Of a stretch of 64,000 nucleotides of DNA, positions 1 to 64,000 are shown one piece after another. The DNA is taken from assembly GCA_019248265.1 (NCBI GenBank), contig JAEHGX010000003.1, forward strand, positions 32,617 to 96,616, given 5' to 3'. A program made the position numbers and the translations under genes. The notes under the pieces are model-generated. The model did not search any database, was not told the origin of the DNA, and worked only from the letters and a program-made list of their open reading frames with translations. Positions within the stretch are counted from its first letter, which is position 1. The number at the start of each line of letters is the position of its first letter. The DNA is from Candidatus Falkowbacteria bacterium S5_I03 (lineage in GTDB: Bacteria; Patescibacteriota; Patescibacteriia; Patescibacteriales; UBA12465).

Positions 1-120
1 TTCAATTATGTTGGGATTCAAATCCTAAATCTATGTTAACTTTTGAAGATGATATTAACATTGATCAATTCGAAAAAGAATCAATTCAAAAAATTTATAA
101 TAATGTATCTGGAGCGCCAG

Positions 121-780
121 ATGAAAAATAAACTATATGATTTATATCTAAAATCTCCAGAGTGGAAAGTTATCTCTGATGAATGTAAAAGGTTATCTAA
201 CTTCAAATGTAATAGATGTGATAACACTACTAATCTTCATGCTCATCATTTAACTTATGAAAATATAGGTGAAGAGAAACAAGAAGATTTAGAATGCTTA
301 TGTTTATCATGTCATGAAGAAGAGCATGGTAAAAGCTTTAGTACGATTGTTAAAAAACCTCCATTTATTTTAATTGGAAACGGAAGATATAAAACAAACG
401 AAGGATACAAATCAATGGATGCAATAGACGTAATAAGCAAACTAACTAAAGTTGAAGTAGCAATAGTTCAATATATGAAAAATATATTAATTGATCAACA
501 TCAGTGGAATGTAAACAATCCAACATCTCAGGATAAATATAGAGCTAGTGTTGTGCAAGTTCCAACAATTGAAGCTCTTGCTATGAACTCATATTTAAAA
601 AAAGGAATGGCTAAATCATATAAAAATCTTGTTGACATGAATATACTTATTCGTATCAAACGAAATGTTTATATGATTAATCCAAACTTTATAATTCCAC
701 CAGAGAACTACAAAGAAGCTAATGATGAATGGGAAAAAATAATGAATATTAAAAAGCCAAAACCAGGAGCAGAACAATGA
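121..780 (+). CDS. HNH-motif nuclease fused to a C-terminal putative DNA-binding domain
   Basis: ORF track gives 43..780. I prefer ATG 121 because GGAG lies 7 nt upstream. The motif CNRC...LHAHHLTY...CLSCHEEEH fits the CxxC/HH/CxxCH HNH pattern, and the same module recurs in ORF 62061..62567. The C-terminal segment KRNVYMINPNF resembles ORF 35278..35784. Confidence 0.6.
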   Translation: MKNKLYDLYLKSPEWKVISDECKRLSNFKCNRCDNTTNLHAHHLTYENIGEEKQEDLECLCLSCHEEEHGKSFSTIVKKPPFILIGNGRYKTNEGYKSMDAIDVISKLTKVEVAIVQYMKNILIDQHQWNVNNPTSQDKYRASVVQVPTIEALAMNSYLKKGMAKSYKNLVDMNILIRIKRNVYMINPNFIIPPENYKEANDEWEKIMNIKKPKPGAEQ

Positions 781-1013
781 CACGAGAAGAAACTAAACAA
801 AATCTACATTACGGTTTACAATTTGGAACATTAAAGCCACAAGTTTTTATAGATTCAATATTTGATTATTTTGAAAATAAGAAATGTCCAAACTGTAGAT
901 ATGCTAATCTTGATAGCGCCAGATATCTAGCTATACACAAATGTTCAATGGGTGTATCAGCTATTGATTATGATTTTGGATGCACTTATTGGAAATCAAA
1001 GGATACTAAATGA
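777..1013 (+). CDS. hypothetical small Cys-rich protein
   Basis: ATGA start/stop overlap with the upstream gene. Contains CPNC plus additional Cys/His. Confidence 0.5.
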   Translation: MTREETKQNLHYGLQFGTLKPQVFIDSIFDYFENKKCPNCRYANLDSARYLAIHKCSMGVSAIDYDFGCTYWKSKDTK

Positions 1014-1240
1014 AAGCAATAGAAATTTTAAAAAAGAATGAAATGGTTAAAAAATATGTAGAGCCAAATTATTTGATTAAAGCAATAGAAGAACTTGAAT
1101 CATTAAAATGTTGTCAAAATTGTAAGCATTATTCTATGTTTGATGGAAAAATTGAATGTAAAACATGCTTTGCTATTAATCACACTAATTGGGAAATAAG
1201 ACCAATATCTGGCGCTTTGGGAATTAAAGGAAGACAATGA
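1010..1240 (+). CDS. hypothetical small Cys-rich protein
   Basis: ATGA overlap with neighbours. Contains CCQNC...CKTC motifs. Confidence 0.5.
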   Translation: MKAIEILKKNEMVKKYVEPNYLIKAIEELESLKCCQNCKHYSMFDGKIECKTCFAINHTNWEIRPISGALGIKGRQ

Positions 1241-1689
1241 ATAATTTTAATATAACAGTAAACTCAGAACCTTTTTATCCACCAAATCATTATGGAGCGC
1301 CAGTAGTAATTGTTGATGATATAAAACTAGAACCAAAAACTGTATCAACACAAATTGATGTTCAAGCACCAATGCATGTATTAAAAGATATAGCAGCTAA
1401 ACAGTTAGCTAAAACAATAATTGAATCTATGAGCCACACAAGCATATCAAATCCAAGAGAAAACACTTATTGTGATAGATTTTCATTTACTTATGCAACA
1501 AAAGATCAATTAGATATTATGAGTCAGAAGCTAGATAACAGAACTAAAGATTTATACATTACTCAAAATAAATTAGATTTGGAACAAAGCAAGAATTTAT
1601 ATCTAAATAAACAAATAGATATCAGAAATTATGCACTACTTGGATTGTCTATAATAATAATGTTTCTTTATGCAGTGAGGTATTTATAA
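1237..1689 (+). CDS. hypothetical protein with C-terminal transmembrane helix
   Basis: Overlap-coupled ORF with a hydrophobic C-terminus (LLGLSIIIMFLYAV). Confidence 0.5.
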   Translation: MNNFNITVNSEPFYPPNHYGAPVVIVDDIKLEPKTVSTQIDVQAPMHVLKDIAAKQLAKTIIESMSHTSISNPRENTYCDRFSFTYATKDQLDIMSQKLDNRTKDLYITQNKLDLEQSKNLYLNKQIDIRNYALLGLSIIIMFLYAVRYL

Positions 1690-1934
1690 TGTCAGCAGGT
1701 ATTTTATTAATTTTAATAATAGCTACATTTTTTAACTATTTAATAGTTCGAAAAAATCTAGCTAATAAACGATATGGAAACATTTTAGTTGATATATCTA
1801 TGATATCTGTATTAACTTGGTTCTTTGACGGAACCATAATGGGTATGGCTATTGCAACATCTGTATCTGCAATGATCAGTATTCATTTAATATTTAAACC
1901 TGTTTCAATCAACAAGCGCAAAGGAGCTAAATGA
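1689..1934 (+). CDS. hypothetical membrane protein
   Basis: Hydrophobic segments and overlap coupling with the flanking ORFs. Confidence 0.5.
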   Translation: MSAGILLILIIATFFNYLIVRKNLANKRYGNILVDISMISVLTWFFDGTIMGMAIATSVSAMISIHLIFKPVSINKRKGAK

Positions 1935-2080
1935 TTAAAGATATATTGCTTACAGTTACACTCATACTGGCGCTAGTTTTATTGATACAATTTTGGTATA
2001 TAAGCATGGCTATTTTAGCTATCCTTATTACTTACTTCCTTGCAAAAGGAGTAAACATTATCAAAAGGATATTTAAATGA
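1931..2080 (+). CDS. hypothetical 49-aa membrane peptide (below ORF-track cutoff)
   Basis: Hand translation gives MIKDILLTVTLILALVLLIQFWYISMAILAILITYFLAKGVNIIKRIFK. ATGA overlaps occur at both ends. Confidence 0.4.
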   Translation: MIKDILLTVTLILALVLLIQFWYISMAILAILITYFLAKGVNIIKRIFK

Positions 2081-2256
2081 GCAGAGAACGAAGACCTAGT
2101 AGACATAAAAATTCTCCACTTGAAGATGCTTTAGAAGAAATAGGTAGAAAGACAGTTTCAATAGTCTCATCTAAAGCCAACGACTTAGCACCAAAAATAG
2201 CTAAAAAACTTTCAGCAATAGAGAGACTTTTTTCAAGACAACAGAAGCGCCATTAA
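2077..2256 (+). CDS. hypothetical 59-aa basic protein (below ORF-track cutoff)
   Basis: Hand translation gives MSRERRPSRHKNSPLEDALEEIGRK...SRQQKRH. It is ATGA-coupled, and its stop lies in the loop of the 2245-2267 hairpin. Confidence 0.35.
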   Translation: MSRERRPSRHKNSPLEDALEEIGRKTVSIVSSKANDLAPKIAKKLSAIERLFSRQQKRH

Positions 2257-2267
2257 CTCTGGCGCTT
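2245..2267. terminator. hairpin between convergent genes, built from an inverted pair of the AGCGCCAG-family motif
   Basis: AAGCGCCA-ttaactc-TGGCGCTT gives an 8-bp GC-rich stem and a 7-nt loop. It lies between the end of the + block and the end of the 1446-aa minus-strand gene. The U-tract is weak on both sides. Confidence 0.5.
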
Positions 2268-2288
2268 ATTATTGTAGTTTAATTTAAC

Positions 2289-5200
2289 TTATTTAACCAA
2301 CTTTTCATATGCATACTCTGCATAATCTAATCCAGCTGGATAAGCAGCTTTAGTTAATACATCCCAAGGATTATATACTATATTTCCAAGATTCTTTGTA
2401 AACACAGACTGGTCATGAACATCATCTATATCCATAATAGTAGCTTGTCCTAATACAGCTAGCAAGAAGCTTATCGGATGATCAATAACTCCTTTTCTAA
2501 TAACTCTTTGAATCCTAACGAAATACTTCGTAAACATTACTAGCCCAATATCATTCATATACTGTAATAATTTACTATCTGGTGTTCCATACACAATAAA
2601 AGCATCTTTTACTGTATTTAAAGCCACAAACTCTTTTCTATCATAATTGTATTTTTTCTCAATCAGCTCAAACAGTTCACTATATTTAAAATCTTTATCA
2701 TTACCTAATTTTTCACTATTTTCATCAAACAAATCTTTAATAGTTACTCCAATATCTAATAATTCTTTTTCATTTTTAAACTTTCTAATCGAATGCAACT
2801 CTGGAAACTCAACAGGACTCAATCCAAGCTTTCTAATTAATTGATTCATTCTTTTAAAATCTTTTTCAGTAGGTTTATTTTGCTCAGCTCTTTTCTTTAA
2901 TGATTCATGTAACGCATATCTAGCAACGAAATCTGAATACTGTGTAGCAGTTGTCATCATTTTAAAGAATCCAGTTCTCTCAGTTACAAACAGGTATTGT
3001 AATCCATTTTTAATAAACTCAGGTTTACCATCAGTTACTTTATCAAACATCTTAGTTATTTTACTATTAGTTTTTAAATCTCCAAGCGTAGCATCTTCTA
3101 CAATTGCTTGATACATCCCAGCATCCATTAAATCTCTAACTGGATTATCTTTTAGATTATTTTCTAATATGTTTATTTTTTCTATATCTAATTTAGTAAT
3201 ATTTCCAGCATCTCTAGCAATCTTTAATTTCTCAAGCTCAGTTTCATCAGCAAGGTACTTTTTAAGCGCTCTGAAGCCATCAACCTGAAGATTCATAACA
3301 TCTATAGGGTTCATTCCCATTTGCACACTAAGCGCCAGATTAGAAACGATATTGCCTATCAATACCTGAGGTGTTTTTATAATAATATTTACTTTTGATA
3401 TTTTTACTACTTCTTTCCACATAATCTCAATTAACCTTATGAAATGTTTTGCAACAGCTGGTAAACTTCTGATAAGCACAGCATCAGCAATACTTGCATC
3501 TCTAAACCCTAAGTAGTTAAACATCATATCTCTTCTTAATGGAATACCTTTTTGAATGTCATCTAACCACTTAGTGTTCTTAGTTGAGTTATTTTTAGCA
3601 TCTGGAATAACAACAAACTTACCTTTTTTATCTTCTCTAACATTTACGCCTCTTTTTCTAGCTTCTTTAAGCACATTAATTTTAATTTCTGTTTTAATTC
3701 TATTTTTAACAGCTGAAGGCAATACATTCCATGATTGTTGGATATCTGGCTCTATACTATTCGGAGTTAAGAATATATATTCTTTTTGATTTAAATCTCC
3801 ATATTTCATAAAGTTTTTATTGTTTTTTCTAGCATCATCAAACAATACATCCAATACTTTATTGTTAAACTCTTTAGTCTGAACCTTATCTTTAATACTA
3901 GCTTCCATTCTGCCTAGTACATACGGCGCTCTAATATCCTGTTTAAGCAACGATCTCTTTCTAGCCTTACTCATTATATACCTATAATTTATAGCAACAC
4001 CTGCTTCATTATATACAGGTAGCAATGGATTATCATCATTCATATCAATAACTGCAGCTTTCATCTGATTTTCTATAATCTTATATGCTTTATCATTTAA
4101 TTTTCTTATATCTAACTCAGCTAATCTTTTTGCTTGTTTTTCATTACCTTTATATCTAACATCTAATATAGTAGTTCCTCTTCTACCCATATCTGTATAT
4201 CTTATACTTGTTCTGTTCATGCTTTGAACCAGGTGATCTTCATTTACATATAATGCCATCTCTTCTTTTGATGTATCGCCTTTATTTTTCTTTAATTTCT
4301 CTACAAGCTTAAATCCTAGTTTTTCTTTTTCTTTTTGCTCACTAACTGGCGCTACTTCTACTGTAACATCAGCATCGAATATCTCTTTTGTATATCCTTT
4401 TATTTCATTAAATGATGTATCTATTTCATTTCCATCTGTATCTTTTTTTGTAAACAATTCTTTTCTTGATTTCTCAACAAAGCTTCTATGTATAGCAGCT
4501 ACATTTCTAACCCCAACTGGATCTTTTTCAATCAATCCTCTTAATACTTCAATCTGACTAAAATCTGTATATTTTAAAGCTTCTAGTGTTGCTAGCTTGT
4601 CGATTCTCTTAATTGATGCTTTTGAAGCTTCTATAGGATTTGGAGCATTAAACATATTACCTATATTTCTTGCATTCAACAACTGAGCTTCATTTGTAGC
4701 CATATGCGTAGCCATATAAAACCCTAATCCTGCAGCTTGTGATACATAATAGTTTCCTATGGCTTTATCTTCATTCTTCCATATCTCTAATCTGGCGCTT
4801 TCAATCTCAGCCTGAATAGCTTCTTGACTAGCTAATAGTTTTTTCATTCTATCAAGACCAAAATCTTCATATATAGAACTTAAATCTGTATCCAAAAGCG
4901 CCAGTGTTAATGCTTCTTCTTGTTCAAATGTTAACTTTTTTTCAAACCCATTTACAACCAAACTTCCTATAATCTGAGCCTCATGCTCTCTTGTTCTATC
5001 TATGCTTCCACTTGCTAATGTGAAGTTCTCCAATGTTCTTTCAAGCTCATCTTTATCTCTAAATCCTCTAACTAATGATTGAAAAAAACCTTCAGGCTTT
5101 AATCTTGCAACTTCACTTAATACATTCTCAAAAGCAGGTCTTCTGTCACTGTCATTTAAAAACACATATGCGTTCCTAGCAAACCACTTAGCTCTTGTAA

Positions 5201-6629
5201 ACTTACTTGCACCCTCTGGAGGTCTTCCAATCTCATCTTTTAATGATGTGTCAAATCTTTTTATGAATCTACTTATACTATCGTTCAGGTATGTTATTCC
5301 ATCTCCTGTTAATCTCATTAGGTTTTTTCTCTTTTGGATAATAGCTGCATTATTTGCTTTACCTAGCTCTAGCGCCAGTTTTAGAAGTATCTGGTCAGCT
5401 CTAACATCTTTATCTTCTTTTCTAGCAAACTGCATCACATAGTTAAACAATTTCTCAACTATTGCAATCAATCCATTGAAAAATCCTTTTTCTTTAATCT
5501 CTGGATCTTTATATACTTTTATTTCACTCAATCTTTTTATCATAGCTTCATTTGTTAATCCTAAAGCTATGAACTCACTTAATCCTACTTCTGGATCACT
5601 TATGTAATCAAATCTTTCTTTTGCTAATCTATACTCTTCTTTTGTTCCATATTTGCTTTTAACATCCAAGAAATCTTCAACTTTTAATTCTTTTAATACA
5701 TCTTCTCTAACTTTTTGAAGCCTTAATATTGTTCTTGCTACATCTCCACCTTTATTCTGCTTTGCATACTCTGTTGCCGCATGTATAATCTCATGCACAT
5801 ATGCCTCGGCTGCACTCATTGCATTTCTTTCAGGTCTATATTTATTTGAAGCTCCTACATATATTCCTTTGTTGTAACCATCTAATTCTATATATCCACC
5901 GTTACTTTCAGCTTTTTTATTCAGATACACATTCATCTCAGGTATGAAGTCTTTCCCTGCTCCAATAAACATATCTATTACTTTTGATAGATTCTTTTTG
6001 TGTTCAGCGCTAACTTCAACTGGATCATATGCATACAATTCGTCCATGAATTCTTTCATCTTTTCAGGATCTTTAATCAAGTCATCATTTTGTTTTTCAA
6101 AATCTTTTCTATCGTTTTCATATTTGAATCCATTTTCTGAACCTAATCCTCTAAAATCTTTATCTAGTTCTACATAATTATCAACTACTTTATCTATGCC
6201 AATAAGACCATTTATTCTAGCGCCAGTTTCAGATTTTCCATTGTTTAGCACATACACATTCCTAGCTTCACCATCTCTTTTTCTCTTAGCTACAACCTCT
6301 ATATCTCCATTTTTTAAGTACTTAATTGAATCTATAGTCTCAACATACTTTCTTCCACTGTTTTCAACCACAAGCTCATTACCTTCACTAAATAGATACT
6401 TATTCATTGCAAATGTTTTAGCTTCATCATACTTTTCTTTAGCTCTTTCATTTCTATCAGCTACTTCACTTATCTCTGAAGCTATTGACTCATCCAAATC
6501 TTTACTTCGTTCTTCGTTATACCACTGCTTAATCTCAGCCACAGCAGCATCTAACTCTTCACCTTTGTACTTTGCTTCTAAACCTTTTATTATCTCATTT
6601 AGCTCTTCGCTAGGTAGTTTACATGCCAT
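2289..6629 (-). CDS. giant (1,446 aa) putative virion/ejection protein with an HExxH zincin-like motif
   Basis: Long ORF immediately downstream of the vRNAP gene. HEIIH lies at 5781-5795 in the context YVHEIIHAATEYAKQNKG, which is paralogous to two modules in the vRNAP C-terminus. Confidence 0.6.
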   Translation of the reverse strand: MACKLPSEELNEIIKGLEAKYKGEELDAAVAEIKQWYNEERSKDLDESIASEISEVADRNERAKEKYDEAKTFAMNKYLFSEGNELVVENSGRKYVETIDSIKYLKNGDIEVVAKRKRDGEARNVYVLNNGKSETGARINGLIGIDKVVDNYVELDKDFRGLGSENGFKYENDRKDFEKQNDDLIKDPEKMKEFMDELYAYDPVEVSAEHKKNLSKVIDMFIGAGKDFIPEMNVYLNKKAESNGGYIELDGYNKGIYVGASNKYRPERNAMSAAEAYVHEIIHAATEYAKQNKGGDVARTILRLQKVREDVLKELKVEDFLDVKSKYGTKEEYRLAKERFDYISDPEVGLSEFIALGLTNEAMIKRLSEIKVYKDPEIKEKGFFNGLIAIVEKLFNYVMQFARKEDKDVRADQILLKLALELGKANNAAIIQKRKNLMRLTGDGITYLNDSISRFIKRFDTSLKDEIGRPPEGASKFTRAKWFARNAYVFLNDSDRRPAFENVLSEVARLKPEGFFQSLVRGFRDKDELERTLENFTLASGSIDRTREHEAQIIGSLVVNGFEKKLTFEQEEALTLALLDTDLSSIYEDFGLDRMKKLLASQEAIQAEIESARLEIWKNEDKAIGNYYVSQAAGLGFYMATHMATNEAQLLNARNIGNMFNAPNPIEASKASIKRIDKLATLEALKYTDFSQIEVLRGLIEKDPVGVRNVAAIHRSFVEKSRKELFTKKDTDGNEIDTSFNEIKGYTKEIFDADVTVEVAPVSEQKEKEKLGFKLVEKLKKNKGDTSKEEMALYVNEDHLVQSMNRTSIRYTDMGRRGTTILDVRYKGNEKQAKRLAELDIRKLNDKAYKIIENQMKAAVIDMNDDNPLLPVYNEAGVAINYRYIMSKARKRSLLKQDIRAPYVLGRMEASIKDKVQTKEFNNKVLDVLFDDARKNNKNFMKYGDLNQKEYIFLTPNSIEPDIQQSWNVLPSAVKNRIKTEIKINVLKEARKRGVNVREDKKGKFVVIPDAKNNSTKNTKWLDDIQKGIPLRRDMMFNYLGFRDASIADAVLIRSLPAVAKHFIRLIEIMWKEVVKISKVNIIIKTPQVLIGNIVSNLALSVQMGMNPIDVMNLQVDGFRALKKYLADETELEKLKIARDAGNITKLDIEKINILENNLKDNPVRDLMDAGMYQAIVEDATLGDLKTNSKITKMFDKVTDGKPEFIKNGLQYLFVTERTGFFKMMTTATQYSDFVARYALHESLKKRAEQNKPTEKDFKRMNQLIRKLGLSPVEFPELHSIRKFKNEKELLDIGVTIKDLFDENSEKLGNDKDFKYSELFELIEKKYNYDRKEFVALNTVKDAFIVYGTPDSKLLQYMNDIGLVMFTKYFVRIQRVIRKGVIDHPISFLLAVLGQATIMDIDDVHDQSVFTKNLGNIVYNPWDVLTKAAYPAGLDYAEYAYEKLVK

Positions 6630-6657
6630 CTTATATTTCCCCTATTTTAAGAGCGTC

Positions 6658-9600
6658 CTATCGACACTCTTCTTTATTTTTTAACATTATATCTTTTGCT
6701 TGCATAATATCTTCTTCGTTTATTGTTTTATATATTTTTTTATTAAGTTCAACTTCTTTATCTGGCGCTTTGTTAGATATATACTCTTTTCCATCTTTAT
6801 TAGCTTCCACAGCAGTTTTGAAGCTATCAAGCAAGTATTTATGCATATTTAACTTATCTTCTTTTGTAGATAATCCTAGAGCTTCTACAACCATGTCAAT
6901 TATCTTCTCAAACATACTTTTCTCAGCGCCAGTTATTAGATTACCTTCAACATCTATTTTCATTAAATCTTTAATTAGTTCTGGCTTACTTAATGCTTCA
7001 GCTAAGAATTCATCTACATCTTTAGCCCAATATGATTTATTAGTTGTAAACATCTCAGGATTAGCTTCAGCAGCTTGCTTAACCACTTCATATAGTCTAG
7101 TCATCTCTTCGCTATATGTTTTACCTTTTTCACTTCTCATATAGTTATAAACAGCAGCATGAACACTCTCATGTAACTTAGTTGTGAAATCTATATTTCT
7201 TTTATTTACTTCATCTATTATCATGTTTATTTGAGTTGATGCAGCCTTAATATCCAAAGCGCCAGTGTCTTGGTTTACTTGCTCAATTGATAACATTTTC
7301 ATCATCTCTTTATCATTTCTCAATCCATCAAAATCTGCTATCGTAACAACATTATCTTTCCAATCATAATTCCCAGCAATACCTTCACCAGTAAAGAAGT
7401 CATATGCTAATTGTTTACTGTAGTTCATTTCAAACTTAACATTATCTTGAATATACTCTAATAATTTAGCATTTTCTTTTTCAATATTCTCATCTTTTTT
7501 ATATTGTTCTAATACTTGCTGAACACTATTAACTTTTGTATCATTAACAGCATTTTCTTTTGCAACATATCCATTTAACTCTAATACTATCTCTAGCGCA
7601 TCAGTCAATGCACTTTTTGAACCATCATCTTGATCAACAAATCTCAATATTGCTTTAAACAGATTTTTAACATCTTCAAATAAACTTTTATTAGATGATA
7701 CACTTTCAAATCCAGATAAAAACTCTTGAAAAGATGGATTACTTATTGCTTCAGCTACAAATTCATATGCTTCACCTTTTTTATCAGATAATCCATATTG
7801 TTTTCTTTGCTCAACTGTAGAATTTTTATAAACATAATTTCTTAATTCATTAGCTTTTTTATCTAATGCTTTATTTTGTTTCATTGCATAAACAGTTATC
7901 GCATGAGCATATTCATGAAGCATAACTCTTTGTGTATTTTCAATTCCAAAATCTTTAGTTGATGGAAATGTTAATAGTTTTTTACCAGATGTATAAGCAC
8001 TATGCATACCATATCCATCAACTTCTTTATCTTGCTTAAACACAATTGTTATTGGATTGAACTTAATACCATTTTTACCAAACATTTCAAATAATCCATC
8101 TATATATTTAGATTCTTTAGCATCAATATTTTTACTTTTAGTCATATCTGCATATTCAGAAGCCAATTGTTTAAATTCTTCATATGTTTTAATTTCTTTT
8201 TGATATGGACTATTTTTAGATGCAGGATTTTTAAACTGAATTTTTCCATTTTTTAATCCATTTAGCATACTTGTTTCTGATACTATTTCAACAGGCTTAG
8301 TCTCTTTTTTTACAGATTCTTTCTTATCTGGCGCTTTGATAGTTAATTTAGTTCTATCTTCAGGCTCAACAACTTTACCGCCTTTAATTTCATACATACT
8401 TCCATCTAATCCAGCCATATGTCCAATCTTAGCATTAGATCCATATACTAATTTTCTACCGCTTTCAGCTACTTCATTTAACTCTCTCATTTCATCTAAT
8501 ATTGAATCAAATCTCTTAACTGGTTTGTTTTTTCCTGAACGCAAACCTTCAAGCTTATCTAAATCAACTCCAAGCTTTTTGGCATTATCTCTAACCCTTT
8601 CTAATGATTTTAAAATCTCTTTAGCTAAGCTATAATCTTTAGATATTTCATATACATCTTTGTTGTATTTAATAATTTCATCTTGAGCATTATTTATTCC
8701 AGTAAGCTTAGCATCATGCACTCCAAGAACTCCACCTTCTTCTAATGATTTAGTCATAGCTGAACCATCTATATAGTGAATTGGCACAACAGCTCCAGCA
8801 CTTATTGCAGCTTGAAACTCTCTAATCATTGACTGAACTGTTAATGTTTTTTGACCACCAAACTTATCAGGATTTACATGCGTCTGAGTAGGTCCATATC
8901 CACTTTTTGCATTTGTTAATCCAGTTGAGAATATAGCAACAGTTTCACCATCTTCCATATAGTTTTCACCAGCCAATGGAGCCTTAATCATAGGGAATAA
9001 TACTTTTAGTTCATCTAATATTTTATTTTCTTGATCAGCTGTCAATCCTTTTCCACCACTTACTTTTTCAACTCTAGCATCATATGCAACTTTCCAAGCT
9101 TGAAACATTATTTTGAATGAGTTATTGATTCTATTGTTAGCCTCTATAAGCTCTCCAAACTCTGCAGTTAATATCTGTTCAACATTTGATCCATATGTCA
9201 TCTCCACAATCTCTCTAAGTTTACCAGCTATAGCTACTTTACCAGATTTAACTTTCATTTCCTTACCAGTTTTATCTTTAACTGTTACATAATTATTTAT
9301 TTGAATATCTTCAAAAGCTGTATTTTTTAATGTTTCTTTAAATGCTTTAATCTCTTTCTCTTCTAACTCTTTACCATGAATGCTATTTATAAACTTATTA
9401 GCTTTCTTAACCGCTTCAGGAGACGAATCATCAAGCATCATCTTAGGTAATCCAGATATCATTTTATACCCAAGATGTCTTTTAATCGACTTAATAGCAG
9501 CTGCATATCCAAATGTCATAAACGGATCTTTAAACAATGACCTACCTTCGCTTGTAACAATATCTATAATCTCTGTTTTTAATCTATCTTCACCATCTTC

Positions 9601-12600
9601 ATCTTCTTTTGTACTACTATCTGGCGCTTCTGCAACTTCAACTTCTTTTTGATCTTTAATCTTAGGAAGAACTTCCTGTAAAGCTTTCCATCTTTCTTCG
9701 TTTTCTACTTCAACTTCAAAGCCAGTTACATCCATTCCTTGAGCCAATGTTCTATATGAATCTATTAATCTACCTTCTGATATCTCTTGCCCTGAGTTTG
9801 TAATAGCCATATAATTTTCATAATCTTTAATATCTGATGCATATTTTTGTTTATCTTCTTTAGACATTTTAGCTATTTGTTTTTTAGTTAGCTTTCCATC
9901 ATATAAAAACACTCCACCTTTAGATAACCATAATTTCATTTTTTCGAACGACATAATAGGTAATTGCAATAGTTTCAATATGAATCCACTTGTAATAGCA
10001 TCAAACTCTACAGATAATGATACTTCAAATGGTCTTTCACCATTTCCAGCTTTTTTATAAGCTCTAACTGCATTTAATCCTTGAAAGAAATGACCTAAGT
10101 GTTCAATCTCTACTTCATATTTTTTACCATCTTTTTTTATCTCAGCTTTATGCTTTTTATCTGTCAAAGCGCCAGTTAGTGTCTCTTCAGATTGTTCAAG
10201 AACAGCATCTGCAAAGTCATATATCTCTTGAGGTGTTTTCTTGTCTATTCCAAATCCAAACGCTTGAGCTATAGCAGTTTTAAAGTATTCTTGTTGTTTA
10301 TTTTTTTCAGCATCTGGACTATTGAAATCCATAATTTGTCTATGAGCTTTTAATGTAACAAGGAATCTATGTAACTTATCTGTCTGAGGATTTACAGTAA
10401 CTGAATCCATATAGAATCTTCCATTTTTACCAAAGAAATATTCAAAATACATCTCATTAGCTTCAGTAGCATCTTTACCAGCTACTTTATCATGCAATGA
10501 TATCAAATTATCATAACTTTCTTCAATCTCTCTATTTCTAGCTTCTGCACTTTCTCTATCATCGAATGCCATTTTCTCTAAATCATCTTCAGTTTTAAAT
10601 CCCATTATTGATAATGTTTGAGATCTATCTCTTTTCTCAAGCATCAAATCTACTGCTTCACTATTAACTTCATACGCTTCTTGTCTAATTTTATTTAATA
10701 CTTTAAAAGACTCATTAGCAGCTTTATTAACTTTACTATTTTTAACTTTATTATTCTTATCTTCTAATGTTTTAGGTTTTGTGAACATCGGACCTTTTGA
10801 ATTCTTCTCTAGCGCCAGTATTGATTGAACCATATCAACTTTTGCTAGAACTTCAGCTTTTAATACACTCATATCTGTTTTTTCTTTAACACTATATTTT
10901 TTACCAATAGCTGGTTTTTTTAATTGAACCATTGGAATTCTTTTAGATTTGCTGTCTTTATCTGTAGTTAAATCATTGAATTCTTTAGCTGCTTCTGCAT
11001 CTATTTCTTCTTGAGTTTTTGAGTTTTCATCTTCTATAAAATTACCATATTTATCTTTTTTTCTATTATCTATTCCAAGAGCTTTAGTATATGTATCAAT
11101 AGGAATAGTTGATTTGTTTAATGGCTCTATATATTCTTTTGCTTGCATATATAGCAATACCATTTGACCAGCATCTGATAACATCTTTGCATACAGTTCT
11201 GAATCTACACCTTCATATACTACTTTTTCACTACCATCTGCATTTTTACCAACTATCTTACTAGCTGGCGCTAATGATAAATTACTAAATGCAGCTTTAC
11301 CAAGATTATCAGCTATAAGCTTTTTAAATAAACCTTCATGTGCAAACGCTTTTTGAATATCAGGACTAACTTCATGTGGTTGTTTACCAAGCATAGCAGC
11401 AATAGCATCTTTATCATTATAAGCTAACTTAGAACTCATAAATGCATAATACTCATCTCCAGCTAACGCAAGAGCTACAGCTACATTTTCGTTAATTTCA
11501 GCCACACCATTGTCTGTCAACCTAAACAATAAACCTCTAAATAAACTATCTTTTGCTTTAAATTTTCTATTTGCTATATCATCATTAGGATCCGAAAGCA
11601 TCTTTTTGAATATGTCTACTGCATCGTCTTTGTATTTTAATATTTCTTTATTGTTAGTTATTTCACTTATAGGCATTCCTGATAATCTATTTTTTCCAAC
11701 TTTTGATGGTTGAACTATTTCGCTTACTCTAACTCTCTGGTATGCTCCACCATCTACTGAAACGGCATTCATATTTGATGATGTATTGTCTATAATATCT
11801 TTAATATAATCAGTACCAGTTAATTTATCTTGTAATAATTTAATCTCTTCTCTTATCTTGTCTCTATTTACTTTATTGCTTGTAGCTAATCTTTCAAACT
11901 GTGTAAACTTATCTTTCAGTTGAGAACCTGAATATTTCTTTCTAGCTTCATCACTATTTAAATATGCATATGCTCCTTTTTGAACTGCATAATCATATTT
12001 AATTTTATATTTTAATTCTTCAATTTTACTTTCTATAGCTTTTATTGCTTCAGATTTTTCAATTTTTTTACTTTCCAAAGCGCCAGTGTTAGAGTCTATA
12101 TCAAAATCTGAATATGTAATCTCAAAGTTGTCATTGAACTCTTTTATGTCATTCATTGTATCTTTATAGTTTATAGCACCACTTATATCTGTATCTCCAT
12201 AATCTATATCAGCATATGTTATTTCACCATTATCAGCAGGTTCTTTGTATGTTATAGGTTCCTTCTCTGCCGGCGCTTTGTTGATATCCTTAGGTTTCTC
12301 TTTTGGTAACATATCAAAATCAATATCACTTATATTCGAATCACCTATATTTTCATCGGACTTAATTTCTTCATCTGAATATGTTATTTTTTCATCTTTG
12401 TATGTAATATCTTCTAAACTTTTATCTACTGGCGCTTTATAAGTTATATCCTCTGGTGGCTTCTTGTCAACAGGAGGTTTTTTATCTTCTGGTTTTTTAA
12501 CTGTATTATCAATGTCAATATCATCTTTTTTATCAAGACTTGCTAATGTTATTCTATTTTTTTTATCTTGCTTAATTAATGTTTTAATTTCTTCAGGTAA

Positions 12601-15462
12601 ACCTTTAAGTTCATTATCATTAATAGTTTTACCAGTGTAGCTTGGCAACACTTTTTTAATAGCAACACTTGCTTTGTTTATTTCATTTAAAAGATTTTTT
12701 CTTTCATTTATTTTTGTAGATGATGATTCACTTGATCTTTTAAATCCTTCAATCTTTTGAGAAACTTCTTTAGCTGTTAATTCTGCAGCCTTAGCCATAG
12801 CGCCAGCTTCTTTTGCTACAGCACTTCTTATGCCGTATATTCCACCAGTTTTAACATCTTTGCCTAAGTTTTCATAAACATTTCTATAGTTTATTTCAAA
12901 TGTTTTACCTGATGGATATGTAAATTTCTCAGAATCAGCATTTATTCCTTTTATGTTTCCTTTAACTTTGCCGCCATTTAACTTGATATTTTTTCTTACT
13001 TCGGCTTCAACTTTAGCTATTGCTTTATCTAATGCTGATAATTTATTTTGTTGTGATTCTACAAACTTATCCATTTTTGATAGATTTTCATCTATCTTTT
13101 CTAAATTTTCTTCATTTATAGCATCTTCAACATTTTGTCTATATGTTAGATATCCTCTAGCGCCAGTTGATACTTCTTTTGATACATCGTTAATACTTTT
13201 TCTAATTTCTGATACAGCTACATATTCATCTTTGATGTCTTGTAGGGTTTCTTCATCTAATCCAGCATCTTTACCAGCTTTCATATAGTTTTTAACTATT
13301 AATTCGTCATTGAAATCTATCTCTCCAACAGCATTTCCTTCTTCATCTGTAATATCAAGCATTCTCTTGAACTTCTCTTTATTCTGCGGATCTGAAGCCA
13401 AGCTTTGCATTCTTGATGTGTTACCATTTTTAAGAACATCATCTCTTCTAGAAGCCATTAATGCAGTCAAGGCTCTATTGTTTGCTAAGACCTTACCGTA
13501 GATGATATCCTGTGTTTCTTCATCTATATTTTTACTTTTTGATGCATATAGTGATGCTTCTTTGATATCATCAAGCATTGAATCAACTTCTGAATCGGTT
13601 ATGTCTCCAGCAGTTATTCTAGCAGTAATATTATCCATTTTTGTATTATAGTTTGCAACATTTACTTTGGCAGCTTCAGCGTCTTCTTTAGCTACTATTT
13701 CATTTGGATTATCCATAACTATGTCTGATGTCTTATTCTTAATCTCTTTAGCTTTATTAACAGCTGAATCTTTTAATCCACCAAACTTTTCACCAATACT
13801 TTTTGAAGATTCAAATACAGCTTTAGGTAATATCTCAATTGCTGCAGCACCAGTTACGTCTCCAGCTACCCCAGCACCATATGCCTGGAACATCTTTCTA
13901 AATGTTTCATCTTCCAATAATTTTTCTTGCTCATCTGTTCCATATAATGCACCAAATTCTTCAATACCAGTCTGAATTGCTTCTGTAGTACCTCCAATAG
14001 CAACACCTTTTCCGATAGCTTCTCCAGTTTTTTTAGCAATAGTTTTCAATACTGTTTCAGTTGCTTCTTTGTTTTCACTTTTTAAAGCGCCAGATATTAA
14101 GTTATTTATAAACTGTGGTTTTGTAAATATTACTTTATCTGCAACTTTTTCTACTACAGCTGCTCCTAAAGCTAGTGGCATAATAGCCATTCTTTCTGCA
14201 TTTGATATATTTTCAACGCCACCAACAACTTTTGCTCTTTCCTCAAGTATATCATTTTGGAATATTGATGCAACAGCTATATAGCCTTTTTTAGACATTG
14301 ATGCAGCTATATATGCAGCACTTTCAGCTAAAAAAGGTAATCCAGCATTATAAACTCCTTCTATAACAGAAGAAGCCATATCTACAGCATCTCCTGAATC
14401 ATAAGCTTCTCCTAGCCTATTCATAGCTTTTTCTGTAGCTTCACCTTTGTATCCATATGTTTCTTTTTCTTTGTATTTGTCTAATAATTTAAAGTCCATA
14501 TTTTCATCAAACCAAGCTTTACTATTAGGCATATCTTCTTTCATGTATTTTACTGCTTCTTTTTCTGGCATATCTTTTATGCCTTTTGTTAGCTCAAGAG
14601 CTATTCTTCCAGCAGCATCAACAACAGCATCTCCGACATTTGCAGCAAATGATCCACCAGCATATTGTAATGCATCTGTTATTGTATCTTCTCCTGGCAT
14701 CTGTATGTTTTTACCATCAGTTGTTCCGTATTTTGAAGATATATTCTCCAACGCATCTTTAGCAGCAACTTGTTCAAATTTAGGCTTCTCATATCCTATA
14801 GACTCACCAATACCTTCCTTTGTATCTTTATTTCTAACATCTGTTAATGGTCTTCCAAAATGACCAAATTTTCCAGTATTTAATCTTTCAACTTCTATAT
14901 TTAATGGATATTCTTTGCTTCCAAGCTCAAGAGGTGTATTTTCATTTATAAAGTCTAATGGTCCAGGAGTCCATTCAGCTTTTTCACCAGGAATCATATT
15001 ATATAGCGCCATAAGCTTTTGCTCTGTTCCTTTTTGATATATCATATCATCTGTAACTTCATTTGGGTTTAAACCTAATTCTGATGCTAATCTAGCTCTT
15101 TGCATATCAAATTTTTTCTTTCCAGATTCAGTATTTTTATAATTATCACCAGGATGAGGAACTTCATATGCATCAAATCCTTCAATTCTATCTTCTGTTT
15201 CTTTTCCAGTTAAATCATATCTTTTACCAGTTAATTTATCTACTCCACCAAGACCACCAGTTGTTCCAATGAATTGAGGGCTATCTGCATCAGTCATACT
15301 CTCAAGCATAGTTGGAGTCCATACATTTAGGTTGTTTTGTGTTAAGTTTGTTTGTTGATTTTGTTGTTTAGTATCAGAATATCCAGAAAGTCTATCCTGT
15401 TTTTCTATTGTTTTATCACTTAGCGCCAGTATTTTATCTTCAAGTATTCCCATTGGGCACAT
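6658..15462 (-). CDS. N4-like virion-packaged RNA polymerase (vRNAP), 2,934 aa
   Basis: The T7-like motifs occur in the correct order. KNGRFY matches the xxGRxY motif. Motif A is VEFDAITSGF (D1821, 10000-10002). Motif B is RSLFKDPFMTFGYAA, which has exact R-x3-K-x7-Y spacing (K1978, 9529-9531). Motif C is GVLGVHDAKL (D2250, 8713-8715). The true start is probably the second ATG at 15453, because AAGGA lies 8 nt upstream of it. Confidence 0.8.
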   Translation of the reverse strand: MCPMGILEDKILALSDKTIEKQDRLSGYSDTKQQNQQTNLTQNNLNVWTPTMLESMTDADSPQFIGTTGGLGGVDKLTGKRYDLTGKETEDRIEGFDAYEVPHPGDNYKNTESGKKKFDMQRARLASELGLNPNEVTDDMIYQKGTEQKLMALYNMIPGEKAEWTPGPLDFINENTPLELGSKEYPLNIEVERLNTGKFGHFGRPLTDVRNKDTKEGIGESIGYEKPKFEQVAAKDALENISSKYGTTDGKNIQMPGEDTITDALQYAGGSFAANVGDAVVDAAGRIALELTKGIKDMPEKEAVKYMKEDMPNSKAWFDENMDFKLLDKYKEKETYGYKGEATEKAMNRLGEAYDSGDAVDMASSVIEGVYNAGLPFLAESAAYIAASMSKKGYIAVASIFQNDILEERAKVVGGVENISNAERMAIMPLALGAAVVEKVADKVIFTKPQFINNLISGALKSENKEATETVLKTIAKKTGEAIGKGVAIGGTTEAIQTGIEEFGALYGTDEQEKLLEDETFRKMFQAYGAGVAGDVTGAAAIEILPKAVFESSKSIGEKFGGLKDSAVNKAKEIKNKTSDIVMDNPNEIVAKEDAEAAKVNVANYNTKMDNITARITAGDITDSEVDSMLDDIKEASLYASKSKNIDEETQDIIYGKVLANNRALTALMASRRDDVLKNGNTSRMQSLASDPQNKEKFKRMLDITDEEGNAVGEIDFNDELIVKNYMKAGKDAGLDEETLQDIKDEYVAVSEIRKSINDVSKEVSTGARGYLTYRQNVEDAINEENLEKIDENLSKMDKFVESQQNKLSALDKAIAKVEAEVRKNIKLNGGKVKGNIKGINADSEKFTYPSGKTFEINYRNVYENLGKDVKTGGIYGIRSAVAKEAGAMAKAAELTAKEVSQKIEGFKRSSESSSTKINERKNLLNEINKASVAIKKVLPSYTGKTINDNELKGLPEEIKTLIKQDKKNRITLASLDKKDDIDIDNTVKKPEDKKPPVDKKPPEDITYKAPVDKSLEDITYKDEKITYSDEEIKSDENIGDSNISDIDFDMLPKEKPKDINKAPAEKEPITYKEPADNGEITYADIDYGDTDISGAINYKDTMNDIKEFNDNFEITYSDFDIDSNTGALESKKIEKSEAIKAIESKIEELKYKIKYDYAVQKGAYAYLNSDEARKKYSGSQLKDKFTQFERLATSNKVNRDKIREEIKLLQDKLTGTDYIKDIIDNTSSNMNAVSVDGGAYQRVRVSEIVQPSKVGKNRLSGMPISEITNNKEILKYKDDAVDIFKKMLSDPNDDIANRKFKAKDSLFRGLLFRLTDNGVAEINENVAVALALAGDEYYAFMSSKLAYNDKDAIAAMLGKQPHEVSPDIQKAFAHEGLFKKLIADNLGKAAFSNLSLAPASKIVGKNADGSEKVVYEGVDSELYAKMLSDAGQMVLLYMQAKEYIEPLNKSTIPIDTYTKALGIDNRKKDKYGNFIEDENSKTQEEIDAEAAKEFNDLTTDKDSKSKRIPMVQLKKPAIGKKYSVKEKTDMSVLKAEVLAKVDMVQSILALEKNSKGPMFTKPKTLEDKNNKVKNSKVNKAANESFKVLNKIRQEAYEVNSEAVDLMLEKRDRSQTLSIMGFKTEDDLEKMAFDDRESAEARNREIEESYDNLISLHDKVAGKDATEANEMYFEYFFGKNGRFYMDSVTVNPQTDKLHRFLVTLKAHRQIMDFNSPDAEKNKQQEYFKTAIAQAFGFGIDKKTPQEIYDFADAVLEQSEETLTGALTDKKHKAEIKKDGKKYEVEIEHLGHFFQGLNAVRAYKKAGNGERPFEVSLSVEFDAITSGFILKLLQLPIMSFEKMKLWLSKGGVFLYDGKLTKKQIAKMSKEDKQKYASDIKDYENYMAITNSGQEISEGRLIDSYRTLAQGMDVTGFEVEVENEERWKALQEVLPKIKDQKEVEVAEAPDSSTKEDEDGEDRLKTEIIDIVTSEGRSLFKDPFMTFGYAAAIKSIKRHLGYKMISGLPKMMLDDSSPEAVKKANKFINSIHGKELEEKEIKAFKETLKNTAFEDIQINNYVTVKDKTGKEMKVKSGKVAIAGKLREIVEMTYGSNVEQILTAEFGELIEANNRINNSFKIMFQAWKVAYDARVEKVSGGKGLTADQENKILDELKVLFPMIKAPLAGENYMEDGETVAIFSTGLTNAKSGYGPTQTHVNPDKFGGQKTLTVQSMIREFQAAISAGAVVPIHYIDGSAMTKSLEEGGVLGVHDAKLTGINNAQDEIIKYNKDVYEISKDYSLAKEILKSLERVRDNAKKLGVDLDKLEGLRSGKNKPVKRFDSILDEMRELNEVAESGRKLVYGSNAKIGHMAGLDGSMYEIKGGKVVEPEDRTKLTIKAPDKKESVKKETKPVEIVSETSMLNGLKNGKIQFKNPASKNSPYQKEIKTYEEFKQLASEYADMTKSKNIDAKESKYIDGLFEMFGKNGIKFNPITIVFKQDKEVDGYGMHSAYTSGKKLLTFPSTKDFGIENTQRVMLHEYAHAITVYAMKQNKALDKKANELRNYVYKNSTVEQRKQYGLSDKKGEAYEFVAEAISNPSFQEFLSGFESVSSNKSLFEDVKNLFKAILRFVDQDDGSKSALTDALEIVLELNGYVAKENAVNDTKVNSVQQVLEQYKKDENIEKENAKLLEYIQDNVKFEMNYSKQLAYDFFTGEGIAGNYDWKDNVVTIADFDGLRNDKEMMKMLSIEQVNQDTGALDIKAASTQINMIIDEVNKRNIDFTTKLHESVHAAVYNYMRSEKGKTYSEEMTRLYEVVKQAAEANPEMFTTNKSYWAKDVDEFLAEALSKPELIKDLMKIDVEGNLITGAEKSMFEKIIDMVVEALGLSTKEDKLNMHKYLLDSFKTAVEANKDGKEYISNKAPDKEVELNKKIYKTINEEDIMQAKDIMLKNKEECR

Positions 15463-15510
15463 CCTTAATTTCTATATTTGATTTATTATATCTAATATAT
15501 TATTAAGGAT
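15461..15510 (-). promoter_or_regulatory. hairpin that would sequester the vRNAP ribosome-binding site
   Basis: The 9-bp inverted repeat ATCCTTAAT (15461-15469) / ATTAAGGAT (15502-15510) has a 32-nt AT-rich loop. On the minus-strand mRNA the 3' arm contains the AAGGA Shine-Dalgarno of the vRNAP gene. Confidence 0.4.
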
Positions 15511-15527
15511 GATTTATTGGTTAGTTT

Positions 15528-16997
15528 TTATTTATATCTTAATTCGTATAAATTGTCATATGCTTGTTTATTTTTTCTGTATTCTGACTCACTAACATCT
15601 CTCTTAAATGCATCTGATTTTGAATTATATGATTCAGCATTTTGATCAACTTTTTTAATAGATGGAGTTCTATTTCCAGTTATCAATTCTTGAGGAACAC
15701 CAGATATAAATCTATCACTTAATACTTCATCTTCTGTTTTTTTAACTGGAGCAATGTCTTTTTGACTAACACTTTCTGGCGCTTTGGAAGTTTTTTCTAC
15801 TTCTTTGAGTTTTTCTTCAATTGCTTTAGTTTCAGTAGGTTTATATAGTACAGGTTTTCCGTTTTCAAAAACAGTAATATATCCCTCTTTTTTTATCAAC
15901 TCTATTCCATCTCCAAGAGGCAATAACTTACCATCTGATGATTTTATTTGAGGACCATACTTATTCATGTCTGAATAATTTAATGTTTTGTCAAATGCAG
16001 TATTTGCTTCTATTTTAGTAATCATGCTATCAACATCATTTGGATTTATTTTTAACATCTTTAACATTTCTAAATTTTCTAAAGCTGTTGAATCATCAAA
16101 CGATCCATAATCTAATACTTTTTCTTCTAGCTTTTTGTATCCAGATGTATAATCTTTATCGGCATCTTTCTTAGCGCCGGTAGTTGAATCATTTTTTCCA
16201 GCATTTGGATTTTTTCCAAACGACCAACCACTTTGAGCCAAAACTCTTTCTTCTTCTGGACTTCTAGTTGTTACAAATGAACCAGTTTTTGGATCTGTGT
16301 ATACTTGACCTTTATATTTAGGCTCTCCAGACATTCTTGCTTTCATAAGATTTAAATTATATTCTTTTTCTCTCCATCTTATGTCTTCAGCTCTGTCTAG
16401 CCTATCATTAGCTAGTTTTTCTTTATTTAATCTTGCGTTATATAATGCATTTGCATCTACATTTGTTGCATTGGAAGCATTTGAAGCCCATTGTTGACCA
16501 CTTAATCCTGTTCCAGTTTTTAAATATTCATCAAGCTGATTTTGAGCATCTATTTTATCTTGACCTTCAAGATTAGCTATTCCAGCTCTAGCAGCATTTA
16601 CTTCACCAGAAATTTTATTTGCAATAAATGCATCTCTATTTTCTAATAAATTTAATGCATCAGCAGTATTTGATTCTTTTTGTCTCAAGAAATTCTTTTC
16701 AGCTTCTGTTTTTGCAATATTCTCATCATATCTTTTGTCTGTTAGCTCATCTCTTCCTCTAGAATACGCTAATGCTTCAGCTCTTAATGCATCTTCTCTA
16801 TCTAATCTATCCTTGAGCTCATCTTCTTTCGCATATCTTTCTAATCTATCAATTGGAGCATTAAGAGACTTTTGAAATAATTCATTTGCATTTGTTAAAG
16901 CATTTAAAGCGCCAGCTGTATTTGGATTTATATTTCCAAAGTTTGGTCTTAAGTCTGCCATATTATCCAACCTTGCTAGCGCCAGAATATCCAGCAT
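15528..16997 (-). CDS. hypothetical virion-module protein (489 aa, coiled-coil-rich)
   Basis: Long ORF in the structural/ejection block. No motif recognised. Confidence 0.55.
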   Translation of the reverse strand: MLDILALARLDNMADLRPNFGNINPNTAGALNALTNANELFQKSLNAPIDRLERYAKEDELKDRLDREDALRAEALAYSRGRDELTDKRYDENIAKTEAEKNFLRQKESNTADALNLLENRDAFIANKISGEVNAARAGIANLEGQDKIDAQNQLDEYLKTGTGLSGQQWASNASNATNVDANALYNARLNKEKLANDRLDRAEDIRWREKEYNLNLMKARMSGEPKYKGQVYTDPKTGSFVTTRSPEEERVLAQSGWSFGKNPNAGKNDSTTGAKKDADKDYTSGYKKLEEKVLDYGSFDDSTALENLEMLKMLKINPNDVDSMITKIEANTAFDKTLNYSDMNKYGPQIKSSDGKLLPLGDGIELIKKEGYITVFENGKPVLYKPTETKAIEEKLKEVEKTSKAPESVSQKDIAPVKKTEDEVLSDRFISGVPQELITGNRTPSIKKVDQNAESYNSKSDAFKRDVSESEYRKNKQAYDNLYELRYK

Positions 16998-17478
16998 TCA
17001 ATGCAGCTTTATCTTTTTTAAATGTATCATACTGTTCTCTCTTCATAGCCATAATCTCATTTGCTCTTGCGTTCTCTGCTTCCCAAGCTTTCTCTGCTTG
17101 TTTAAGACCTTTTTTTTGATTCATTATCCCATATACATCTGCACCTATTCCAGCTATTGTTCCTAATCCTTTTATTCCACCAATTCCAGATAATGCACTA
17201 TTCGGATCAGAAACTAATGATGATAAACCACCTTCTTCGAGACCTTCTGTGACACCACTTGATTTAATTGCATTAAATTCTGGCGCTGTTAGATTTGTAA
17301 CTGAACCATCTGTTCCAGTATATGTTCCAGCTTTTGTTAGCCAGCTAGGTCTTGAATCAAATAGATTTCCGAATATATCTCCTAATCCATCACTTTTGCT
17401 TGCTGATGGCTTTGAATAGATACTCGAATCAATATATTCACTTGTATCTACAGGCTTTCTACTATAATCAAACTTCAT
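16963..17478 (-). CDS. hypothetical Gly-rich protein (171 aa)
   Basis: ORF overlaps the downstream gene by 35 nt. Contains G-rich segments (GIGGIKGLGTIAGIGA). Confidence 0.5.
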   Translation of the reverse strand: MKFDYSRKPVDTSEYIDSSIYSKPSASKSDGLGDIFGNLFDSRPSWLTKAGTYTGTDGSVTNLTAPEFNAIKSSGVTEGLEEGGLSSLVSDPNSALSGIGGIKGLGTIAGIGADVYGIMNQKKGLKQAEKAWEAENARANEIMAMKREQYDTFKKDKAALNAGYSGASKVG

Positions 17479-17545
17479 GTAATTCTCCTTAAAATATTAA
17501 CTTTATTTTATTTTACTAAACTCTACTATAATATTGCTTATATCT

Positions 17546-19885
17546 TTATGAACCTATAGCAGCATCAATCAAGCTATCATAATCATATAATGAATTATAA
17601 TTGCACATATAATCTGTACTTGACATATAATATAATAGCTCGGGCTCCCTATCAGCTATACCAACCCACATACCTTTTTGTATATCTGCATATAATTCTT
17701 TTCCTTCTTCTTCAAGTTCTTTCATTTTTTGATTAAGTTGATCATAGCTTTCTTGAATCTTAGCCATAGTACCTTTAGCATTTATGTCTGAAGCCATACT
17801 CGCTGCTCCAACCAAACCATTTGCCAATTGTAACGTTGATATTTGACCAACACCAGCAGCTAATCCATTTAAGTACATAGTATATCCACCTAGTGCCAAA
17901 CCAGCTATTCCTAAAATTGTTCCAGCAGCTCCTGTATCTACTCCCATCATTCCAAGAACACTAACTGCAGCACCAGCATATACTACAGCTGTTGCTACCA
18001 ATGCAAGTGTTGATGCAGCAGCAACAGTTCCACCTGCAGCTAATGTTGCATTAAATAATGCTGCTCCAGCCTCTGGTCCAGCATAATAGGCAACAACTAC
18101 TATCACAATAAGCAATATAAATTTAAAAAATCCAGTTTGATACCATTTTGTTTTTACTTTTGTAACAGACAATACAACCAAGCATAATGATTTTCCCATC
18201 ATATACAGTGATTCTTCCAGAACAAATCCATCCATTGCTGTCTGAAGCAAGGGAACAACGCAGTTATCTTCGCTATCGTCAAGCAGTTTTCCACTTTTTT
18301 CTTTCCCGTTTATTCTCCAAATACTTCTAGCGCTAGCTAGTCGTATCTCGCTATAATACAATTCATTTATTTGTTTTCTTAATACCTTTACTTTTGTTTT
18401 TTCAGTTACATAAACCTCACCGTATGCTTCTGGATCTAATACTTGATTTTCTTCTGTAACTATTTGATGAGCGTATGTTCCAATTGGTCCTATTGATCCT
18501 GATTTTATTTCAGTACTCATGTTTATCTGCGTAGTCAGATCCATGCCTTGAAATCTTATTCTGGCGGCATGAACAGTTCTTGTGCCACCTTTCCATCCTG
18601 GAATAGTTATAGTTCCTAGATTATCTAAAAGATTATACAAATATTTTATTGATGTCTTATCTGTTGCACTCATTGAAACAGTGAACATTATAGATGCATG
18701 TCTTAATTTTTTATTTTTAAGACTAGACTCAAAATCACTTCCAGTCATTCCTATTTTATTTAATATAGCTTTCCTCTGTCTAGTATCTTTTGTAAAATTA
18801 TAGTTATCTTTAAGAGGTATAATTGGATACGCTTCAATATCTGCATATCCGCTAATATTATCTTCATTAACTGTTGCAATTATTATTTTAAAAGCGCCAG
18901 TACTAGTTGTATATGTAGCTATAAGCTTCTCCAGACCTGTTCCAAAATAATTGTTTATAGCTATTTCTATATCGTTTTTTATATCAGACATAGCTCCATT
19001 TATCGCTTCTACATAGTATTGAGACTTGTATCCTCTTGGAGTTGTTAAATTTTGCTTTACCACTTCAACTTTTATTTTTCCACTTGCATCAAGATACACT
19101 CTACTTCTGGCGCTAAGAGTCCAGGTAGTATATGTTTCTATTCCCATTTCTCCATTTTGGGTTTCAGTACCATACCTACTATATAATTTATTATTCCATG
19201 TAGATATTATATATTGTATAGCTGTATAATCAAGACCTTGAGTTTGAAGATATAGATATTCAACTTTTACATATCTATCTGTTCCAGTGTTGTCTCTATA
19301 TTTCCAATAATTTATTCCATCTATTTTTTCGACAACATCATAATTTATTGATACTGTAACACCTTTTGATGCAGCATCTTCAGCTACAGTTTCAGCGCTT
19401 ATTCTGTAACATGTGGACTCTATTAATGCTTGAGAAACTACAGTATTCGTAAAAAACCTATATCTTTTTCCATCTGTATATGTAAACTCTTTAAGCGCCA
19501 GATTGAAATCAACATATGTATTCTGTAAATGATGCAACATAAACTCTTCAGATGATGGAGCATCATATCTTGCGCTATTTATTGATATAACCTCTACTCC
19601 TAATTCTGTTTCTATATAGTCTTCTACAAGAGCAGTATCTATATTTTTATACTGAGTATTTACAGTAGGCTCATATCCAAGAGTTTCAAGATATTTTGAG
19701 TGGAATAATTTTTGATTATCTACAAACTGACTTCCTAATGCACTCATCATTGCTCTAGTTCCCTTAGGAGCATTAGTGAACACATCTCTCATTACAGCCT
19801 TGTAAACCTTGTGAGGCTCATTTATAAGTCTTGTTACACTAACATCCACTATAGTCTCAGTACCTCCACCCATTTCTTTCTCCAA
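17546..19885 (-). CDS. hypothetical 779-aa virion protein with a C-terminal cluster of transmembrane/Gly-Ala-rich helices
   Basis: Several hydrophobic G/A-rich helices follow residue ~575 (FILLIVIVVVAYYAG..., LALVATAVVYAGAAVSVLGMMG...). Position is consistent with an ejection or membrane-insertion role, which is an inference. Confidence 0.55.
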   Translation of the reverse strand: MEKEMGGGTETIVDVSVTRLINEPHKVYKAVMRDVFTNAPKGTRAMMSALGSQFVDNQKLFHSKYLETLGYEPTVNTQYKNIDTALVEDYIETELGVEVISINSARYDAPSSEEFMLHHLQNTYVDFNLALKEFTYTDGKRYRFFTNTVVSQALIESTCYRISAETVAEDAASKGVTVSINYDVVEKIDGINYWKYRDNTGTDRYVKVEYLYLQTQGLDYTAIQYIISTWNNKLYSRYGTETQNGEMGIETYTTWTLSARSRVYLDASGKIKVEVVKQNLTTPRGYKSQYYVEAINGAMSDIKNDIEIAINNYFGTGLEKLIATYTTSTGAFKIIIATVNEDNISGYADIEAYPIIPLKDNYNFTKDTRQRKAILNKIGMTGSDFESSLKNKKLRHASIMFTVSMSATDKTSIKYLYNLLDNLGTITIPGWKGGTRTVHAARIRFQGMDLTTQINMSTEIKSGSIGPIGTYAHQIVTEENQVLDPEAYGEVYVTEKTKVKVLRKQINELYYSEIRLASARSIWRINGKEKSGKLLDDSEDNCVVPLLQTAMDGFVLEESLYMMGKSLCLVVLSVTKVKTKWYQTGFFKFILLIVIVVVAYYAGPEAGAALFNATLAAGGTVAAASTLALVATAVVYAGAAVSVLGMMGVDTGAAGTILGIAGLALGGYTMYLNGLAAGVGQISTLQLANGLVGAASMASDINAKGTMAKIQESYDQLNQKMKELEEEGKELYADIQKGMWVGIADREPELLYYMSSTDYMCNYNSLYDYDSLIDAAIGS

Positions 19886-19942
19886 TCTTTTATATATTAT
19901 TTTTTTTACATATTATTTTTCTATCTATTATTTTTTTATCTA

Positions 19943-20371
19943 TTATTTCTCGTATCTTTTTTTAACTTTATCAATCCATTCTCTAACTTTATATTTAACT
20001 ATTACACCATTTCTGCACACTGAACCAGGGAGAACCATATCTTTATGTAATGCTATATATATCATCTCTCTATCTCCAGCTTGTTCAATGCAATATTTGA
20101 ACATTTCGTATATACATTGACTAGCTCTTTTTGATTTTTCAACATAGAAAGATGTAAGCAATAATTTATCATCAAAGTCTTCATGGAAACAGAATCCTAT
20201 TATTCTATTTTCATCTACAACTTTTATTCCATCTTTTTTCTTGAGATCCCTTTCGAATCTTATTGCTAATCCTCTAGCGCCAGATGAAGAGCCAGTTATT
20301 GACTCATATTCATCTACCACATAGTTTACGCATATAGCAATATCATCTGGCGCTATTTTATATAATTTCAT
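19943..20371 (-). CDS. hypothetical 142-aa protein, weak GNAT-like features (copy 1)
   Basis: ORF with a beta-strand/helix segment LTSFYVEKSKRASQCIYEMFKYCIEQAG, loosely like GNAT motif A. The functional call has low confidence. Confidence 0.45.
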   Translation of the reverse strand: MKLYKIAPDDIAICVNYVVDEYESITGSSSGARGLAIRFERDLKKKDGIKVVDENRIIGFCFHEDFDDKLLLTSFYVEKSKRASQCIYEMFKYCIEQAGDREMIYIALHKDMVLPGSVCRNGVIVKYKVREWIDKVKKRYEK

Positions 20372-20372
20372 T

Positions 20373-21107
20373 CTACATTCCAGATGTTAGTGTACTATAA
20401 AGCTCAGAAACTTTATCTCCAGTAATAATAGCTGGCTTAGTAGTTAACATCCCAGAACTAAACATTAATCCCCATGCATTTATTTGAGAATCGAATAGTT
20501 TTTGGTATTTATTATCATCAAATCCTCTTTCTTGTCTTGCATACAATGATGTTTGTGCTTCTATATTTAATCTTTGTTTAGCAGATGTTAACTTATCATC
20601 TTCTATCTTGCTAATAGCTGCACTTCCTTGTTCCACTTGTTTTTTAACAAGTTTCATACTTTCCCATACTGCACCTTCATCCATTAATGCTATGACATTT
20701 CCGCTAGAATCTTTTGTTGGAGCACCATATTCTCTTAATAACTTAGCTTGTTGTAGCTGTGTAGTAGCTAAACTTGTTTTGATATCTTCATCTAGTTTAT
20801 CTTTTTGAGCAGCTAAGATATCAAGTTGTAATTCAAGTTCTTCTTTTTTAAGAATTAGCTCTTTCTCTTGGGTAGCCCACTGTAATCCAATACTCATACT
20901 TGAAGCAGTTATATCTCCAACCATTTTACTTATTGTTTCTGCTATAACAGCAGATCTTGCTTCATCAGTTAATGAACCTCTATCTAATAAATCTATAAGA
21001 GTCTCTTTAGCTCTTATGTATATTCCTTCTTTTCCTAATGCTTCTTTTACTAAAGCTCTCTGTTTCTTTATCACATCAAGATTTGTTTCAATTTGTATTA
21101 TTGCCAT
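20373..21107 (-). CDS. hypothetical 244-aa coiled-coil structural-module protein (copy 1)
   Basis: ORF lies 1 nt from the downstream gene. No motif recognised. Confidence 0.55.
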   Translation of the reverse strand: MAIIQIETNLDVIKKQRALVKEALGKEGIYIRAKETLIDLLDRGSLTDEARSAVIAETISKMVGDITASSMSIGLQWATQEKELILKKEELELQLDILAAQKDKLDEDIKTSLATTQLQQAKLLREYGAPTKDSSGNVIALMDEGAVWESMKLVKKQVEQGSAAISKIEDDKLTSAKQRLNIEAQTSLYARQERGFDDNKYQKLFDSQINAWGLMFSSGMLTTKPAIITGDKVSELYSTLTSGM

Positions 21108-21157
21108 AATTTTTCCTTTTTTTTATTTTATTTTATCATAAATTAGATTTTATAATA

Positions 21158-21296
21158 TTATTCATTAAACAATATTCTTGTTTGTTCTTGTCCAGCTAAA
21201 TATAATATTTCTTTTAAATCTAATATTGATAATATTTGCTTACTATTATCTTTTGCTTTCCATTCTATTGTACCATTTTCTTGTAAACCATTTATA
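21158..21296 (-). pseudogene. duplicated 3' fragment (46 codons) of the 150-aa gene 22560..23012
   Basis: Identical to 22560..22698. It lacks a start codon and was created by the tandem duplication. Confidence 0.8.
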
Positions 21297-21344
21297 TATT
21301 ATTTTTTTTACATATTATTTTTCTATCTATTATTTTTTTATCTA

Positions 21345-21773
21345 TTATTTCTCGTATCTTTTTTTAACTTTATCAATCCATTCTCTAACTTTATATTTAA
21401 CTATTACACCATTTCTGCACACTGAACCAGGGAGAACCATATCTTTATGTAATGCTATATATATCATCTCTCTATCTCCAGCTTGTTCAATGCAATATTT
21501 GAACATTTCGTATATACATTGACTAGCTCTTTTTGATTTTTCAACATAGAAAGATGTAAGCAATAATTTATCATCAAAGTCTTCATGGAAACAGAATCCT
21601 ATTATTCTATTTTCATCTACAACTTTTATTCCATCTTTTTTCTTGAGATCCCTTTCGAATCTTATTGCTAATCCTCTAGCGCCAGATGAAGAGCCAGTTA
21701 TTGACTCATATTCATCTACCACATAGTTTACGCATATAGCAATATCATCTGGCGCTATTTTATATAATTTCAT
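21345..21773 (-). CDS. hypothetical 142-aa protein (copy 2, identical to 19943..20371)
   Basis: Identical translation in the ORF track. Confidence 0.45.
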   Translation of the reverse strand: MKLYKIAPDDIAICVNYVVDEYESITGSSSGARGLAIRFERDLKKKDGIKVVDENRIIGFCFHEDFDDKLLLTSFYVEKSKRASQCIYEMFKYCIEQAGDREMIYIALHKDMVLPGSVCRNGVIVKYKVREWIDKVKKRYEK

Positions 21774-21774
21774 T

Positions 21775-22509
21775 CTACATTCCAGATGTTAGTGTACTAT
21801 AAAGCTCAGAAACTTTATCTCCAGTAATAATAGCTGGCTTAGTAGTTAACATCCCAGAACTAAACATTAATCCCCATGCATTTATTTGAGAATCGAATAG
21901 TTTTTGGTATTTATTATCATCAAATCCTCTTTCTTGTCTTGCATACAATGATGTTTGTGCTTCTATATTTAATCTTTGTTTAGCAGATGTTAACTTATCA
22001 TCTTCTATCTTGCTAATAGCTGCACTTCCTTGTTCCACTTGTTTTTTAACAAGTTTCATACTTTCCCATACTGCACCTTCATCCATTAATGCTATGACAT
22101 TTCCGCTAGAATCTTTTGTTGGAGCACCATATTCTCTTAATAACTTAGCTTGTTGTAGCTGTGTAGTAGCTAAACTTGTTTTGATATCTTCATCTAGTTT
22201 ATCTTTTTGAGCAGCTAAGATATCAAGTTGTAATTCAAGTTCTTCTTTTTTAAGAATTAGCTCTTTCTCTTGGGTAGCCCACTGTAATCCAATACTCATA
22301 CTTGAAGCAGTTATATCTCCAACCATTTTACTTATTGTTTCTGCTATAACAGCAGATCTTGCTTCATCAGTTAATGAACCTCTATCTAATAAATCTATAA
22401 GAGTCTCTTTAGCTCTTATGTATATTCCTTCTTTTCCTAATGCTTCTTTTACTAAAGCTCTCTGTTTCTTTATCACATCAAGATTTGTTTCAATTTGTAT
22501 TATTGCCAT
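21775..22509 (-). CDS. hypothetical 244-aa protein (copy 2, identical to 20373..21107)
   Basis: Identical translation in the ORF track. Confidence 0.55.
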   Translation of the reverse strand: MAIIQIETNLDVIKKQRALVKEALGKEGIYIRAKETLIDLLDRGSLTDEARSAVIAETISKMVGDITASSMSIGLQWATQEKELILKKEELELQLDILAAQKDKLDEDIKTSLATTQLQQAKLLREYGAPTKDSSGNVIALMDEGAVWESMKLVKKQVEQGSAAISKIEDDKLTSAKQRLNIEAQTSLYARQERGFDDNKYQKLFDSQINAWGLMFSSGMLTTKPAIITGDKVSELYSTLTSGM

Positions 22510-22559
22510 AATTTTTCCTTTTTTTTATTTTATTTTATCATAAATTAGATTTTATAATA

Positions 22560-23012
22560 TTATTCATTAAACAATATTCTTGTTTGTTCTTGTCCAGCTA
22601 AATATAATATTTCTTTTAAATCTAATATTGATAATATTTGCTTACTATTATCTTTTGCTTTCCATTCTATTGTACCATTTTCTTGTAAACCATTTATAGC
22701 TCTACTCATTCTACTCTGAGAATCCTCATCTCCTTGATACTCAATTCCATTATGAACAACAACTATGTTTTTTACTAACTCATCTCTTATTGATTTGTAA
22801 TTAATTCTATCATATTCTTTGTAATCTTCTTGATTAAGTTCTCTAAATACAACATCAATAGTACCATATTCGTTAGTTGTGCTTGTAAGTATTGGATCTT
22901 CTATATCCAATACTATATATCCATTTGATGTAAGGTAAATGCTATTTTCACTCTCTCCATCTGGAAACAAATCTATTATTTTATTTAGCTCTCTTTTTAC
23001 TGCTACTTTCAT
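22560..23012 (-). CDS. hypothetical 150-aa protein
   Basis: ORF downstream of the tail-fibre gene, with normal amino-acid composition. Confidence 0.55.
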   Translation of the reverse strand: MKVAVKRELNKIIDLFPDGESENSIYLTSNGYIVLDIEDPILTSTTNEYGTIDVVFRELNQEDYKEYDRINYKSIRDELVKNIVVVHNGIEYQGDEDSQSRMSRAINGLQENGTIEWKAKDNSKQILSILDLKEILYLAGQEQTRILFNE

Positions 23013-23020
23013 TTTTATCC

Positions 23021-25120
23021 TTAAATCATGTTGTTTATTGAAATCGAGGAATTATAATAACCAGACACAGAACTAATCTTCCAAGTTTCATTATGAGGAT
23101 ATGCTATTGTACTCACTTCAAAAAGAGATGAAGTTGTACTTGTAAACGAAACTGGAAAAGAATATGTACCGTTTTCAAGATATACAGATATGCTGTTAAA
23201 CTGTGTTATTTTAATTCTAAAATTAATACCACTAATAGTTACTCTAATATAAGCATTTGGATAAACTAATGGATCATCAGATATATATCCACTTGTCCAA
23301 TTATCTGAATATGTATAGGCAATAGAATTATTTACATAAACATCAATTCTTTCTGTTCCAGATGATGTATTATCTGCTCCGCCAGAATTTGAGTATTGAT
23401 TAAAATGAATTGTTCCAATATTTGTTCCTGCAAACTTTATAGTAAGAGTAGAAGATTTTCTTGTTCTACCATCAACATACCCTGTTGCACTAGTTATTGT
23501 TGCAAACAAAGTATCTGTTGATACTGTAAACTCCGAAGTATTTTTGACACATTTTAAATTATGTCCTGCATTAGCACAATTATAACTTCTTATTTTAGAC
23601 TTAAATAGACTACCATTAGCACTTATATCTGCACTTATTGTTGACTCTCTAACTGTACTTAAAGATGGTATTCTGTATTGATTATCAGCGCTTATATAAA
23701 TAGCATCTGTATATAAACTAGGATTTTCATTGTACATTGCAACAGTTATTATATAATTAGTCAATACCTCTAAATCACCATTTAAGTCAAGATAAGAAGC
23801 TTTTATTACGGCACCATTGATTCTAGCTCCATTTATAACCCCCCCAGTTATAGTTTTACCTACTATTTCATCTGCGCTTATATTTTCTGCTATCAATCCT
23901 ACTGTATTAATCTGGTTAGCAGTGATTGAGTTTGCATTGATCAAAGTAGTATTAACATATCCACCATTAATTATTGTCTGCCCACTACTAGCAGCTGCAA
24001 CCATTGCAGCGTAATTAGTATATCCTAATCTTTGTGCAAACAAATCATTATTTGCATCAATGTCTCCAGCAACATCTGGCGCTGTATATCCAGTTACATT
24101 GGTAAATGCTACCTTTCCATTAAAAGTAACTTCAGGTATTTCTCCACTAGCATCTATAGTAAACGGTGCTACTTGACCAGTCATATTACTATTTGTAAAC
24201 TTAAGTCTACTAGCATCTATCCAAAATTCACTTACATAAGGATTAACCTCAGTACCAGTTCCACTTGTGTAATTAGTAGTTAATCCAAACCCACTTTTTT
24301 TGTAAACACCATTAATATTTATAATACTGTTATATTCAAATTTACTTTCAACGCCTTCAGCTGTAACTCTTATGTCATTAATAAGCTGAGAATCTGCTCC
24401 ACCTATAGTTCCATCACTTCCCTCTAGATATGCGCTTAAACCTGTTCCAGTACTTGCTCCAGCATCATCTATTCCAACATATGTTCTTATTGTTTGAACA
24501 GCTGTAGCGTTAGCACTAAACTCAGCCTCTATAGCGCTTTCCATTAGATTTATGCTTTCAGTTGTTGCACTATCTAGATCAGCAAAAGCTGCATTCATAT
24601 TTGATATAAAGCTTCCAATTTCACCATCTTCACTTAATGATGCACTCAATGTATTTATAGCTATAGCTGAAGCTTCTTCTGGAGTAGTAGCAGTTTGTGC
24701 AATATTTAATATTGTAGCATCTGCGTCAAGCAGTGCACTATTTAATGTTTCTATTGCTGTGTTTATTCTTGTATCTATATCATTACTGCTTACAATACTT
24801 AAAGTATATGTATTTTTAGCTACATCTAGTTCATCAGATAGAGTTCTAAGTGCTTCCAATGCATCATCAAGATTTCCAACAGCAACAGCAGTTTTGATAT
24901 CTACAACAGTTCCTATTAAGTCTTTCATCCATTGAGGAGCATCATCATATAATCTAGGTATATATATATTGTCTCCAACAACTTTATATTCTTTTCTTTG
25001 AACAGCAACACTATAATCTGGTTCTATGATTTCAACAATAGCCCCAGTTTGAGATGTAACTGAATGTTTAGGTTCAATTTCAACAGATATTGGATTTGTG
25101 TTTTCAACAATAGTACTCAT
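23021..25120 (-). CDS. tail fibre / tail spike-like protein (699 aa)
   Basis: Size and composition fit. It has an Ala/Thr/Ser/Asn-rich N-terminal half and the segment GGYVNTTLINANSITANQINTVGLIAENISADEIVGKTITGGVINGARINGAVI, which is typical of phage fibre proteins. It sits in the structural block. Confidence 0.55.
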   Translation of the reverse strand: MSTIVENTNPISVEIEPKHSVTSQTGAIVEIIEPDYSVAVQRKEYKVVGDNIYIPRLYDDAPQWMKDLIGTVVDIKTAVAVGNLDDALEALRTLSDELDVAKNTYTLSIVSSNDIDTRINTAIETLNSALLDADATILNIAQTATTPEEASAIAINTLSASLSEDGEIGSFISNMNAAFADLDSATTESINLMESAIEAEFSANATAVQTIRTYVGIDDAGASTGTGLSAYLEGSDGTIGGADSQLINDIRVTAEGVESKFEYNSIININGVYKKSGFGLTTNYTSGTGTEVNPYVSEFWIDASRLKFTNSNMTGQVAPFTIDASGEIPEVTFNGKVAFTNVTGYTAPDVAGDIDANNDLFAQRLGYTNYAAMVAAASSGQTIINGGYVNTTLINANSITANQINTVGLIAENISADEIVGKTITGGVINGARINGAVIKASYLDLNGDLEVLTNYIITVAMYNENPSLYTDAIYISADNQYRIPSLSTVRESTISADISANGSLFKSKIRSYNCANAGHNLKCVKNTSEFTVSTDTLFATITSATGYVDGRTRKSSTLTIKFAGTNIGTIHFNQYSNSGGADNTSSGTERIDVYVNNSIAYTYSDNWTSGYISDDPLVYPNAYIRVTISGINFRIKITQFNSISVYLENGTYSFPVSFTSTTSSLFEVSTIAYPHNETWKISSVSGYYNSSISINNMI

Positions 25121-25122
25121 GC

Positions 25123-25530
25123 TTAGCTCACATATACTTCGGGTATTCTAAACTGAATAGCGCCATCAAGTAGTGAATTTCCAATTACCAATATTTCATA
25201 CATAGGTTTACTATAATATCTATCAGCTCTATCTCCAAATTCACTTTCAAGCTCAGATGTCATTAATGCTTTAAGCTTAACAAGTATTTGACCATTTGGC
25301 TTATCAAAAAACTCAATAACTCCATCATCATTTTCTACTTGATTTATAATCGAAACAACATCTCTTGTTGATAATCTGATTATTCTAATCTCAAATGTAT
25401 CACTATCATCTAATGTTAATGGAAGAATTTCATAATTTTTCTTTATACTAAATATAAATTCATTATCTATGCCTTTATTTATCGAGAAAATATTTTCATC
25501 CATATCTTTAACCTCTTTATTTATTTTCAT
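25123..25530 (-). CDS. hypothetical 135-aa protein
   Basis: ORF lies 2 nt upstream of the fibre gene. Confidence 0.5.
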   Translation of the reverse strand: MKINKEVKDMDENIFSINKGIDNEFIFSIKKNYEILPLTLDDSDTFEIRIIRLSTRDVVSIINQVENDDGVIEFFDKPNGQILVKLKALMTSELESEFGDRADRYYSKPMYEILVIGNSLLDGAIQFRIPEVYVS

Positions 25531-25584
25531 TTTTTTTGTTTATAAAAACATTATATCTTGTTTAACCAAATAATTATCTTTATA

Positions 25585-25617
25585 AACAAAAAAAGAGCTA
25601 GGCTAAGCCCAACTCTT
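25585..25617 (-). terminator. rho-independent terminator (minus strand)
   Basis: The minus-strand RNA AAGAGUUGGG-cuuag-CCUAGCUCUU has a 10-bp stem (2 G-U pairs) and a 5-nt loop, followed by UUUUUUUG. It lies downstream of gene 25669..26376. Confidence 0.65.
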
Positions 25618-25668
25618 AATATCTACTTATTAGGTTTAGGACCTTTACCTTTTCCCATGCAAGCCATC

Positions 25669-26376
25669 TTAGTTTCCTTTTAATTTTTGTTGAGCTTTTA
25701 ACTCATCAATTTTTTCTTGAGTCCAACCTTCAACTTCTGTGATACTAAATCTAGCTTTTGTTCTACTTGTAGAATTTTTACTATTTGTAGGAATTAGCAT
25801 TGTTCTCATAGCTGCTAGCGCACCATTTCTAACATACTGAGGTTCACCATGCATAAACACGCAATCATCACCACCACATCTTTTGTTTCCCCAGTTAATC
25901 TTAACACCTCTCTCTTGGATATCAGCATCAAAGTTTTGAGTTGTATCATGATCAGTAACAATAACCATAGTTTTAGTTTCATTATACTCAGAAGCAAATT
26001 CAATCTGCTCATCTCTAGTCATATCTTTAAAAGCCTTAACCCTAACTACTGGCGCTTTGTTAACTTCAGTTTTAATTACTTTAGTTTCAGTCTTTTCACC
26101 ATTATCTTCAATTTCTTTATTTTCTACTTTACCAGACATATCATTTTCTCCATTATCTATTTCATTATTTGCAATATCTGCACTATCTTCAATATTATCT
26201 GCACTATTTACAGCAGCCTGTGAATCTCTAAAAGCATTTAAAACTTTAACATAATCAGCATTAATTAAAGAATTCTCATCTTTTCCTAATTCTGCAACTT
26301 TACCTTCTAATTTGAAAAAGCTAATTGCCTTAAGTAATTCCGCTTTAGTCATCTTTTCATATGGTTTTATCGACAT
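25669..26376 (-). CDS. hypothetical 235-aa protein downstream of the capsid gene (possible head accessory protein)
   Basis: Positional inference only. It has an acidic central linker. Confidence 0.45.
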   Translation of the reverse strand: MSIKPYEKMTKAELLKAISFFKLEGKVAELGKDENSLINADYVKVLNAFRDSQAAVNSADNIEDSADIANNEIDNGENDMSGKVENKEIEDNGEKTETKVIKTEVNKAPVVRVKAFKDMTRDEQIEFASEYNETKTMVIVTDHDTTQNFDADIQERGVKINWGNKRCGGDDCVFMHGEPQYVRNGALAAMRTMLIPTNSKNSTSRTKARFSITEVEGWTQEKIDELKAQQKLKGN

Positions 26377-26408
26377 TTATAATCCTATTTTATTTTGTTT
26401 GTCTTCAA

Positions 26409-26446
26409 AAGCGCCAGTGATGAGAAGTTCTCTATATCTGGCGCTT
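26409..26446 (-). terminator. hairpin after the capsid gene, built from an inverted pair of the AGCGCCAG motif
   Basis: AAGCGCCAG-N20-CTGGCGCTT gives a 9-bp stem. On the minus strand it is followed by TTTTG. It lies between the major capsid gene and the next gene. Confidence 0.5.
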
Positions 26447-26471
26447 ATTTTATCTATCTAGATGTAGAAGA

Positions 26472-27839
26472 TTAAGATCTTCTACATACAACCGCTAATT
26501 GTCTAATTCTCTCAGGTCTATATGCTAAGAAACCATATTCCCATTTAGAAGCAACACCACCAACTTGACCATACATATCGTTATGCACATCAGCTTTTGG
26601 TAAAATGTGGTTAGCTGTAACATCTTGACTTCTCATACCTGTAGTAATGAATGAATCTGTACCTACAACTAAGATAGGGAATACATCGTAATATCCACCA
26701 GTAGCATAAGTGTTAGCTCTTTCACCAGCAGTTCCAGTTGTATCAGCAGATACTAGAGAACCAGCACCTTTGTACACTTGTAAATCAGGAACAACTACGA
26801 ATCTAAATGAACCAATAGAACCAGCTTCACCATCCATGATAGTCTCACCAGCAGCATATTGTGATTTAGGAACCCATGCAATTGTAACACCGTCTGGACC
26901 TTTTACTTTTCTTAATGTTGGTAACATTCTAGAATGTACAAACGCAACATAAGCATTCTCAATAACTTTAGTATCAACTTTATCTGTACCAGAAACGATT
27001 TCAGTATCAGTTGGAACTTCATTATCAATTAAAGCTTGTTCGAATGCACTTAATGCATCATAATCAAGAACATCTACAGCAGTCATCTGAACTGGAGTAA
27101 CAGCAACATCAGAAGCAATCATTCTATTTGCTTCAGAAGCAGACAATAATGAGTTTTGAATTTGCATTTCTTTTAATTCACCAGTAGCTCTTGCAAGTTC
27201 TTTGATTTCTCTAGCAACTTGTTTCATTCTTGAGTCTAATGTTACAGATCTAACTGTATATTTAGCACCGATACCATGTTGAGTCATTTTTGCAGATACT
27301 AATTTAGATGAGCTATTTAGTAAGTTAACAACTCCACCCTCTTCTGGTAATGGAACCAATGGACCTTTAGCAGTAGCATATGAAGCATCTCCACCTAAAA
27401 TGTTACCAGCTCCTGATTTTAAGAATGCAGATCCACCTAATACACCAACTCTAGCAGTAGCAGCAGCTTTAGCATCAGCGATAGCAGCATCTAAATTACC
27501 AGCATTTGCACCTAAGTAATCATTTGCATCATATTTAGAATCTAATACACCACCAACTGATGGGAATACGTACCAAACATATGTTAATAATTTTGCAGTT
27601 GAAGCATCAAGGTTTCCATCTACCATGTTATCTTTATGTAACATTGGGATAACGATTTCTTTAGTGATTGTATCACCACTGTTCTCAGGCATATCTTCTC
27701 TTGAAGCCATTTTTGAGAAAAACATTTTTCTTGCAGCATACTCTACTACAGCTTTTGAAACGAATTCAGGTGTAAATTGTCTAGAGATTGAACTAGAAGT
27801 GTTTCCACCTTGGTTAAATTTTTTAATTGGACCAGCCAT
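26472..27839 (-). CDS. major capsid protein (455 aa)
   Basis: It sits immediately downstream of an acidic scaffold-like gene and the portal. Size and composition are typical of HK97-fold capsid proteins. It has a strong AAGGA RBS and a terminator downstream. Confidence 0.6.
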   Translation of the reverse strand: MAGPIKKFNQGGNTSSSISRQFTPEFVSKAVVEYAARKMFFSKMASREDMPENSGDTITKEIVIPMLHKDNMVDGNLDASTAKLLTYVWYVFPSVGGVLDSKYDANDYLGANAGNLDAAIADAKAAATARVGVLGGSAFLKSGAGNILGGDASYATAKGPLVPLPEEGGVVNLLNSSSKLVSAKMTQHGIGAKYTVRSVTLDSRMKQVAREIKELARATGELKEMQIQNSLLSASEANRMIASDVAVTPVQMTAVDVLDYDALSAFEQALIDNEVPTDTEIVSGTDKVDTKVIENAYVAFVHSRMLPTLRKVKGPDGVTIAWVPKSQYAAGETIMDGEAGSIGSFRFVVVPDLQVYKGAGSLVSADTTGTAGERANTYATGGYYDVFPILVVGTDSFITTGMRSQDVTANHILPKADVHNDMYGQVGGVASKWEYGFLAYRPERIRQLAVVCRRS

Positions 27840-27888
27840 GTTATTTTCCTTGTTTATTTAGTAAACCTAATTGCTTTCAAGGAAAATC

Positions 27889-29253
27889 TTACGATTTTCC
27901 TATCATGTCGAACACTTCAAAGAAGTCTTTTCCTGTTAATTTAAGAGGATCGAACTTAGGCTCTTTTGTTGTAACTTTAGGTTTAGATGTACTAACCGAT
28001 GAAGCCTTTTTTCTTTTCTCGGCAACTTTGTCCTGTTCAGCTTTAACTTTCGCAGTATACTCTTCTTTTTGTCTTTTTTCAAGTATTTTAGCTTTTTCAG
28101 CTTCAACTTTTGATTTATCAACAGCTTTAGGAGCAACAGTTTTAGACTCAGCTTGTACTGTTTTTTGATTTTGTTCATATGCAGCTTTTCTCTCTTCTGA
28201 TAGCACAGCTATAGCTTCTCTATACTGATTAATAGAAGTTTTTGATGAGAATCTACCAGATGTATCTAAAAGTCTTAACTCTTTTATTTTATCTTGAACA
28301 GCATCATATATTGTTGGAGAATTTTCAGCATCATCTAACTTTGTAGTCATATGTACTAGCAAATCTTCTCTAACTTTTGGCTTAGCAGAAAATTCTTTAA
28401 AGCTATCAGCATCCCATTGAGTACCAACAACTTCTCTAAATTTATCTTCAACACCATTTTCTCTGGCTCTTTGTAGAGTCTCTTTAATGTTCATCGCTTC
28501 ATCTGTTTCAACATAATTAGCGCCAGTGTAGTTGATATCATCTAAATCAAGGTCAACAATTGGATCAATTTTGTTAATGCTAATGAAGTGCTTTAATGCT
28601 TCTTTATCACCACTCATTACATCCATCATCAAGTTAAACTTATCATGATTTTCAATCATTCCTGATTTATCTAATGCACTCATTAAAGGTCTATACTTTT
28701 TAAAGCCAGACATCTTTTCTTCAAAACCATAAAGCATTTGTTGTGCTTTGATAATCTTTTCTGGATCAGTGAAACCTTTTACAGTCTTACCATTCGCTTT
28801 GAACTCCGTAGAAGTTACTTTTTCGTAAAATGATTTATAGAAATCAACATTAGGCTCATTTGTATCAGAATTTGTTTCAGAGTCCGTATTCTCTAAACCA
28901 CTTTCATCATCTTCTTTGCCTTCCTCCGACTTTTCTTCTGATTTATCACCAGCTCCGTCTTCCGATTCTTCATCTTCAGATTCATCTTCGTTTGATTCTT
29001 CACCATCTTCTTGAGCGTCTTCTTCGTTACTATCTTCATCAGTTTCATCTGAAGTATCATCATCAGAATCGGCATCCTGATCATTCGTGTCTTCATCTTC
29101 TTCTTCTTCAGAATTCTCGTCTGTGTCCTCAATATCATCTTCTTCATTAGAGTCATATTCTTCGTTGTCATCTTCAGTTTCTTCAAACTCAAAATTCCCG
29201 TTAAGAATGCTATCTAGTTCGTCAGATGCAGATATTTCTTCTTCTCTTGCCAT
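27889..29253 (-). CDS. scaffolding-like protein with an extremely acidic N-terminal third
   Basis: The first ~130 residues are an Asp/Glu run and the C-terminus is K/E-rich and helical. It lies between the portal and capsid genes. Confidence 0.5.
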   Translation of the reverse strand: MAREEEISASDELDSILNGNFEFEETEDDNEEYDSNEEDDIEDTDENSEEEEDEDTNDQDADSDDDTSDETDEDSNEEDAQEDGEESNEDESEDEESEDGAGDKSEEKSEEGKEDDESGLENTDSETNSDTNEPNVDFYKSFYEKVTSTEFKANGKTVKGFTDPEKIIKAQQMLYGFEEKMSGFKKYRPLMSALDKSGMIENHDKFNLMMDVMSGDKEALKHFISINKIDPIVDLDLDDINYTGANYVETDEAMNIKETLQRARENGVEDKFREVVGTQWDADSFKEFSAKPKVREDLLVHMTTKLDDAENSPTIYDAVQDKIKELRLLDTSGRFSSKTSINQYREAIAVLSEERKAAYEQNQKTVQAESKTVAPKAVDKSKVEAEKAKILEKRQKEEYTAKVKAEQDKVAEKRKKASSVSTSKPKVTTKEPKFDPLKLTGKDFFEVFDMIGKS

Positions 29254-29271
29254 TCAATTTACCTTTTTTAA

Positions 29272-29631
29272 TTAGTTTTGTTGTTTCAAAATGTTTTGTC
29301 TTAGGTCTTTAGACTCTGCAAGTCTATTTGTTAAAACCTCTAACTGAACAGCTCTAGATTCTAAAAAGCCTTTAACTTTTTTTAGCAACCTAAGTTGTTC
29401 AATTATTTGTTCTTCTGTTTCATCACTAACTGAGTCGCATAATTTACTAGACAACTCAATCATTTCAGAACCAAAAATAGTTTCATGAAAAACATCAGTG
29501 AAATCTCTAGAATTTATAATTTTATGAAACTTTTTCTCAATCTCAATTTGTTCATCAAGACTTTGTATTTCAGCTTCTATAGACTCTAAACTTATTTCGT
29601 AAGACATTTCTCGTAAACCTTTTGTATGCAT
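29272..29631 (-). CDS. hypothetical 119-aa coiled-coil protein
   Basis: ORF in the head module. Confidence 0.5.
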   Translation of the reverse strand: MHTKGLREMSYEISLESIEAEIQSLDEQIEIEKKFHKIINSRDFTDVFHETIFGSEMIELSSKLCDSVSDETEEQIIEQLRLLKKVKGFLESRAVQLEVLTNRLAESKDLRQNILKQQN

Positions 29632-29683
29632 TTTGTGAGTATATTGTATATACTCTAACCTTAATCTTTAATTAATGGTTATT

Positions 29684-30130
29684 TTAAACCATTCCAAGCC
29701 CTGAATTATCAACATAATCCATTTCATTGTTTATTTCATCTTCTGTGTCATTCATTGCATAATTCTGAGCATATGATGTATCTTCGTCTCTCATAGCGCC
29801 AGATTGAGATGAATCTCTACCTTCAGAATATCTCAATGCTTCACTAAAACCAAGATCAATGCCTTCATTTAATCCTTCACGCATTCCAACGCTTCTACCA
29901 TAATCAATAGCACCTTTTTCTCTATTAATAATTTCTTGATTAACTGATTGTTGATGAGCAATCTCTTGGATAGCTTCTTGCTTTGCTTGATTTCTTATGT
30001 CGTTTACAATATTATTGTTATATCTCTCAAGAGCTATATTTGGCTTAGCTACAAACTTTTCTTCTTGCACTGGCGCTTGTTGAGCGCCCTGTATCATTCC
30101 TAAACCTTCTTGATTCATCTCTTCTTCCAT
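29684..30130 (-). CDS. hypothetical 148-aa protein
   Basis: ORF lies 2 nt downstream of the portal gene stop. Confidence 0.5.
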   Translation of the reverse strand: MEEEMNQEGLGMIQGAQQAPVQEEKFVAKPNIALERYNNNIVNDIRNQAKQEAIQEIAHQQSVNQEIINREKGAIDYGRSVGMREGLNEGIDLGFSEALRYSEGRDSSQSGAMRDEDTSYAQNYAMNDTEDEINNEMDYVDNSGLGMV

Positions 30131-30132
30131 AA

Positions 30133-32439
30133 TTATTCTCCTTTTTTGGTTAAAGCGCCAGTTAGTTGTGCTTCTAGTTGTTTGATTCTTAACATCATTT
30201 CTTGTTTTGTCATTTCAATATCTGCATCATCAAGCTTTTCTTTTCTTCTTGTATCGAAATCTATAGCTCTATCTTCAAGCTCTCTAGCTCTTTTAGCACC
30301 AGTTTGAGAATCAACAAAGTCTTTTGCAAGCATATCAGCTTCTTCTTCTAGTTTTCTAGTTCTAGCAGCTGACTCAGCTGTTTGTTGTTGTCTTAATAAG
30401 TTTTGTGATTGTTTGTTCTCAACATCTTTCTCATTTTCAACAACCCTAGATATTCTCTCATTAATTCTTGAATCAACTTCTTCAATATCTTTTTTAGCTT
30501 TTTCAATTTTAAGTCTTTGCTCTTCAATCTGCATATCCATAAGTTCTTGTTGTTTTGGATCAGGCTGAGGCTCAAAGCTCTCAAACTCTCTAGCTAAATC
30601 ATATTGACCTTTTAGTTTCAATATTCTAGCCCATATCTTTCTAGACAACTTAGGACTCATTGTTTGTTGACCTGTTTGCAGAACCATAGCTAAATCTTGA
30701 GCTATTGCATTATTTGTCTCAGGAGTTTGAATATCAATTGTAATATCATGAGCGCCGGTTAAGTCATCTCTATTTATCTTAACATACTCTTGATTTGTAT
30801 TTCTAACAATCTCTTCTTCTGATAGGAACTCAGCATTCATAGCTATAATCAATCTAGCGGCGTCTACAAGCATCGAAGTTATTCTTCTTAATACTGATGC
30901 ATCTCTTTTGCTATTTGAGCTATCTATTCGTCTCTGAGCATTAACGCTGATGCCATTTGTACTATTATTGTTTAATGTTGTACCAGACATTGCTTCAGCA
31001 TCTGCAATCTGAGCACTTATCCACTGTAGCGCAATAGGATTAACAGGATTTACATTATTTTTGAATATTGCATTCTTTGGATTCATTCCACTTCTAAAGA
31101 ATACTGTTTTACCTAATCTATAGTTTTCTCTTTCTACTGGACTCGGGAAGAATGTTTCATCTATGAACTCTTGATTTACTGCATCTAGCGCCATAATATC
31201 TTGTATAGCTCTAGTAGTCTTACCAACAGCTTCTTGATTCTCTTCAAGCAACACTGCATCTGGCTCTCCCATTACTTCACGCTTAACAGGCATATATTTA
31301 GCTATTACATATGGAATCTTTTTATGACCAAAAGGATTTTCTTCTAATCTTACTAATACTCCACCAACCCATGTAGCTACTATAGGAACAGTATTACCAT
31401 CATTATTAATATCCCAGAACCCCCAATAATCATAAGCTTTTAATTTAACTCTTGATTTTCCAGACAACTTAGAATTTCTGGCGCTTTCACCATGATACTC
31501 AGAATACTGATACTCTTCTTTATTTTTATCTATAAACTCTATGTTTTTATATATACCTCTAGCTTTAATCTCTTTTGTAATAACTTCAACTCCATCAGGA
31601 CCAACAGTTTTTACTTCAATTTCTTCTTCTTTGTATTCTTGCTTTTTTAATTCAGAGAAGCTTATTGGATACTCTTCAATTAAGAACTGAGCTTTTTCTA
31701 TATCACCTTCACATGTTGTATCAATGATAATGTTTGCACTATTTCTAACTTCAATTGTTGGATGATTTACTATAAGCTTTTCAACTTCTACATCTACAAG
31801 CTCCGTGCCTTTTTGCATTGGCTCACCAGTTTCAAGCATTGCCTGCATTTCTTCAGGTGACATTTGTCCAGCTTGAACTAGTTGAACCATCATATCATAT
31901 GACTCTTCAGCTGATGCATACACAGGTCGCTCTTGTTGCTCTATACCTATTCCGTATTCAGTTTTCCAACCAACTTTACATATTACAGAACCTTCATCAA
32001 CATCTGTTCGGACAATCTCTTCAACCAATTTATCTATCTTTATTTTATGTCTAAATTGATAATTTAGTAATATCTGATTTTGTTCAGCTGATTTATGATC
32101 TTCTGGTCCAACACCCTTGATATCAAACAGATCTTGAGTCCCCAATATAGCATCTTCTAAAGCTGCATATTTGTACTCATTTTGTTTTCTAACAAGCTTT
32201 GGTCTAGTTGTACTCTTACCAGGTTTTACTTTCTCAATCTCTTTGCCACCATTTCTAATCTCTTCATATCTTAGAAGATTTTCTCTATTTGTAGTTTGGA
32301 AATGTGCTGAGTTGGTTCTATCTGTTTCTAGATCATCGAATGTAGGTTCGTTCTTCCAGCTTGTTAACTTAGCTGGCGCTCCATTGGATTTACCTTTATA
32401 GAGTGCATCCATATTATTACCAGGTTTTTTCTTTGCCAT
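30133..32439 (-). CDS. portal protein (768 aa)
   Basis: Size and position fit (upstream of scaffold and capsid). It has a long C-terminal coiled coil. No diagnostic motif could be checked by eye. Confidence 0.55.
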   Translation of the reverse strand: MAKKKPGNNMDALYKGKSNGAPAKLTSWKNEPTFDDLETDRTNSAHFQTTNRENLLRYEEIRNGGKEIEKVKPGKSTTRPKLVRKQNEYKYAALEDAILGTQDLFDIKGVGPEDHKSAEQNQILLNYQFRHKIKIDKLVEEIVRTDVDEGSVICKVGWKTEYGIGIEQQERPVYASAEESYDMMVQLVQAGQMSPEEMQAMLETGEPMQKGTELVDVEVEKLIVNHPTIEVRNSANIIIDTTCEGDIEKAQFLIEEYPISFSELKKQEYKEEEIEVKTVGPDGVEVITKEIKARGIYKNIEFIDKNKEEYQYSEYHGESARNSKLSGKSRVKLKAYDYWGFWDINNDGNTVPIVATWVGGVLVRLEENPFGHKKIPYVIAKYMPVKREVMGEPDAVLLEENQEAVGKTTRAIQDIMALDAVNQEFIDETFFPSPVERENYRLGKTVFFRSGMNPKNAIFKNNVNPVNPIALQWISAQIADAEAMSGTTLNNNSTNGISVNAQRRIDSSNSKRDASVLRRITSMLVDAARLIIAMNAEFLSEEEIVRNTNQEYVKINRDDLTGAHDITIDIQTPETNNAIAQDLAMVLQTGQQTMSPKLSRKIWARILKLKGQYDLAREFESFEPQPDPKQQELMDMQIEEQRLKIEKAKKDIEEVDSRINERISRVVENEKDVENKQSQNLLRQQQTAESAARTRKLEEEADMLAKDFVDSQTGAKRARELEDRAIDFDTRRKEKLDDADIEMTKQEMMLRIKQLEAQLTGALTKKGE

Positions 32440-32533
32440 GTTAATCCTATTTTAGTTAATTGTATTAATAGATTATACATTTCTATTTTACATAGTGTAT
32501 TTAAAATCTATTTAATACAATCTTAAGTGAAGT

Positions 32534-32956
32534 TTAGCCGATAATTTTTTTAAGATCAGTTATATTTAATTTATGGAAGAATTTATCGAAATGATTTTTT
32601 TCAAATACATTTGACTTTTGAATACCATATTTTTCACAAAGCTCATTTATTAATTCTGATAAACTAATCATTTGTTGATTTGTAAAGTCTCTTTTACCAA
32701 TAAGCATAATAGCTATCGAATCTATATTAGCTCCTCTTGTGTGCGAACCAGCCATAGACACAGGTCTTCCAAGCTCAACAGCACCATCTTTTACATTTGA
32801 CTCATATTCATCACTTCTATATACTTTACCATTGCATATCACATAATGACATCCAATCGTCCTATATCCTCGTTCGATATCTTCATATCTAATCTTGTTT
32901 GCATTACCATACTCAGCGCCAGAGTTCATGATAATAATCTTATTTATCTCTCTCAT
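32534..32956 (-). CDS. N-acetylmuramoyl-L-alanine amidase (Amidase_2 / T7-lysozyme-like)
   Basis: GCHYVICNGKVYR...GRPVSMAGSHTRGANIDSIAIMLIG matches the PGRP/T7 lysozyme signature (GYH..I...G......GAH..G.N..SIGI). Confidence 0.6.
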   Translation of the reverse strand: MREINKIIIMNSGAEYGNANKIRYEDIERGYRTIGCHYVICNGKVYRSDEYESNVKDGAVELGRPVSMAGSHTRGANIDSIAIMLIGKRDFTNQQMISLSELINELCEKYGIQKSNVFEKNHFDKFFHKLNITDLKKIIG

Positions 32957-33697
32957 TTATATTGTTCTCCATTTTTTATTGAAATCTTTGTTGTTATGAT
33001 ACCAAATAATATTTTCTTGAAGTTCTTCTGAGTAATATCTATCAACATCTGTTCTGCATGCATGAACTTGTTGATCTTCGTTGTCCCACTCTGAGAAATC
33101 ATGAAATATTATTTTGTTTTCATATCTAGATACAATTTCTGGAAAATTAACTAATGCTTTAGTATCACCACTAATAATGATGCTATTTTTATTGTCTGAA
33201 ACTATTAACCCATAACACTCAACATGATGACTTGTTTTTATTGAGTCTAGCTTTAATCCGTTATATATAATTCCATTTGATAACTTATGCAAATCAATAT
33301 ACTTTTTCATATCTTTTAGATACAAGTTAAGTTCATCTGCAACTTCATTAAATGATAATATGTTTAATTTAATATTATGCATGAAATACATATAAAATAT
33401 TAATGTTTTTAATGAACCAACATGATCATCATCCATATGTGATATGTAAACATTTCTTAGCATTTTTATATCTATTTCATCGTGATAATCATTTAACTTT
33501 CTCAATTCTGCATAAACAGAATATCCACAATCAAACAGAATATATTCTGAACCTTCTTCAATTAAAAATGAGCTATTTACTGATTCAAAATCAAAAGCTC
33601 CACCATTACCAATTTGTTTTACTCTCATACTATTCCTATTTATTTTAAGATGCGCATATTGTACTTTGTGATTTATTAATTTTAGCTTTTGCTTCAT
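32957..33697 (-). CDS. metallo-beta-lactamase-fold-like hydrolase
   Basis: FDCGYSVY...YISHMDDDHVGSL is a variant of the HxHxDH motif (the second His is replaced). It abuts the amidase gene. Confidence 0.4.
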   Translation of the reverse strand: MKQKLKLINHKVQYAHLKINRNSMRVKQIGNGGAFDFESVNSSFLIEEGSEYILFDCGYSVYAELRKLNDYHDEIDIKMLRNVYISHMDDDHVGSLKTLIFYMYFMHNIKLNILSFNEVADELNLYLKDMKKYIDLHKLSNGIIYNGLKLDSIKTSHHVECYGLIVSDNKNSIIISGDTKALVNFPEIVSRYENKIIFHDFSEWDNEDQQVHACRTDVDRYYSEELQENIIWYHNNKDFNKKWRTI

Positions 33698-33744
33698 TTT
33701 CTAAAGCGCCAGGTTGAAAGTAAACCATGACGCTATGATTTTAT

Positions 33745-34464
33745 TTATTTAGTGAACTTTAGATTTGCACATTCTGCTAATGTCATTCTCATGAATACCG
33801 ATAATTCTTTTCCTTCTGTTTTTAAAGTCTGGTAATACCATTCTTTACCAGCTTGTGTTTTTATTTGTGCATCTGGATTCCATCCATGATCATCATTTCT
33901 AGTAGCATTCTCTTCTAATCTTTTAAGATATGCATATATTGCTGATATCTTATTAGTTTGAGTTTCTTTGCCATTTGAACCAACTATTGTTACGCATCCA
34001 CCTTGAAACAATGGTTCTATGAACTCATTTCTTTCTGTATATATGTACCTAGCATTTTTTAATAGTGTATGGCTAACGCTCCATGCCTTTGCAAGACCAA
34101 TTATACTTTTAGCTTTATTCTTAGGATTGAATGTTTCCTTACAAGCACTTATAAGCTTCTGAGTTGGAGAAAGATTTCTTCTTGTATTAAATGATTTTAC
34201 AACAACCATAACATCTTCTTCTGTAAGATCATCATCAAGCTCTTTTGCCTTAATTCTTACTCCTGTAGCTAAGCATGCTTTTTGTCTACATCTACCATCT
34301 ACTATTTTATTTCTCCATAATATAACTGGCTCTCTTAATCCATTTTCTCTTATATCTTCTGTTAGAGCTGCTTGCTCAGCCATGTTAGCCATAGGAACTA
34401 TTCCTGCTAGTTCTTCGTTTACTTCAAACGCTTCACCTTCTCTTAGCTCAATATATCTTGTCAT
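33745..34464 (-). CDS. ParB-like nuclease-domain protein
   Basis: NGLREPVILWRNKIVDGRCRQKA matches the ParB/Srx N-terminal motif (P..V......DG..R..A). Confidence 0.6.
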   Translation of the reverse strand: MTRYIELREGEAFEVNEELAGIVPMANMAEQAALTEDIRENGLREPVILWRNKIVDGRCRQKACLATGVRIKAKELDDDLTEEDVMVVVKSFNTRRNLSPTQKLISACKETFNPKNKAKSIIGLAKAWSVSHTLLKNARYIYTERNEFIEPLFQGGCVTIVGSNGKETQTNKISAIYAYLKRLEENATRNDDHGWNPDAQIKTQAGKEWYYQTLKTEGKELSVFMRMTLAECANLKFTK

Positions 34465-34703
34465 TTCTTGTCCTTTTTTATTATATTTGTTTAACGATGT
34501 AATAATATATGATTTATACTTAATTCTGGCTTAATTTTGTCTGATTTTTTATTTAAATCAGACATTTGTCTGATTTTTTTTATCAAAATAGGACAAATTT
34601 TTCCGATTGGCTATTTTAATTTTTACTACATGTTTTATTTATTATAATGTTTTGTCCGATTGAGTATTACTTGTCATACATTATGTTTATCATTTTGTCA
34701 ATT

Positions 34704-34868
34704 TTGGTACCAATGGTACCATTGGTACCGTTTTATTTTTGTACCATTGGTACATAATTCGATACCATTTTTTTTGGTATCAATGATACCGTTTTGTTTG
34801 GTATCGAATTATTTTGACACCATCTTGATTTGGTGTCATTGACACCGTTCTATTTTGGTGTCAAAATT
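34704..34868. repeat. array of co-varying 6-bp inverted repeats (three families)
   Basis: GGTACC occurs at 34706, 34715 and 34724, plus GTACCattGGTAC at 34741-34753. GATACC/GGTATC pairs lie at 34761/34776 and 34785/34800. GACACC/GGTGTC pairs lie at 34816/34832 and 34841/34857. Loops are 9-10 nt and T-rich. Confidence 0.85.
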
Positions 34869-35082
34869 TTCACAGACTTAGAGCTGACTTAAGAAAGTCT
34901 TTTTGTTGTCCGATATTTTTTAATGAGTATGCCATGAAATCGAACATCTGTATTTTTGATTAAAATATTTATTTATTGATGTTTTTTGAAAAAAGGACAC
35001 ATATGTCTTTTTTTTATATATATTAATATATATTATATGGATAGTCTTTTTTTATTTTAATAAACCAAAAAAACCCAAACCC

Positions 35083-35174
35083 CTACAACCACCGCTCGGA
35101 AACGCAGCACGGGAAATTGCGTAGCGTAGCGTAGCAATTTGACTAGTGCAAGTGCAACGAGAAGGTGGTTGTAG
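35083..35174. other. GC-rich structured element A (candidate ncRNA or terminator)
   Basis: The 11-bp outer stem is CTACAACCACC / GGTGGTTGTAG. The inner stem AAATTGC/GCAATTT encloses GTAGC x3. It shares CACCGCTC..GAAA with elements B and C. On the minus strand it is followed by GGGTTTGGGTTTTTTTGG. Confidence 0.5.
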
Positions 35175-35277
35175 CATCAGCACGAAGTAGCGAAAAAAAG
35201 AAACATTGGATTTATTCTCAATAGAGCCAGTTAGGGATGGTACCTATGACACTATTATCTGGCGCTAGAGATAAATT

Positions 35278-35784
35278 TTAATTAATCTTTTTAGAACATG
35301 CTTCTTTATACATAAGCTCTTCTCTTTCCCAGTTATCTTGAGATACTACTAATCTTGGATTTATTATGTAGCATCCTCTTTTGTATCTAACAACAAGATC
35401 TTTTTCTCTTAGTGTTTTGTATGCTATTTTTATGTATTTCTTTTCTGTCTCAGTAAGAGTTGAATTATCAATATGTGTTATATTTGATTTTTTATAACCA
35501 AACTCATCAACATTATTTCTATTTTTCATTAACAATTTAAACATAAAACCTTCAGGTTTTGTCATATTTAAAAGCTCTTCTGTGTAATCCATACTGTGTG
35601 CCCTACTTTCTTTATTTTTGTTTCCACTTCCTACCATTATGAACGATGGCTTCATTTTTCCATCATTTTCAACTACTAGCTTCTTTCCAGCAGGAAGAAC
35701 TATTTGATGAGTCTTCATCATTTCATCTGATTCTAAGATTCTATCCTGTATAATCTTATTATCAATTGAGGCAATCTTCTCCAT
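35278..35784 (-). CDS. hypothetical 168-aa protein with a putative DNA-binding domain shared with ORF 121..780
   Basis: KKYIKIAYKTLREKDLVVRYKRGCYIINPRLVV aligns by eye with KKGMAKSYKNLVDMNILIRIKRNVYMINPNFII of the HNH fusion protein. Confidence 0.5.
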   Translation of the reverse strand: MEKIASIDNKIIQDRILESDEMMKTHQIVLPAGKKLVVENDGKMKPSFIMVGSGNKNKESRAHSMDYTEELLNMTKPEGFMFKLLMKNRNNVDEFGYKKSNITHIDNSTLTETEKKYIKIAYKTLREKDLVVRYKRGCYIINPRLVVSQDNWEREELMYKEACSKKIN

Positions 35785-36054
35785 TGTCTCTCCTTTTTAT
35801 TTATTTAATCATCAAACTTTCTTATTGTACACAATCTAAGCTTAAAGATAGGTGAACGAATCACCCCCTTATCTCACTCGATAAGGTACTAAATCACCCC
35901 CTTATCTATTTAAATAAACATCGAGTTTATCGAGACTATTTGATTTTTCCTTCTATAAGAATTATATAGGAAGCTTTTCTTAGCGCCAGCTAGAGATGCT
36001 GATTGTATTTTCGTTTTGATTTTTTTGTCCAGACTGGACGGTTTTATACTCATG

Positions 36055-36146
36055 TAAGCCAGCTTTGTGCACCGCTCTCGAAAATTTTTTACTACGCACT
36101 CCGTGCTTCGTAAAATAATTTTCTCGTTTGCGCCCATGCTGGCTTA
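36055..36146. other. GC-rich structured element B (candidate ncRNA or DNA cruciform)
   Basis: The 9-bp outer stem is TAAGCCAGC / GCTGGCTTA. Conserved blocks are TGCACCGCTCTC (36068-36079) and TCGTTTGCGC (36124-36133). Inner stems are GAAAATT/AATTTTC, TTTTAC/GTAAAA and GCAC-tcc-GTGC. Confidence 0.6.
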
Positions 36147-36169
36147 ATGGTTAAGGATTATGAAGATGT

Positions 36170-36769
36170 TTATGCTTCTGTTATTTTAGTTGATGTATTT
36201 ATATCTATTGTTGTTAATGCTATCTGGCGCTTATCATAGTTTCTAAATGATTCAAATACTGATTTATCATATGCAGATATGTTTACTTCATTATTTTGAT
36301 TTCCACCAACACATAATAGCTTACCATCTTTTCGTTTACCAACAACGATACACACATGTCCGCCACCTACCCTTGATTTAACAGCTATTGAACCAAGACT
36401 TGGCTCATTTACTGCATAACCAAAGTTAGACCACTCCTTGGCTCTCTCAGGTACCTTTATACCATGATCTATTCCAGCTTGCTTCATCACCCATGATATA
36501 AACGAGGCACACCAGGAAACTTCATCCTCGGTATATTTACCAGCTGTTGTTGCATGATACTCCAATACTCTGGCGCTATGTAGCTTACCAGGTACTTCAT
36601 ATATCCCAACCTCTTTTAGTGCTATCTTTACATACCCTGGCGCTTCTAATGCATCTATAGCTGCTTTAGTTTCACCACCTAAATCTCCATCTGCACCAAA
36701 CTTTGGAAGTTTAGCGCCTACCTGTAATAGATAATTCTGTAATTGTTTAACTGTGTTTTTATTTCTCAT
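36170..36769 (-). CDS. endolysin: peptidoglycan-binding domain plus Cys-His (CHAP/NlpC-P60-like, TIGR02594-type) peptidase
   Basis: The N-terminal LQNYLLQVGAKLPKFGADGDLGGETKAAIDA resembles PG_binding_1. SWCASFISWV...GGHVCIVVG supplies the catalytic Cys and His context. Its start overlaps the holin stop (TAATG). Confidence 0.65.
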   Translation of the reverse strand: MRNKNTVKQLQNYLLQVGAKLPKFGADGDLGGETKAAIDALEAPGYVKIALKEVGIYEVPGKLHSARVLEYHATTAGKYTEDEVSWCASFISWVMKQAGIDHGIKVPERAKEWSNFGYAVNEPSLGSIAVKSRVGGGHVCIVVGKRKDGKLLCVGGNQNNEVNISAYDKSVFESFRNYDKRQIALTTIDINTSTKITEA

Positions 36770-37377
36770 TATTGTTCTCCAAGATGTTTCTTTTTCAACT
36801 CTTCTATTGCCTTAATAAGCTCAGGAGGTAACTGTTGCTCTACTTGCTTATCTGATGTACCAAGGAAGAAATTTATTATTGTAGCTACTATAGTACCTAA
36901 TAGGAATCCCAGTATTGTATCTGCAAATCTAACATTAGCTTCAGGAATATTTCCAAATGTTATGAATGCTATATACACCATTGCAAACACAGACCATGAT
37001 GAAGCAAGGATATATACAAACCTTTTACTGAACTTATCATCTTGCTTTAAGCTTTCAATCTGTAAACCTCTAGCATTTGATACATCATTCAAAAACATTC
37101 CAGTTCTCTCATTGTCTACACGCTTGCTCTCTATTTCAGAAAGCCTAGCTTTATGTTCAGCTTCAAGTATGGCTATTTCCTTTGATACTTCAAGTTCTCT
37201 AAGTCTAACCAATGCATCAGGATTATTTGTAAGCGCCAGTTCAATGGCTTCCGGTGTATTCTCAACACCTAATGCTTTACTTATTAATCCACCTACAGCT
37301 CCACCCATTGGACCACCTATCAATGTACCCAATACTGGCGCTGATGTACCTAGTATACTTTTTATGTTATCCCACAT
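36769..37377 (-). CDS. holin (3-TM, GTA-holin-like family)
   Basis: It has a Gly-rich N-terminus (GTLIGGPMGGAVGGLISKALG), a central amphipathic helix and C-terminal TM helices. It lies directly upstream of the endolysin. Confidence 0.55.
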   Translation of the reverse strand: MWDNIKSILGTSAPVLGTLIGGPMGGAVGGLISKALGVENTPEAIELALTNNPDALVRLRELEVSKEIAILEAEHKARLSEIESKRVDNERTGMFLNDVSNARGLQIESLKQDDKFSKRFVYILASSWSVFAMVYIAFITFGNIPEANVRFADTILGFLLGTIVATIINFFLGTSDKQVEQQLPPELIKAIEELKKKHLGEQ

Positions 37378-37386
37378 ACTTTACTC

Positions 37387-37710
37387 CTATCTTTTATTTT
37401 TAAGCTCATAGAGCTCTTTTTCTAGCTTCTTAATCTTATCGCTATCACTTATTCTATTTTCATAATAGCTAGCCTTCTCTTGCTCACTATATACTGGCGC
37501 TTTTGAACCATGAACACTATACCATACTCCAGCGCCTTGAAAGAGACTTCCTAATAATATTGTAGCTATAACTATCTTCTGTGTAAGCAAGCTTATCTTT
37601 TTATCTAGATTATTAACCAAATCAATCAATGGCTTAATCATCTCTTCAAGCTTTTGAACTCTATACTTAAGGACCTCGTATCCTTCATTTATGTTATCTG
37701 ACATGATCAC
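37387..37710 (-). CDS. membrane protein of the lysis cassette (spanin/antiholin-like, 107 aa)
   Basis: Contains a single TM helix (IVIATILLGSLFQGAGVWYSV). Position supports the call. Confidence 0.4.
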   Translation of the reverse strand: MIMSDNINEGYEVLKYRVQKLEEMIKPLIDLVNNLDKKISLLTQKIVIATILLGSLFQGAGVWYSVHGSKAPVYSEQEKASYYENRISDSDKIKKLEKELYELKNKR

Positions 37711-38416
37711 CTGCCTTAAATTTAAACTTATTTAATTCATCTAGAATTTTATCTGCATCTTCTTGTTGAAAGCAAGAACAGCTATTTCTAGCTTTGCATA
37801 TAGCCTCTTCTATTGAATCATGCCAATCAGTTATATCCCTACCAGTTCCACATGTTCCAAACATGTTTCCTTTATAGTCATATACTGGTGACTTGTTTAC
37901 TATTAGCTTCATAAGCTTACCATTTATGTTACCATGCTCAAGGAACTTCTTAGGCAATCTTGTCTCATGTATTACAACATCGCTGTTACCACAAACCTCT
38001 CCGAATGTATGATTCTCTTCACCTACTAGTTTCTTGAACTTTAGCGCCAGCTCTAAGTCGTTTTTGCCTTGAAGTTCATTCCAGCTCATTCCATAACAGA
38101 ACTTTTCTCTAAATGCTTTGTTTGCAACTATATATCTACCATCCATGTCTTTTGACCACACCATGTCATCTAGATGATCTAATACACTAACAAACAAATT
38201 TTGTTCTTTAATCCTGCTTGCTCTTTCATTCTCTAAATCTATTTTGTACTGTTCTATCGCTTTCTTGCTATCATTGTAACATTCTCTTATGTGTTTAACA
38301 TCACAACTTATCTCTCTTGTTAATCTAGGAATATCAAATATATTTACAGCATTCCATATTTTTTTAAGAACTTCTTTTGTAGAACTAGTATAATCTTTCA
38401 TCTTGTTTAAATCCAA
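37694..38416 (-). CDS. PAS-domain protein (240 aa)
   Basis: VLDHLDDMVWSKDMDGRYIVANKAFREKF...GKNDLE...VNKSPVYDYKGNMFGTCGTGRDITDW follows the PAS-fold pattern (D..G.....N.A.......G.......P......G...G......DIT). It overlaps the next lysis-cassette gene by 17 nt. Confidence 0.5.
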   Translation of the reverse strand: MDLNKMKDYTSSTKEVLKKIWNAVNIFDIPRLTREISCDVKHIRECYNDSKKAIEQYKIDLENERASRIKEQNLFVSVLDHLDDMVWSKDMDGRYIVANKAFREKFCYGMSWNELQGKNDLELALKFKKLVGEENHTFGEVCGNSDVVIHETRLPKKFLEHGNINGKLMKLIVNKSPVYDYKGNMFGTCGTGRDITDWHDSIEEAICKARNSCSCFQQEDADKILDELNKFKFKAGDHVR

Positions 38417-38680
38417 TAGTTTTAGTTTTAAATTATACTAGCCAATTAAGGCTTAATTTTTAATGAATAATGATTACTTTTATTTGCTATGTTTATATAG
38501 CTTTAATGAGATAAGCGCCAGTATTTGATGTGTTGAAAGCACACCAATCTGGCACTTCTATAGATTGTCCTGTAGTTTTACTATTATTATCTTTCATGAT
38601 GTTACGATTCCTTTTAGGATAAAATTTATCTTTAATGTAATCATAATATTTGAAAGCTTATATTTTGCTAGTGTTTAATT

Positions 38681-38926
38681 TTACTCTCCTAAGCTTTTAT
38701 TACAATGATTAGATTCTATTCTTTTTAATAAACAACACAATCTTTTATCAAACCATGTTGCAGTGCCATCATTTACTCTTCTACCTATATGTGAACTAAT
38801 TGTTTCATCTTGCGATCCGTTCCATAGCAACACATTTCCCATCTGATCGAGAACTAGTAGGAATCTCATTAATCTACTTCGTTTCTCAACATCTCTTTTG
38901 AATTTTTCCACTAATAAATCTGTCAT
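38681..38926 (-). CDS. hypothetical 81-aa protein
   Basis: ORF with a 4-nt overlap with the upstream gene. Confidence 0.5.
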   Translation of the reverse strand: MTDLLVEKFKRDVEKRSRLMRFLLVLDQMGNVLLWNGSQDETISSHIGRRVNDGTATWFDKRLCCLLKRIESNHCNKSLGE

Positions 38927-39321
38927 AGTTTACTCGCTTCTGCAAACAACTCATCTAGTTGTTCATTTGTTAAATCTAGTGCTGCAGCCATACCCAATAG
39001 TATATTGTCAGTCTTATAGAACTTATGTGCTCTTGACCAATATATTTCAACTACTGGATCACTAGCAACCATTTGTTTTACTGTAGACAGAAGTCCAATC
39101 TTATGTAATTGCAACTCTGCTTGTAGTGGTGTTATACTGTCAATATCATATTTTACACCAGCAAAAAACGCTATTGCTTCGTCAAATGTATCAAACCAAT
39201 ACCAACCATCTTGTGGATATTCGTAAGTATCTTTATCTTCTGCTTTTAATGTAACTATAGGAGAGTACACGAAGTTCTCTCCAGTCAATATTTGATTTTC
39301 ATCTTTTTTATAAAATGCCAT
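38923..39321 (-). CDS. hypothetical 132-aa protein (possible fibre-associated/assembly protein)
   Basis: Position is downstream of the fibre genes. The DGWYWFDTFDEA segment is a type often seen near fibre genes. Low confidence. Confidence 0.4.
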   Translation of the reverse strand: MAFYKKDENQILTGENFVYSPIVTLKAEDKDTYEYPQDGWYWFDTFDEAIAFFAGVKYDIDSITPLQAELQLHKIGLLSTVKQMVASDPVVEIYWSRAHKFYKTDNILLGMAAALDLTNEQLDELFAEASKL

Positions 39322-40010
39322 TTTATTTTCCTTTTATATTTATTTTTACAATTATCAAAATGCCATCTTCCCATAGCACTTGAGCCACCAGATACATTAC
39401 AATATGGGCAAGTAACAATGTTATAAGATTTACCTAGTCTTGCTTCCGATAGTTTCTTTTTAGTTTCTTCTGAGGCTTTCTTGCCTCTTAAAGAATTACC
39501 CAAATTGATTTTATGTTGTTCTGTTCTTTCGCCTTTAGGCTTACCTTTCCAAAATGTAGATAAATGTTCTTTTTGTTCATCTGACATTTTAGTACCTTTT
39601 TTACTTGGTGGAAGAAGATTTAAACTTTTACTTATTTCTGACATTTTCTTTTTAGACTCTTCTGTATGCTTTTTACCTTTAAAAGCAGAAACTTGTCCTT
39701 TTCTGTCTTCACTATACGCCTTAGACAATTTTCTCATAATCCAACCATACATTTTATTATTATATCTCTTCCCAAATTTATCAAAAGTCATAGCACTAGC
39801 AGCATATACTAACTTAGTATTATTAAGATAAATTTTCACTAATAATTGATGAGCCAAATAATGCTCTTCTGGTGTTAAGCTAACTAAGTTTTCTTGTAAA
39901 TTATTTCCACCTAAGCATTTTGGAATAATGTGATGCTTTTCACAGTACTCTAAAGTATCTCTATTTTTACCTTTCGATATAAGATTGTCATATATTTGTT
40001 TATAGTTCAC
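39285..40010 (-). CDS. HNH homing endonuclease with NUMOD3-like repeats
   Basis: The HNH core is CEKHHIIPKCLGGNNLQENLVSLTPEEHYLAH. The repeats KGKKHTEESKKKMSE and RGKKASEETKKKLSE are NUMOD3-type. It is free-standing between structural genes. Confidence 0.7.
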   Translation of the reverse strand: MNYKQIYDNLISKGKNRDTLEYCEKHHIIPKCLGGNNLQENLVSLTPEEHYLAHQLLVKIYLNNTKLVYAASAMTFDKFGKRYNNKMYGWIMRKLSKAYSEDRKGQVSAFKGKKHTEESKKKMSEISKSLNLLPPSKKGTKMSDEQKEHLSTFWKGKPKGERTEQHKINLGNSLRGKKASEETKKKLSEARLGKSYNIVTCPYCNVSGGSSAMGRWHFDNCKNKYKRKIKWHFIKKMKIKY

Positions 40011-40029
40011 ATTGTTCCTTTTATTTTTA

Positions 40030-41745
40030 TTATCCAGTTACTGTCCATCCACGAGCCGTTGCTATTGATGGGTCATCTTCACTCACTCCATAATTACCAG
40101 TTACTGTTACAGTCTGTCCTGTTACTGTTGGTAATATGCTATACATTTCATTAAGTGCTGTTGCACTCATTTTAGCATAAGCTACTGTGAATGTAAATCT
40201 TAGTGGTGTTAGCATTCTTTTTAGTGAGTAGCAATTATTTAAAACATTTGTAAGAGATGTATAAGAACTTCCTACTGTTATATTAGGCATATACTGCAAA
40301 CTATCGCAACCTAATAAAAATTGAGTAAAACCTGATGTTGTTATTGTTCCAAATACATAAGAAGGTATTGTTGTTAAACTTTTACAATAAGCTAACATAC
40401 TTTCTACTCTTATAACTCCACTACTATCACTAAATGTAGGAGCTTTCTCTAACGACCAGCAGTTATTACATAAATTTGATAAACTTGTACAACTTGTAGT
40501 AATATTAAAGTTAGGTACAGATTTTAAACTATAACAACCATCTAACATATAAGCTAGTGTAGTAGCACTTGTGTAGTTATATTCATATAAGTCTGTTAAT
40601 CTATCGCAGTTTTGAAACGCATTAGTAAAGTTAGTACAAGAACTTGTGTCAATTGCTGGACTTTCTTTAATTCTAGTAGATGTAAAAGCACTTGATATCC
40701 TTGTTATTTTACCAATCCCAGATTGTGTTAATACAATTGTAGCTAAGGATAAATTACCTAAAAATAAATTATTAATAGAATAGTCTATTGTTGCATTTAT
40801 CATTAAATCTATATACTTCAAAGACTTACAGGCATTAAACATTCCAAATATTGCATTTGTTCCATCAAATGTTACTGATATATTAATTGGATATGTTTCT
40901 CTTAGCGAATAACAATTATAAAACATAGTTTGACAAGTAACTCCAGCACTTCTAAAAGTATATGTAGGCATCTTCTGTAAAGCATAATTGTTTTGGTGCA
41001 TACTATTAAATGATGTTATATTACTTGTATCTTTTATGGATACTGATTGTAATACATAGCAATCATAGAATAGATAGCTTAATGATGTAGTTCCTAATTC
41101 TCCTATTAAGCATTGTTCTAGCATAGAGTGTTTTACATAGTTAGTAGAGCCGCCACTTGATGCTGTTCCAATTGATAAAGTTGTGCAACTTAATCCATTA
41201 ATTCTTATATCTAAAAAACCAGAAGTTAAATCATAAGATGCAGAAATACCTATTGTTGAATGATATTGATTTAGGATTATGGTTGTTAGATTTTGCCCTG
41301 ATTGTGGAGTAATAGTAATAATACATTGTTTATATCCAAAATTAGCTACTGTATCACTATTTAAATCAATATCACTATAATCATACTTATGTTCTGCTTT
41401 TACATTAGCTGCAAAATCTTCAACTACTCCGTCTCCCCAATCAACTGCATAAGCACCTTGACAAATAAATGCTACAAATTCACTATCTGTATCAAATACA
41501 GCATTTAGTATAGATACTTTTTGTACTCCATCTATACTATCAGGTATATCTAACCATTCAGTAGGTCTTACCCAAGCATCTGCAATTTCACTTCCACCTC
41601 CTCCAGTTGTTATTTCACCAATCTTAGTAGCATAGTCTCTAAATGTTGTACCAGTTGGAACAGTTACACCTTTTGCTACTATTGCATCTTTAATAGCACT
41701 CTTAGTATCTTGTAAATATAATAATTTATCTGCTGTAGTACCCAT
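40030..41745 (-). CDS. receptor-binding/tail-fibre protein with BspA-type leucine-rich repeats
   Basis: The F..C.SL units recur about 9 times (CYVLQSV, CYSLRET, CKSLKYI, CDRLTDL, CYSLKSV, CWSLEKA, CKSLTTI, CDSLQYM, CYSLKRM). The N-terminal KLLYLQDTKSAIKDAIVAKGVTVP adaptor-like segment also fits. Its start abuts the fibre gene (ATGA-type overlap). Confidence 0.55.
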   Translation of the reverse strand: MGTTADKLLYLQDTKSAIKDAIVAKGVTVPTGTTFRDYATKIGEITTGGGGSEIADAWVRPTEWLDIPDSIDGVQKVSILNAVFDTDSEFVAFICQGAYAVDWGDGVVEDFAANVKAEHKYDYSDIDLNSDTVANFGYKQCIITITPQSGQNLTTIILNQYHSTIGISASYDLTSGFLDIRINGLSCTTLSIGTASSGGSTNYVKHSMLEQCLIGELGTTSLSYLFYDCYVLQSVSIKDTSNITSFNSMHQNNYALQKMPTYTFRSAGVTCQTMFYNCYSLRETYPINISVTFDGTNAIFGMFNACKSLKYIDLMINATIDYSINNLFLGNLSLATIVLTQSGIGKITRISSAFTSTRIKESPAIDTSSCTNFTNAFQNCDRLTDLYEYNYTSATTLAYMLDGCYSLKSVPNFNITTSCTSLSNLCNNCWSLEKAPTFSDSSGVIRVESMLAYCKSLTTIPSYVFGTITTSGFTQFLLGCDSLQYMPNITVGSSYTSLTNVLNNCYSLKRMLTPLRFTFTVAYAKMSATALNEMYSILPTVTGQTVTVTGNYGVSEDDPSIATARGWTVTG

Positions 41746-43979
41746 TATATCACCTCGCCATTTATAGTATCTAATGCACTATTTATATCACCAGTTATAG
41801 TATCTATTTCTGTTTTAGTATAAGCATCAGTAATTCCGTATCCATTTAGTGTAGTAGCTGCATCTGCTTTAGCTGCTATCAAATTTTTATCATGATTCTC
41901 ATCAATTCCTGTTACTCTAACGAACAATGTACCATTACTGTGTGTATGCATTACAAATGCAACTGGCATAGCTATTTCAGTATCTAATGGTTGAATCTTA
42001 GTTAAACTTCCATTATCGTTAGGTTTTATATACAGTATGTCTCCATCTACCCAAGTCTCACCAACACTTGATCCAGTAGTATTAATATTTCTAACTTTAC
42101 CAAACACAGTTACAAACCCGTCTGCACCATTAGCAATATCTTGTGTAGCAATACCTAGCACTCTTCTAGCATTAGCCTTAGTACCATCATGTAATCCTAC
42201 TATAATTCTTCCACTACTACCTATGCTTCCTGTAGCCATTACCACTCTACCATTTGTTATTGCAGTTCCTGCTCTAACTTTAACTAGTGTTTCTTGTCCT
42301 ACTTGAAGCACACTACCATTTTCAAGTCCCATATCATATGTACCTTCTGTAGCATTCCAAGCAATCTGACCAGGACCAACAGTTATATTAGCAGCTAAAT
42401 CAAAACCTATTACATCTAAATCATTTTCTATTTTGTTTGAACTATATGTTGTATTTGTTCCTGATTCTGTGTCATCTATAACACTTAATGATAAACTTGC
42501 AAACTCTTCAGCTTTTAACATATAATGATATGCACTATATTTACCAGAAGCAACAACAACATCTTCTGCTTCACTAGCCCATTTCTCAGCTAAGTTTTTA
42601 CTTGCTAATGCATTTGCTGCAAAACCTTCAGCCTGTAATTCTATTGCTAATATCGTATCTCTTGCACTTATTGCTGACTGATTGCTTGATTCTGCATTTA
42701 TTGCACTAGTACTTGCATTACTGGCGCTTTGTAGAGCTTCTGAAGCTTTAGTTGTTGCTACACTTGCGCTTGCAATTACACTATTTGCGCTAGTTAATGC
42801 AGAGCTTGCACTTGAACTAGATTCTGATGCTTTTGTTGTAGCTATATCTGCTGAATTACTAGCCTCTGTAGCCTTAGTAGTTGCAGTATTCGCACTACTT
42901 AATGCATTTGCAGCACTAGATGTTGCCTCGTTTGCTTTTGTTGTAGCAGTGGTAGCGCTAGCTGAAGCACTTGATGCACTAGTTGATGCAGAATTAGCAC
43001 TTGATGCAGAACTTGAAGCACTAGATGAACTTGAGTTTGCGCTATTTAATGCGTTATTTGCCGATACTGATGCGCTTAATGCTGACGCAGATGCTTCTGT
43101 AGCTTTTGCAGTTGCCAATGATGCACTACTACTTGCGCTTAATGCACTAGTACTTGCTTCACTAGCTTTTTGTATAGCTATTAACTCACTAGCTTTAGCA
43201 TTTGTTTCACTTATATCAGCATTTTGTTCACTTATCAATGCATTACTGGCACTAGATTGAGCACTATTTTTTGCCACAACAGTTAAATCATATAGCTCTT
43301 GTGTTTCATTTTTGCTAGCTAATGCAGATGTAGCACTTAAAATAGAACTATCTCTATTTGCATTTGTTTCATCTCTCATTGATGTAACTTCTGATTTCAT
43401 TGTAGATACTAAGTCAGTATTTATTGAAACCTCATTTGCTCTATCATCCACTAACAATATTTCATCAAGATTAGGTAATATTTGTGTTCCAATATCACTT
43501 ATTGCATTTATAATATTTAAGTCAAACAACCCAGCATTTGTTAATATTTGAATATATTCATTTGATGTTGAATATAAATCATATTTTAAAACACTTCCAT
43601 ATTTAACTTTTATATTTAATGTTCTTAATATTGTTGAATCTGTTGATACGCTTATATTTATCAATAAATCGGTACCATTTATAGCTGATGAATTTAATAC
43701 TATAGAATCATCTATTTGTGTACTTATTTCAGACACTATATTTGCAAGCTCAACTAGCATTGATGTATTGCTATCTATTACTACTGGCGCTTTGAGAATT
43801 AATTCTTTATCTATAAATTCAGTTCTATCGAAATAACTTATTGTTGCTTCAATTGTATGATTTATTCCAGTTGGAATTAATACATTATTTTTATACAGCA
43901 CTATTGCTTTAGAATATGTGCTATTTAGGTCAGTTAAGTAATTTGCACTACTAACTAATGATTTATTATCTAACATCAC
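41745..43979 (-). CDS. tail fibre protein with a long Ala/Ser/Thr-rich repetitive shaft
   Basis: A ~190-aa low-complexity tract contains recurring ATTKA[ST]EA units. The C-terminal globular part is typical of fibre architecture. Confidence 0.55.
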   Translation of the reverse strand: MMLDNKSLVSSANYLTDLNSTYSKAIVLYKNNVLIPTGINHTIEATISYFDRTEFIDKELILKAPVVIDSNTSMLVELANIVSEISTQIDDSIVLNSSAINGTDLLINISVSTDSTILRTLNIKVKYGSVLKYDLYSTSNEYIQILTNAGLFDLNIINAISDIGTQILPNLDEILLVDDRANEVSINTDLVSTMKSEVTSMRDETNANRDSSILSATSALASKNETQELYDLTVVAKNSAQSSASNALISEQNADISETNAKASELIAIQKASEASTSALSASSSASLATAKATEASASALSASVSANNALNSANSSSSSASSSASSANSASTSASSASASATTATTKANEATSSAANALSSANTATTKATEASNSADIATTKASESSSSASSALTSANSVIASASVATTKASEALQSASNASTSAINAESSNQSAISARDTILAIELQAEGFAANALASKNLAEKWASEAEDVVVASGKYSAYHYMLKAEEFASLSLSVIDDTESGTNTTYSSNKIENDLDVIGFDLAANITVGPGQIAWNATEGTYDMGLENGSVLQVGQETLVKVRAGTAITNGRVVMATGSIGSSGRIIVGLHDGTKANARRVLGIATQDIANGADGFVTVFGKVRNINTTGSSVGETWVDGDILYIKPNDNGSLTKIQPLDTEIAMPVAFVMHTHSNGTLFVRVTGIDENHDKNLIAAKADAATTLNGYGITDAYTKTEIDTITGDINSALDTINGEVI

Positions 43980-44326
43980 AATGCTCCTAAATGCTCATCA
44001 AGAGCCATAATTAATTCACTTCCTGTTCCATTTGTTTCATATTTATATGCTGCATAATCTTCTGCTATTGATTTCTCATATGAATTAAAATTATTATTAT
44101 ATATTCCTGTATTTAATGTTCCAACTAGCATATCAATGAAATCTTTATCCCATATATATGAAACATCTCCAAATATATTTACAAATCTTTCATATGGCTC
44201 AGAATATCCAAACAATCTTTTTGTGAATGTAGCTGCTTGATCAACTGTTGCATAATCTACTTTTATTCCAGAATCTTCATCTGGCAATCCTATATTAACT
44301 TGCGACATATCCGTTACCTTCCTCAT
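43976..44326 (-). CDS. hypothetical 116-aa structural-module protein
   Basis: ORF is overlap-coupled to the fibre gene. Confidence 0.5.
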   Translation of the reverse strand: MRKVTDMSQVNIGLPDEDSGIKVDYATVDQAATFTKRLFGYSEPYERFVNIFGDVSYIWDKDFIDMLVGTLNTGIYNNNFNSYEKSIAEDYAAYKYETNGTGSELIMALDEHLGAL

Positions 44327-44714
44327 CTACTTGAATTGACTCAATCATTGAATTTACTTTACCATTGAATAATCTTATCATTTTTTCACCTTCTTCAACA
44401 TGAACAGCTGGTTTATTTTTACTTACATAGCTAGCTATAAATCTAGCTGCAGCAAAACACAAATCTTTATCCATATCCAATTCTGATTCATCATTTTCTG
44501 GCAATTCTGGATATCTTGTTAGGTAGTCACCAACTGATCCTCTTAATACTTCTTTATTCATGCTTTTTGTCATTAGTCTTAATGATTGCGCTCTACTAGC
44601 TATATCATTGAATGCAAGCATTAGTAATGATTTTAATTCAGCTTCGTTAGATGTAATCTTATTATCTCCAACCAATAATGCAGAAACAAGAACTTTTAAT
44701 TCTTTATATTTCAT
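44295..44714 (-). CDS. hypothetical 139-aa structural-module protein
   Basis: ORF downstream of the terminase gene. Confidence 0.5.
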   Translation of the reverse strand: MKYKELKVLVSALLVGDNKITSNEAELKSLLMLAFNDIASRAQSLRLMTKSMNKEVLRGSVGDYLTRYPELPENDESELDMDKDLCFAAARFIASYVSKNKPAVHVEEGEKMIRLFNGKVNSMIESIQVDEEGNGYVAS

Positions 44715-44799
44715 ATTAATAATCCTTATACTTTTATCATATATTTTACATTAATAAAGCTTTTTGTAAGCTTTATTAACTTTTTATTTTTAATATGAA

Positions 44800-47700
44800 T
44801 CAATATGAATCATATGCACTATATTCTTCATCACTGTGTCTATTTATCATTCCATATATATCATCTGCTGCAACTTTACCATCTTTAATTTTTGTAGGTA
44901 TATATGACATATTCTTAGCTGGATAAATCACTTCTAATGCATTTATCATTGATAATAAGTCCATACCATCATCATGCTTACAGTTATGGATAACCATATT
45001 ATTTGAAGAAAAGTTATTTGTTCCTTTTACTTCAAAATCATAAACTGGTTCTATTTTTCTCTTTTCTATTTTTATTATTAAACTTGTACTTGCAACTATT
45101 TGAGCAATACTTGAATTTTGTAGTCTTTTCAATAAATTCTTTTCCACATTCTCTGCATGTGCATCTTGCAGTGAGCTTGTTTCTATCAATATCTCCACAT
45201 TCTTTTGAGCAAAACTTTCGTGAAGAGCTTCTAATTGTTTCAAATTCATTGTTGCACGACAAGCACAATCGAAACTCAACTTTACTTCTTCTGTTTTTTT
45301 CAGTATGTATTTTTCCGCACTCTTCTGAACAGCATATTTGATTTGCTGATTTTTGTTCAAATTCAGAATTGCATACAACACATTGCTTTGTAGTAAGTTC
45401 AGAATAGTTCTCATTTTTTTGAAGTTTACTGTGTTTTCCTCTGCATGATTCGCTACAGAATTTTGTTTCATTTTTAGCTTTATCATTGATTTCAAACTTA
45501 CAATTACAGTACGGACAAATCCTATTTTTGTCTCTGTTTTTTCTTTTTTCTTCTCTTTTTGAACTTTCATAATCTCTTCTTTGTTCTCTATTGTGCCAGT
45601 GTTTTTTTCCTCCAACATGCATAAGCTGATGATCTTCAGGCGATAATATTTCAAGATTAGAAGGTTCGTTATTGTCTTTATTTTCATCTTTATGATGAAC
45701 TTCATATCCTTTTTTAATTTCTCCATTTTCTCTTTCATATATTTCACGATGAAGCCATTTTCTTTTTCCATTAATTGATGTTGTTGATTGATAATATCCA
45801 CTTTTTTGTCTTGTCCATTTGTATCCATATTTGATAATTTGCATTCTATATTCCTAATTATTAAGTCAGTAGACGTCAAATCTTTTACCATAACATATCC
45901 TCTCATGGTTAGAACCTTATGCTCAGCAGTAAGGTGCATCTCTCCATCAATTGTTGTTATAGTATAGGTTTGTTCTACTCCTGTAATTATAGGATTACTT
46001 GCCTTAGAGTTTACTGACGTATAGCCATTTTGTGTCAAAACACTATCATTATGTCTTATGTCGCTCATCATTATTTTTCCATTTGGAGTATCAACAAGCG
46101 TGTCTCCACTAACACAGTTGAATCTTGTATAGCTTGTATATCTAATTTCATCCATTAATTCAACCATATCAGGACTATGTCTCAATTCTTCAGGGAAGAA
46201 TATTTTTCTATTCTGAAACATTGGTAACATCATTCTCATTCTCCAATGTTTGCTTCCACCTTCAAGTCTTGATAATATTCCCTCAGCGCCAGGTTGAGAG
46301 CCTCTTTGTCTAGCAATAGTGAAATAATTCATTCTTTGTCTCATTCTATCTTTTAAGGCATGTATATGTGGTCTCTGATTACCATCAACCTCTACACCAA
46401 CTTCAAATGTTTTATTCTCTGGAGTGTATGTGTCTACAAACCTAAACACTTCATTGTACTGTTGCTCTGTTTCTTGCCTTCGAAGACATAAATCTAACAT
46501 AAACCAGTCCTGATTATGATTTACAGCCCACACAGCTATACCACTTAAATCTGAACCTTTATTACCAGTTGTTGTAAAGTCTGTAGTCATATATAAATTA
46601 TATGCATATAAGTTTTTTAATATATCTGTACGCTTATACCATTGGCTTTCAAGCAATTTATCAGGAATCAATTTATCTTCCTCTGAGCTAATTCTAAGCA
46701 TTAACTCTTGCATGAACTCTCTTAGCGTATCTCCATAATAAGCATCTTCATATTTCTCCATAATTGCTTCAAAAGGCTTCATAGCTTCCCATGAACCACG
46801 GTATTCACTCTTAGGCATGTCTAAATATATCTTTTCACATACTGGTAAGCAAACAGGTGTCCAAACTCCACCCTCAAGCGCAGCATAAACTGGATCTTTT
46901 TTATTAAATGGCGTATTAACAATTATAATTTTACCTTTTTTACCTAGTGCATTCTCTGCATCTGAGTAAATCATAGACTTTAACTTAGCCATAATAATAG
47001 CTGAACCAGCATCTGCTTCGTTCTTTATAATATCATCGAAAGTAAAGCAGTTTTTAGACCTACCAAATGCCGTAATATAGGTACTTTTTGGCTCATTTCC
47101 TCTTGTTCTATCTTTGATTGTTATTGGCACAACTTTTAAATCTTTAACTTCATTTGATTCTTTAAACTGTCTCCACAACATTCCATCTTTTATATGTACT
47201 TGTTTAAAGTGTACTTTCTTGCTAGCCGATACATCTATTCCTAAAACTTCTTTTACATTCTCTACTAATCTTAATTCCCATTGATGATTTATATCGTGTT
47301 CTCTTCCAGTTGATGTGAACACTTGCTTTCCAGCTTTTTTAGTATTTCTAATATATGTTGGTAACCCAAGCCTGCTACATATAACTTGCAATTGCTTTAA
47401 AACATTTAGATTTACACTGTTTATTCTAACCTGTTGAGAAGTTTTTTTGTTATCTATGTATCCATCTGCTGCTATATACCCAAGCAATATTTGCTTTTGT
47501 TTTTCAAAATCTAACTTTAATATCCAATCTGGCATATTCTTAATACTATTTCCATTTTTGTGTGATGCTAACCATCTTGCTATTGCTGAATGATTTGCTA
47601 TGTATAAATCACATCCAGCTCCTTTTACAGTACTTACTCCTTTATTGTACTTACTAAAGAACTCTTTTATTTTTTCTGCTATTTTTGGCTGAGTATGTGC

Positions 47701-48999
47701 AACACTCCATCCAAAACTATTATATTTGTATATTCCTTCTTTATGTTTGTTTTTACCATGAATTTGACCATCCCCAAGCCATAATCCATATAACCACCAC
47801 CATTCATTATCATTGAAATATTCTGGAACTTTATATTCAGGAACATATTCTGTATTTACTATCGAACCATTTTCTCTTCTTTCTGTTATATTGCTAATAA
47901 GATGCTCTATTGCTTTGACATCTTCAACTCTATAATCTATAGGACTTCCTAGCCAATGTCTTCTTGTTATGTTTTTAGCTTCGCACCATTCTGGCGCTTC
48001 TTCAATATAATTTTTAACTAATCTCTTTTCAGATTTACTCCATATCTGATCATTTGTACATTTTTTTGTCCAATATTTATGATCTTTTGTAACTCTTTCT
48101 GATTCAGTTAATCCAAATAATTTTATTTCTAATCCATCTTCTATATGTACACCATGATTAAACGGATATTCTTCAACTCTCATTATTCCTAAATCTGTTT
48201 CAATTATTGTTCCAACTTCATGACATTGAGGTCTCTCAGTTTTATACCTAATACCCCTTACTGACCCACCAGCTGCTCCTTTAACCTTAAACATGAAGCA
48301 TCTTTTCTTAATAGGTAATGGATTTTTTGGATCATCTTTTCTAATGAACTCACATTCTTCATCAGTAAACCTCATTTTCTCGAAATAGTCTTTGCAGAAC
48401 AAACTATCTTCGCATATATCTCTAATCGTATTTGCTTGTACTTTAGCTCCAGCTTGTTGTGAATCTCCAAATGAAACCCAGAACATTACATCACCAAAAT
48501 TTGGCATCTTACCAGTTATAGCTGTAACAATTGGCATAAATGCAGTAATTATTGTAGATTTTGCAGAAAAACGACTAGCGATAATAGCTATTTTTTTGCT
48601 ATTTAATCTAATTTTTTCGTTAATTTCTTGGCTATATGGAAAATTTTCTCTCTTGATGTTTCCATAAACAAGGTCAACAAGGAAGTAATGCATTAATGCA
48701 TTATCTGTCTCAAAATCTTCTCCATAAACAAGCCTCATAATATTGAAAAACTCTATTGCATCTCTACTTGGTGTGTATCCATTAAATGTTAAATCTATAC
48801 AATCTAATGCTTTATCAACATTAAACTCATATCGTTCATGTTTTTTAGGAATTATCTCTTTTGGAGCTTCTTCTATTCCTTCCTCTACAGCTTTTTCATA
48901 AGCTTTCCAGTTTTCATAGGCAATACTATCGTCACCTTCAATCTCTGGACTCACATTTGGATTAATTATCTCTATTTCTGGCGCTTTGCTAGTTTCCAT
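44800..48999 (-). CDS. terL: terminase large subunit precursor interrupted by two inteins (1,399 aa; about 629 aa after splicing)
   Basis: A Walker-A-like segment IIASRFSAKST lies at aa 141-149. After removal of intein 1 the junction reads RGIRYKTERPQ-CFTFDDI (Walker B-like hhhhDD). After removal of intein 2 it reads TRFN-CKHDDGMD (nuclease acidic motif). Confidence 0.75.
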   Translation of the reverse strand: METSKAPEIEIINPNVSPEIEGDDSIAYENWKAYEKAVEEGIEEAPKEIIPKKHERYEFNVDKALDCIDLTFNGYTPSRDAIEFFNIMRLVYGEDFETDNALMHYFLVDLVYGNIKRENFPYSQEINEKIRLNSKKIAIIASRFSAKSTIITAFMPIVTAITGKMPNFGDVMFWVSFGDSQQAGAKVQANTIRDICEDSLFCKDYFEKMRFTDEECEFIRKDDPKNPLPIKKRCFMFKVKGAAGGSVRGIRYKTERPQCHEVGTIIETDLGIMRVEEYPFNHGVHIEDGLEIKLFGLTESERVTKDHKYWTKKCTNDQIWSKSEKRLVKNYIEEAPEWCEAKNITRRHWLGSPIDYRVEDVKAIEHLISNITERRENGSIVNTEYVPEYKVPEYFNDNEWWWLYGLWLGDGQIHGKNKHKEGIYKYNSFGWSVAHTQPKIAEKIKEFFSKYNKGVSTVKGAGCDLYIANHSAIARWLASHKNGNSIKNMPDWILKLDFEKQKQILLGYIAADGYIDNKKTSQQVRINSVNLNVLKQLQVICSRLGLPTYIRNTKKAGKQVFTSTGREHDINHQWELRLVENVKEVLGIDVSASKKVHFKQVHIKDGMLWRQFKESNEVKDLKVVPITIKDRTRGNEPKSTYITAFGRSKNCFTFDDIIKNEADAGSAIIMAKLKSMIYSDAENALGKKGKIIIVNTPFNKKDPVYAALEGGVWTPVCLPVCEKIYLDMPKSEYRGSWEAMKPFEAIMEKYEDAYYGDTLREFMQELMLRISSEEDKLIPDKLLESQWYKRTDILKNLYAYNLYMTTDFTTTGNKGSDLSGIAVWAVNHNQDWFMLDLCLRRQETEQQYNEVFRFVDTYTPENKTFEVGVEVDGNQRPHIHALKDRMRQRMNYFTIARQRGSQPGAEGILSRLEGGSKHWRMRMMLPMFQNRKIFFPEELRHSPDMVELMDEIRYTSYTRFNCVSGDTLVDTPNGKIMMSDIRHNDSVLTQNGYTSVNSKASNPIITGVEQTYTITTIDGEMHLTAEHKVLTMRGYVMVKDLTSTDLIIRNIECKLSNMDTNGQDKKVDIINQQHQLMEKENGFIVKYMKEKMEKLKKDMKFIIKMKIKTITNLLILKYYRLKIISLCMLEEKNTGTIENKEEIMKVQKEKKKEKTETKIGFVRTVIVSLKSMIKLKMKQNSVANHAEENTVNFKKMRTILNLLQSNVLYAILNLNKNQQIKYAVQKSAEKYILKKTEEVKLSFDCACRATMNLKQLEALHESFAQKNVEILIETSSLQDAHAENVEKNLLKRLQNSSIAQIVASTSLIIKIEKRKIEPVYDFEVKGTNNFSSNNMVIHNCKHDDGMDLLSMINALEVIYPAKNMSYIPTKIKDGKVAADDIYGMINRHSDEEYSAYDSY
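44983..46116 (-). mobile_element. intein 2 (378 aa), mini-intein splicing blocks flanking an invaded insert
   Basis: It starts at Cys962 (CVSGDTLVDTPNG) and has block B TAEH. Blocks F/G read VYDFEVKGTNNFSSNNMVIHN, followed by the +1 Cys1340. Confidence 0.75.
45038..45844 (-). CDS. HNH endonuclease with four CxxC...C..C zinc-ribbon repeats, nested in intein 2 in a different reading frame
   Basis: The HNH core is YEVHHKDENKDNNEPSNLEILSPEDHQLMH. The repeats are CPYCNCKFE..FCSESC, CVVCNSEFE..CCSEEC, CLSCNNEFE..FCSKEC and CRECGKEFIE..YCSNSC. The frame offset from terL is 2 nt, since (48999-45844) mod 3 = 2. Confidence 0.7.
   Translation of the reverse strand: MQIIKYGYKWTRQKSGYYQSTTSINGKRKWLHREIYERENGEIKKGYEVHHKDENKDNNEPSNLEILSPEDHQLMHVGGKKHWHNREQRRDYESSKREEKRKNRDKNRICPYCNCKFEINDKAKNETKFCSESCRGKHSKLQKNENYSELTTKQCVVCNSEFEQKSANQICCSEECGKIHTEKNRRSKVEFRLCLSCNNEFETIRSSSRKFCSKECGDIDRNKLTARCTCRECGKEFIEKTTKFKYCSNSCKYKFNNKNRKEKNRTSL
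47050..48225 (-). mobile_element. intein 1 (392 aa) with a LAGLIDADG homing endonuclease
   Basis: It starts with Cys259 (CHEVGT) and has block B TKDH. LAGLIDADG motifs are LYGLWLGDG and LLGYIAADGY. It ends ...GRSKN followed by the +1 Cys651. The penultimate His is absent. Confidence 0.7.
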
Positions 49000-49049
49000 T
49001 TGTTCTTCCTACTGGAGATATTATTATAATTAAATCTTCATCATTCATT

Positions 49050-49817
49050 TTATCTATCCTCTACTTCAGCATCTATAACTTGCTCAGCTTTTATTCCTAA
49101 TCTTTGAATATCTGTTATTGAAGCGCCAGATTGCATCTTAGCCATCTGAATGTCTGCAGTTCTTCTAAGTTGCTCAAACAATGATTCTTGAATACTTTTG
49201 CTTTCATCATCCATTCCAACCTTTAGATTTATATTCATATCTTCAGGCATTGTAGTCATCTCAATTATGGTTTTTGCTGCATTATATTGAACCATAGGAC
49301 CAGCTTTTTCACCTTCATTTGCACCTTTTCCTTCCATAAGCTCAACCAATCTTTCCATAGCTCTTCTATTCTCTGGCATATACTGAATACAAGCTGATAA
49401 AAGCATAGCTTTATCTATTTCAACAACCAAATCTGACTTATTAAACATTGATACATGATTATCTACTTGCTTCCCAGCACTCACAAGCTCATTATATTTC
49501 TTAGGGAACACTATAGACCAAGCTTTTTCATTTGTCATATTTTGCTTTAGATTACAAAACTTTAATGCATTTATTAATTTCTCAATACCAACACCTTGCC
49601 TACCTTTTAACAGGTGCATATTTGACATAAGCTTCTCTTCCATGTACTCTTGAGGCAATCCTGTATCTTCTTCCATATTATTAATTATCTTCAATATATC
49701 TTCTGTTACAGCTGTAGCACAACCTTTTGGTATCATCTGCTTTAATCTTTCAGATGTTATAAACTGTCCACTATCTGGCTCTACAAACCCAGGCTCTATC
49801 TTTTCAATTTCACTCAT
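49050..49817 (-). CDS. hypothetical 255-aa protein directly upstream of terL (possible small terminase subunit)
   Basis: Positional inference only. Confidence 0.35.
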   Translation of the reverse strand: MSEIEKIEPGFVEPDSGQFITSERLKQMIPKGCATAVTEDILKIINNMEEDTGLPQEYMEEKLMSNMHLLKGRQGVGIEKLINALKFCNLKQNMTNEKAWSIVFPKKYNELVSAGKQVDNHVSMFNKSDLVVEIDKAMLLSACIQYMPENRRAMERLVELMEGKGANEGEKAGPMVQYNAAKTIIEMTTMPEDMNINLKVGMDDESKSIQESLFEQLRRTADIQMAKMQSGASITDIQRLGIKAEQVIDAEVEDR

Positions 49818-49834
49818 ATTTATCTCCTTTTATT

Positions 49835-50080
49835 TTATGAAAATACTTTACTGCAATAATTACACCTGTAATCATAAACACTATTTCTTAGTCTAACAAT
49901 ATCAATACTTTTACAATAAGGACATAGCGATGTATTCTCAATGTTAAAGTTTATACTTCTAGCCATTGTTCGTATTCCAGAACTTAAGTTCTTTTCTCCA
50001 TTGTTCTTCAAGCTATATGCTTCTATTATATCTATTGTATCTTGATCTAACGATACATTTCTTCGTATTTTATTTTTCAT
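49835..50080 (-). CDS. small DNA-binding-type protein: RHH-like N-terminus plus C-terminal zinc ribbon
   Basis: RRNVSLDQDTIDIIEAY is CopG/RHH-like. CPYC...CNYC forms a zinc ribbon. It is the first gene of the leftward block after a divergent intergenic region. Confidence 0.45.
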   Translation of the reverse strand: MKNKIRRNVSLDQDTIDIIEAYSLKNNGEKNLSSGIRTMARSINFNIENTSLCPYCKSIDIVRLRNSVYDYRCNYCSKVFS

Positions 50081-50187
50081 TTATTTATTATATCTCCATT
50101 TTATACACATTAAATGTTCACATTATACATAACTTAAGTTTAAGTAAACATTATGTAGAATATTTTCACATTAATCAAGGATATTTT

Positions 50188-50379
50188 ATGAACATCTCAA
50201 TAACTCTAACTACTGGCGCTCACTTTGAGTATAACAATGCTGAAACAATAAAAACATCTGCAACCCAAACAGTTATATCTTCATCTGAATCAACACTTGC
50301 AATACTAGATAATGAATCTATCGAAAAGATGGAAATATCTGCATCACATAAATGTGTTAATTTTAGTTCTAGGATTTAG
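50188..50379 (+). CDS. hypothetical 63-aa protein
   Basis: An internal ATG of ORF-track entry 49966..50379 is preceded by AAGGA. The upstream part of the track ORF is low-complexity and overlaps a minus-strand gene. Confidence 0.4.
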   Translation: MNISITLTTGAHFEYNNAETIKTSATQTVISSSESTLAILDNESIEKMEISASHKCVNFSSRI

Positions 50380-50381
50380 CA

Positions 50382-50627
50382 ATGAACTTTATAAATAGAA
50401 CATCTATTGAAGATGTAAATGGAATACCAACAATATATAATGATGGAAAATGCAAACATAACTCTTTTGAAGCTGAATTACTTCTAGATATTGATGTATT
50501 GGATTCTAGTGTATCGTTTAGAATAACAGGATATGGATCAACAGAACAAGAGGCAATTGAAGAATTTAATAAAAATCTACAAAAGCTTGAATTTGAAATT
50601 GCAAATAAATTCTTATCGCTTAAATAG
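50382..50627 (+). CDS. hypothetical 81-aa protein
   Basis: Normal composition. It is preferred over the antisense ORF 50369..50773. Confidence 0.5.
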   Translation: MNFINRTSIEDVNGIPTIYNDGKCKHNSFEAELLLDIDVLDSSVSFRITGYGSTEQEAIEEFNKNLQKLEFEIANKFLSLK

Positions 50628-50639
50628 GATTTAACCTTT

Positions 50640-51002
50640 CTAAGCGCCAGATAAGTATGACCATAGAGCATCACAGCATTCTTTATATAATGAACAAGTT
50701 GTATATGCTCTATATTCATCACATTCAAAATCATGAGCTTCCATAATAAATGTAACAGCATGAACAACTTCATGTAGCAATGTAAGCTTTACATCATCTA
50801 TATTATCTTTCTTCTTTAATCCAATAATCAACTTTCTATATCCATCTACTTCATAGTAGAACGATGTGCATTGTCCAGTTGTTGCTGGACTTATTCTACA
50901 TTCCAAGTTGTACTTCTCTAGCATCTTCCTGTAATCTTTTAATCCATAACACAGTATCAATTCATCGTACATCAAATGTTTTAACTTTATCTTCTTTATC
51001 AT
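50640..51002 (-). CDS. small HExxH metallopeptidase-like protein (120 aa)
   Basis: LTLLHEVVHAVTFIME (HEVVH at 50760-50774) has the same HE..HA context as the modules in the two giant virion proteins. Confidence 0.45.
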   Translation of the reverse strand: MIKKIKLKHLMYDELILCYGLKDYRKMLEKYNLECRISPATTGQCTSFYYEVDGYRKLIIGLKKKDNIDDVKLTLLHEVVHAVTFIMEAHDFECDEYRAYTTCSLYKECCDALWSYLSGA

Positions 51003-51047
51003 TTTATTTTCCTATTTATTTTTTCTATACTGCGTATAGTGCTTATG

Positions 51048-51124
51048 TTGCACACTTTACTGCACCGCTCTCCAAAATGCTCGCTGTCGCTCGACATTTT
51101 GTCGTTTGCGCAGCCAGTGTGCAA
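51048..51124. other. GC-rich structured element C (paralogue of element B)
   Basis: The 9-bp outer stem is TTGCACACT / AGTGTGCAA. Conserved blocks TGCACCGCTCTC (51061-51072) and TCGTTTGCGC (51102-51111) lie at the same 4-nt distance from the stem as in B. The inner stem is CAAAATG/CATTTTG. Confidence 0.6.
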
Positions 51125-51138
51125 AGTGTTTGGATGAT

Positions 51139-51888
51139 TTATTGTTTACCTATGTATTTAGCAAGTATTCTTTTTGCTATTTCAATTGAATCATCTATTC
51201 CGCATTTGTTTACAAGTTCAGTCATTGAATCATTTATGAATTCATTTTCTGATTCTGTATATTTAAAGTCTTTAGGTTTTCCAAGCCTAGACATTCTATC
51301 TTCTTTTAAATATGAATTTATTGTTCTAAGATTATTTGTATAATTTGGCATTATTGAACTACCTATATTAAACTTGTTTCCATTAAACAAAAATTCTATT
51401 AGGTCCGGCGCTCTTTCAGATAATGTTTTTACTTCACTTAGATTAGTTCTTGTTACTCCAAATTTTTCAGCAGCTGTTCCTTGGCTAACTTTTGTTGATT
51501 CATTTAATGATTGCTCAACATAATAATTGTAAGCCATAATTGCTCTTTGTGTTGGAGTCTGGTGTCTTCTTGTTTCAAGGCTTAGCACTTGACTCTCTAT
51601 GTCTGATTCAGACAGTCCTTCTTCAACAACTGATTTTATTGTTGTTTCACATAATTCAACAGCTGCTCTTAATCTATGTCTTCCGTCATACATATCATAT
51701 TCTATCCCATCAGGTCTATCAATATCTATCTTTAATAGTTTAACTGGCTCAAGCTGACCATTTGTTCTTATATCCAATTTAAATGCTTCATAGCATGCAT
51801 CATCCATCATTGGTGTAAGCTTTGCATATTTATGTATTCTTATTTTTGATATATCAATTTGCTGTACATTTATAGTATTTTTATTCAT
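51139..51888 (-). CDS. ParB-like nuclease-domain protein (second copy of the fold)
   Basis: NGQLEPVKLL...YDMYDGRHRLRAAVE matches the ParB/Srx motif. I prefer the start at ATG 51888 (AAGGA upstream) over the track start at 52005. Confidence 0.55.
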   Translation of the reverse strand: MNKNTINVQQIDISKIRIHKYAKLTPMMDDACYEAFKLDIRTNGQLEPVKLLKIDIDRPDGIEYDMYDGRHRLRAAVELCETTIKSVVEEGLSESDIESQVLSLETRRHQTPTQRAIMAYNYYVEQSLNESTKVSQGTAAEKFGVTRTNLSEVKTLSERAPDLIEFLFNGNKFNIGSSIMPNYTNNLRTINSYLKEDRMSRLGKPKDFKYTESENEFINDSMTELVNKCGIDDSIEIAKRILAKYIGKQ

Positions 51889-51906
51889 ATCTATTCCTTG
51901 CTTATT

Positions 51907-52012
51907 TGTTCCCATATTATATCTTATTTTAGGAACAATGTCAATATTAATATGGTGTTCCTGCGGGAACACTTTTACGACACTCGATTTATATGTTGTT
52001 CCCAAAGGAACA
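51907..52012. promoter_or_regulatory. three TGTTCC...GGAACA inverted repeats (operator-like)
   Basis: The repeats are TTGTTCC (51907)/GGAACAA (51932), GTGTTCC-tgcg-GGAACAC (51955-51972), and TTGTTCC-caaa-GGAACA (51996-52012). They lie upstream of the ParB-like gene. Confidence 0.5.
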
Positions 52013-52556
52013 TCTTTGATTTATTATATATAATGTTCTATATATAAGGACAATCATGTTGCAACATTACTTTCTGCACTGGCGCTTTGTGGATTGATTG
52101 GTATACCTATTAGTGCTACTTTGATACTTAATTGTATCTTAAGTATGTATGCTAGAATGTAGGCAATTGCCCGGTTGAGAAAACTAGACAACTTTTTTAC
52201 AAATATTGGCAGGCGCAACCATATTGCATTATATATTATAAGCCAAGGCAGAATGTGACCTATGTCTGCCAAATTGTGTTATGTAAGTATGTAATATATG
52301 CTTAAGCCAACTTTAAGGTTATGCTATACGCATATGTAAATTTTTTTTTTGAAGACTTATAGTTACTGCTAAAAGACAAATACTAAATTGCCTACCCCCC
52401 GTACTTCTAGTTTGCCTATGGTTGTTATTTTGGGTTGTCTCTATACTGGCGCTCATCTCTATCTGGCGCTTACTTCAACCATCTCATCTGCTCATCTATG
52501 TCTTCCCTTAGATGGAGTGGTAAGCTTAGGCTTATACATTAATCTAAGGATTTATT

Positions 52557-52913
52557 ATGAATTATTCAAATGCTGTTGTAACTGTTAAAGAAAATGTTGT
52601 TGTTGATGAGTCTATCTTCTCTGCACCTTTGTATGCTAAGCTTATGCTAAGAAAAGGTATGACTTTTGATGATGCTATTGCTTCTCCATCTCTTGAGAAC
52701 TTCATTGTTTCAGAGAAGGGTCTTCATATTAGATGTGAAGCTTTCTCTGTGTCTACTATAACTGGAGCTGTTGTGTCTCATGAAAATTCACTATGGTGTA
52801 ACCTATCTATTGATTCTAAGATTCTAGTAAACAAGAATTCTAAGATGTTCTTTGCTGAACTTATTCCATACCAATTCAAACTTGAAGATGCTGAAGAAAT
52901 CAGCTTATTCTAA
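52557..52913 (+). CDS. hypothetical 118-aa protein (first gene of the rightward block)
   Basis: Has a TAAGGA RBS and is followed by a strong terminator. Confidence 0.55.
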   Translation: MNYSNAVVTVKENVVVDESIFSAPLYAKLMLRKGMTFDDAIASPSLENFIVSEKGLHIRCEAFSVSTITGAVVSHENSLWCNLSIDSKILVNKNSKMFFAELIPYQFKLEDAEEISLF

Positions 52914-52914
52914 T

Positions 52915-52947
52915 AATCTAACCTTCGGGTTAGGTTATCTTTTTTTT
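52915..52947 (+). terminator. rho-independent terminator
   Basis: AATCTAACC-ttcg-GGTTAGGTT gives a 9-bp stem with one G-U pair, followed by ATCTTTTTTTT. Confidence 0.75.
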
Positions 52948-52950
52948 CTA

Positions 52951-53072
52951 CCACACTCTCTAGCCACACTTCAACCACACAAGAAACGCATATAATGTTT
53001 AAACATATAATGTTTCACATGAAACAAAGCGCCAGTATCAAGAAACCACACTTGCTTACGCCATTTCCACAC
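52951..53072 (+). promoter_or_regulatory. repeat-rich putative early promoter/operator region
   Basis: CCACAC occurs 5 times in one orientation (52951, 52964, 52975, 53046, 53067). CATATAATGTTT occurs in tandem (52989-53000 and 53004-53015), each copy with a perfect TATAAT. Confidence 0.45.
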
Positions 53073-53212
53073 TTTCTCTTTCTCCTCTTTATTCTTCTCC
53101 TCATTTAATACTTTCCTTTTATGGAATGGCAAAATCTAGATTAATAGATAAAGCGCCAGTAAGAGGTGTCAAATAGACAACAAAAAAATAAAATTAAAAC
53201 AAGGAATGAAAG

Positions 53213-53518
53213 ATGGAAGCAGTAGCAGTAGGGATGAGCACAGGAATGATGTTATTAATAGGTGTATTAATATTTATGTTCAGAAAAGGTATATTCAATA
53301 TGGCAGAGCTAATTGAAAATACACTTGATGAAGCTATAGATACTAGTAATGATGCATTATCAACTTACGGTAAAATCGTAAAAGTATCAAATGCTAAAAA
53401 GCGTGAAGAACTTCTAGCAGAAATCCGTGATATAGAAACAAGAGTAACTTCAAAACAACTTCAAGAACTTCTTGATGGTAAATCAGAAGAAGAAGTATTC
53501 GGAAAAGCTAAAGCCTAA
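53213..53518 (+). CDS. hypothetical membrane-anchored protein (101 aa)
   Basis: Has an N-terminal TM helix (MSTGMMLLIGVLIFMF) and an AAGGA RBS. Confidence 0.55.
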   Translation: MEAVAVGMSTGMMLLIGVLIFMFRKGIFNMAELIENTLDEAIDTSNDALSTYGKIVKVSNAKKREELLAEIRDIETRVTSKQLQELLDGKSEEEVFGKAKA

Positions 53519-53611
53519 TCATAGGCTAAGGCTAATCTAAGAGCGCCAGCAAGATAGGAAGATAGGCAAGAAACCATAGATAAACCAAATTTAAAATAAG
53601 GAAATAATATA

Positions 53612-54034
53612 ATGACAACTAATTACGCAAAGATAGTAGCATCAGAACTAATAAAACAAGGAGCAATCCTTGTAGGCTCGCAAACATTAATTGAATCATC
53701 AACAGCAGACATTGACATCGCATGCACATGGGAACAATATGTATCTGTACTTGAATCAAAGCCAATAATGCATAAAGAAGGAAGATATGTAGAATCACAT
53801 AAAAATAACTACATCAAAAACAACAATACTCTATGGAATGGTGTAGAATCATTAGCGTTTAACGATGATACAAGACTTGATATATTGTTCTATGATGAAG
53901 AAATATTACCAGCAGTAGCAACAACAATCAAAATGATGCAATCTCAGTCAAACATGTTCATATCAAACAAAGAACTTAGAGTTAGAACATATGAAGCATT
54001 AGTTAAAACAATTCACTTGTATAGCGCCAGATAA
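53612..54034 (+). CDS. minimal Pol-beta-superfamily nucleotidyltransferase-like protein (MNT-like, 140 aa)
   Basis: LVGSQTLIESSTADIDIA fits the hG[GS]-x9-13-Dh[DE]h signature (G22 S23 ... D33 x D35, at 53675-53719). Confidence 0.45.
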   Translation: MTTNYAKIVASELIKQGAILVGSQTLIESSTADIDIACTWEQYVSVLESKPIMHKEGRYVESHKNNYIKNNNTLWNGVESLAFNDDTRLDILFYDEEILPAVATTIKMMQSQSNMFISNKELRVRTYEALVKTIHLYSAR

Positions 54035-54046
54035 GAGTGTCACAAT

Positions 54047-54361
54047 ATGAAAACAAGATACCTATGTACAGAGTGTGAAAACATTGACAACTTGTCAAGT
54101 TTCACAGAACCAGTTAAAGATGGATTATACTATGTAGCAACATGTAATAAATGCAATAGTAGAACACATATATTAAAGAAACATAAGGACGGTATAATGA
54201 AAGTAGAACAACATCCATTATATAAAAGATTGGGAGTAATTGAGCAATCTGTATTAGAATCAGAATTAGGAGAAGACTTTTATAAAGACTTCGAAACACA
54301 AGAAGAACTTGAATCTGCAATAGAAGAAGCAATGCTAGATTTTTACGCAGAAGATTATTAA
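54047..54361 (+). CDS. hypothetical zinc-ribbon protein (104 aa)
   Basis: Contains CTEC...CNKC. It is a paralogue of the interrupted ORF 54739..55080. Confidence 0.55.
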   Translation: MKTRYLCTECENIDNLSSFTEPVKDGLYYVATCNKCNSRTHILKKHKDGIMKVEQHPLYKRLGVIEQSVLESELGEDFYKDFETQEELESAIEEAMLDFYAEDY

Positions 54362-54379
54362 TACTAAAAGGATAACAAA

Positions 54380-54529
54380 ATGATAAATGAATACGCAATA
54401 GCAAGAACTTTTGGATTAGCAATGATAACACCATCAATAGGATACTTGACATATGATGTTAAAGGTATAGCAATAGGATTTATATTGCTTGGAACAATAT
54501 TATTTATATCAAACATGAAAAAGGCTTAA
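54380..54529 (+). CDS. hypothetical 49-aa membrane peptide (below ORF-track cutoff)
   Basis: Hand translation gives MINEYAIARTFGLAMITPSIGYLTYDVKGIAIGFILLGTILFISNMKKA. It has an AAGGA RBS. Confidence 0.4.
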   Translation: MINEYAIARTFGLAMITPSIGYLTYDVKGIAIGFILLGTILFISNMKKA

Positions 54530-54530
54530 A

Positions 54531-54728
54531 ATGTGTACTAAACCATTAGACCAAAGAACTGTAGCTTATCTTAAAAAACAACAACAATTAACAATGAACA
54601 GCAAATGTATAGTTGAACCATTCAAGACATCAACATCTACAATTAATCAAATTAAAGATGCATTATCAGCTATTGAATCACCTTCATTAGCGCCAGTAAT
54701 TAATAAATCTAGAACATCAAAATATTAA
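54531..54728 (+). CDS. hypothetical 65-aa protein
   Basis: ORF tightly packed after the previous stop. Confidence 0.45.
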   Translation: MCTKPLDQRTVAYLKKQQQLTMNSKCIVEPFKTSTSTINQIKDALSAIESPSLAPVINKSRTSKY

Positions 54729-54738
54729 GGAAAAACAA

Positions 54739-55080
54739 ATGGAAAAATATGAATGTATGAATTGTCACTAAATTCACAACTTAGATGAATATGAAGACAC
54801 AGAATGTGATGGTGATGTATTTGATAAATGTCCAATATGCAAAAAAACATCTGTACTTATTGAAGTAGATGAAGAAGTATTGCTTAATCTGCAAGATACA
54901 AGACAATACCACAAAGACACATTATATGAAGTAGTATGTCAAGTTAAAGAGATGCTAGACACAGACAGATCTATGTCAGATATAAAACAATATCTAAAAT
55001 CTATAACTGGTAAAGACCATCAAATGTCAGAAATATATGCATTAGTATATGCATATGAATTCATGGAATCAATTAAATAA
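54739..55080 (+). pseudogene. zinc-ribbon gene interrupted by an in-frame TAA at 54769-54771
   Basis: ATG 54739 has an AAGGA RBS. The frame reads MEKYECMNCH*IHNLDEYEDTECDGDVFDKCPICKK... and runs into track ORF 54880..55080. It aligns with the paralogue YLCTECENIDNL. Confidence 0.5.
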
Positions 55081-55165
55081 AATTCAACAGAGATATCTAA
55101 TAAATAACGATATCTCAATTGAGTTTTAAACTCAAAAATAAACACATAAATAAAAGGAAAACCAA

Positions 55166-55897
55166 ATGGCAAAAGAATTAGTATCAATGAATGAAGTAGC
55201 AGTAGATGCAAAAGTATCAAAAGCTAAAACAGTTAAAGCACCCAAAGAAACTAAAGTTAAGGAAGTTAAAATGACAGCATTAGAAAAGAAAATCGCAGAG
55301 AGAATGTTAGCTAAAGAACAAGCTAGAACAGCTAAAGATGAAGTGTTAGCAAATAATGAAACATATGTTGATTATCTTGTTGATAAAAAGATAGAAAACA
55401 ACAATGTAGTGCATTTGGATGTAATCATCAATCAAATCAATGCAATGAAAACAATCTTAGCTCAAGATGGAACTAAATTCGCTATCCATTGTTATCCAGT
55501 TGCAGAATCAATCTTTGGTGCAGTAGGTTCAAGATTGTTAGCTATTGCACAAATAGCTGGCGCTATGTTCACAAGCGAGAGACAAGCTGAATTCACAGCT
55601 TTAACAGGTATTGACTATCTTATTGCACTTGATGCATATCACAAATTAGGTAGACCAGCATACTTCAGCAAACAAATGACTTTAGTTGATGAATTACCAT
55701 TCCAAGAAGGTTATGATATTCCATTAATGGCAGTAGCTGCAGCATTAGGTTTAGACACAGATGAAGCAAAACTTATCACAGATGCTAAATTAACTAACCA
55801 CTTCAGCGCCAGTAGAAAGAAAGCTCAAACTAAACTAGATGAGTACAACAGAACACCAGTTAATGCAGAAGATTCGGCATTTACTATGGAAGATTAA
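55166..55897 (+). CDS. hypothetical 243-aa protein upstream of the small RNAP
   Basis: ORF with an AAGGA RBS and a Lys-rich N-terminus. No motif recognised. Confidence 0.55.
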   Translation: MAKELVSMNEVAVDAKVSKAKTVKAPKETKVKEVKMTALEKKIAERMLAKEQARTAKDEVLANNETYVDYLVDKKIENNNVVHLDVIINQINAMKTILAQDGTKFAIHCYPVAESIFGAVGSRLLAIAQIAGAMFTSERQAEFTALTGIDYLIALDAYHKLGRPAYFSKQMTLVDELPFQEGYDIPLMAVAAALGLDTDEAKLITDAKLTNHFSASRKKAQTKLDEYNRTPVNAEDSAFTMED

Positions 55898-55960
55898 TTC
55901 TTCAAAAGCCTGAGCAAGCTATAACTGCTCAAAACCAAAATTAAAATAAGGACCGACAAA

Positions 55961-57820
55961 ATGACAACAAAAGAACGAATAGCTTACCAAATTAGCTTAG
56001 GAAAGTTATCTATGCCTAGAATAAACAATCTTGAATCTAAGTTTGGATCAACAGTGTACAAAGAGATAGAAGCAATGTTTGAAGCAATGTTTCATACATA
56101 TCTAAAGAAAGGTGCTCATATCAAACCTAATGTAGAGCCAGCACACACAGTTGCAATGCCATATTGGGCTAAGCGAATCAAAAACCCAAAAGCTCATAAT
56201 CTGGCGCTTAAGGTACTATCTAAGAATAACTGGATAGTAGTATCAACAAGACCAGGTAACAATTGGTCATCTGCATATTTAAATGAAGCAAAATTATTAG
56301 AATATGTTACTAGAGAAGTACTTGATAATGTAAGAATGCATAATAAATTCTTTGATTATAAGCTATCTAATACTGTATCTGTATCAAGCACTAAAGTTAC
56401 TCAAAATGGTAATAAACTTGACTCAGGTTTAATCAGAAATGGATTTATGAAAACAGGTAATACAGAGTTTGCATTCAATACAAACCAAATCAACGAGAAC
56501 TTTGAAGATGTACTAAAAGAAATCAACAAAGGTATCGAGAAAATGATAGTTAAATATCCTCAAATCGCTACAGACCACGCTAATTATAGAGAACTAGGTA
56601 CAGAAATTCTTCAGTATCTATCAATAGAAGACGCAACTTATACTTCAGGAGAAAGAGCATCAGACTTCAGAGGTAGAAACATAGCTGGTATGCTGTCTAG
56701 AATAGGTAATCCAATAGGCTTTAAAGTTATGAGAAGCATGTTAGTTATACCTGAACAATACAGAAATATAGCTACAGATAAAGGTTTAAGAAACAAGCAT
56801 CTATTCATAGCTGAATTATGTGGATTCAAAGTAGGAACAACATTTCAGAAAGTTGCATTTGGAATCAAATGTTATACTCAAAGAACAATGACTCATTGCT
56901 TTGTAGAGAATTTATGGCTGGAAAACACTTACGAAGACATAGATAACTACTACAATAATGTAGGTACATACAAATGGAAATTTGCCATTGAAATAGATGT
57001 AAGCGCCAGTGTATTAGCAGTGATAGGACTATTATTAAATCACAAACCATTTATGGAAAGATGTAATGTTTTACCAGGTATTCTAGGTGATGCATGGGGT
57101 CATGAAATAATTACTAATAGACCTCAGTGCAAAACAATCATGCGAAAAATTTATGGATCTCAAATGACAGCTGCAGCAATGTGGACTGAAATGGATATTG
57201 AATTCACTCAGCAAGAAGTTGAAGCATTTGACTATGATGTTGAATTCGGAGAGTTTGCAGTAGCTAATAGACTTAAAGACTTCATTATAGACAATTCAGT
57301 TATGAAACCATCTATGTCAGTTAGAGTAGGTTCTGAGACGGTTAAATTCAATTGTAATAAGTTCCATATCGTTGGAGACAAAACAACTGTTTATGACTTA
57401 TATGACTCATATAATGACTCAATTAGAAGAATTCACAATACAAGTACAGTTAAAGTTCCAGACCTTAAATCATTCAAAAGAGTTGGTCCAACTACATTAG
57501 TTCATGGACTAGATTCGCAGTGCGCAGATAACACAGCTGATGCAGTAATAAACCAATACAACTGGTGCTTAGACATTCATGATGCATTTATATTGTGTGC
57601 AGAAGCAGCAGACTATGCAAGAGAGATATACAGTTATGGTAGAACACCAAACGAACCATCATTGAAGTTCATTAATGATAATAGAACATCAATCTTATGT
57701 AATTTCTTCACAGATATGGGTATCGGAGCATCTAAAGTAGCAGAGTTCAAAAGAGAGGTTCTAGCATTCGTAGAACCACTAACAGAGAAACTAGTAATTA
57801 ATCCACTAGTTTTAAAATAA
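55961..57820 (+). CDS. compact T7-like single-subunit RNA polymerase (619 aa; N4 RNAPII-like role)
   Basis: DFRGR lies at D235 (56663-56677). Motif A is AIEIDVSAS (D346, 56996-56998). Motif B is RPQCKTIMRKIYGS, spaced R-x3-K-x6-YG. Motif C is LDIHDAFIL (57578-57583). Confidence 0.75.
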   Translation: MTTKERIAYQISLGKLSMPRINNLESKFGSTVYKEIEAMFEAMFHTYLKKGAHIKPNVEPAHTVAMPYWAKRIKNPKAHNLALKVLSKNNWIVVSTRPGNNWSSAYLNEAKLLEYVTREVLDNVRMHNKFFDYKLSNTVSVSSTKVTQNGNKLDSGLIRNGFMKTGNTEFAFNTNQINENFEDVLKEINKGIEKMIVKYPQIATDHANYRELGTEILQYLSIEDATYTSGERASDFRGRNIAGMLSRIGNPIGFKVMRSMLVIPEQYRNIATDKGLRNKHLFIAELCGFKVGTTFQKVAFGIKCYTQRTMTHCFVENLWLENTYEDIDNYYNNVGTYKWKFAIEIDVSASVLAVIGLLLNHKPFMERCNVLPGILGDAWGHEIITNRPQCKTIMRKIYGSQMTAAAMWTEMDIEFTQQEVEAFDYDVEFGEFAVANRLKDFIIDNSVMKPSMSVRVGSETVKFNCNKFHIVGDKTTVYDLYDSYNDSIRRIHNTSTVKVPDLKSFKRVGPTTLVHGLDSQCADNTADAVINQYNWCLDIHDAFILCAEAADYAREIYSYGRTPNEPSLKFINDNRTSILCNFFTDMGIGASKVAEFKREVLAFVEPLTEKLVINPLVLK

Positions 57821-57861
57821 GTTTACTTTAAGCAAAATAATAATTAAAACAAGGAATAAAA

Positions 57862-58125
57862 ATGAGATACAAAGCACGATTATGTGGTAACAAAAGAGGA
57901 ATTGGAACAACCTCTCCAAAAGCCTTAATTACAAACATAGAACCAAACGATGAACTCGACAGAGATCATTGTTGGATAGACTTATCATTAGTCGAATCAA
58001 TACAGCCAAGAGGAGATAAAAAACCAATTTGGATTGAATTCGATGCAGATATTAAGCAATACAAGAAAAGAGGTCTAGAAGACTCTTATACGCTAACAAA
58101 CATCACAAATATAACAATATTATAA
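57862..58125 (+). CDS. hypothetical 87-aa protein
   Basis: Has the conserved AATTAAAACAAGGA leader and a terminator immediately downstream. Confidence 0.55.
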   Translation: MRYKARLCGNKRGIGTTSPKALITNIEPNDELDRDHCWIDLSLVESIQPRGDKKPIWIEFDADIKQYKKRGLEDSYTLTNITNITIL

Positions 58126-58169
58126 TCTACAGATATCCCAATAGGGATGTTTGTAGATATTTTTTTTTC
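58125..58169 (+). terminator. rho-independent terminator
   Basis: ATCTACAGATATCCC-aata-GGGATGTTTGTAGAT gives a 15-bp stem with 2 G-U pairs, followed by ATTTTTTTTT. Confidence 0.7.
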
Positions 58170-58279
58170 TCTCAACAAGGGGAAGAAAAGATTTATATTG
58201 TTTATATTTACTTTTATATATTATTTTTTTTATCTCTTTATTTGAGATAGGAAAGAAAACACACCTAAAGGAGCAATCA

Positions 58280-58429
58280 ATGAGCAAAGCAAGAATATAC
58301 GCAATGATAGTACTATCTATATTTGTATCTCTAGGATACTTTATACCATACTTCCCATTTATAGCTGCAACAATCGTAGCATTCATTTTTTTTTACTCTA
58401 AAAAAGATGAAGAAAACACTTACAGATAA
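58280..58429 (+). CDS. hypothetical 49-aa membrane peptide (below ORF-track cutoff)
   Basis: Has an AAAGGAG RBS. Hand translation gives MSKARIYAMIVLSIFVSLGYFIPYFPFIAATIVAFIFFYSKKDEENTYR. It is preferred over the antisense track ORF 58120..58386. Confidence 0.45.
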   Translation: MSKARIYAMIVLSIFVSLGYFIPYFPFIAATIVAFIFFYSKKDEENTYR

Positions 58430-58439
58430 GGAATAACCA

Positions 58440-58634
58440 ATGAATTACAAGTTACTTTACGAAATTGAAAAAGAAGAAAACGAAAAACTTCAAAAGAAAA
58501 TCAGAGAATTAACTATAGACAATGAGCTATATAAAATTAGACTCAAAAACGCTAAAGAAACTACCTATAAAGCGCCAGATAGAAAAGAATCTAAAGCATC
58601 TATAACTATTCAACAATTAAATATATACTGTTAG
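58440..58634 (+). CDS. hypothetical 64-aa protein
   Basis: ORF with a TAAGGA RBS. Confidence 0.5.
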   Translation: MNYKLLYEIEKEENEKLQKKIRELTIDNELYKIRLKNAKETTYKAPDRKESKASITIQQLNIYC

Positions 58635-58645
58635 GAGAATAAACA

Positions 58646-58864
58646 ATGAAAGAAATAAAAGAACTAGAAGCATATAAATTCATACATGAAAGAGTAAGCA
58701 AAACACCAGATGGACTAATAGATGAATCATCAAAAGAGTTTATTAGCATAATAGATGAACCAAGAATTGAAAATTTACAATTAAAGTCTAAAATACAAGA
58801 CTTAAAACATATATTAAAAGAAAATAATATTGAAGTTTATAAAAAAATAACCATGAAATTATAA
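58646..58864 (+). CDS. hypothetical 72-aa protein
   Basis: ORF with an AGGAG RBS. Confidence 0.5.
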   Translation: MKEIKELEAYKFIHERVSKTPDGLIDESSKEFISIIDEPRIENLQLKSKIQDLKHILKENNIEVYKKITMKL

Positions 58865-58875
58865 AAGGAATAAAT

Positions 58876-59622
58876 ATGAAAAATGAAAAATTTATAATAG
58901 TACCAATAACTGAAGGATGTAGATTTGAAGATGGTTTTGATTTTAAATGGTATAGCGTAGTAAAAATAACAAATGCAAAAATAGCATTTATAAGAGAACA
59001 AAAATCTGGAGATTCATGCATAGATATATCAGGTGTAGTTGTTGGATTTATAAGCTATGAAAATGCAGAAAAACATAGCATATCAGCAGGTAAACTTTTA
59101 GATTTTTATAAAATACATGATGAATTTTATTACAACAAATTACTTTTAAAAGATCTTAATTTTATAAAAAGAGATATTGTATTTGATTATGAAAAAAATA
59201 AAATAGAAAACATTGTATTATCTGATACAAACATAGGAGATAAGGTATATAAACGAATATTTTATACAAATGATATAAGCAATATATTGCTTGAAATCAA
59301 TAATAATATTTTTAATGAAATAAAAATACCACATACCGTTCGCCACAGGTTATCTGATATTATAGAAGATATTTTTGAACTAACAAAAAACAGTATAGAT
59401 ATAGAGCAAACGAAAGAATATATATTGAAAAAAAATGGAATAGTAATATCAAATGTAGAACTTAATAGCATACATTTTAAAGGAATAACTATATATCTAG
59501 AAAATACATATACAAATATAATGAAAGACTCAAGTCTTCCAGATTTTTATTTATATTCATTTAGTAGTGACAATAAAATTCCTGTATATCTAATAGAAGA
59601 TTTATATTCTATAAAATTTTAG
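58876..59622 (+). CDS. hypothetical 248-aa protein
   Basis: ORF with an AAGGA RBS. Confidence 0.55.
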   Translation: MKNEKFIIVPITEGCRFEDGFDFKWYSVVKITNAKIAFIREQKSGDSCIDISGVVVGFISYENAEKHSISAGKLLDFYKIHDEFYYNKLLLKDLNFIKRDIVFDYEKNKIENIVLSDTNIGDKVYKRIFYTNDISNILLEINNNIFNEIKIPHTVRHRLSDIIEDIFELTKNSIDIEQTKEYILKKNGIVISNVELNSIHFKGITIYLENTYTNIMKDSSLPDFYLYSFSSDNKIPVYLIEDLYSIKF

Positions 59623-59635
59623 AAGGAATGAAGAT

Positions 59636-59926
59636 ATGTTAAACAAAGCACAACACGATCAAATGATTCAAGGATTAGTTGGATTAAGGTTTTCAACTAA
59701 AGAGCTAATATATACCTTAAAAACAATATCTATATCATCTTCAGGTTTAGAAAATAGTCCAATCATAAAAGACTGCAATGAAAGAAATATCTTCAGTGAT
59801 TACTGTATTCAAGTAAAACTAGGAAAATCTAATGGAATTCAATTATCATATAAAATATTCTATATAAACACAAACCAACAAGATAAAATATTAATCACAG
59901 ACACAGAATATATACCAGGAGAATAA
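59636..59926 (+). CDS. hypothetical 96-aa protein
   Basis: ORF with an AAGGA RBS. Confidence 0.5.
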   Translation: MLNKAQHDQMIQGLVGLRFSTKELIYTLKTISISSSGLENSPIIKDCNERNIFSDYCIQVKLGKSNGIQLSYKIFYINTNQQDKILITDTEYIPGE

Positions 59927-59927
59927 A

Positions 59928-60245
59928 ATGACAAGAGAGCAGGAACAAGAGTTTTTAAATCTTGTAGAATCAACAATTGAGAGATATCCATATTTACTTG
60001 AAAAAGTATTAATAGCATCATCTCATGCAATGCATAGATCAATTGTAAACCTAGGAAGACAAGTAGCAGATATGGAAACAATAGCAGTAGCATTTGCATC
60101 TATGTCATCTAAAGGATACTCTAAAAAGAACGAACTATGGGCTACAAATCTTATTATCTCAAAACTTGAGAAGCACAAAGATAGCACATACATGAACTGG
60201 TCAACAGACCTAGAATCACTAAAACAAAAACTATTAAAGGATTAA
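59928..60245 (+). CDS. hypothetical 105-aa protein
   Basis: ORF with an AGGAGA RBS. Confidence 0.5.
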   Translation: MTREQEQEFLNLVESTIERYPYLLEKVLIASSHAMHRSIVNLGRQVADMETIAVAFASMSSKGYSKKNELWATNLIISKLEKHKDSTYMNWSTDLESLKQKLLKD

Positions 60246-60249
60246 CCAA

Positions 60250-60381
60250 ATGTCAAGAGAAGAAATAGATCAAATATTACTAGAAGCAGAAATAAACGAT
60301 GAAGATTACTCATTCTCATCAGCGCCAGATGTAATATATCTGGATGAATCATTAGCAACTAGAACAAACCTAGGAGAATAG
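60250..60381 (+). CDS. hypothetical 43-aa acidic peptide (below ORF-track cutoff)
   Basis: Hand translation gives MSREEIDQILLEAEINDEDYSFSSAPDVIYLDESLATRTNLGE. It has an AAGGA RBS and fills the gap between neighbouring genes. Confidence 0.35.
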   Translation: MSREEIDQILLEAEINDEDYSFSSAPDVIYLDESLATRTNLGE

Positions 60382-60383
60382 TC

Positions 60384-60668
60384 ATGAAAAAAGATATAGA
60401 CCAATCAACTGATTGGTTATCAAAATTCCATCAAGGACAAAAACTTCAAAGACAAGCAATGTCAGAGATCAAAAGTATCTCTAGACATTTAAGATACACA
60501 TTTCCTCATATTGCTGATGATCTAATTGAAAGATATCAAGAACTTGAAGAAGCTGAGAAACTTATATCTCAAGCAATGAATCAAAACATGGATGAACAAC
60601 TTAAATCATCACAAGAATTTATAGGTTCAGCACTAACAGGAATGTTAAGAGCAGTAGAAGAGGAATAA
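60384..60668 (+). CDS. hypothetical 94-aa protein
   Basis: ORF with an AGGAGA RBS. Confidence 0.5.
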   Translation: MKKDIDQSTDWLSKFHQGQKLQRQAMSEIKSISRHLRYTFPHIADDLIERYQELEEAEKLISQAMNQNMDEQLKSSQEFIGSALTGMLRAVEEE

Positions 60669-60675
60669 AATAATT

Positions 60676-61257
60676 ATGAAATCAATTGAATTAACACAAT
60701 CTCAAATTAAAGCACTACAGTCTGGCGCTACTATGTTTATACTTCCTATATCGGATTATGATTTAAACATAATAAATAAAGGATATTCAATAGGTGATTC
60801 ATTTCCTATTAATAAAGGTAATAAAGATATATTTGTAAAAGAAGAGTTTATGGAAGTATTAGACCGAAGACCTGAAACAAAAGGAGAAAAATACTACTTT
60901 TACAAATCAGAATATAGACAAGAAGATTATCATATATCACCAAGCTATAATGTATGGGATAGTTTAGAAAATGAATTTGATAAACATATTGCAGCGTCAC
61001 AAATGACAAAAGAACAATCAAGATATTCATTCAAAGAGTGTATTGATGTTAGGATTGTTAGAGTGCAGGATATACTAATAAGCGATTGCGAAAAGATACT
61101 AAACATTTATAGTGCATACTTTAATGTTACTAACCCAAAAATTAGAACTGCAATAATTAACAAATTTAAAGCTTATTATAACCAACAAATGAAGGAACTA
61201 AACATAGATAGAACTTATGAAGATAATGATTATGTATTTTTAGCAGAATTTGCTTAA
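60676..61257 (+). CDS. hypothetical 193-aa protein
   Basis: ORF with a GAGGAA RBS. Confidence 0.55.
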   Translation: MKSIELTQSQIKALQSGATMFILPISDYDLNIINKGYSIGDSFPINKGNKDIFVKEEFMEVLDRRPETKGEKYYFYKSEYRQEDYHISPSYNVWDSLENEFDKHIAASQMTKEQSRYSFKECIDVRIVRVQDILISDCEKILNIYSAYFNVTNPKIRTAIINKFKAYYNQQMKELNIDRTYEDNDYVFLAEFA

Positions 61258-61358
61258 AACAAATTTCCAATAACCTCAACTTGTTCATGTTCAAAAAACA
61301 CAAAAAACCCTCAAGCTTACTTCAATAAGCTCAGGTACATTTTTAAAGGAAAAACACT

Positions 61359-61877
61359 ATGAAAACATTGCATTATCAACCATATATTGATGAGCTAAAC
61401 AGAATGCTAAAAGCAGAAGAATTTGCTAAGAGACTTCCATTATTTAAAGATTTTATTCTTAGGAATAAGATTGACAACAAAAACATGGTAGCACAATTAG
61501 GTGAAAAAGTTCTAGATGTATATCTAGGTCAAGCAATACGTCTTTATAACTATTCTGAAACCAACAGTGGAACACCAACAAACTACTCAGGTAAGCCAAT
61601 TGAAGTACCATTAATTGTATTTTATATTAATAGATACTCAATGTTTGGTGATGACTTCTATGATGAAATCACAAAAGAACTTGATGAATCTGTTAAAGAT
61701 TTATTATATTTTTATGATTCAATAAATAGTAAATACTTTGTTACAAAAGAAAACTTAGGAGAATTTTGCGATAAACTAAGCATCTGGTACAACAATGCAT
61801 TGAAGAAAAACAAACAATACTCTATAGAAAAAAAGAAAATTAGATTACAAAAAGAGTTAGATCTACTACAAGGATAA
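61359..61877 (+). CDS. hypothetical 172-aa protein
   Basis: ORF with an AAGGA RBS. Confidence 0.55.
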   Translation: MKTLHYQPYIDELNRMLKAEEFAKRLPLFKDFILRNKIDNKNMVAQLGEKVLDVYLGQAIRLYNYSETNSGTPTNYSGKPIEVPLIVFYINRYSMFGDDFYDEITKELDESVKDLLYFYDSINSKYFVTKENLGEFCDKLSIWYNNALKKNKQYSIEKKKIRLQKELDLLQG

Positions 61878-61881
61878 AACA

Positions 61882-62061
61882 ATGAATGAAATTGATATAG
61901 AAATATTACTTGATCAAATATTTAGTTCTAATTCTGTTCCAACTTTAAAAGCGCCAATTATAATATTTGATTCAAGAGACAATAAAACTATATATCCATC
62001 AGAACTTATAGAAGCCAAAGATGCAGAATCATATGCTAACTGGTGGATGGAGAATCAATAA
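61882..62061 (+). CDS. hypothetical 59-aa protein (below ORF-track cutoff)
   Basis: Hand translation gives MNEIDIEILLDQIFSSNSVPTLKAPIIIFDSRDNKTIYPSELIEAKDAESYANWWMENQ. A TAATG overlap joins it to the next gene. Confidence 0.4.
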   Translation: MNEIDIEILLDQIFSSNSVPTLKAPIIIFDSRDNKTIYPSELIEAKDAESYANWWMENQ

Positions 62062-62567
62062 TGGAACTTATATACGCAATACTAGCTTTAGTAGCCTATA
62101 TCTGGTTCACAGCTCCAAGAATAAGAGACATTGATGAGCTTAAATCTAAATCAAAAGATCCATTTAAAAACTTCACAGTAGAAGACTTTATCCAAGCAGC
62201 TAAAGAAGTGGATGATCAAGACACTTCAAAACCTATAAAACCAGCTAAAGTCTCAAGACCAGAAGCTCCAGACTATACAAGCATACTACTATCAAGCAAT
62301 TCAATTGATGATATTACAGCTTACTATATGCGCCAAGCAAACGATAAGAATTTATACTTTACATATATCAATGAATCTCCAAACTGGCGCTTAAAGAGAG
62401 AAACTAGATTCAACATCGACAAAGGCATCTGTCAAAGCTGCGGTAAGACAATCTACCTTAATAGCTTCCATTGTCACCACATAGCATACAACACACTCTT
62501 TAACGAAGACATGCAAGACTTAGTATCACTATGTTGGTCATGCCATCAAGAAGAGCACAATAATTAA
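62061..62567 (+). CDS. membrane-anchored HNH-motif protein
   Basis: I prefer ATG 62061 (the track starts at 62043). It has an N-terminal TM helix. The C-terminal CQSCGK...FHCHHIAY...LCWSCHQEEH is the same module as in ORF 121..780. Confidence 0.6.
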   Translation: MELIYAILALVAYIWFTAPRIRDIDELKSKSKDPFKNFTVEDFIQAAKEVDDQDTSKPIKPAKVSRPEAPDYTSILLSSNSIDDITAYYMRQANDKNLYFTYINESPNWRLKRETRFNIDKGICQSCGKTIYLNSFHCHHIAYNTLFNEDMQDLVSLCWSCHQEEHNN

Positions 62568-62579
62568 AAGGAATAAACA

Positions 62580-62870
62580 TTGGAAACAATAATAAACCCA
62601 AAAAACAAATATCAAAAAGTTATAATCACTAAAAAAACTTGTATCGTATGTGGTAAAGAAAAATCAGCCAATAGCTTCTATGACCATTACTCTTCAGCTG
62701 ATGGAAAAGCCAACGAATGCAAGAAATGTAAAATACTTCTTGATAAAGAGTATTATCGTGTTAAAAAAGAAGAGAAAGATATACTTCTTAAACAATCTAT
62801 ATCAAGACCTCTAACTGATAAAGAAAACCAATTCATAGCTGATTTCATAGCTAAAAGGAGCTCGCAATGA
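62580..62870 (+). CDS. hypothetical zinc-ribbon protein (96 aa, TTG start)
   Basis: Contains CIVCGK...CKKC. AAGGA lies 8 nt upstream of the TTG start. Confidence 0.45.
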   Translation: METIINPKNKYQKVIITKKTCIVCGKEKSANSFYDHYSSADGKANECKKCKILLDKEYYRVKKEEKDILLKQSISRPLTDKENQFIADFIAKRSSQ

Positions 62871-63313
62871 ATGAAGATAGACTAACATACGATGAATTAT
62901 TGCAATTTAATTATGAAATGATTAAAGATAAAAAAGAGTTTGATGAAGAATTAAGAAGTCGTATAGCTAAGCAAAGAATGATAATAGTTGGAACACCATC
63001 ATTTGATTCATCTGAATTTGAAAAAGTCTTCCAAAGCGCCAGAGATGAAGGATGCGGAATAGCAATATTTAAACCATCACAAGAAGATGGAATTCATATT
63101 GAACAAATTAACAACGAAAATATATTCTTTGGAATATCAAGATCATCATTTGAACCAATGATATATCAAGATGACTTAGCTTATCAATTAGATGAAGAAT
63201 ATAAAGAAAAGCAAGAATATAAAGAATTTGTAATAAATAAATTAATAAAACCACCAAAAAAGAAAAAAACATTTCAAGAAAAATTTGGATATTTAAAAAG
63301 AAAATTTAGATAA
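62867..63313 (+). CDS. hypothetical 148-aa protein
   Basis: ATGA overlap with the upstream gene and an AGGAG RBS. Confidence 0.55.
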   Translation: MNEDRLTYDELLQFNYEMIKDKKEFDEELRSRIAKQRMIIVGTPSFDSSEFEKVFQSARDEGCGIAIFKPSQEDGIHIEQINNENIFFGISRSSFEPMIYQDDLAYQLDEEYKEKQEYKEFVINKLIKPPKKKKTFQEKFGYLKRKFR

Positions 63314-63323
63314 GGAACTCGCA

Positions 63324-63722
63324 ATGAAAGCTAAACAGTTTGAAAAGAAACACGAGCTAGGAAAAAACAATGGATACTATTATAAGAGAATCTGGAAGCA
63401 TTTATTCACTGAATCAGATCCACATAACTACTACAACGCATCTCAGTATCTAACCTATGTTCACAAGCTTAGAAACCTAGTAGCTGATACATTAACTGAT
63501 AAAAACCCTATAGACATCTACGAGTTTTTCGGAGGAGTTAACAAACCTGAAACATGTCATCAATACATTAGAAAGCTTTATATGGTTCAAGAAAAAAATG
63601 CACTAAGACAAACAGTAATATCAAGACATGAAAAAATACTTCAGAAATTTAATGTAGATTATCAAAATATATTACCTAAATTTAAAGGATTAACAGATGA
63701 TAACATCAAAAACAACATATGA
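63324..63722 (+). CDS. hypothetical 132-aa protein
   Basis: ORF with a TAAGGA RBS. Confidence 0.55.
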   Translation: MKAKQFEKKHELGKNNGYYYKRIWKHLFTESDPHNYYNASQYLTYVHKLRNLVADTLTDKNPIDIYEFFGGVNKPETCHQYIRKLYMVQEKNALRQTVISRHEKILQKFNVDYQNILPKFKGLTDDNIKNNI

Positions 63723-63957
63723 AACATCAGATGGTAAATCTTTTGAAACAAAATATGAAGCTGAAATACATGAAGAATCGTTAGAAAACGGAACATACAT
63801 TTTTGTAATAGCAAAGCAATATTATAACTCATATAGCATGTCAATAATTTTTGCATCAGATAGTTATTCTAAAATTTTAAATAAAAAAAAAGAATTAGAA
63901 GATAATAATTTAACAGAAAATTATTCATATTCAATACAAAAAGTAATAAAAATATAA
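63697..63957 (+). CDS. hypothetical 86-aa protein
   Basis: ORF overlapping the upstream gene by 26 nt. Confidence 0.45.
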   Translation: MITSKTTYETSDGKSFETKYEAEIHEESLENGTYIFVIAKQYYNSYSMSIIFASDSYSKILNKKKELEDNNLTENYSYSIQKVIKI

Positions 63958-63968
63958 AAGGATAAAAA

Positions 63969-64000
63969 ATGGGATTATATGTAGAACCAGGTAAAAACAA
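63969..64000 (+). CDS. 5' end of a further gene, truncated by the window edge
   Basis: AAAGGA is followed by ATG 63969 (MGLYVEPGKN...). Confidence 0.35.
   Translation, partial: MGLYVEPGKN

Follow-up and report, generated by a model that had tools for sequence, protein, structure and literature searches.

An HNH_3 endonuclease gene overprinted out of frame on a terminase intein of an N4-like phage

INTRODUCTION

How can a single stretch of DNA carry a complete endonuclease gene and, in another reading frame on the same strand, the uninterrupted interior of an intein? The question is raised by the large terminase gene (terL) in a 64,000-nt stretch of DNA, here called the window, from Candidatus Falkowbacteria bacterium S5_I03 (assembly GCA_019248265.1, contig JAEHGX010000003.1, positions 32,617 to 96,616 of the forward strand). 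A preliminary description of the sequence had placed an HNH nuclease gene with four zinc ribbons in intein 2 of terL, shifted by 2 nt relative to terL, and had read the shared segment as dual coding, the result of a free-standing endonuclease having invaded a mini-intein. We have examined this locus and its relatives. The reading that we favor, and hold with considerable though not complete confidence, is that intein 2 is a putative class 1 splicing domain with a separately translated homing endonuclease gene of the HNH_3 (I-HmuI-like) type, in frame +2, at the site that endonucleases usually occupy, between its blocks B and F.

RESULTS

The terL gene and its second intein

The features of the locus are collected in Table 1. 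The terL exteins comprise 629 aa in total and resemble the terminases of N4-like phages (Schitoviridae), with which the spliced extein shares ~32% identity across 87 to 93% of its length; protein-level searches were needed for this comparison, as a megablast search of terL against the phage collection returned zero matches. The host of intein 2 is an AT-rich N4-like phage. Intein 1 contains a Pfam LAGLIDADG_3 domain (E = 1.5e-11, terL aa 501 to 559).

Table 1. Features of the terL locus, in window coordinates
Feature	Position	Strand	Description
terL (large terminase) ORF	44800..48999	-	1399 aa, two inteins inside; from the ORF list
Intein 1	47050..48225	-	392 aa, classical, LAGLIDADG endonuclease in frame; boundaries CHEVG...SKN/C
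Intein 2	44983..46116	-	378 aa in the terL frame, CVSGDTLV to MVIHN, then Cys +1 of CKHDDG
Intein-free terL junction (intein 2 removed)			Extein sequence ...TACACAAGATTCAAC/TGTAAGCATGATGAT...
N-terminal splicing part, intein 2	45841..46116	-	92 aa, blocks A and B
Intein-frame linker	45088..45840	-	~250 codons, K/E/I/N/L-rich, stop-free
C-terminal splicing part, intein 2	44983..45087	-	TSLIIKIEKRKIEPVYDFEVKGTNNFSSNNMVIHN, blocks F and G
Shine-Dalgarno-like AGGA	45852..45855	-	8 to 11 nt before the HNH start; read as AGG AAT in the intein frame
HNH endonuclease ORF	45038..45844	-	268 aa, beginning MQIIKYGYKW, own ATG (45842..45844); TGA stop within intein block F
HNH_3 catalytic core	45626..45760	-	aa 29-73, HHKDENKDNN...NLEILSPEDH; Pfam
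Zinc-ribbon array, all four repeats	45092..45517	-	
Zinc-ribbon repeat 1, CxxC-(14-17)-CxxxC	45443..45517	-	aa 110-134; regex
Zinc-ribbon repeat 2, CxxC-(14-17)-CxxxC	45317..45382	-	aa 155-176; regex
Zinc-ribbon repeat 3, CxxC-(14-17)-CxxxC	45197..45265	-	aa 194-216; regex
Zinc-ribbon repeat 4, CxxC-(14-17)-CxxxC	45092..45157	-	aa 230-251; regex

All splicing blocks of intein 2 were located in the terL frame, on both sides of the HNH gene as first described: C1 in CVSGD, block B in LTAEHKVLT, block F in EPVYDFEV, block G in VIHN, and Cys +1. The residues that define a class 1 intein (C1, the TxxH of block B, the terminal His-Asn, and Cys +1, in the host frame) are thus all present. The Pfam Intein_splicing profile matches with E = 5e-6 and 26.5 to 26.8 bits, under its gathering score of 35.8, and Hint_2 with 16.8 bits; profile HMMs made from relatives recognize the N-terminal part (IntN) with 139 bits and the C-terminal part (IntC) with 54 bits. 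An AlphaFold2 model of the intein frame, built on a four-sequence alignment, has a mean pLDDT of 37 throughout, splicing parts included; being uniformly poor, it neither confirms a Hint fold nor shows the linker to be specifically disordered. The essential role of terL, together with the intact catalytic residues, suggests that intein 2 undergoes protein splicing. Its C-terminal splicing part presumably resembles the C-halves of split inteins.

The two coding regions interlock at both ends. The TGC codon of Cys92, the last residue of the N-terminal splicing part, overlaps the HNH start codon, ATG, and the same A-TGC overlap is found in the closest homologues (L098, L002, L003, L004, L009, L089, and L090); in more distant relatives, the ATG is followed by G, A, or T. 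At the other end, the final 50 nt of the HNH ORF, stop included (45038..45087), overlap the C-terminal splicing part, so that this segment is constrained in both frames.

The HNH endonuclease and its expression signals

The HNH ORF matches Pfam HNH_3 with E = 4.3e-14 and 52.3 bits (cutoff, 24.8) over aa 29 to 73, and residues H50, H51, D53, N58, N59, N63, and H72 of this core do not vary in alignment A1 or A3. The AlphaFold2 model of the protein has a mean pLDDT of 80.7, and each zinc-ribbon repeat is modeled as a hairpin plus a helix; the repeat region gives weak fold matches to zinc-finger arrays, and the four repeats are presumed to be the DNA-binding array of the enzyme. I-HmuI is not known to have a zinc-ribbon array, unlike the HNH protein of the window. 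Both structural and profile comparisons point to I-HmuI, which is the top Foldseek match (1u3e_M, probability 1.00, E = 0.012, with the catalytic core alone covered) and the best match in a profile search (1u3e, E = 2.7e-4).

A GGAG, GAGG, or AGGA motif stands at a similar spacing before the HNH ATG in most of the related loci. A promoter and terminator scan revealed no internal promoter that would convincingly serve the HNH gene, matches being fewer than in shuffled sequences, and translation from the terL mRNA is therefore assumed. A -1 frameshift fusing IntN to HNH was considered and set aside; it is unnecessary because the ATG and Shine-Dalgarno motif of the HNH gene are conserved.

Two open frames and the selection on them

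The HNH ORF begins at an offset of 3155 nt in terL, which places it in frame +2 and bears out the 2-nt shift. Across its 807 nt, the HNH frame has 0 internal stops (the terminal TGA only) and the terL frame likewise 0, as had been reported, against 43 in the third sense frame. Antisense, the same DNA has 11 to 16 stops per frame, and an open frame on the + strand (45003..45341) was therefore dismissed as an ordinary chance antisense ORF. The terL-frame linker found no domain match in a Pfam search, in keeping with its description as low-complexity sequence unlike an endonuclease or a splicing domain. No tRNA genes were found in the window, and hence there is no sign there of stop-codon recoding. 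At another locus (P0001/L001), on a contig with a coverage of 1.35x, TAG is read as Gln.

A makes up 46% and T 23% of the sense strand of the HNH gene, and a purine-rich, T-poor composition might by itself leave a shifted frame open. The expectation under composition was obtained from two kinds of shuffle. When synonymous codons were permuted within the HNH gene, the terL frame acquired a mean of 4.7 stops, with P(0) of 6.5e-4 and 4e-4 in two runs; when codons were drawn from window usage, the mean was 9.4 and the minimum 2, and 0 of 20,000 draws were stop-free (P < 5e-5). Among the codons with T at the second position, a final A or G occurs in 0 of the 21 that precede a purine (all end in T or C), versus 11 of the 18 that precede a pyrimidine. 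A natural control is provided by 43 HNH_3 homologues without detected intein halves, whose corresponding frame holds 3.7 stops per 100 codons on average; the only stop-free exceptions, L023, L024, L025, and L037, form one group, in which the HNH gene of L024 proved on inspection to be nested in an intein, as those of the other three probably are too. The shuffles are nonsignificant in two GC-richer or shorter relatives (L060, P = 0.11; TJE1, P = 0.22), as a compositional by-product would have it. Against that reading stand the 43 stops in the third frame of the same DNA, the shuffle P values of at most 6.5e-4, and the stops of the free-standing homologues in the same frame; it is refuted, and we give it practically no probability. 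The check by synonymous shuffling that the preliminary description had proposed thus came out in favor of an open frame beyond composition.

The dual-coding character of the segment is likewise borne out by substitution patterns. Omega is ~0.3 (0.28 to 0.31) in the HNH frame, versus 0.47 to 0.83 in the intein/linker frame; differences by HNH codon position follow the order 3 > 1 > 2, and no indels were found among relatives of 94% identity. Purifying selection is stronger on the HNH frame than on the overlapping intein frame, and codon choice, itself under selection, keeps the intein frame stop-free.

Recurrence of the layout

Some 20 independent contigs share the layout, as do three phages in culture, phiCDHM19, TJE1, and Highwayman; the order IntN, +2 HNH, and IntC is found in L003, L007, L009, L090, L043, L060, L065/66, L075, L088, L092, L098, L099, and L100. 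In these loci, the intein frame has 0 stops and the third frame 9 to 44. Of the 18 loci tested, 14 have a shuffle P(0) of at most 0.03, and L060, L061, and TJE1 have values between 0.11 and 0.22; for Highwayman it is 0.012, computed on an ORF cut at an internal ATG. GenBank carries no annotation of the HNH gene for phiCDHM19, TJE1, Highwayman, and Vibrio phage 1.238.A, nor of the C-terminal terL fragment for Lactobacillus phage CL2.

This recurrence also bears on a sequencing or assembly artefact, in which the HNH gene would truly lie in the intein frame and two compensating indels would feign the shift. In-frame HNH inteins do exist (cited in the Gosselin et al. preprint), but an in-frame HNH gene would leave the other frame unguarded, and yet 268 codons are open here with a perfect codon-choice pattern; nor would paired frameshift errors account for stops being avoided over the full 807 nt. 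Furthermore, the HNH gene has its own ATG, Shine-Dalgarno motif, and stop, independent assemblies from different samples show identical frames without indels, and cultured-phage genomes in GenBank carry the identical layout. The artefact is effectively refuted, its residual probability being negligible, and the comparison with related inteins sides with the preliminary description.

Fractured relatives

Some relatives lack the contiguous frame. In L002, L004, L089/Vibrio phage 1.238.A, and L010, the intein frame contains 9 to 20 stops, and in L014, L026, L027, L038, L055, and Lactobacillus phage CL2, the N and C halves are in different frames. L005 and L006, close relatives that come from two samples, each have one stop in the intein frame, a TAA within the C-terminal splicing part; the contiguous frame is therefore not indispensable in every lineage, or else those copies are defective. 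Such loci lend some weight to the view that intein 2 acts as a split intein, its halves being made separately and trans-spliced, with the terL precursor seldom or never completed and the open frame a recent relic. Since Vibrio phage 1.238.A has been cultured, the split form is viable. The window itself differs from fractured genes in having 0 stops between IntN and IntC, and reading of its sequence noted neither a start codon nor a Shine-Dalgarno-like motif before IntC. Moreover, strong stop avoidance is maintained independently in many lineages, which range from 30% to 62% GC, and this requires ongoing selection for read-through. We consider the split-intein reading of the window unlikely, and prefer a contiguous intein with a nested endonuclease gene. 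For the lineage as a whole, we propose tentatively, at somewhat less than even odds, that it records repeated switches between contiguous and fractured states, the stop-free overprinted form being long-lived and selected and the split forms derived at least twice.

Mobility of the intein-HNH unit

The unit of intein and HNH gene shares 92 to 97% nucleotide identity with L005 and L008, versus 68 to 69% for the C-extein; the gene downstream has roughly 40% amino acid identity, judged by eye. The contrast between unit and C-extein indicates that the unit has been mobile recently, and the steep drop in identity at the intein/extein junction could partly reflect a fast-evolving terL C terminus. An immobile role would be that of an accessory nuclease in packaging, like the terminase-adjacent HNH proteins of HK97-like cos phages, or of a decaying remnant. 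The location of the HNH gene within terL would suit it, as would homologues that adjoin terminase or portal genes (e.g., in Pseudomonas phage PAE1 and Lactobacillus phage CL2). The genomes of N4-like phages are packaged with terminal repeats, not cos ends, which counts against an accessory role. The HNH_3 type, the likeness to I-HmuI, and the long DNA-binding array are those of a homing enzyme, the unit is ~94% identical between phages with far more diverged flanks, and an omega of ~0.3 speaks against decay. We rate this possibility as low, if slightly above that of a split intein.

DISCUSSION

A mobile endonuclease gene nested in a contiguous intein would work as follows. Ribosomes on terL would traverse the ~250 codons of the linker, which need only be stop-free and not impede folding; the N- and C-terminal splicing parts would then associate and excise the 378-aa intein, leaving active terminase. 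On the same late mRNA, initiation at the internal AGGA-ATG would yield the 31-kDa nuclease, which, with site recognition by the zinc-ribbon array, would nick or cut intein-free terL alleles of coinfecting phages, and repair would copy the whole intein-HNH unit into the cut allele. The steps inferred in this scheme are that both products are translated, that cis-splicing spans the linker, that the nuclease has the target named, and that it homes. Entry of a free-standing endonuclease gene into a mini-intein is a plausible origin, likewise inferred.

The locus is a clear example of how selection can preserve a long open frame for no purpose other than spacing, the working gene being carried by another frame. 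With it, the known range of the recently described out-of-frame intein endonucleases grows to include the HNH_3 family, N4-like phages and others, and numerous metagenomes. The layout is widespread and includes a new nuclease type; such elements are routinely missed or misannotated. Because contiguous and fractured versions coexist, and some of the phages with them are in culture, it becomes possible to test the 2009 model of how split and bifunctional inteins arose. If repeated switching between the two states is true, the cultured phages (contiguous, phiCDHM19, TJE1, and Highwayman; split, Vibrio phage 1.238.A and Lactobacillus phage CL2) would allow direct experiments on how split inteins arise and how inteins capture endonucleases. 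New split inteins and modular zinc-ribbon nucleases for use as tools may come from the family as well.

The arrangement has precedents, since out-of-frame intein endonucleases have been described before. The idea appeared first in Gorbalenya 1998, as cited in bioRxiv 10.64898/2026.09.14.751524, and the layout has been reported, as a rare one, in preprints of the Gogarten laboratory of 2025/2026. The noncanonical inteins of actinophages (Gosselin et al. preprint) resemble the window in having an endonuclease ORF between the splicing blocks, on the same strand and in "reading frame 3" (+2), and an in-frame stretch without recognizable fold; as a group, their host genes include the terminase large subunit. 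Their authors propose an origin from a free-standing endonuclease that invaded an intein. The nucleases differ, by description and profile, being Endonuclease VII-like in the actinophages, among them Angelicase, Affeca, Keitabear, and Sedona, and HNH_3 (I-HmuI-like) with four zinc ribbons in the window, and the actinophage survey reported HNH endonucleases in frame only, whereas that of the window is out of frame. Kinship through Endonuclease VII was sought as a link between the two and not found: Pfam Endonuclease_7 (IPR004211) gave no match at E <= 5 in the window HNH protein and three relatives, in which HNH_3 alone was found. The cyanobacterial dnaX intein (Phillips, DeSimone, and Gogarten, bioRxiv 10.64898/2026.09.14.751524) likewise contains a +2 ORF with a Shine-Dalgarno motif before its start, low model confidence in frame, and a lower omega in the endonuclease frame; unlike the window, it has a cellular host gene and a LAGLIDADG endonuclease, and its description includes no split forms.

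Fractured genes (Dassa et al. 2009, PMC2677866), one terminase locus among them, share the order of N-extein and IntN, endonuclease gene, and IntC and C-extein, as well as the overlap of the endonuclease 3' end with the start of IntC, and the model of that study starts with a mini-intein invaded by a free-standing endonuclease. Their endonucleases are GIY-YIG or Vsr-like, not HNH, and the intein frame of the window is uninterrupted, although relatives of the element are fractured. The ShiLan domain (Arsenault et al. 2025, PMC11855218) is also an out-of-frame HNH gene overprinted on a stop-free host ORF, that of a phage DNA methylase; it has no splicing domain and is retained in the host protein as a loop, whereas the window insert lies in an intein and would be spliced out. 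A hidden insertion of the ShiLan type was ruled out for the window, where splicing blocks flank the insert. For the nuclease itself, the nearest known enzyme in both fold and profile is I-HmuI (PDB 1U3E), an HNH nicking homing endonuclease encoded by a Bacillus phage group I intron, which it resembles in its catalytic core at 23% identity. Taken by the features of out-of-frame intein endonucleases, the window gene lies on the same strand as its intein, between the splicing blocks and in a different frame; the intein frame is stop-free, and selection is stronger on the endonuclease.

An out-of-frame HNH gene in the second intein of terL

On sequence grounds, the window is identified as N4-like (Schitoviridae-type) phage DNA; its GC content is about 31%, the spliced terL extein shares about 32% identity with N4-like terminases, and a virion RNA polymerase gene is found as well. 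This N4-type polymerase (phrog_2206) is seemingly split over two neighbouring ORFs separated by 28 nt, which cover successive stretches of the profile (positions 672-2303 and 2341-3045). A canonical intein (intein 1) and a noncanonical one (intein 2) occur together in the single terL gene. In intein 2, block B is followed by a long K/E/I/N/L-rich stretch, then by EPVYDFEV, VIHN, and the Cys +1 residue of CKHDDG.

Features of the window and of related loci
Feature	Coordinates	Strand	Remarks
terL	44800..48999	-	1399-aa ORF, two inteins inside
Intein 1	47050..48225	-	Classical, in-frame LAGLIDADG domain
Intein 2	44983..46116	-	378 aa; Cys1 in CVSGD, block B in LTAEHKVLT
HNH ORF	45038..45844	-	268 aa; Pfam HNH_3, E=4.3e-14, over curated cutoff
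C-extein motif	44965..44982		Behind intein 2
Polymerase ORF	6658..15462	-	2934 aa
Polymerase ORF	2289..6629	-	1446 aa
L005, TAA	817..819		Intein frame, within IntC
L006, TAA	865..867		Intein frame, within IntC
L094 (Vibrio phage 1.238.A, NC_055735), HNH gene	3501..4211		Unannotated
L097 (Lactobacillus phage CL2), IntC and terL C-terminal fragment	about 2562..2760		Unannotated
L024 (contig OQWD01000073.1), terL	3191..6628		Two noncanonical inteins
L024, first intein, antisense ORF	4109..4843	-	244 aa, NUMOD4 and HNH_3
L024, second intein, HNH	5983..6519		+2 frame

The HNH ORF begins 3155 nt into terL, i.e., in frame +2, and its protein contains four CxxC...CxxxC repeats. Its ATG, with AGGA 8-11 nt upstream, shares nucleotides with the final codon of the N-terminal splicing part, IntN (A-TGC, Cys), and its TGA stop lies within block F. 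The start codon and the final 50 nt of the ORF, including the stop, overlap real splicing residues, which puts these short segments under genuine constraint in both frames. Over the 807 nt, neither the HNH frame nor the terL frame contains a stop, and there are 43 stops in the third sense frame and 11-16 in the antisense frames; the rest of terL has about one stop per nine codons in either alternative frame. The preliminary description of an HNH gene lying out of frame while the intein frame stays open is thus borne out.

Stop avoidance in the intein frame

Within-gene synonymous codon permutation of HNH left on average 4.7 stops in the terL frame, and the share of shuffles with zero stops, P(0), was 6.5e-4 and 4e-4 in two runs; with synonymous codons drawn from window usage, the mean was 9.4 and the minimum 2 (20000 draws). 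Such a stop requires an HNH codon of the form NTA or NTG with a purine after it. Ahead of a purine, the last base is T or C in all 21 second-position-T codons, whereas ahead of a pyrimidine it is A or G in 11 of 18; TTA, ATA, and GTA are otherwise favoured by the genome. As a natural control, 43 complete HNH_3 homologues without detectable intein halves nearby averaged 3.7 stops per 100 codons in the frame equivalent to the intein frame. Only one group among them was stop-free (L023, L024, L025, and L037); on inspection, the HNH gene of L024 is nested in an intein as well, and we infer the same for the other three. The two shuffle types, the codon pattern, and the natural control show that the open terL frame across HNH is more than chance. 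The preliminary description had left room for an open shifted frame expected from composition; the permutations do not support it, and such an origin is ruled out by the shuffles together with the control.

A sequencing artefact is just as firmly discounted: a pair of compensating indels would bring HNH in frame but would leave unexplained why the other frame is open over the whole length. Contigs of about 94% identity from other samples (L001, L005, L006, L008, L098, and L100) have the frames of the window, with no indels, and the layout is also present in deposited genomes of cultured phages, which answers the earlier concern about paired frameshift errors. L005 and L006, from two samples, have a TAA in the intein frame of IntC, the C-terminal splicing part (IIKV*KRKIEP), where the sister contigs L100, L008, and L098 have GAA; such a copy is either defective or has been broken very recently. 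In L001, an 859-nt contig with 1.35x coverage, ATG-A at the HNH start makes a TGA in the intein frame, and an in-frame TAG is translated as Gln in the database protein P0001; these stops could reflect sequencing error or stop-codon recoding.

Contiguous and split forms among related loci

HMMs made for IntN, IntC, and HNH were scanned on loci from metagenome and viral collections and GenBank phages. The order IntN, +2-frame HNH, IntC with a fully open intein frame recurs widely: in metagenomic or viral contigs (L003, L007, L009, L090 [GC, 56-62%], L043, L060, L065/66, L075, L088, L092, L098, L099, and L100) and in three cultured phages, Clostridium phage phiCDHM19, Tetrasphaera phage TJE1, and Acinetobacter phage Highwayman, whose annotated terL spans an unannotated HNH. 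Third-frame stops number 9-44 in contiguous loci. By synonymous permutation, P(0) was ≤0.03 in 14 of 18 loci tested and nonsignificant in L060, L061 (0.11), and TJE1 (0.22); the Highwayman value (0.012) was computed on an ORF truncated at an ATG within it.

Other relatives are fractured. In L002, L004, L089 (Vibrio phage 1.238.A), and L010, the intein frame is interrupted by 9-20 stops; in L014, L026, L027, L038, L055, and Lactobacillus phage CL2, the N and C halves lie in differing frames. In the cultured Vibrio phage 1.238.A, the ATG of the IntC ORF, preceded by GGAGGA, is located within the HNH 3' end, an overlap that matches the one in the fractured genes of Dassa et al.; the HNH gene of this phage lies between the terL N-part and a "hint domain protein." In a rough neighbour-joining distance tree of HNH proteins (217 columns, 200 bootstrap replicates), the split forms fall in two separate groups, one (100% bootstrap) nested in a 95%-supported clade with the window and other open forms and the other, with 82% support for its core, elsewhere; all split forms were monophyletic in 0 of 200 replicates. 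That intein 2, contiguous in the window, is functionally split like these relatives is improbable.

Constraint, mobility, and proposed mechanism

Differences between the window and close relatives at HNH codon positions 3, 1, and 2 numbered 23-25, 13-16, and 7-11, and omega (Nei-Gojobori) was 0.28-0.31 in the HNH frame versus 0.47-0.83 in the intein frame. AlphaFold2 predicted an N-terminal nuclease domain and four hairpin-helix modules for HNH (mean pLDDT, 80.7); the model of the intein frame is poor throughout (mean pLDDT, 37) and so uninformative, and a Pfam search found no domain in the linker between IntN and IntC. Among solved structures, I-HmuI, an HNH homing endonuclease, is the best match both by fold and by profile, and we consider a packaging nuclease or a decayed nuclease an unlikely reading.

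The splicing parts and HNH of the window are 92-97% identical in nucleotides to those of L005 and L008, whereas the C-extein (183 nt) is only 68-69% identical and the next downstream gene shares roughly 40% amino acid identity (by eye). An abrupt drop of this kind at the edge of the intein is the expected outcome if the element has recently moved horizontally from one phage to a diverged one. About six residues separate the two positions that related inteins use in one terminase nuclease motif, before x-H-D-D (window) and after H-D-D-A (phiCDHM19). The C-extein motif behind the intein is variable among the window, L098, L099, L100, and L093 (CKHDDG, CKFDDG, CKYDYG, SKCDDG).

The most likely mechanism, which we hold with good though not full confidence from these sequence comparisons, is a read-through, cis-splicing terL precursor with a separately made HNH. 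The precursor would be translated contiguously through a spacer required only to be stop-free, and intein 2 would be spliced out in cis; the same late mRNA would also yield HNH, started at the internal AGGA-ATG, and this nuclease, through cleavage, may drive homing of the whole intein-HNH unit.

Comparison with known systems

The proposal that an intein endonuclease may be encoded in a different frame or on the opposite strand goes back to Gorbalenya (1998), cited in later preprints. In actinophage inteins, "frame 3" holds an endonuclease VII-like ORF, and the host genes of noncanonical inteins as a group include terL (Gosselin et al., preprint); unlike that ORF, the window nuclease lacks the Endonuclease VII signature. 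In a cyanobacterial dnaX intein, the +2 frame carries a LAGLIDADG ORF (Phillips, DeSimone and Gogarten, bioRxiv 10.64898/2026.09.14.751524); in the ShiLan insert, which lacks a splicing domain, HNH lies out of frame and the host frame is free of stops (Arsenault et al. 2025, PMC11855218); and the fractured-gene model (Dassa et al. 2009, PMC2677866) describes the split relatives. In the literature searched, of incomplete coverage, no paper describes an intein that holds an out-of-frame HNH, and we likewise came across no antisense one as in the human gut contig L024, where the antisense ORF overlaps the stop-free linker of the first intein. The out-of-frame HNH of the window is a solid, well-supported case, kin to the already known out-of-frame intein endonucleases, and what it adds is that the family is broad and that contiguous and split forms exist in it side by side.

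Follow-up and report, generated by a model that had tools for sequence, protein, structure and literature searches.

A covarying stem-loop module in an uncultured N4-like phage as a candidate portable expression cassette

Element C, an intergenic element on the minus strand of the 64,000-nucleotide stretch analyzed here (the window), belongs to a family that, as judged by fold prediction and sequence comparison, is a clean structured motif supported by covariation and outside Rfam. By its gene content, the window is that of an uncultured N4-like phage with a genome of ~88-kb and a virion RNA polymerase (vRNAP). We tentatively suggest that C might be a portable intergenic expression cassette of this phage, similar to the promoter-early stem-loop (PeSL). 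On the strand of the downstream gene, such a cassette would comprise a short flank, a stem-loop of 75-90 nt with an AGCG-rich apex, and a CAUAAGC linker. Its 3' part would consist of a mini-hairpin of 4-6 bp with a 3-nt loop, an A6-7 tract, a ribosome-binding site (RBS) and an ATG.

The vRNAP is encoded by the window itself, where phrog_2206 (E = 5e-83 and 9e-151) is matched by two ORFs, at 6658-15462 and 2289-6629. PF21867 (vRNAP_dom_2) is recorded on the orthologue, and the portal of the phage is 34% identical to Schitoviridae portals. The samples are of wastewater and crustacean-associated origin, with an AT-rich host. Element C lies between a ParB-like gene and a gene for a HExxH protein, and the parts of this region are as follows.

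51139..51888, minus strand: ParB-like gene upstream of C (probable start 51888)
51124..51141, minus strand: conserved 5' flank of module C, UAA-AUCAUCCAAACACUU, which includes the ParB-like stop codon (51139-51141)
51049..51123, minus strand: large stem-loop C (fold, covariance model, covariation)
51116-51123 with 51049-51056, minus strand: P1 of C (fold)
51108-51114 with 51059-51065, minus strand: P2 of C, with two G.U pairs
51095-51101 with 51073-51079, minus strand: P3 of C (fold)
51080-51094, minus strand: apical part of C, carrying GAGCGA and CAGCGA
51102..51107, minus strand: 5' strand of the internal loop, AAACGA (sequence conservation)
51066..51072, minus strand: 3' strand of the internal loop, GAGAGCG, then GUGC, whose U is in the invariant G.U pair
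51040..51048, minus strand: linker of C, ACAUAAGCA (four-way and fourteen-way alignments)
51025..51039, minus strand: mini-hairpin of C, CUAUAC-GCA-GUAUAG; the loop on the template (plus) strand is TGC, with a central purine
51018..51024, minus strand: A6 tract and first pyrimidine (U at 51018), 14 nt from the loop center
51003..51017, minus strand: A-rich leader of C, with the RBS AGGAAA at 51008-51013 (sequence)
50640..51002, minus strand: 120-aa HExxH (HEVVH) gene, the constant downstream partner of C-type modules (ORF; homologues)

These positions bear out an earlier note on this DNA, which had placed a T run with CTATAC-tgc-GTATAG at 51025-51039 and a structured element beyond it. On the plus strand, T6 at 51019-51024 precedes the hairpin, and the structured element spans 51049-51123. 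The minus-strand ATG is likewise found at 51002-51000, 22 nt beyond the hairpin, and the ParB-like ORF stops at 51139-51141.

The predicted RNA fold of C is far stronger than that of its controls. The minus strand folds at -36.3 kcal/mol (z = -5.7), and none of 200 shuffles is as good, while the plus strand of the region reaches only z = -2.2; folded as DNA, C has z = -2.9. Covariance models score C at 85 bits (R1) and 68 bits (R2). The 5' strand of the internal loop, AAACGA, is conserved in the related copies B and E, with a CAAUGA variant in copy D; together with P3 of C it reads CGACAAAAUG, which resembles the RSB core of the plasmid origin ssoA. On the 3' strand, GAGAGC is invariant in 16 of 16 sequences. 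The G.U pair is also present in 16 of 16, and the orthologue in locus L047 shows U>G at this position. Across the family, the linker follows the motif [CG]AU[AG]AG[CU]. Overlapping ORFs on C (41 aa), B (75 aa) and E (49 aa) were considered as coding sequences and rejected, because conserved loop nucleotides explain their similarity, their starts are inconsistent and the stems covary.

C is one of five paralogous modules, each of roughly 130 bases, in the phage genome. Covariance models R1 and R2 place A, B and C in the window and D and E elsewhere in the same genome, a count that is a minimum, the search having covered all but ~7.7 kb of the ~88-kb genome. The earlier note had described C as the structural partner of B; this holds, with common loops and covarying stems, but the two are not a mere pair. 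The R1 and R2 search also recovered orthologues of the family in ten metagenome loci. The full unit is a strand-specific stem-loop of 75-90 nt with an asymmetric internal loop (5' GCGC-AAAC-GA ... GA-GAGC-N-GUGC 3'), followed in order by the CAUAAGC linker, the mini-hairpin (usually with a GCA loop), an A6-7 tract, an RBS and an ATG.

The stems of this family vary while pairing is kept. Between B and C, loop sequences of 10 nt and 11 nt are exactly common, and 9 of 23 stem pairs differ on both sides. Among 12 distinct family sequences, 95% of cells pair, versus 40-47% in slid controls. Compensatory change is found in 14 of 23 pairs across the same 12 sequences, and none of 500 shuffles scored as high. 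RNAalifold independently recovered the same helices. The structure is also strand-specific, with an invariant G.U pair and better folding of the sense strand.

The two other copies in the window comprise the following features.

36056..36145, minus strand: paralogue B, a large stem-loop after a CHAP endolysin gene (111 bits, fold)
36020..36039, minus strand: mini-hairpin of B, GUCCA-GUC-UGGAC (36027-36039), with an A7 tract at 36020-36026 (sequence)
35086..35171, plus strand: paralogue A, diverged and antisense to its neighbors (R2 26.5 bits, E = 8e-4)

B and A lie in the late-gene block, where they bracket a RepL-like gene (35278-35784) as an inward-facing inverted pair. D and E are located where the plus block ends, and about 1 kb separates C from the divergent junction (52.0-52.5 kb). 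In the window, B has a decayed leader without an ATG; its orthologue in locus L029 keeps an RBS and an ATG 26 nt downstream. The apical loop of A is GCGUAGCGUAGCGUAGC, its folds favor the plus strand, and its 3' flank, CAUCAGCAC...A7, fits the family layout. A and D are both antisense to their neighbors, keep the features of the sense strand and have no downstream gene. These two paralogues must count as orphans or have another role, and a simple reading of the module as an upstream regulator does not explain them.

Rfam 15 covariance models gave no matches at gathering thresholds over the whole window, and permissive thresholds around C and B gave only noise (E above 3; lncRNA and snoRNA models). 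ARAGORN found no tRNA or tmRNA, and a DNA similarity search against 50,697 phage records found nothing. IMG/VR scans with the ParB-like protein, the HExxH protein and a degenerate pattern of the element detected no relative. An exact-core pattern, GCACCGCTCTC...TCGTTTGCGC, had one IMG/VR match and 12 GTDB matches, all in GC-rich genomes; these were rejected as homologues because none has the P3 helix or the outer pairing and their number fits chance. In remoter relatives found through the ParB-like protein (46-73% identity), no spacer follows that gene, and the contig parts examined hold no copy of the stem-loop family. This suggests that the element is restricted to a narrow lineage.

The mini-hairpin, by comparison of its copies, belongs to a conserved unit with the large stem-loop. 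Each of the copies B, C, D and E has one at 8-20 nt past the large stem-loop, against a background rate of about 0.28 per kb for such a hairpin followed by an A5 run. The four stems all differ (6, 5, 5 and 4 bp; besides that of C, GUCCA/UGGAC, AUCU/AGAU and CUACU/AGUAG), and C, D and E have a GCA loop. Read on the template strand, the loops are TGC (C, D, E) and GAC (B), with a central purine in all four. The 3-nt-loop hairpin singled out in the earlier note is thus under selection, with covarying stems, a conserved loop and a fixed spacing to the A tract.

This spacing differs from the 10-12 nt that the note had predicted: the regular distance is 14 nt. Copies C and E, the window's own B and the B of L029 all have this distance between the loop center and the first pyrimidine. 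In B of L036, where there is no gene, it is 13 nt, and among the orphan D copies it relaxes to 15-19 nt. The U at 51018, the first pyrimidine, is a candidate start or cleavage point. The ATG lies 22-26 nt past the hairpin in C, E and B of L029. Some variants of the C-type leader carry a 13-nt duplication, which extends the distance from hairpin to ATG to 35 nt in L033; this distance is therefore not fixed at 22 nt.

We considered the mini-hairpin as a genome-wide promoter and rejected this, as the GCA-loop hairpin with an A run stands beside the big stem-loops only. The motif was not found elsewhere in about 80 kb of genome, presumed early region included, which argues that it is not the general promoter of this phage. 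The promoter or processing role proposed in the earlier note is a reasonable analogy, because the vRNAP-encoding N4-like group uses DNA-hairpin promoters with stems of 4-7 bp and 3-nt loops.

The modules are more conserved than the genes around them. Between phage variants, modules are 88-99% identical, and identity falls to 33-66% in the flanks. The 5' flank of C (51124..51141) is identical across variants with a different upstream gene, and conservation starts about there. Upstream of C, the gene is one of two ParB-like variants or a 116-aa ORF; downstream of E, the ORF is 88 aa or 73 aa; and both neighbors of B vary. Downstream of C, the HExxH gene, which in the earlier note would be the direct output of the small hairpin if that is a promoter or processing site, is the constant partner in every variant seen. 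All sampled members of its 42 homologues have C in an upstream gap of 140-150 nt. The HExxH protein matches phrog_1365 at E = 9e-7 and, weakly, SprT-like proteins; it has no match among PDB sequences, and a single-sequence AlphaFold model (pLDDT 44) is too poor for a fold search. C itself is identical at 75 of 75 positions between phages whose HExxH genes are 86% identical in nucleotides. Total identity across diverged phages exceeds the need of a purely structural RNA, and this counts against the cassette reading.

Under the cassette reading, the large stem-loop would end, pause or be cleaved from the transcript of the upstream gene and insulate the downstream gene, probably bound by a specific factor. 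For C, the incoming transcript would start at the ParB-like gene's own consensus sigma-70 promoter (TTGACA-17-TATAAT at 51944-51916, flanked by TGTTCC-N4-GGAACA palindromes). By its geometry, the mini-hairpin with its A tract may fix where the downstream mRNA begins, ~14 nt from the loop center. This could occur through hairpin-promoter initiation of the N4/LUZ7 type by a phage RNA polymerase or, alternatively, through endonucleolytic processing that leaves a protective 5' hairpin. The module would also be a crossover point for the exchange of accessory genes: the pattern is seen in its near-identity among phages with differing flanking genes, and the mechanism can be surmised from it.

Neither a sigma-70 promoter nor an intrinsic terminator is recognized within the module. 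A sigma-70 promoter was rejected because B, C, D and E have no conserved -35/-10 pair, and the module is thus not literally a PeSL. The promoter scan found only the B-specific TGGACA-18-TACAAT, which cannot serve the gene of L029. An intrinsic terminator scan reported none on the minus strand at C. After the large stem-loop the sense strand reads ACAUAAGC..., then an A run after the mini-hairpin; there is no U tract, and the large stem-loop is thus not a canonical intrinsic terminator. The N4 determinants (-8G, -10G and the GC-rich heptamer) are absent: on the template strand, position -8 has A or C and position -10 has T (G in B alone), and the stems are AT-rich. The GNA-type loop (GCA) is on the non-template strand, the opposite of N4.

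A rather unlikely alternative is that the module acts purely post-transcriptionally, as a processing or stability site for an RNase III-type enzyme or phage endoribonuclease in polycistronic mRNA, with no promoter. The mini-hairpin would then simply protect the 5' end of the processed downstream mRNA or modulate its translation. In favor of this, an asymmetric internal loop interrupts a long intergenic helix of about 22-30 stacked bp, and several paralogues have common loop sequences and covarying stems. The invariant G.U pair, the other wobbles and the fold of C (z = -5.7 as RNA versus -2.9 as DNA) favor RNA. C also lies inside an operon driven by a consensus sigma-70 promoter, and the A-rich single-stranded stretch by the RBS suits a processed leader. 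However, A and D are antisense to all neighboring genes yet retain the sense-strand wobbles and loops, and no promoter was found that would transcribe D in its own sense. Nor would a translation-control hairpin predict a fixed spacing of 14 nt from hairpin to pyrimidine with a variable 22-35 nt from hairpin to ATG.

It is also conceivable, though improbable, that the stem-loops act as single-stranded DNA. They would then be strand-specific initiation or recombination signals similar to ssoA/palA, serving as priming sites or ssDNA promoters that mark the ends of cassettes derived from RepL-type replicons in the phage genome. ssoA is characterized by two signature motifs, RSB (TTATGCCGAGAAAATTT) and CS-6 (TAGCGT) in the terminal loop. 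The sense strand of B carries CGAGAAAATT, which matches the RSB core at 10 of 10 positions, and C, D and E match at 8 of 10 in the same place. Against the full RSB pattern (TTATGCCGAGAAAA[CT]TT), this core is all that is in common, and the flanking TTATGC is absent. The apical loop contains TAGCGT in A (twice), in D and in B of L036, and GCGTAG in B and in E of L032; C has AGCGA twice, and E of L026 lacks the motif. ssoA is specific for orientation and strand, and plasmids recombine at RSB; the orientation of A and D is independent of local transcription.

Gene content adds to this resemblance. B (minus) and A (plus) bracket a RepL-like gene with iterons, and in L032, E and D bracket a 73-aa ORF and a 148-aa RepL (PF05732, 21.5 bits versus a cutoff of 20.3). 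A small ORF with RepL is also the content of pSN2-family plasmids. N4-like phages are known to use ssDNA hairpins, and d(GNA)-type triloops form very stable DNA mini-hairpins. On a further elaboration, which we regard as a little more doubtful again, the stem-loops would be miniature ssoA-like priming sites or ssDNA promoters delimiting RepL-type mini-replicon cassettes of roughly 1 kb, with B/A and E/D as the ends of excisable rolling-circle units.

Nevertheless, the family model misses the genuine palA of pT181 (best 8 bits), and the family lacks both the ~160 nt length of ssoA and its conserved 3' half (GGAAATTGGAATAA, seen on the 3' arm in pT181, pNE131 and pE194). A blastn search against 72,556 plasmids gave no matches. 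The Pfam RepL matches are weak, and an NCBIfam search of the RepL-like proteins returned nothing. RepL-like homologues in other contigs have no family copy nearby, and C has no RepL neighbor. As a DNA hairpin, C would be weakened by two G.T mismatches within the 7 bp of P2 (DNA z -2.9). A conserved module that reaches exactly to an RBS and ATG in three paralogue types is left unexplained. Membership in ssoA was rejected as homology and is kept as a resemblance only.

A reading of the large stem-loops as generic stable hairpins that block transcription in both directions or protect 3' ends, with sequences conserved through recent duplication or gene conversion and not for a specific function, is very improbable: read in the sense of their neighbors, A and D are followed by G/U-rich tails with U runs (GGGGUUUGGGUUUUUUU, GAGGGUGAGGGUUGUUUUUGUUUU) at operon ends, and the identity of C-type copies across phages is expected after recent exchange, but those U runs begin 4-14 nt past the stem and are non-canonical, the sense copies have no U tract, the linked mini-hairpin with its covarying stems is unexplained, and P1, P2 and P3 are wholly different between paralogues while loops and G.U are identical, the opposite of what duplication predicts.

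If the cassette reading is true, N4-like phages own a version of the mobile regulatory cassette of T4-type phages, in which a structured, factor-binding stem-loop with a start signal of the hairpin type takes the place of the sigma-70 promoter. It would offer a handle on how accessory ORFans, possibly with roles in host takeover or anti-defense, are expressed and insulated, and on where recombination shuffles them. It would also give access to the promoter grammar of highly divergent vRNAP/RNAPII, which is known only for N4 and LUZ7. From its conserved, asymmetric internal loop, the element is predicted to have a specific protein partner. With RepL-like genes alongside, the partial ssoA match raises a possible link between phage hairpin signals and rolling-circle plasmid origins. 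Should the mini-replicon reading be the true one, the phage would carry plasmid-like parasites or shuttles, with hairpin DNA signals beyond vRNAP promoters.

Several known systems share part of this layout. In cluster K mycobacteriophages, the SAS is a linear motif of 13 bp that overlaps the RBS, and some extended SAS have inverted repeats. Like the module, SAS are repeated conserved motifs immediately before the start codons of a subset of genes; the conserved part of the module, in contrast, is a large covarying structure with a mini-hairpin. The RNase III signals of T7 (R0.3, R1.1 and others) are intergenic paralogous hairpins with two helices and an internal loop. They share with the module a conserved loop sequence, variable stems and the separation of cistrons in a polycistronic mRNA. 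The T7-type geometry, an irregular helix of ~20 bp or more with an internal loop, is found in B, C and E, with A and D antisense. All T7 sites are in the mRNA sense, whereas two of the five module copies are antisense, and the loop sequences are unrelated.

The ssoA/palA elements of the pT181, pE194 and pSN2 family are, like the module, strand-specific imperfect hairpins at cassette junctions with RepL-type genes nearby. In the family, the 5' arm carries an RSB-like CGAGAAAA(TT), and a CS-6-like TAGCG(T/A) lies in the terminal loop. However, the module is about half the size, neither covariance models nor blastn cross-detect the two, and the module belongs to a linear dsDNA phage and leads into an RBS and ATG.

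Hairpin promoters of N4 and N4-like phages have a stem of at least 4 bp and a 3-nt loop whose central base on the template strand is a purine, and the start site lies 11-12 nt from the hairpin center in N4 and 13-15 nt in LUZ7. The module comes from a vRNAP-encoding phage of the same group, and its mini-hairpins agree in stem length (4-6 bp), in loop size (3 nt) and in the purine at the loop center of the template strand. A homopolymer spacer likewise separates the hairpin from the presumed start, and the module's spacing of ~14 nt from the center is similar in geometry only. Unlike N4, the module has no set of -8G, -10G and +1C with a GC-rich heptamer centered at -11, its template-strand spacer is T and not A, and its GNA-type loop is on the other strand. 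Its hairpins are dispersed and do not appear to cluster at a genome end or before recognizable early genes, and they always accompany a large upstream stem-loop that N4 promoters are missing.

PeSLs are mobile regulatory cassettes of T4-type phages (Arbiol, Comeau and Krisch 2010; Comeau et al. 2014) and a precedent for cassettes of stem-loop and promoter that mediate shuffling. They differ from the module in having a strong sigma-70 -35/-10 with an AT-rich UP element, none of which is conserved in the phage module. Their stem-loop is a simple G-run/C-run terminator, while that of the module is an irregular helix of 75-90 nt with a conserved internal loop and no U tract. Their hosts are T4-like myoviruses and not an N4-like podovirus, in which two of the module copies are inverted. 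Nonetheless, both are small composite intergenic modules in which a stem-loop is followed by the start signals of the next gene, with many copies per genome. Both lie beside ORFan accessory genes and are conserved while flanking genes are inserted, deleted or replaced. The breakpoints that mark PeSLs are seen here as well, with modules 88-99% identical, flanks 33-66% identical and differing neighboring genes.

The large stem-loop C, upstream of the gene for a 120-aa HExxH protein, is part of a five-member, covariation-supported, strand-specific composite that marks gene-cassette boundaries. This module is confined to a narrow N4-like phage lineage, known from wastewater and animal-associated metagenomes. 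At the site of C we find:

51000-51002, minus strand, ATG (51002-51000) of the 120-aa HExxH ORF
51019-51024, + strand, T6
51025-51039, + strand, mini-hairpin CTATAC-tgc-GTATAG
51049-51123, minus strand, GC-rich stem-loop C, occupying the gap up to the ParB-like stop
51139-51141, minus strand, stop codon of the ParB-like ORF

All genes around C lie on the minus strand. The minus-strand RNA of C (51049-51123) folds as one long irregular hairpin (-36.3 kcal/mol, z = -5.7, 0/200 shuffles). Over 138 nt around C, z is -5.8 on the minus strand versus only -2.2 on the + strand; the G.U pairs, of which the minus strand has several, account for the difference. Paralogue B shares with C exact copies of GCGCAAACGA and GAGAGCGGUGC, the sequences that make up an asymmetric internal loop, and 9 of its 23 stem pairs are changed on both sides relative to C. 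Together with the fold scores of both elements, this indicates that the C/B structure is real and far beyond chance. These results confirm the earlier note, which had placed a structured element and a small hairpin here and paired the element with B.

The family extends beyond this pair. R1, a covariance model trained on B and C, detected no other copy in the window, and two further copies (D and E) outside it in the same genome. A degenerate pattern search recovered ten metagenome loci with B-, C-, D- and E-type orthologues, and a second model (R2) matched a diverged fifth paralogue, A. The paralogues of C are:

36056-36145, minus strand, B, architecture as in C, fold z = -6.0
35086-35171, + strand, A, antisense to its neighbours, R2 match (26.5 bits, E = 8e-4)
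L026:6713-6792, E, sense orientation relative to its neighbours, R1 match (L026 is another part of the same genome)
L026:7954-8039, D, antisense to its neighbours, R1 match

Across 12 distinct family sequences, 95% of cells pair, versus 40-47% with slid partners. Compensatory changes occur at 14 of the 23 pairs, a level reached by none of 500 shuffles. RNAalifold independently recovers helix P1, the core of P2, a lone C-G (U.G in D) and P3. In the consensus, P1 has 8 bp of free sequence; P2, which has one invariant G.U, ends in G[CG]GC / GU[GC]C; the internal loop is 5' [AC]AA[CU]GA / 3' GAGAGCN; and P3 has 7 A/U-rich bp below a variable apex rich in (U/G)AGCG. The sole substitution seen in any C-type orthologue (GCGGUGC to GCGGGGC, locus L047, 9880-9954) alters the U of this otherwise invariant G.U. 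No Rfam family matched the stem-loop. Where GC-rich genomes match the exact core, the helices are missing, and these matches were rejected as chance, not homologues; short ORFs overlapping the stem-loops were likewise rejected as coding, being by-products of conserved loop nucleotides.

All sense-readable copies carry, 3' of the large stem-loop, a linker with [CG]AU[AG]AG[CU], then a mini-hairpin, then an A6-7 tract. The mini-hairpins are:

C, CUAUAC-GCA-GUAUAG
E, CUACU-GCA-AGUAG
D, AUCU-GCA-AGAU
B, GUCCA-GUC-UGGAC

Four different stems in one layout argue for selection on the hairpin itself. The distance from loop centre to first non-A, always a pyrimidine, is 14 nt in those C and E copies that are linked to a gene, as in the B copies of the window and of locus L029; it is 13 nt in B of L036, which has no gene, and it drifts out to 15-19 nt among the orphan D copies. 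The ATG follows the hairpin by 22-26 nt, or 35 nt where the leader has a 13-nt duplication. A GCA-loop hairpin with an A run occurs nowhere else in ~80 kb of this genome, so it is a component of the module and not the phage's general promoter motif. CTATACGCA, a 9-mer of the C mini-hairpin, recurs once (52324-52332, + strand) inside ATGC-TATAC-GCAT with T10 after it. The site is within the 550-nt divergent intergenic region ahead of the + strand gene block (window 52300-52350), and this second of two exact copies may be an unrelated hairpin signal or chance.

Between phage variants, module identity is 88-99% from ~20 nt upstream of P1 to the ATG, and over the 200 nt on each side it is often down to 33-66%. 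Upstream of C-type modules lies this ParB-like gene, a different one, or a 116-aa ORF; downstream is always the HExxH gene. Two variants differ in the ORF that follows the E-type module, 88 aa long in one and 73 aa in the other. The gene upstream of the B-type module encodes a CHAP endolysin in the window and another lysin in L029, where a 137-aa ORF begins 26 nt past the hairpin; in the window, RBS and ATG have disappeared from the B leader, and what follows is a RepL-like cassette. C is identical at 75/75 positions (74/75 in L047), as are linker, hairpin and A tract, where the HExxH gene has only 86% nucleotide identity. At that divergence ~15 changes are expected over the ~112 nt compared, so the unchanged module implies very strong constraint or homogenisation by exchange. 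Relatives further away, whose ParB-like protein is 46-73% identical, lack both the spacer and a copy at the C position. The hairpin and the constant HExxH neighbour partly support the earlier suggestion of a promoter or processing hairpin feeding that gene, with B as partner, but five members make this too narrow.

The window is from a distant N4-like phage of ~31% GC. Matches to the virion RNA polymerase family fall in two ORFs (6658-15462 and 2289-6629). Against known Schitoviridae portals, that of this phage reaches only 34% identity, and no match at the DNA level was found among 50,697 phage records. The polymerase is split over these adjacent ORFs (2934 aa + 1446 aa, window 2289-15462); that of N4 is one polypeptide of ~3500 aa. 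The same 88,415-bp genome, with an identical C, is present in NCBI GCA_019248035.1 and sister assemblies. Minus-strand late genes extend downward from ~52.0 kb, with a + strand block from 52557 onward. The most probable start of the ParB-like gene is 51888, and the gene is preceded by a perfect sigma-70 consensus promoter (TTGACA-17-TATAAT, 51944-51916), which places C within a transcription unit driven by host RNA polymerase. TGTTCC-N4-GGAACA palindromes overlap or flank this promoter (51955-51972 and 51997-52012, plus a half-site within the spacer; window 51916-52012), and the whole suggests a host-RNAP promoter under repressor control in an N4-like phage. Relative L002 has the same arrangement of palindromes and sigma-70 promoter.

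Other features of this genome were observed. The terminase large-subunit ORF (window 44800-48999) has 1399 aa and carries signatures of an intein and of LAGLIDADG, as marked by Pfam on its orthologue; the terminases of relatives, at 595-633 aa, lack them. The 8-mer CTGGCGCT has 84 copies in 64 kb (~1.3 per kb), where chance predicts ~0.28 copies in all, about equally on both strands and in both genic and intergenic sequence (e.g., 50643-50650, 35982-35989, 52446-52470), with weakly conserved flanks (A/T at -1 and -2, T/A past the motif). In density and in its balance between strands it is reminiscent of a DNA-uptake-type, modification-site or nick-site word, and because of it many proteins end in or contain ...SGA. 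An apparent ~1.4-kb tandem duplication (window 20270-22640) comprises two 244-aa ORFs (20373-21107 and 21775-22509) and flanks, with identical CTGGCGCT contexts and small hairpins (e.g., 21222/22624, 20635/22037). A non-coding gap of 649 nt (L026 3897-4545, ~4.2-4.9 kb upstream of the window's first position) lies beside NUMOD/HNH homing-endonuclease-like genes. It is partly like displaced coding sequence of a helicase-like gene, intact in locus L032, and may be an intron or homing-endonuclease insertion.

A processing site that acts on RNA alone, in the manner of T7 RNase III sites, is conceivable but doubtful: it fits the helix geometry, wobble pairs and operon context, and leaves unexplained A and D, which are antisense to every neighbour yet retain the wobble pairs of the sense strand and have their better fold on that strand.

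A signal at the ssDNA level is unlikely. The plasmid ssoA/palA signatures are RSB (TTATGCCGAGAAAATTT) and CS-6 (TAGCGT) in the terminal loop; B contains CGAGAAAATT, 8/10 of which occurs at the same position in other paralogues, and the apices of A, B and D, and of E in L032, contain TAGCGT or GCGTAG. RepL is the pSN2-family initiator, whose plasmids carry ssoA, and weak RepL homologues lie beside D, inside the B/A pair and, in L032, inside the E/D pair; B/A and E/D each form inverted repeats that face inward and enclose a cassette of ~0.9-1.2 kb. However, genuine palA (pT181, pNE131, pE194) has a conserved 3' arm, GGAAATTGGAATAA, is about twice as long, goes undetected by R2 and has no blastn link. 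Furthermore, no family copy lies near RepL-like homologues elsewhere, and a module ending at RBS and ATG would be left unexplained. The relation to ssoA/palA is resemblance, not membership.

Within the late-gene block there is a plasmid-like module (window 33745-36145), the whole of it bracketed by A and B:

33745-34464, second ParB-like gene
34700-34870, cluster of 15-bp palindromes GGTAYC-AWT-GRTACC, with a T run before each
35278-35784, RepL-like gene, Pfam RepL below cutoff
35859-35907, two 16-nt direct repeats, AATCACCCCCTTATCT, upstream of the RepL-like gene

Generic hairpins or terminators are very improbable, since a recent duplication predicts conserved stems and free loops, the opposite of the pattern seen, even though G/U-rich tails come after A and D when these are read in the direction of their neighbours. 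A and D may double as operon-end barriers.

We tentatively favour a composite in which the large stem-loop would be a factor-bound transcript boundary, the mini-hairpin and A tract would set the 5' end of the downstream mRNA, through initiation or cleavage, and the whole module would be the unit of cassette exchange. The observations are of structure, spacing and breakpoint pattern only; from these we infer a putative termination or processing step and start site.

This combination recalls two known systems. In the PeSL cassettes of T4-type phages, a stem-loop and the next gene's start signals are repeated beside ORFans and serve as recombination junctions. The module has the same pattern at gene-exchange junctions, but lacks the sigma-70 promoter that defines PeSL. 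DNA-hairpin promoters are a known alternative in the N4 group: N4 vRNAP promoters have 5-7 bp stems and 3-nt loops, those predicted in Pseudomonas N4-like phages have 4-5 bp stems and 3-nt loops, and in LUZ7 such hairpins precede the early and middle start sites by 13-15 nt. Recognition in this group involves the central loop purine of the template strand. The mini-hairpins share this geometry (4-6 bp stems, template loops TGC/GAC with a central purine, a homopolymer spacer and a constant 14 nt), but they do not have the sequence determinants of N4, and their dispersed location does not seem to fit N4 either. The RNA/DNA motif itself is undescribed and its function putative; its kinship in kind is with a PeSL-like cassette and an N4-type hairpin signal.
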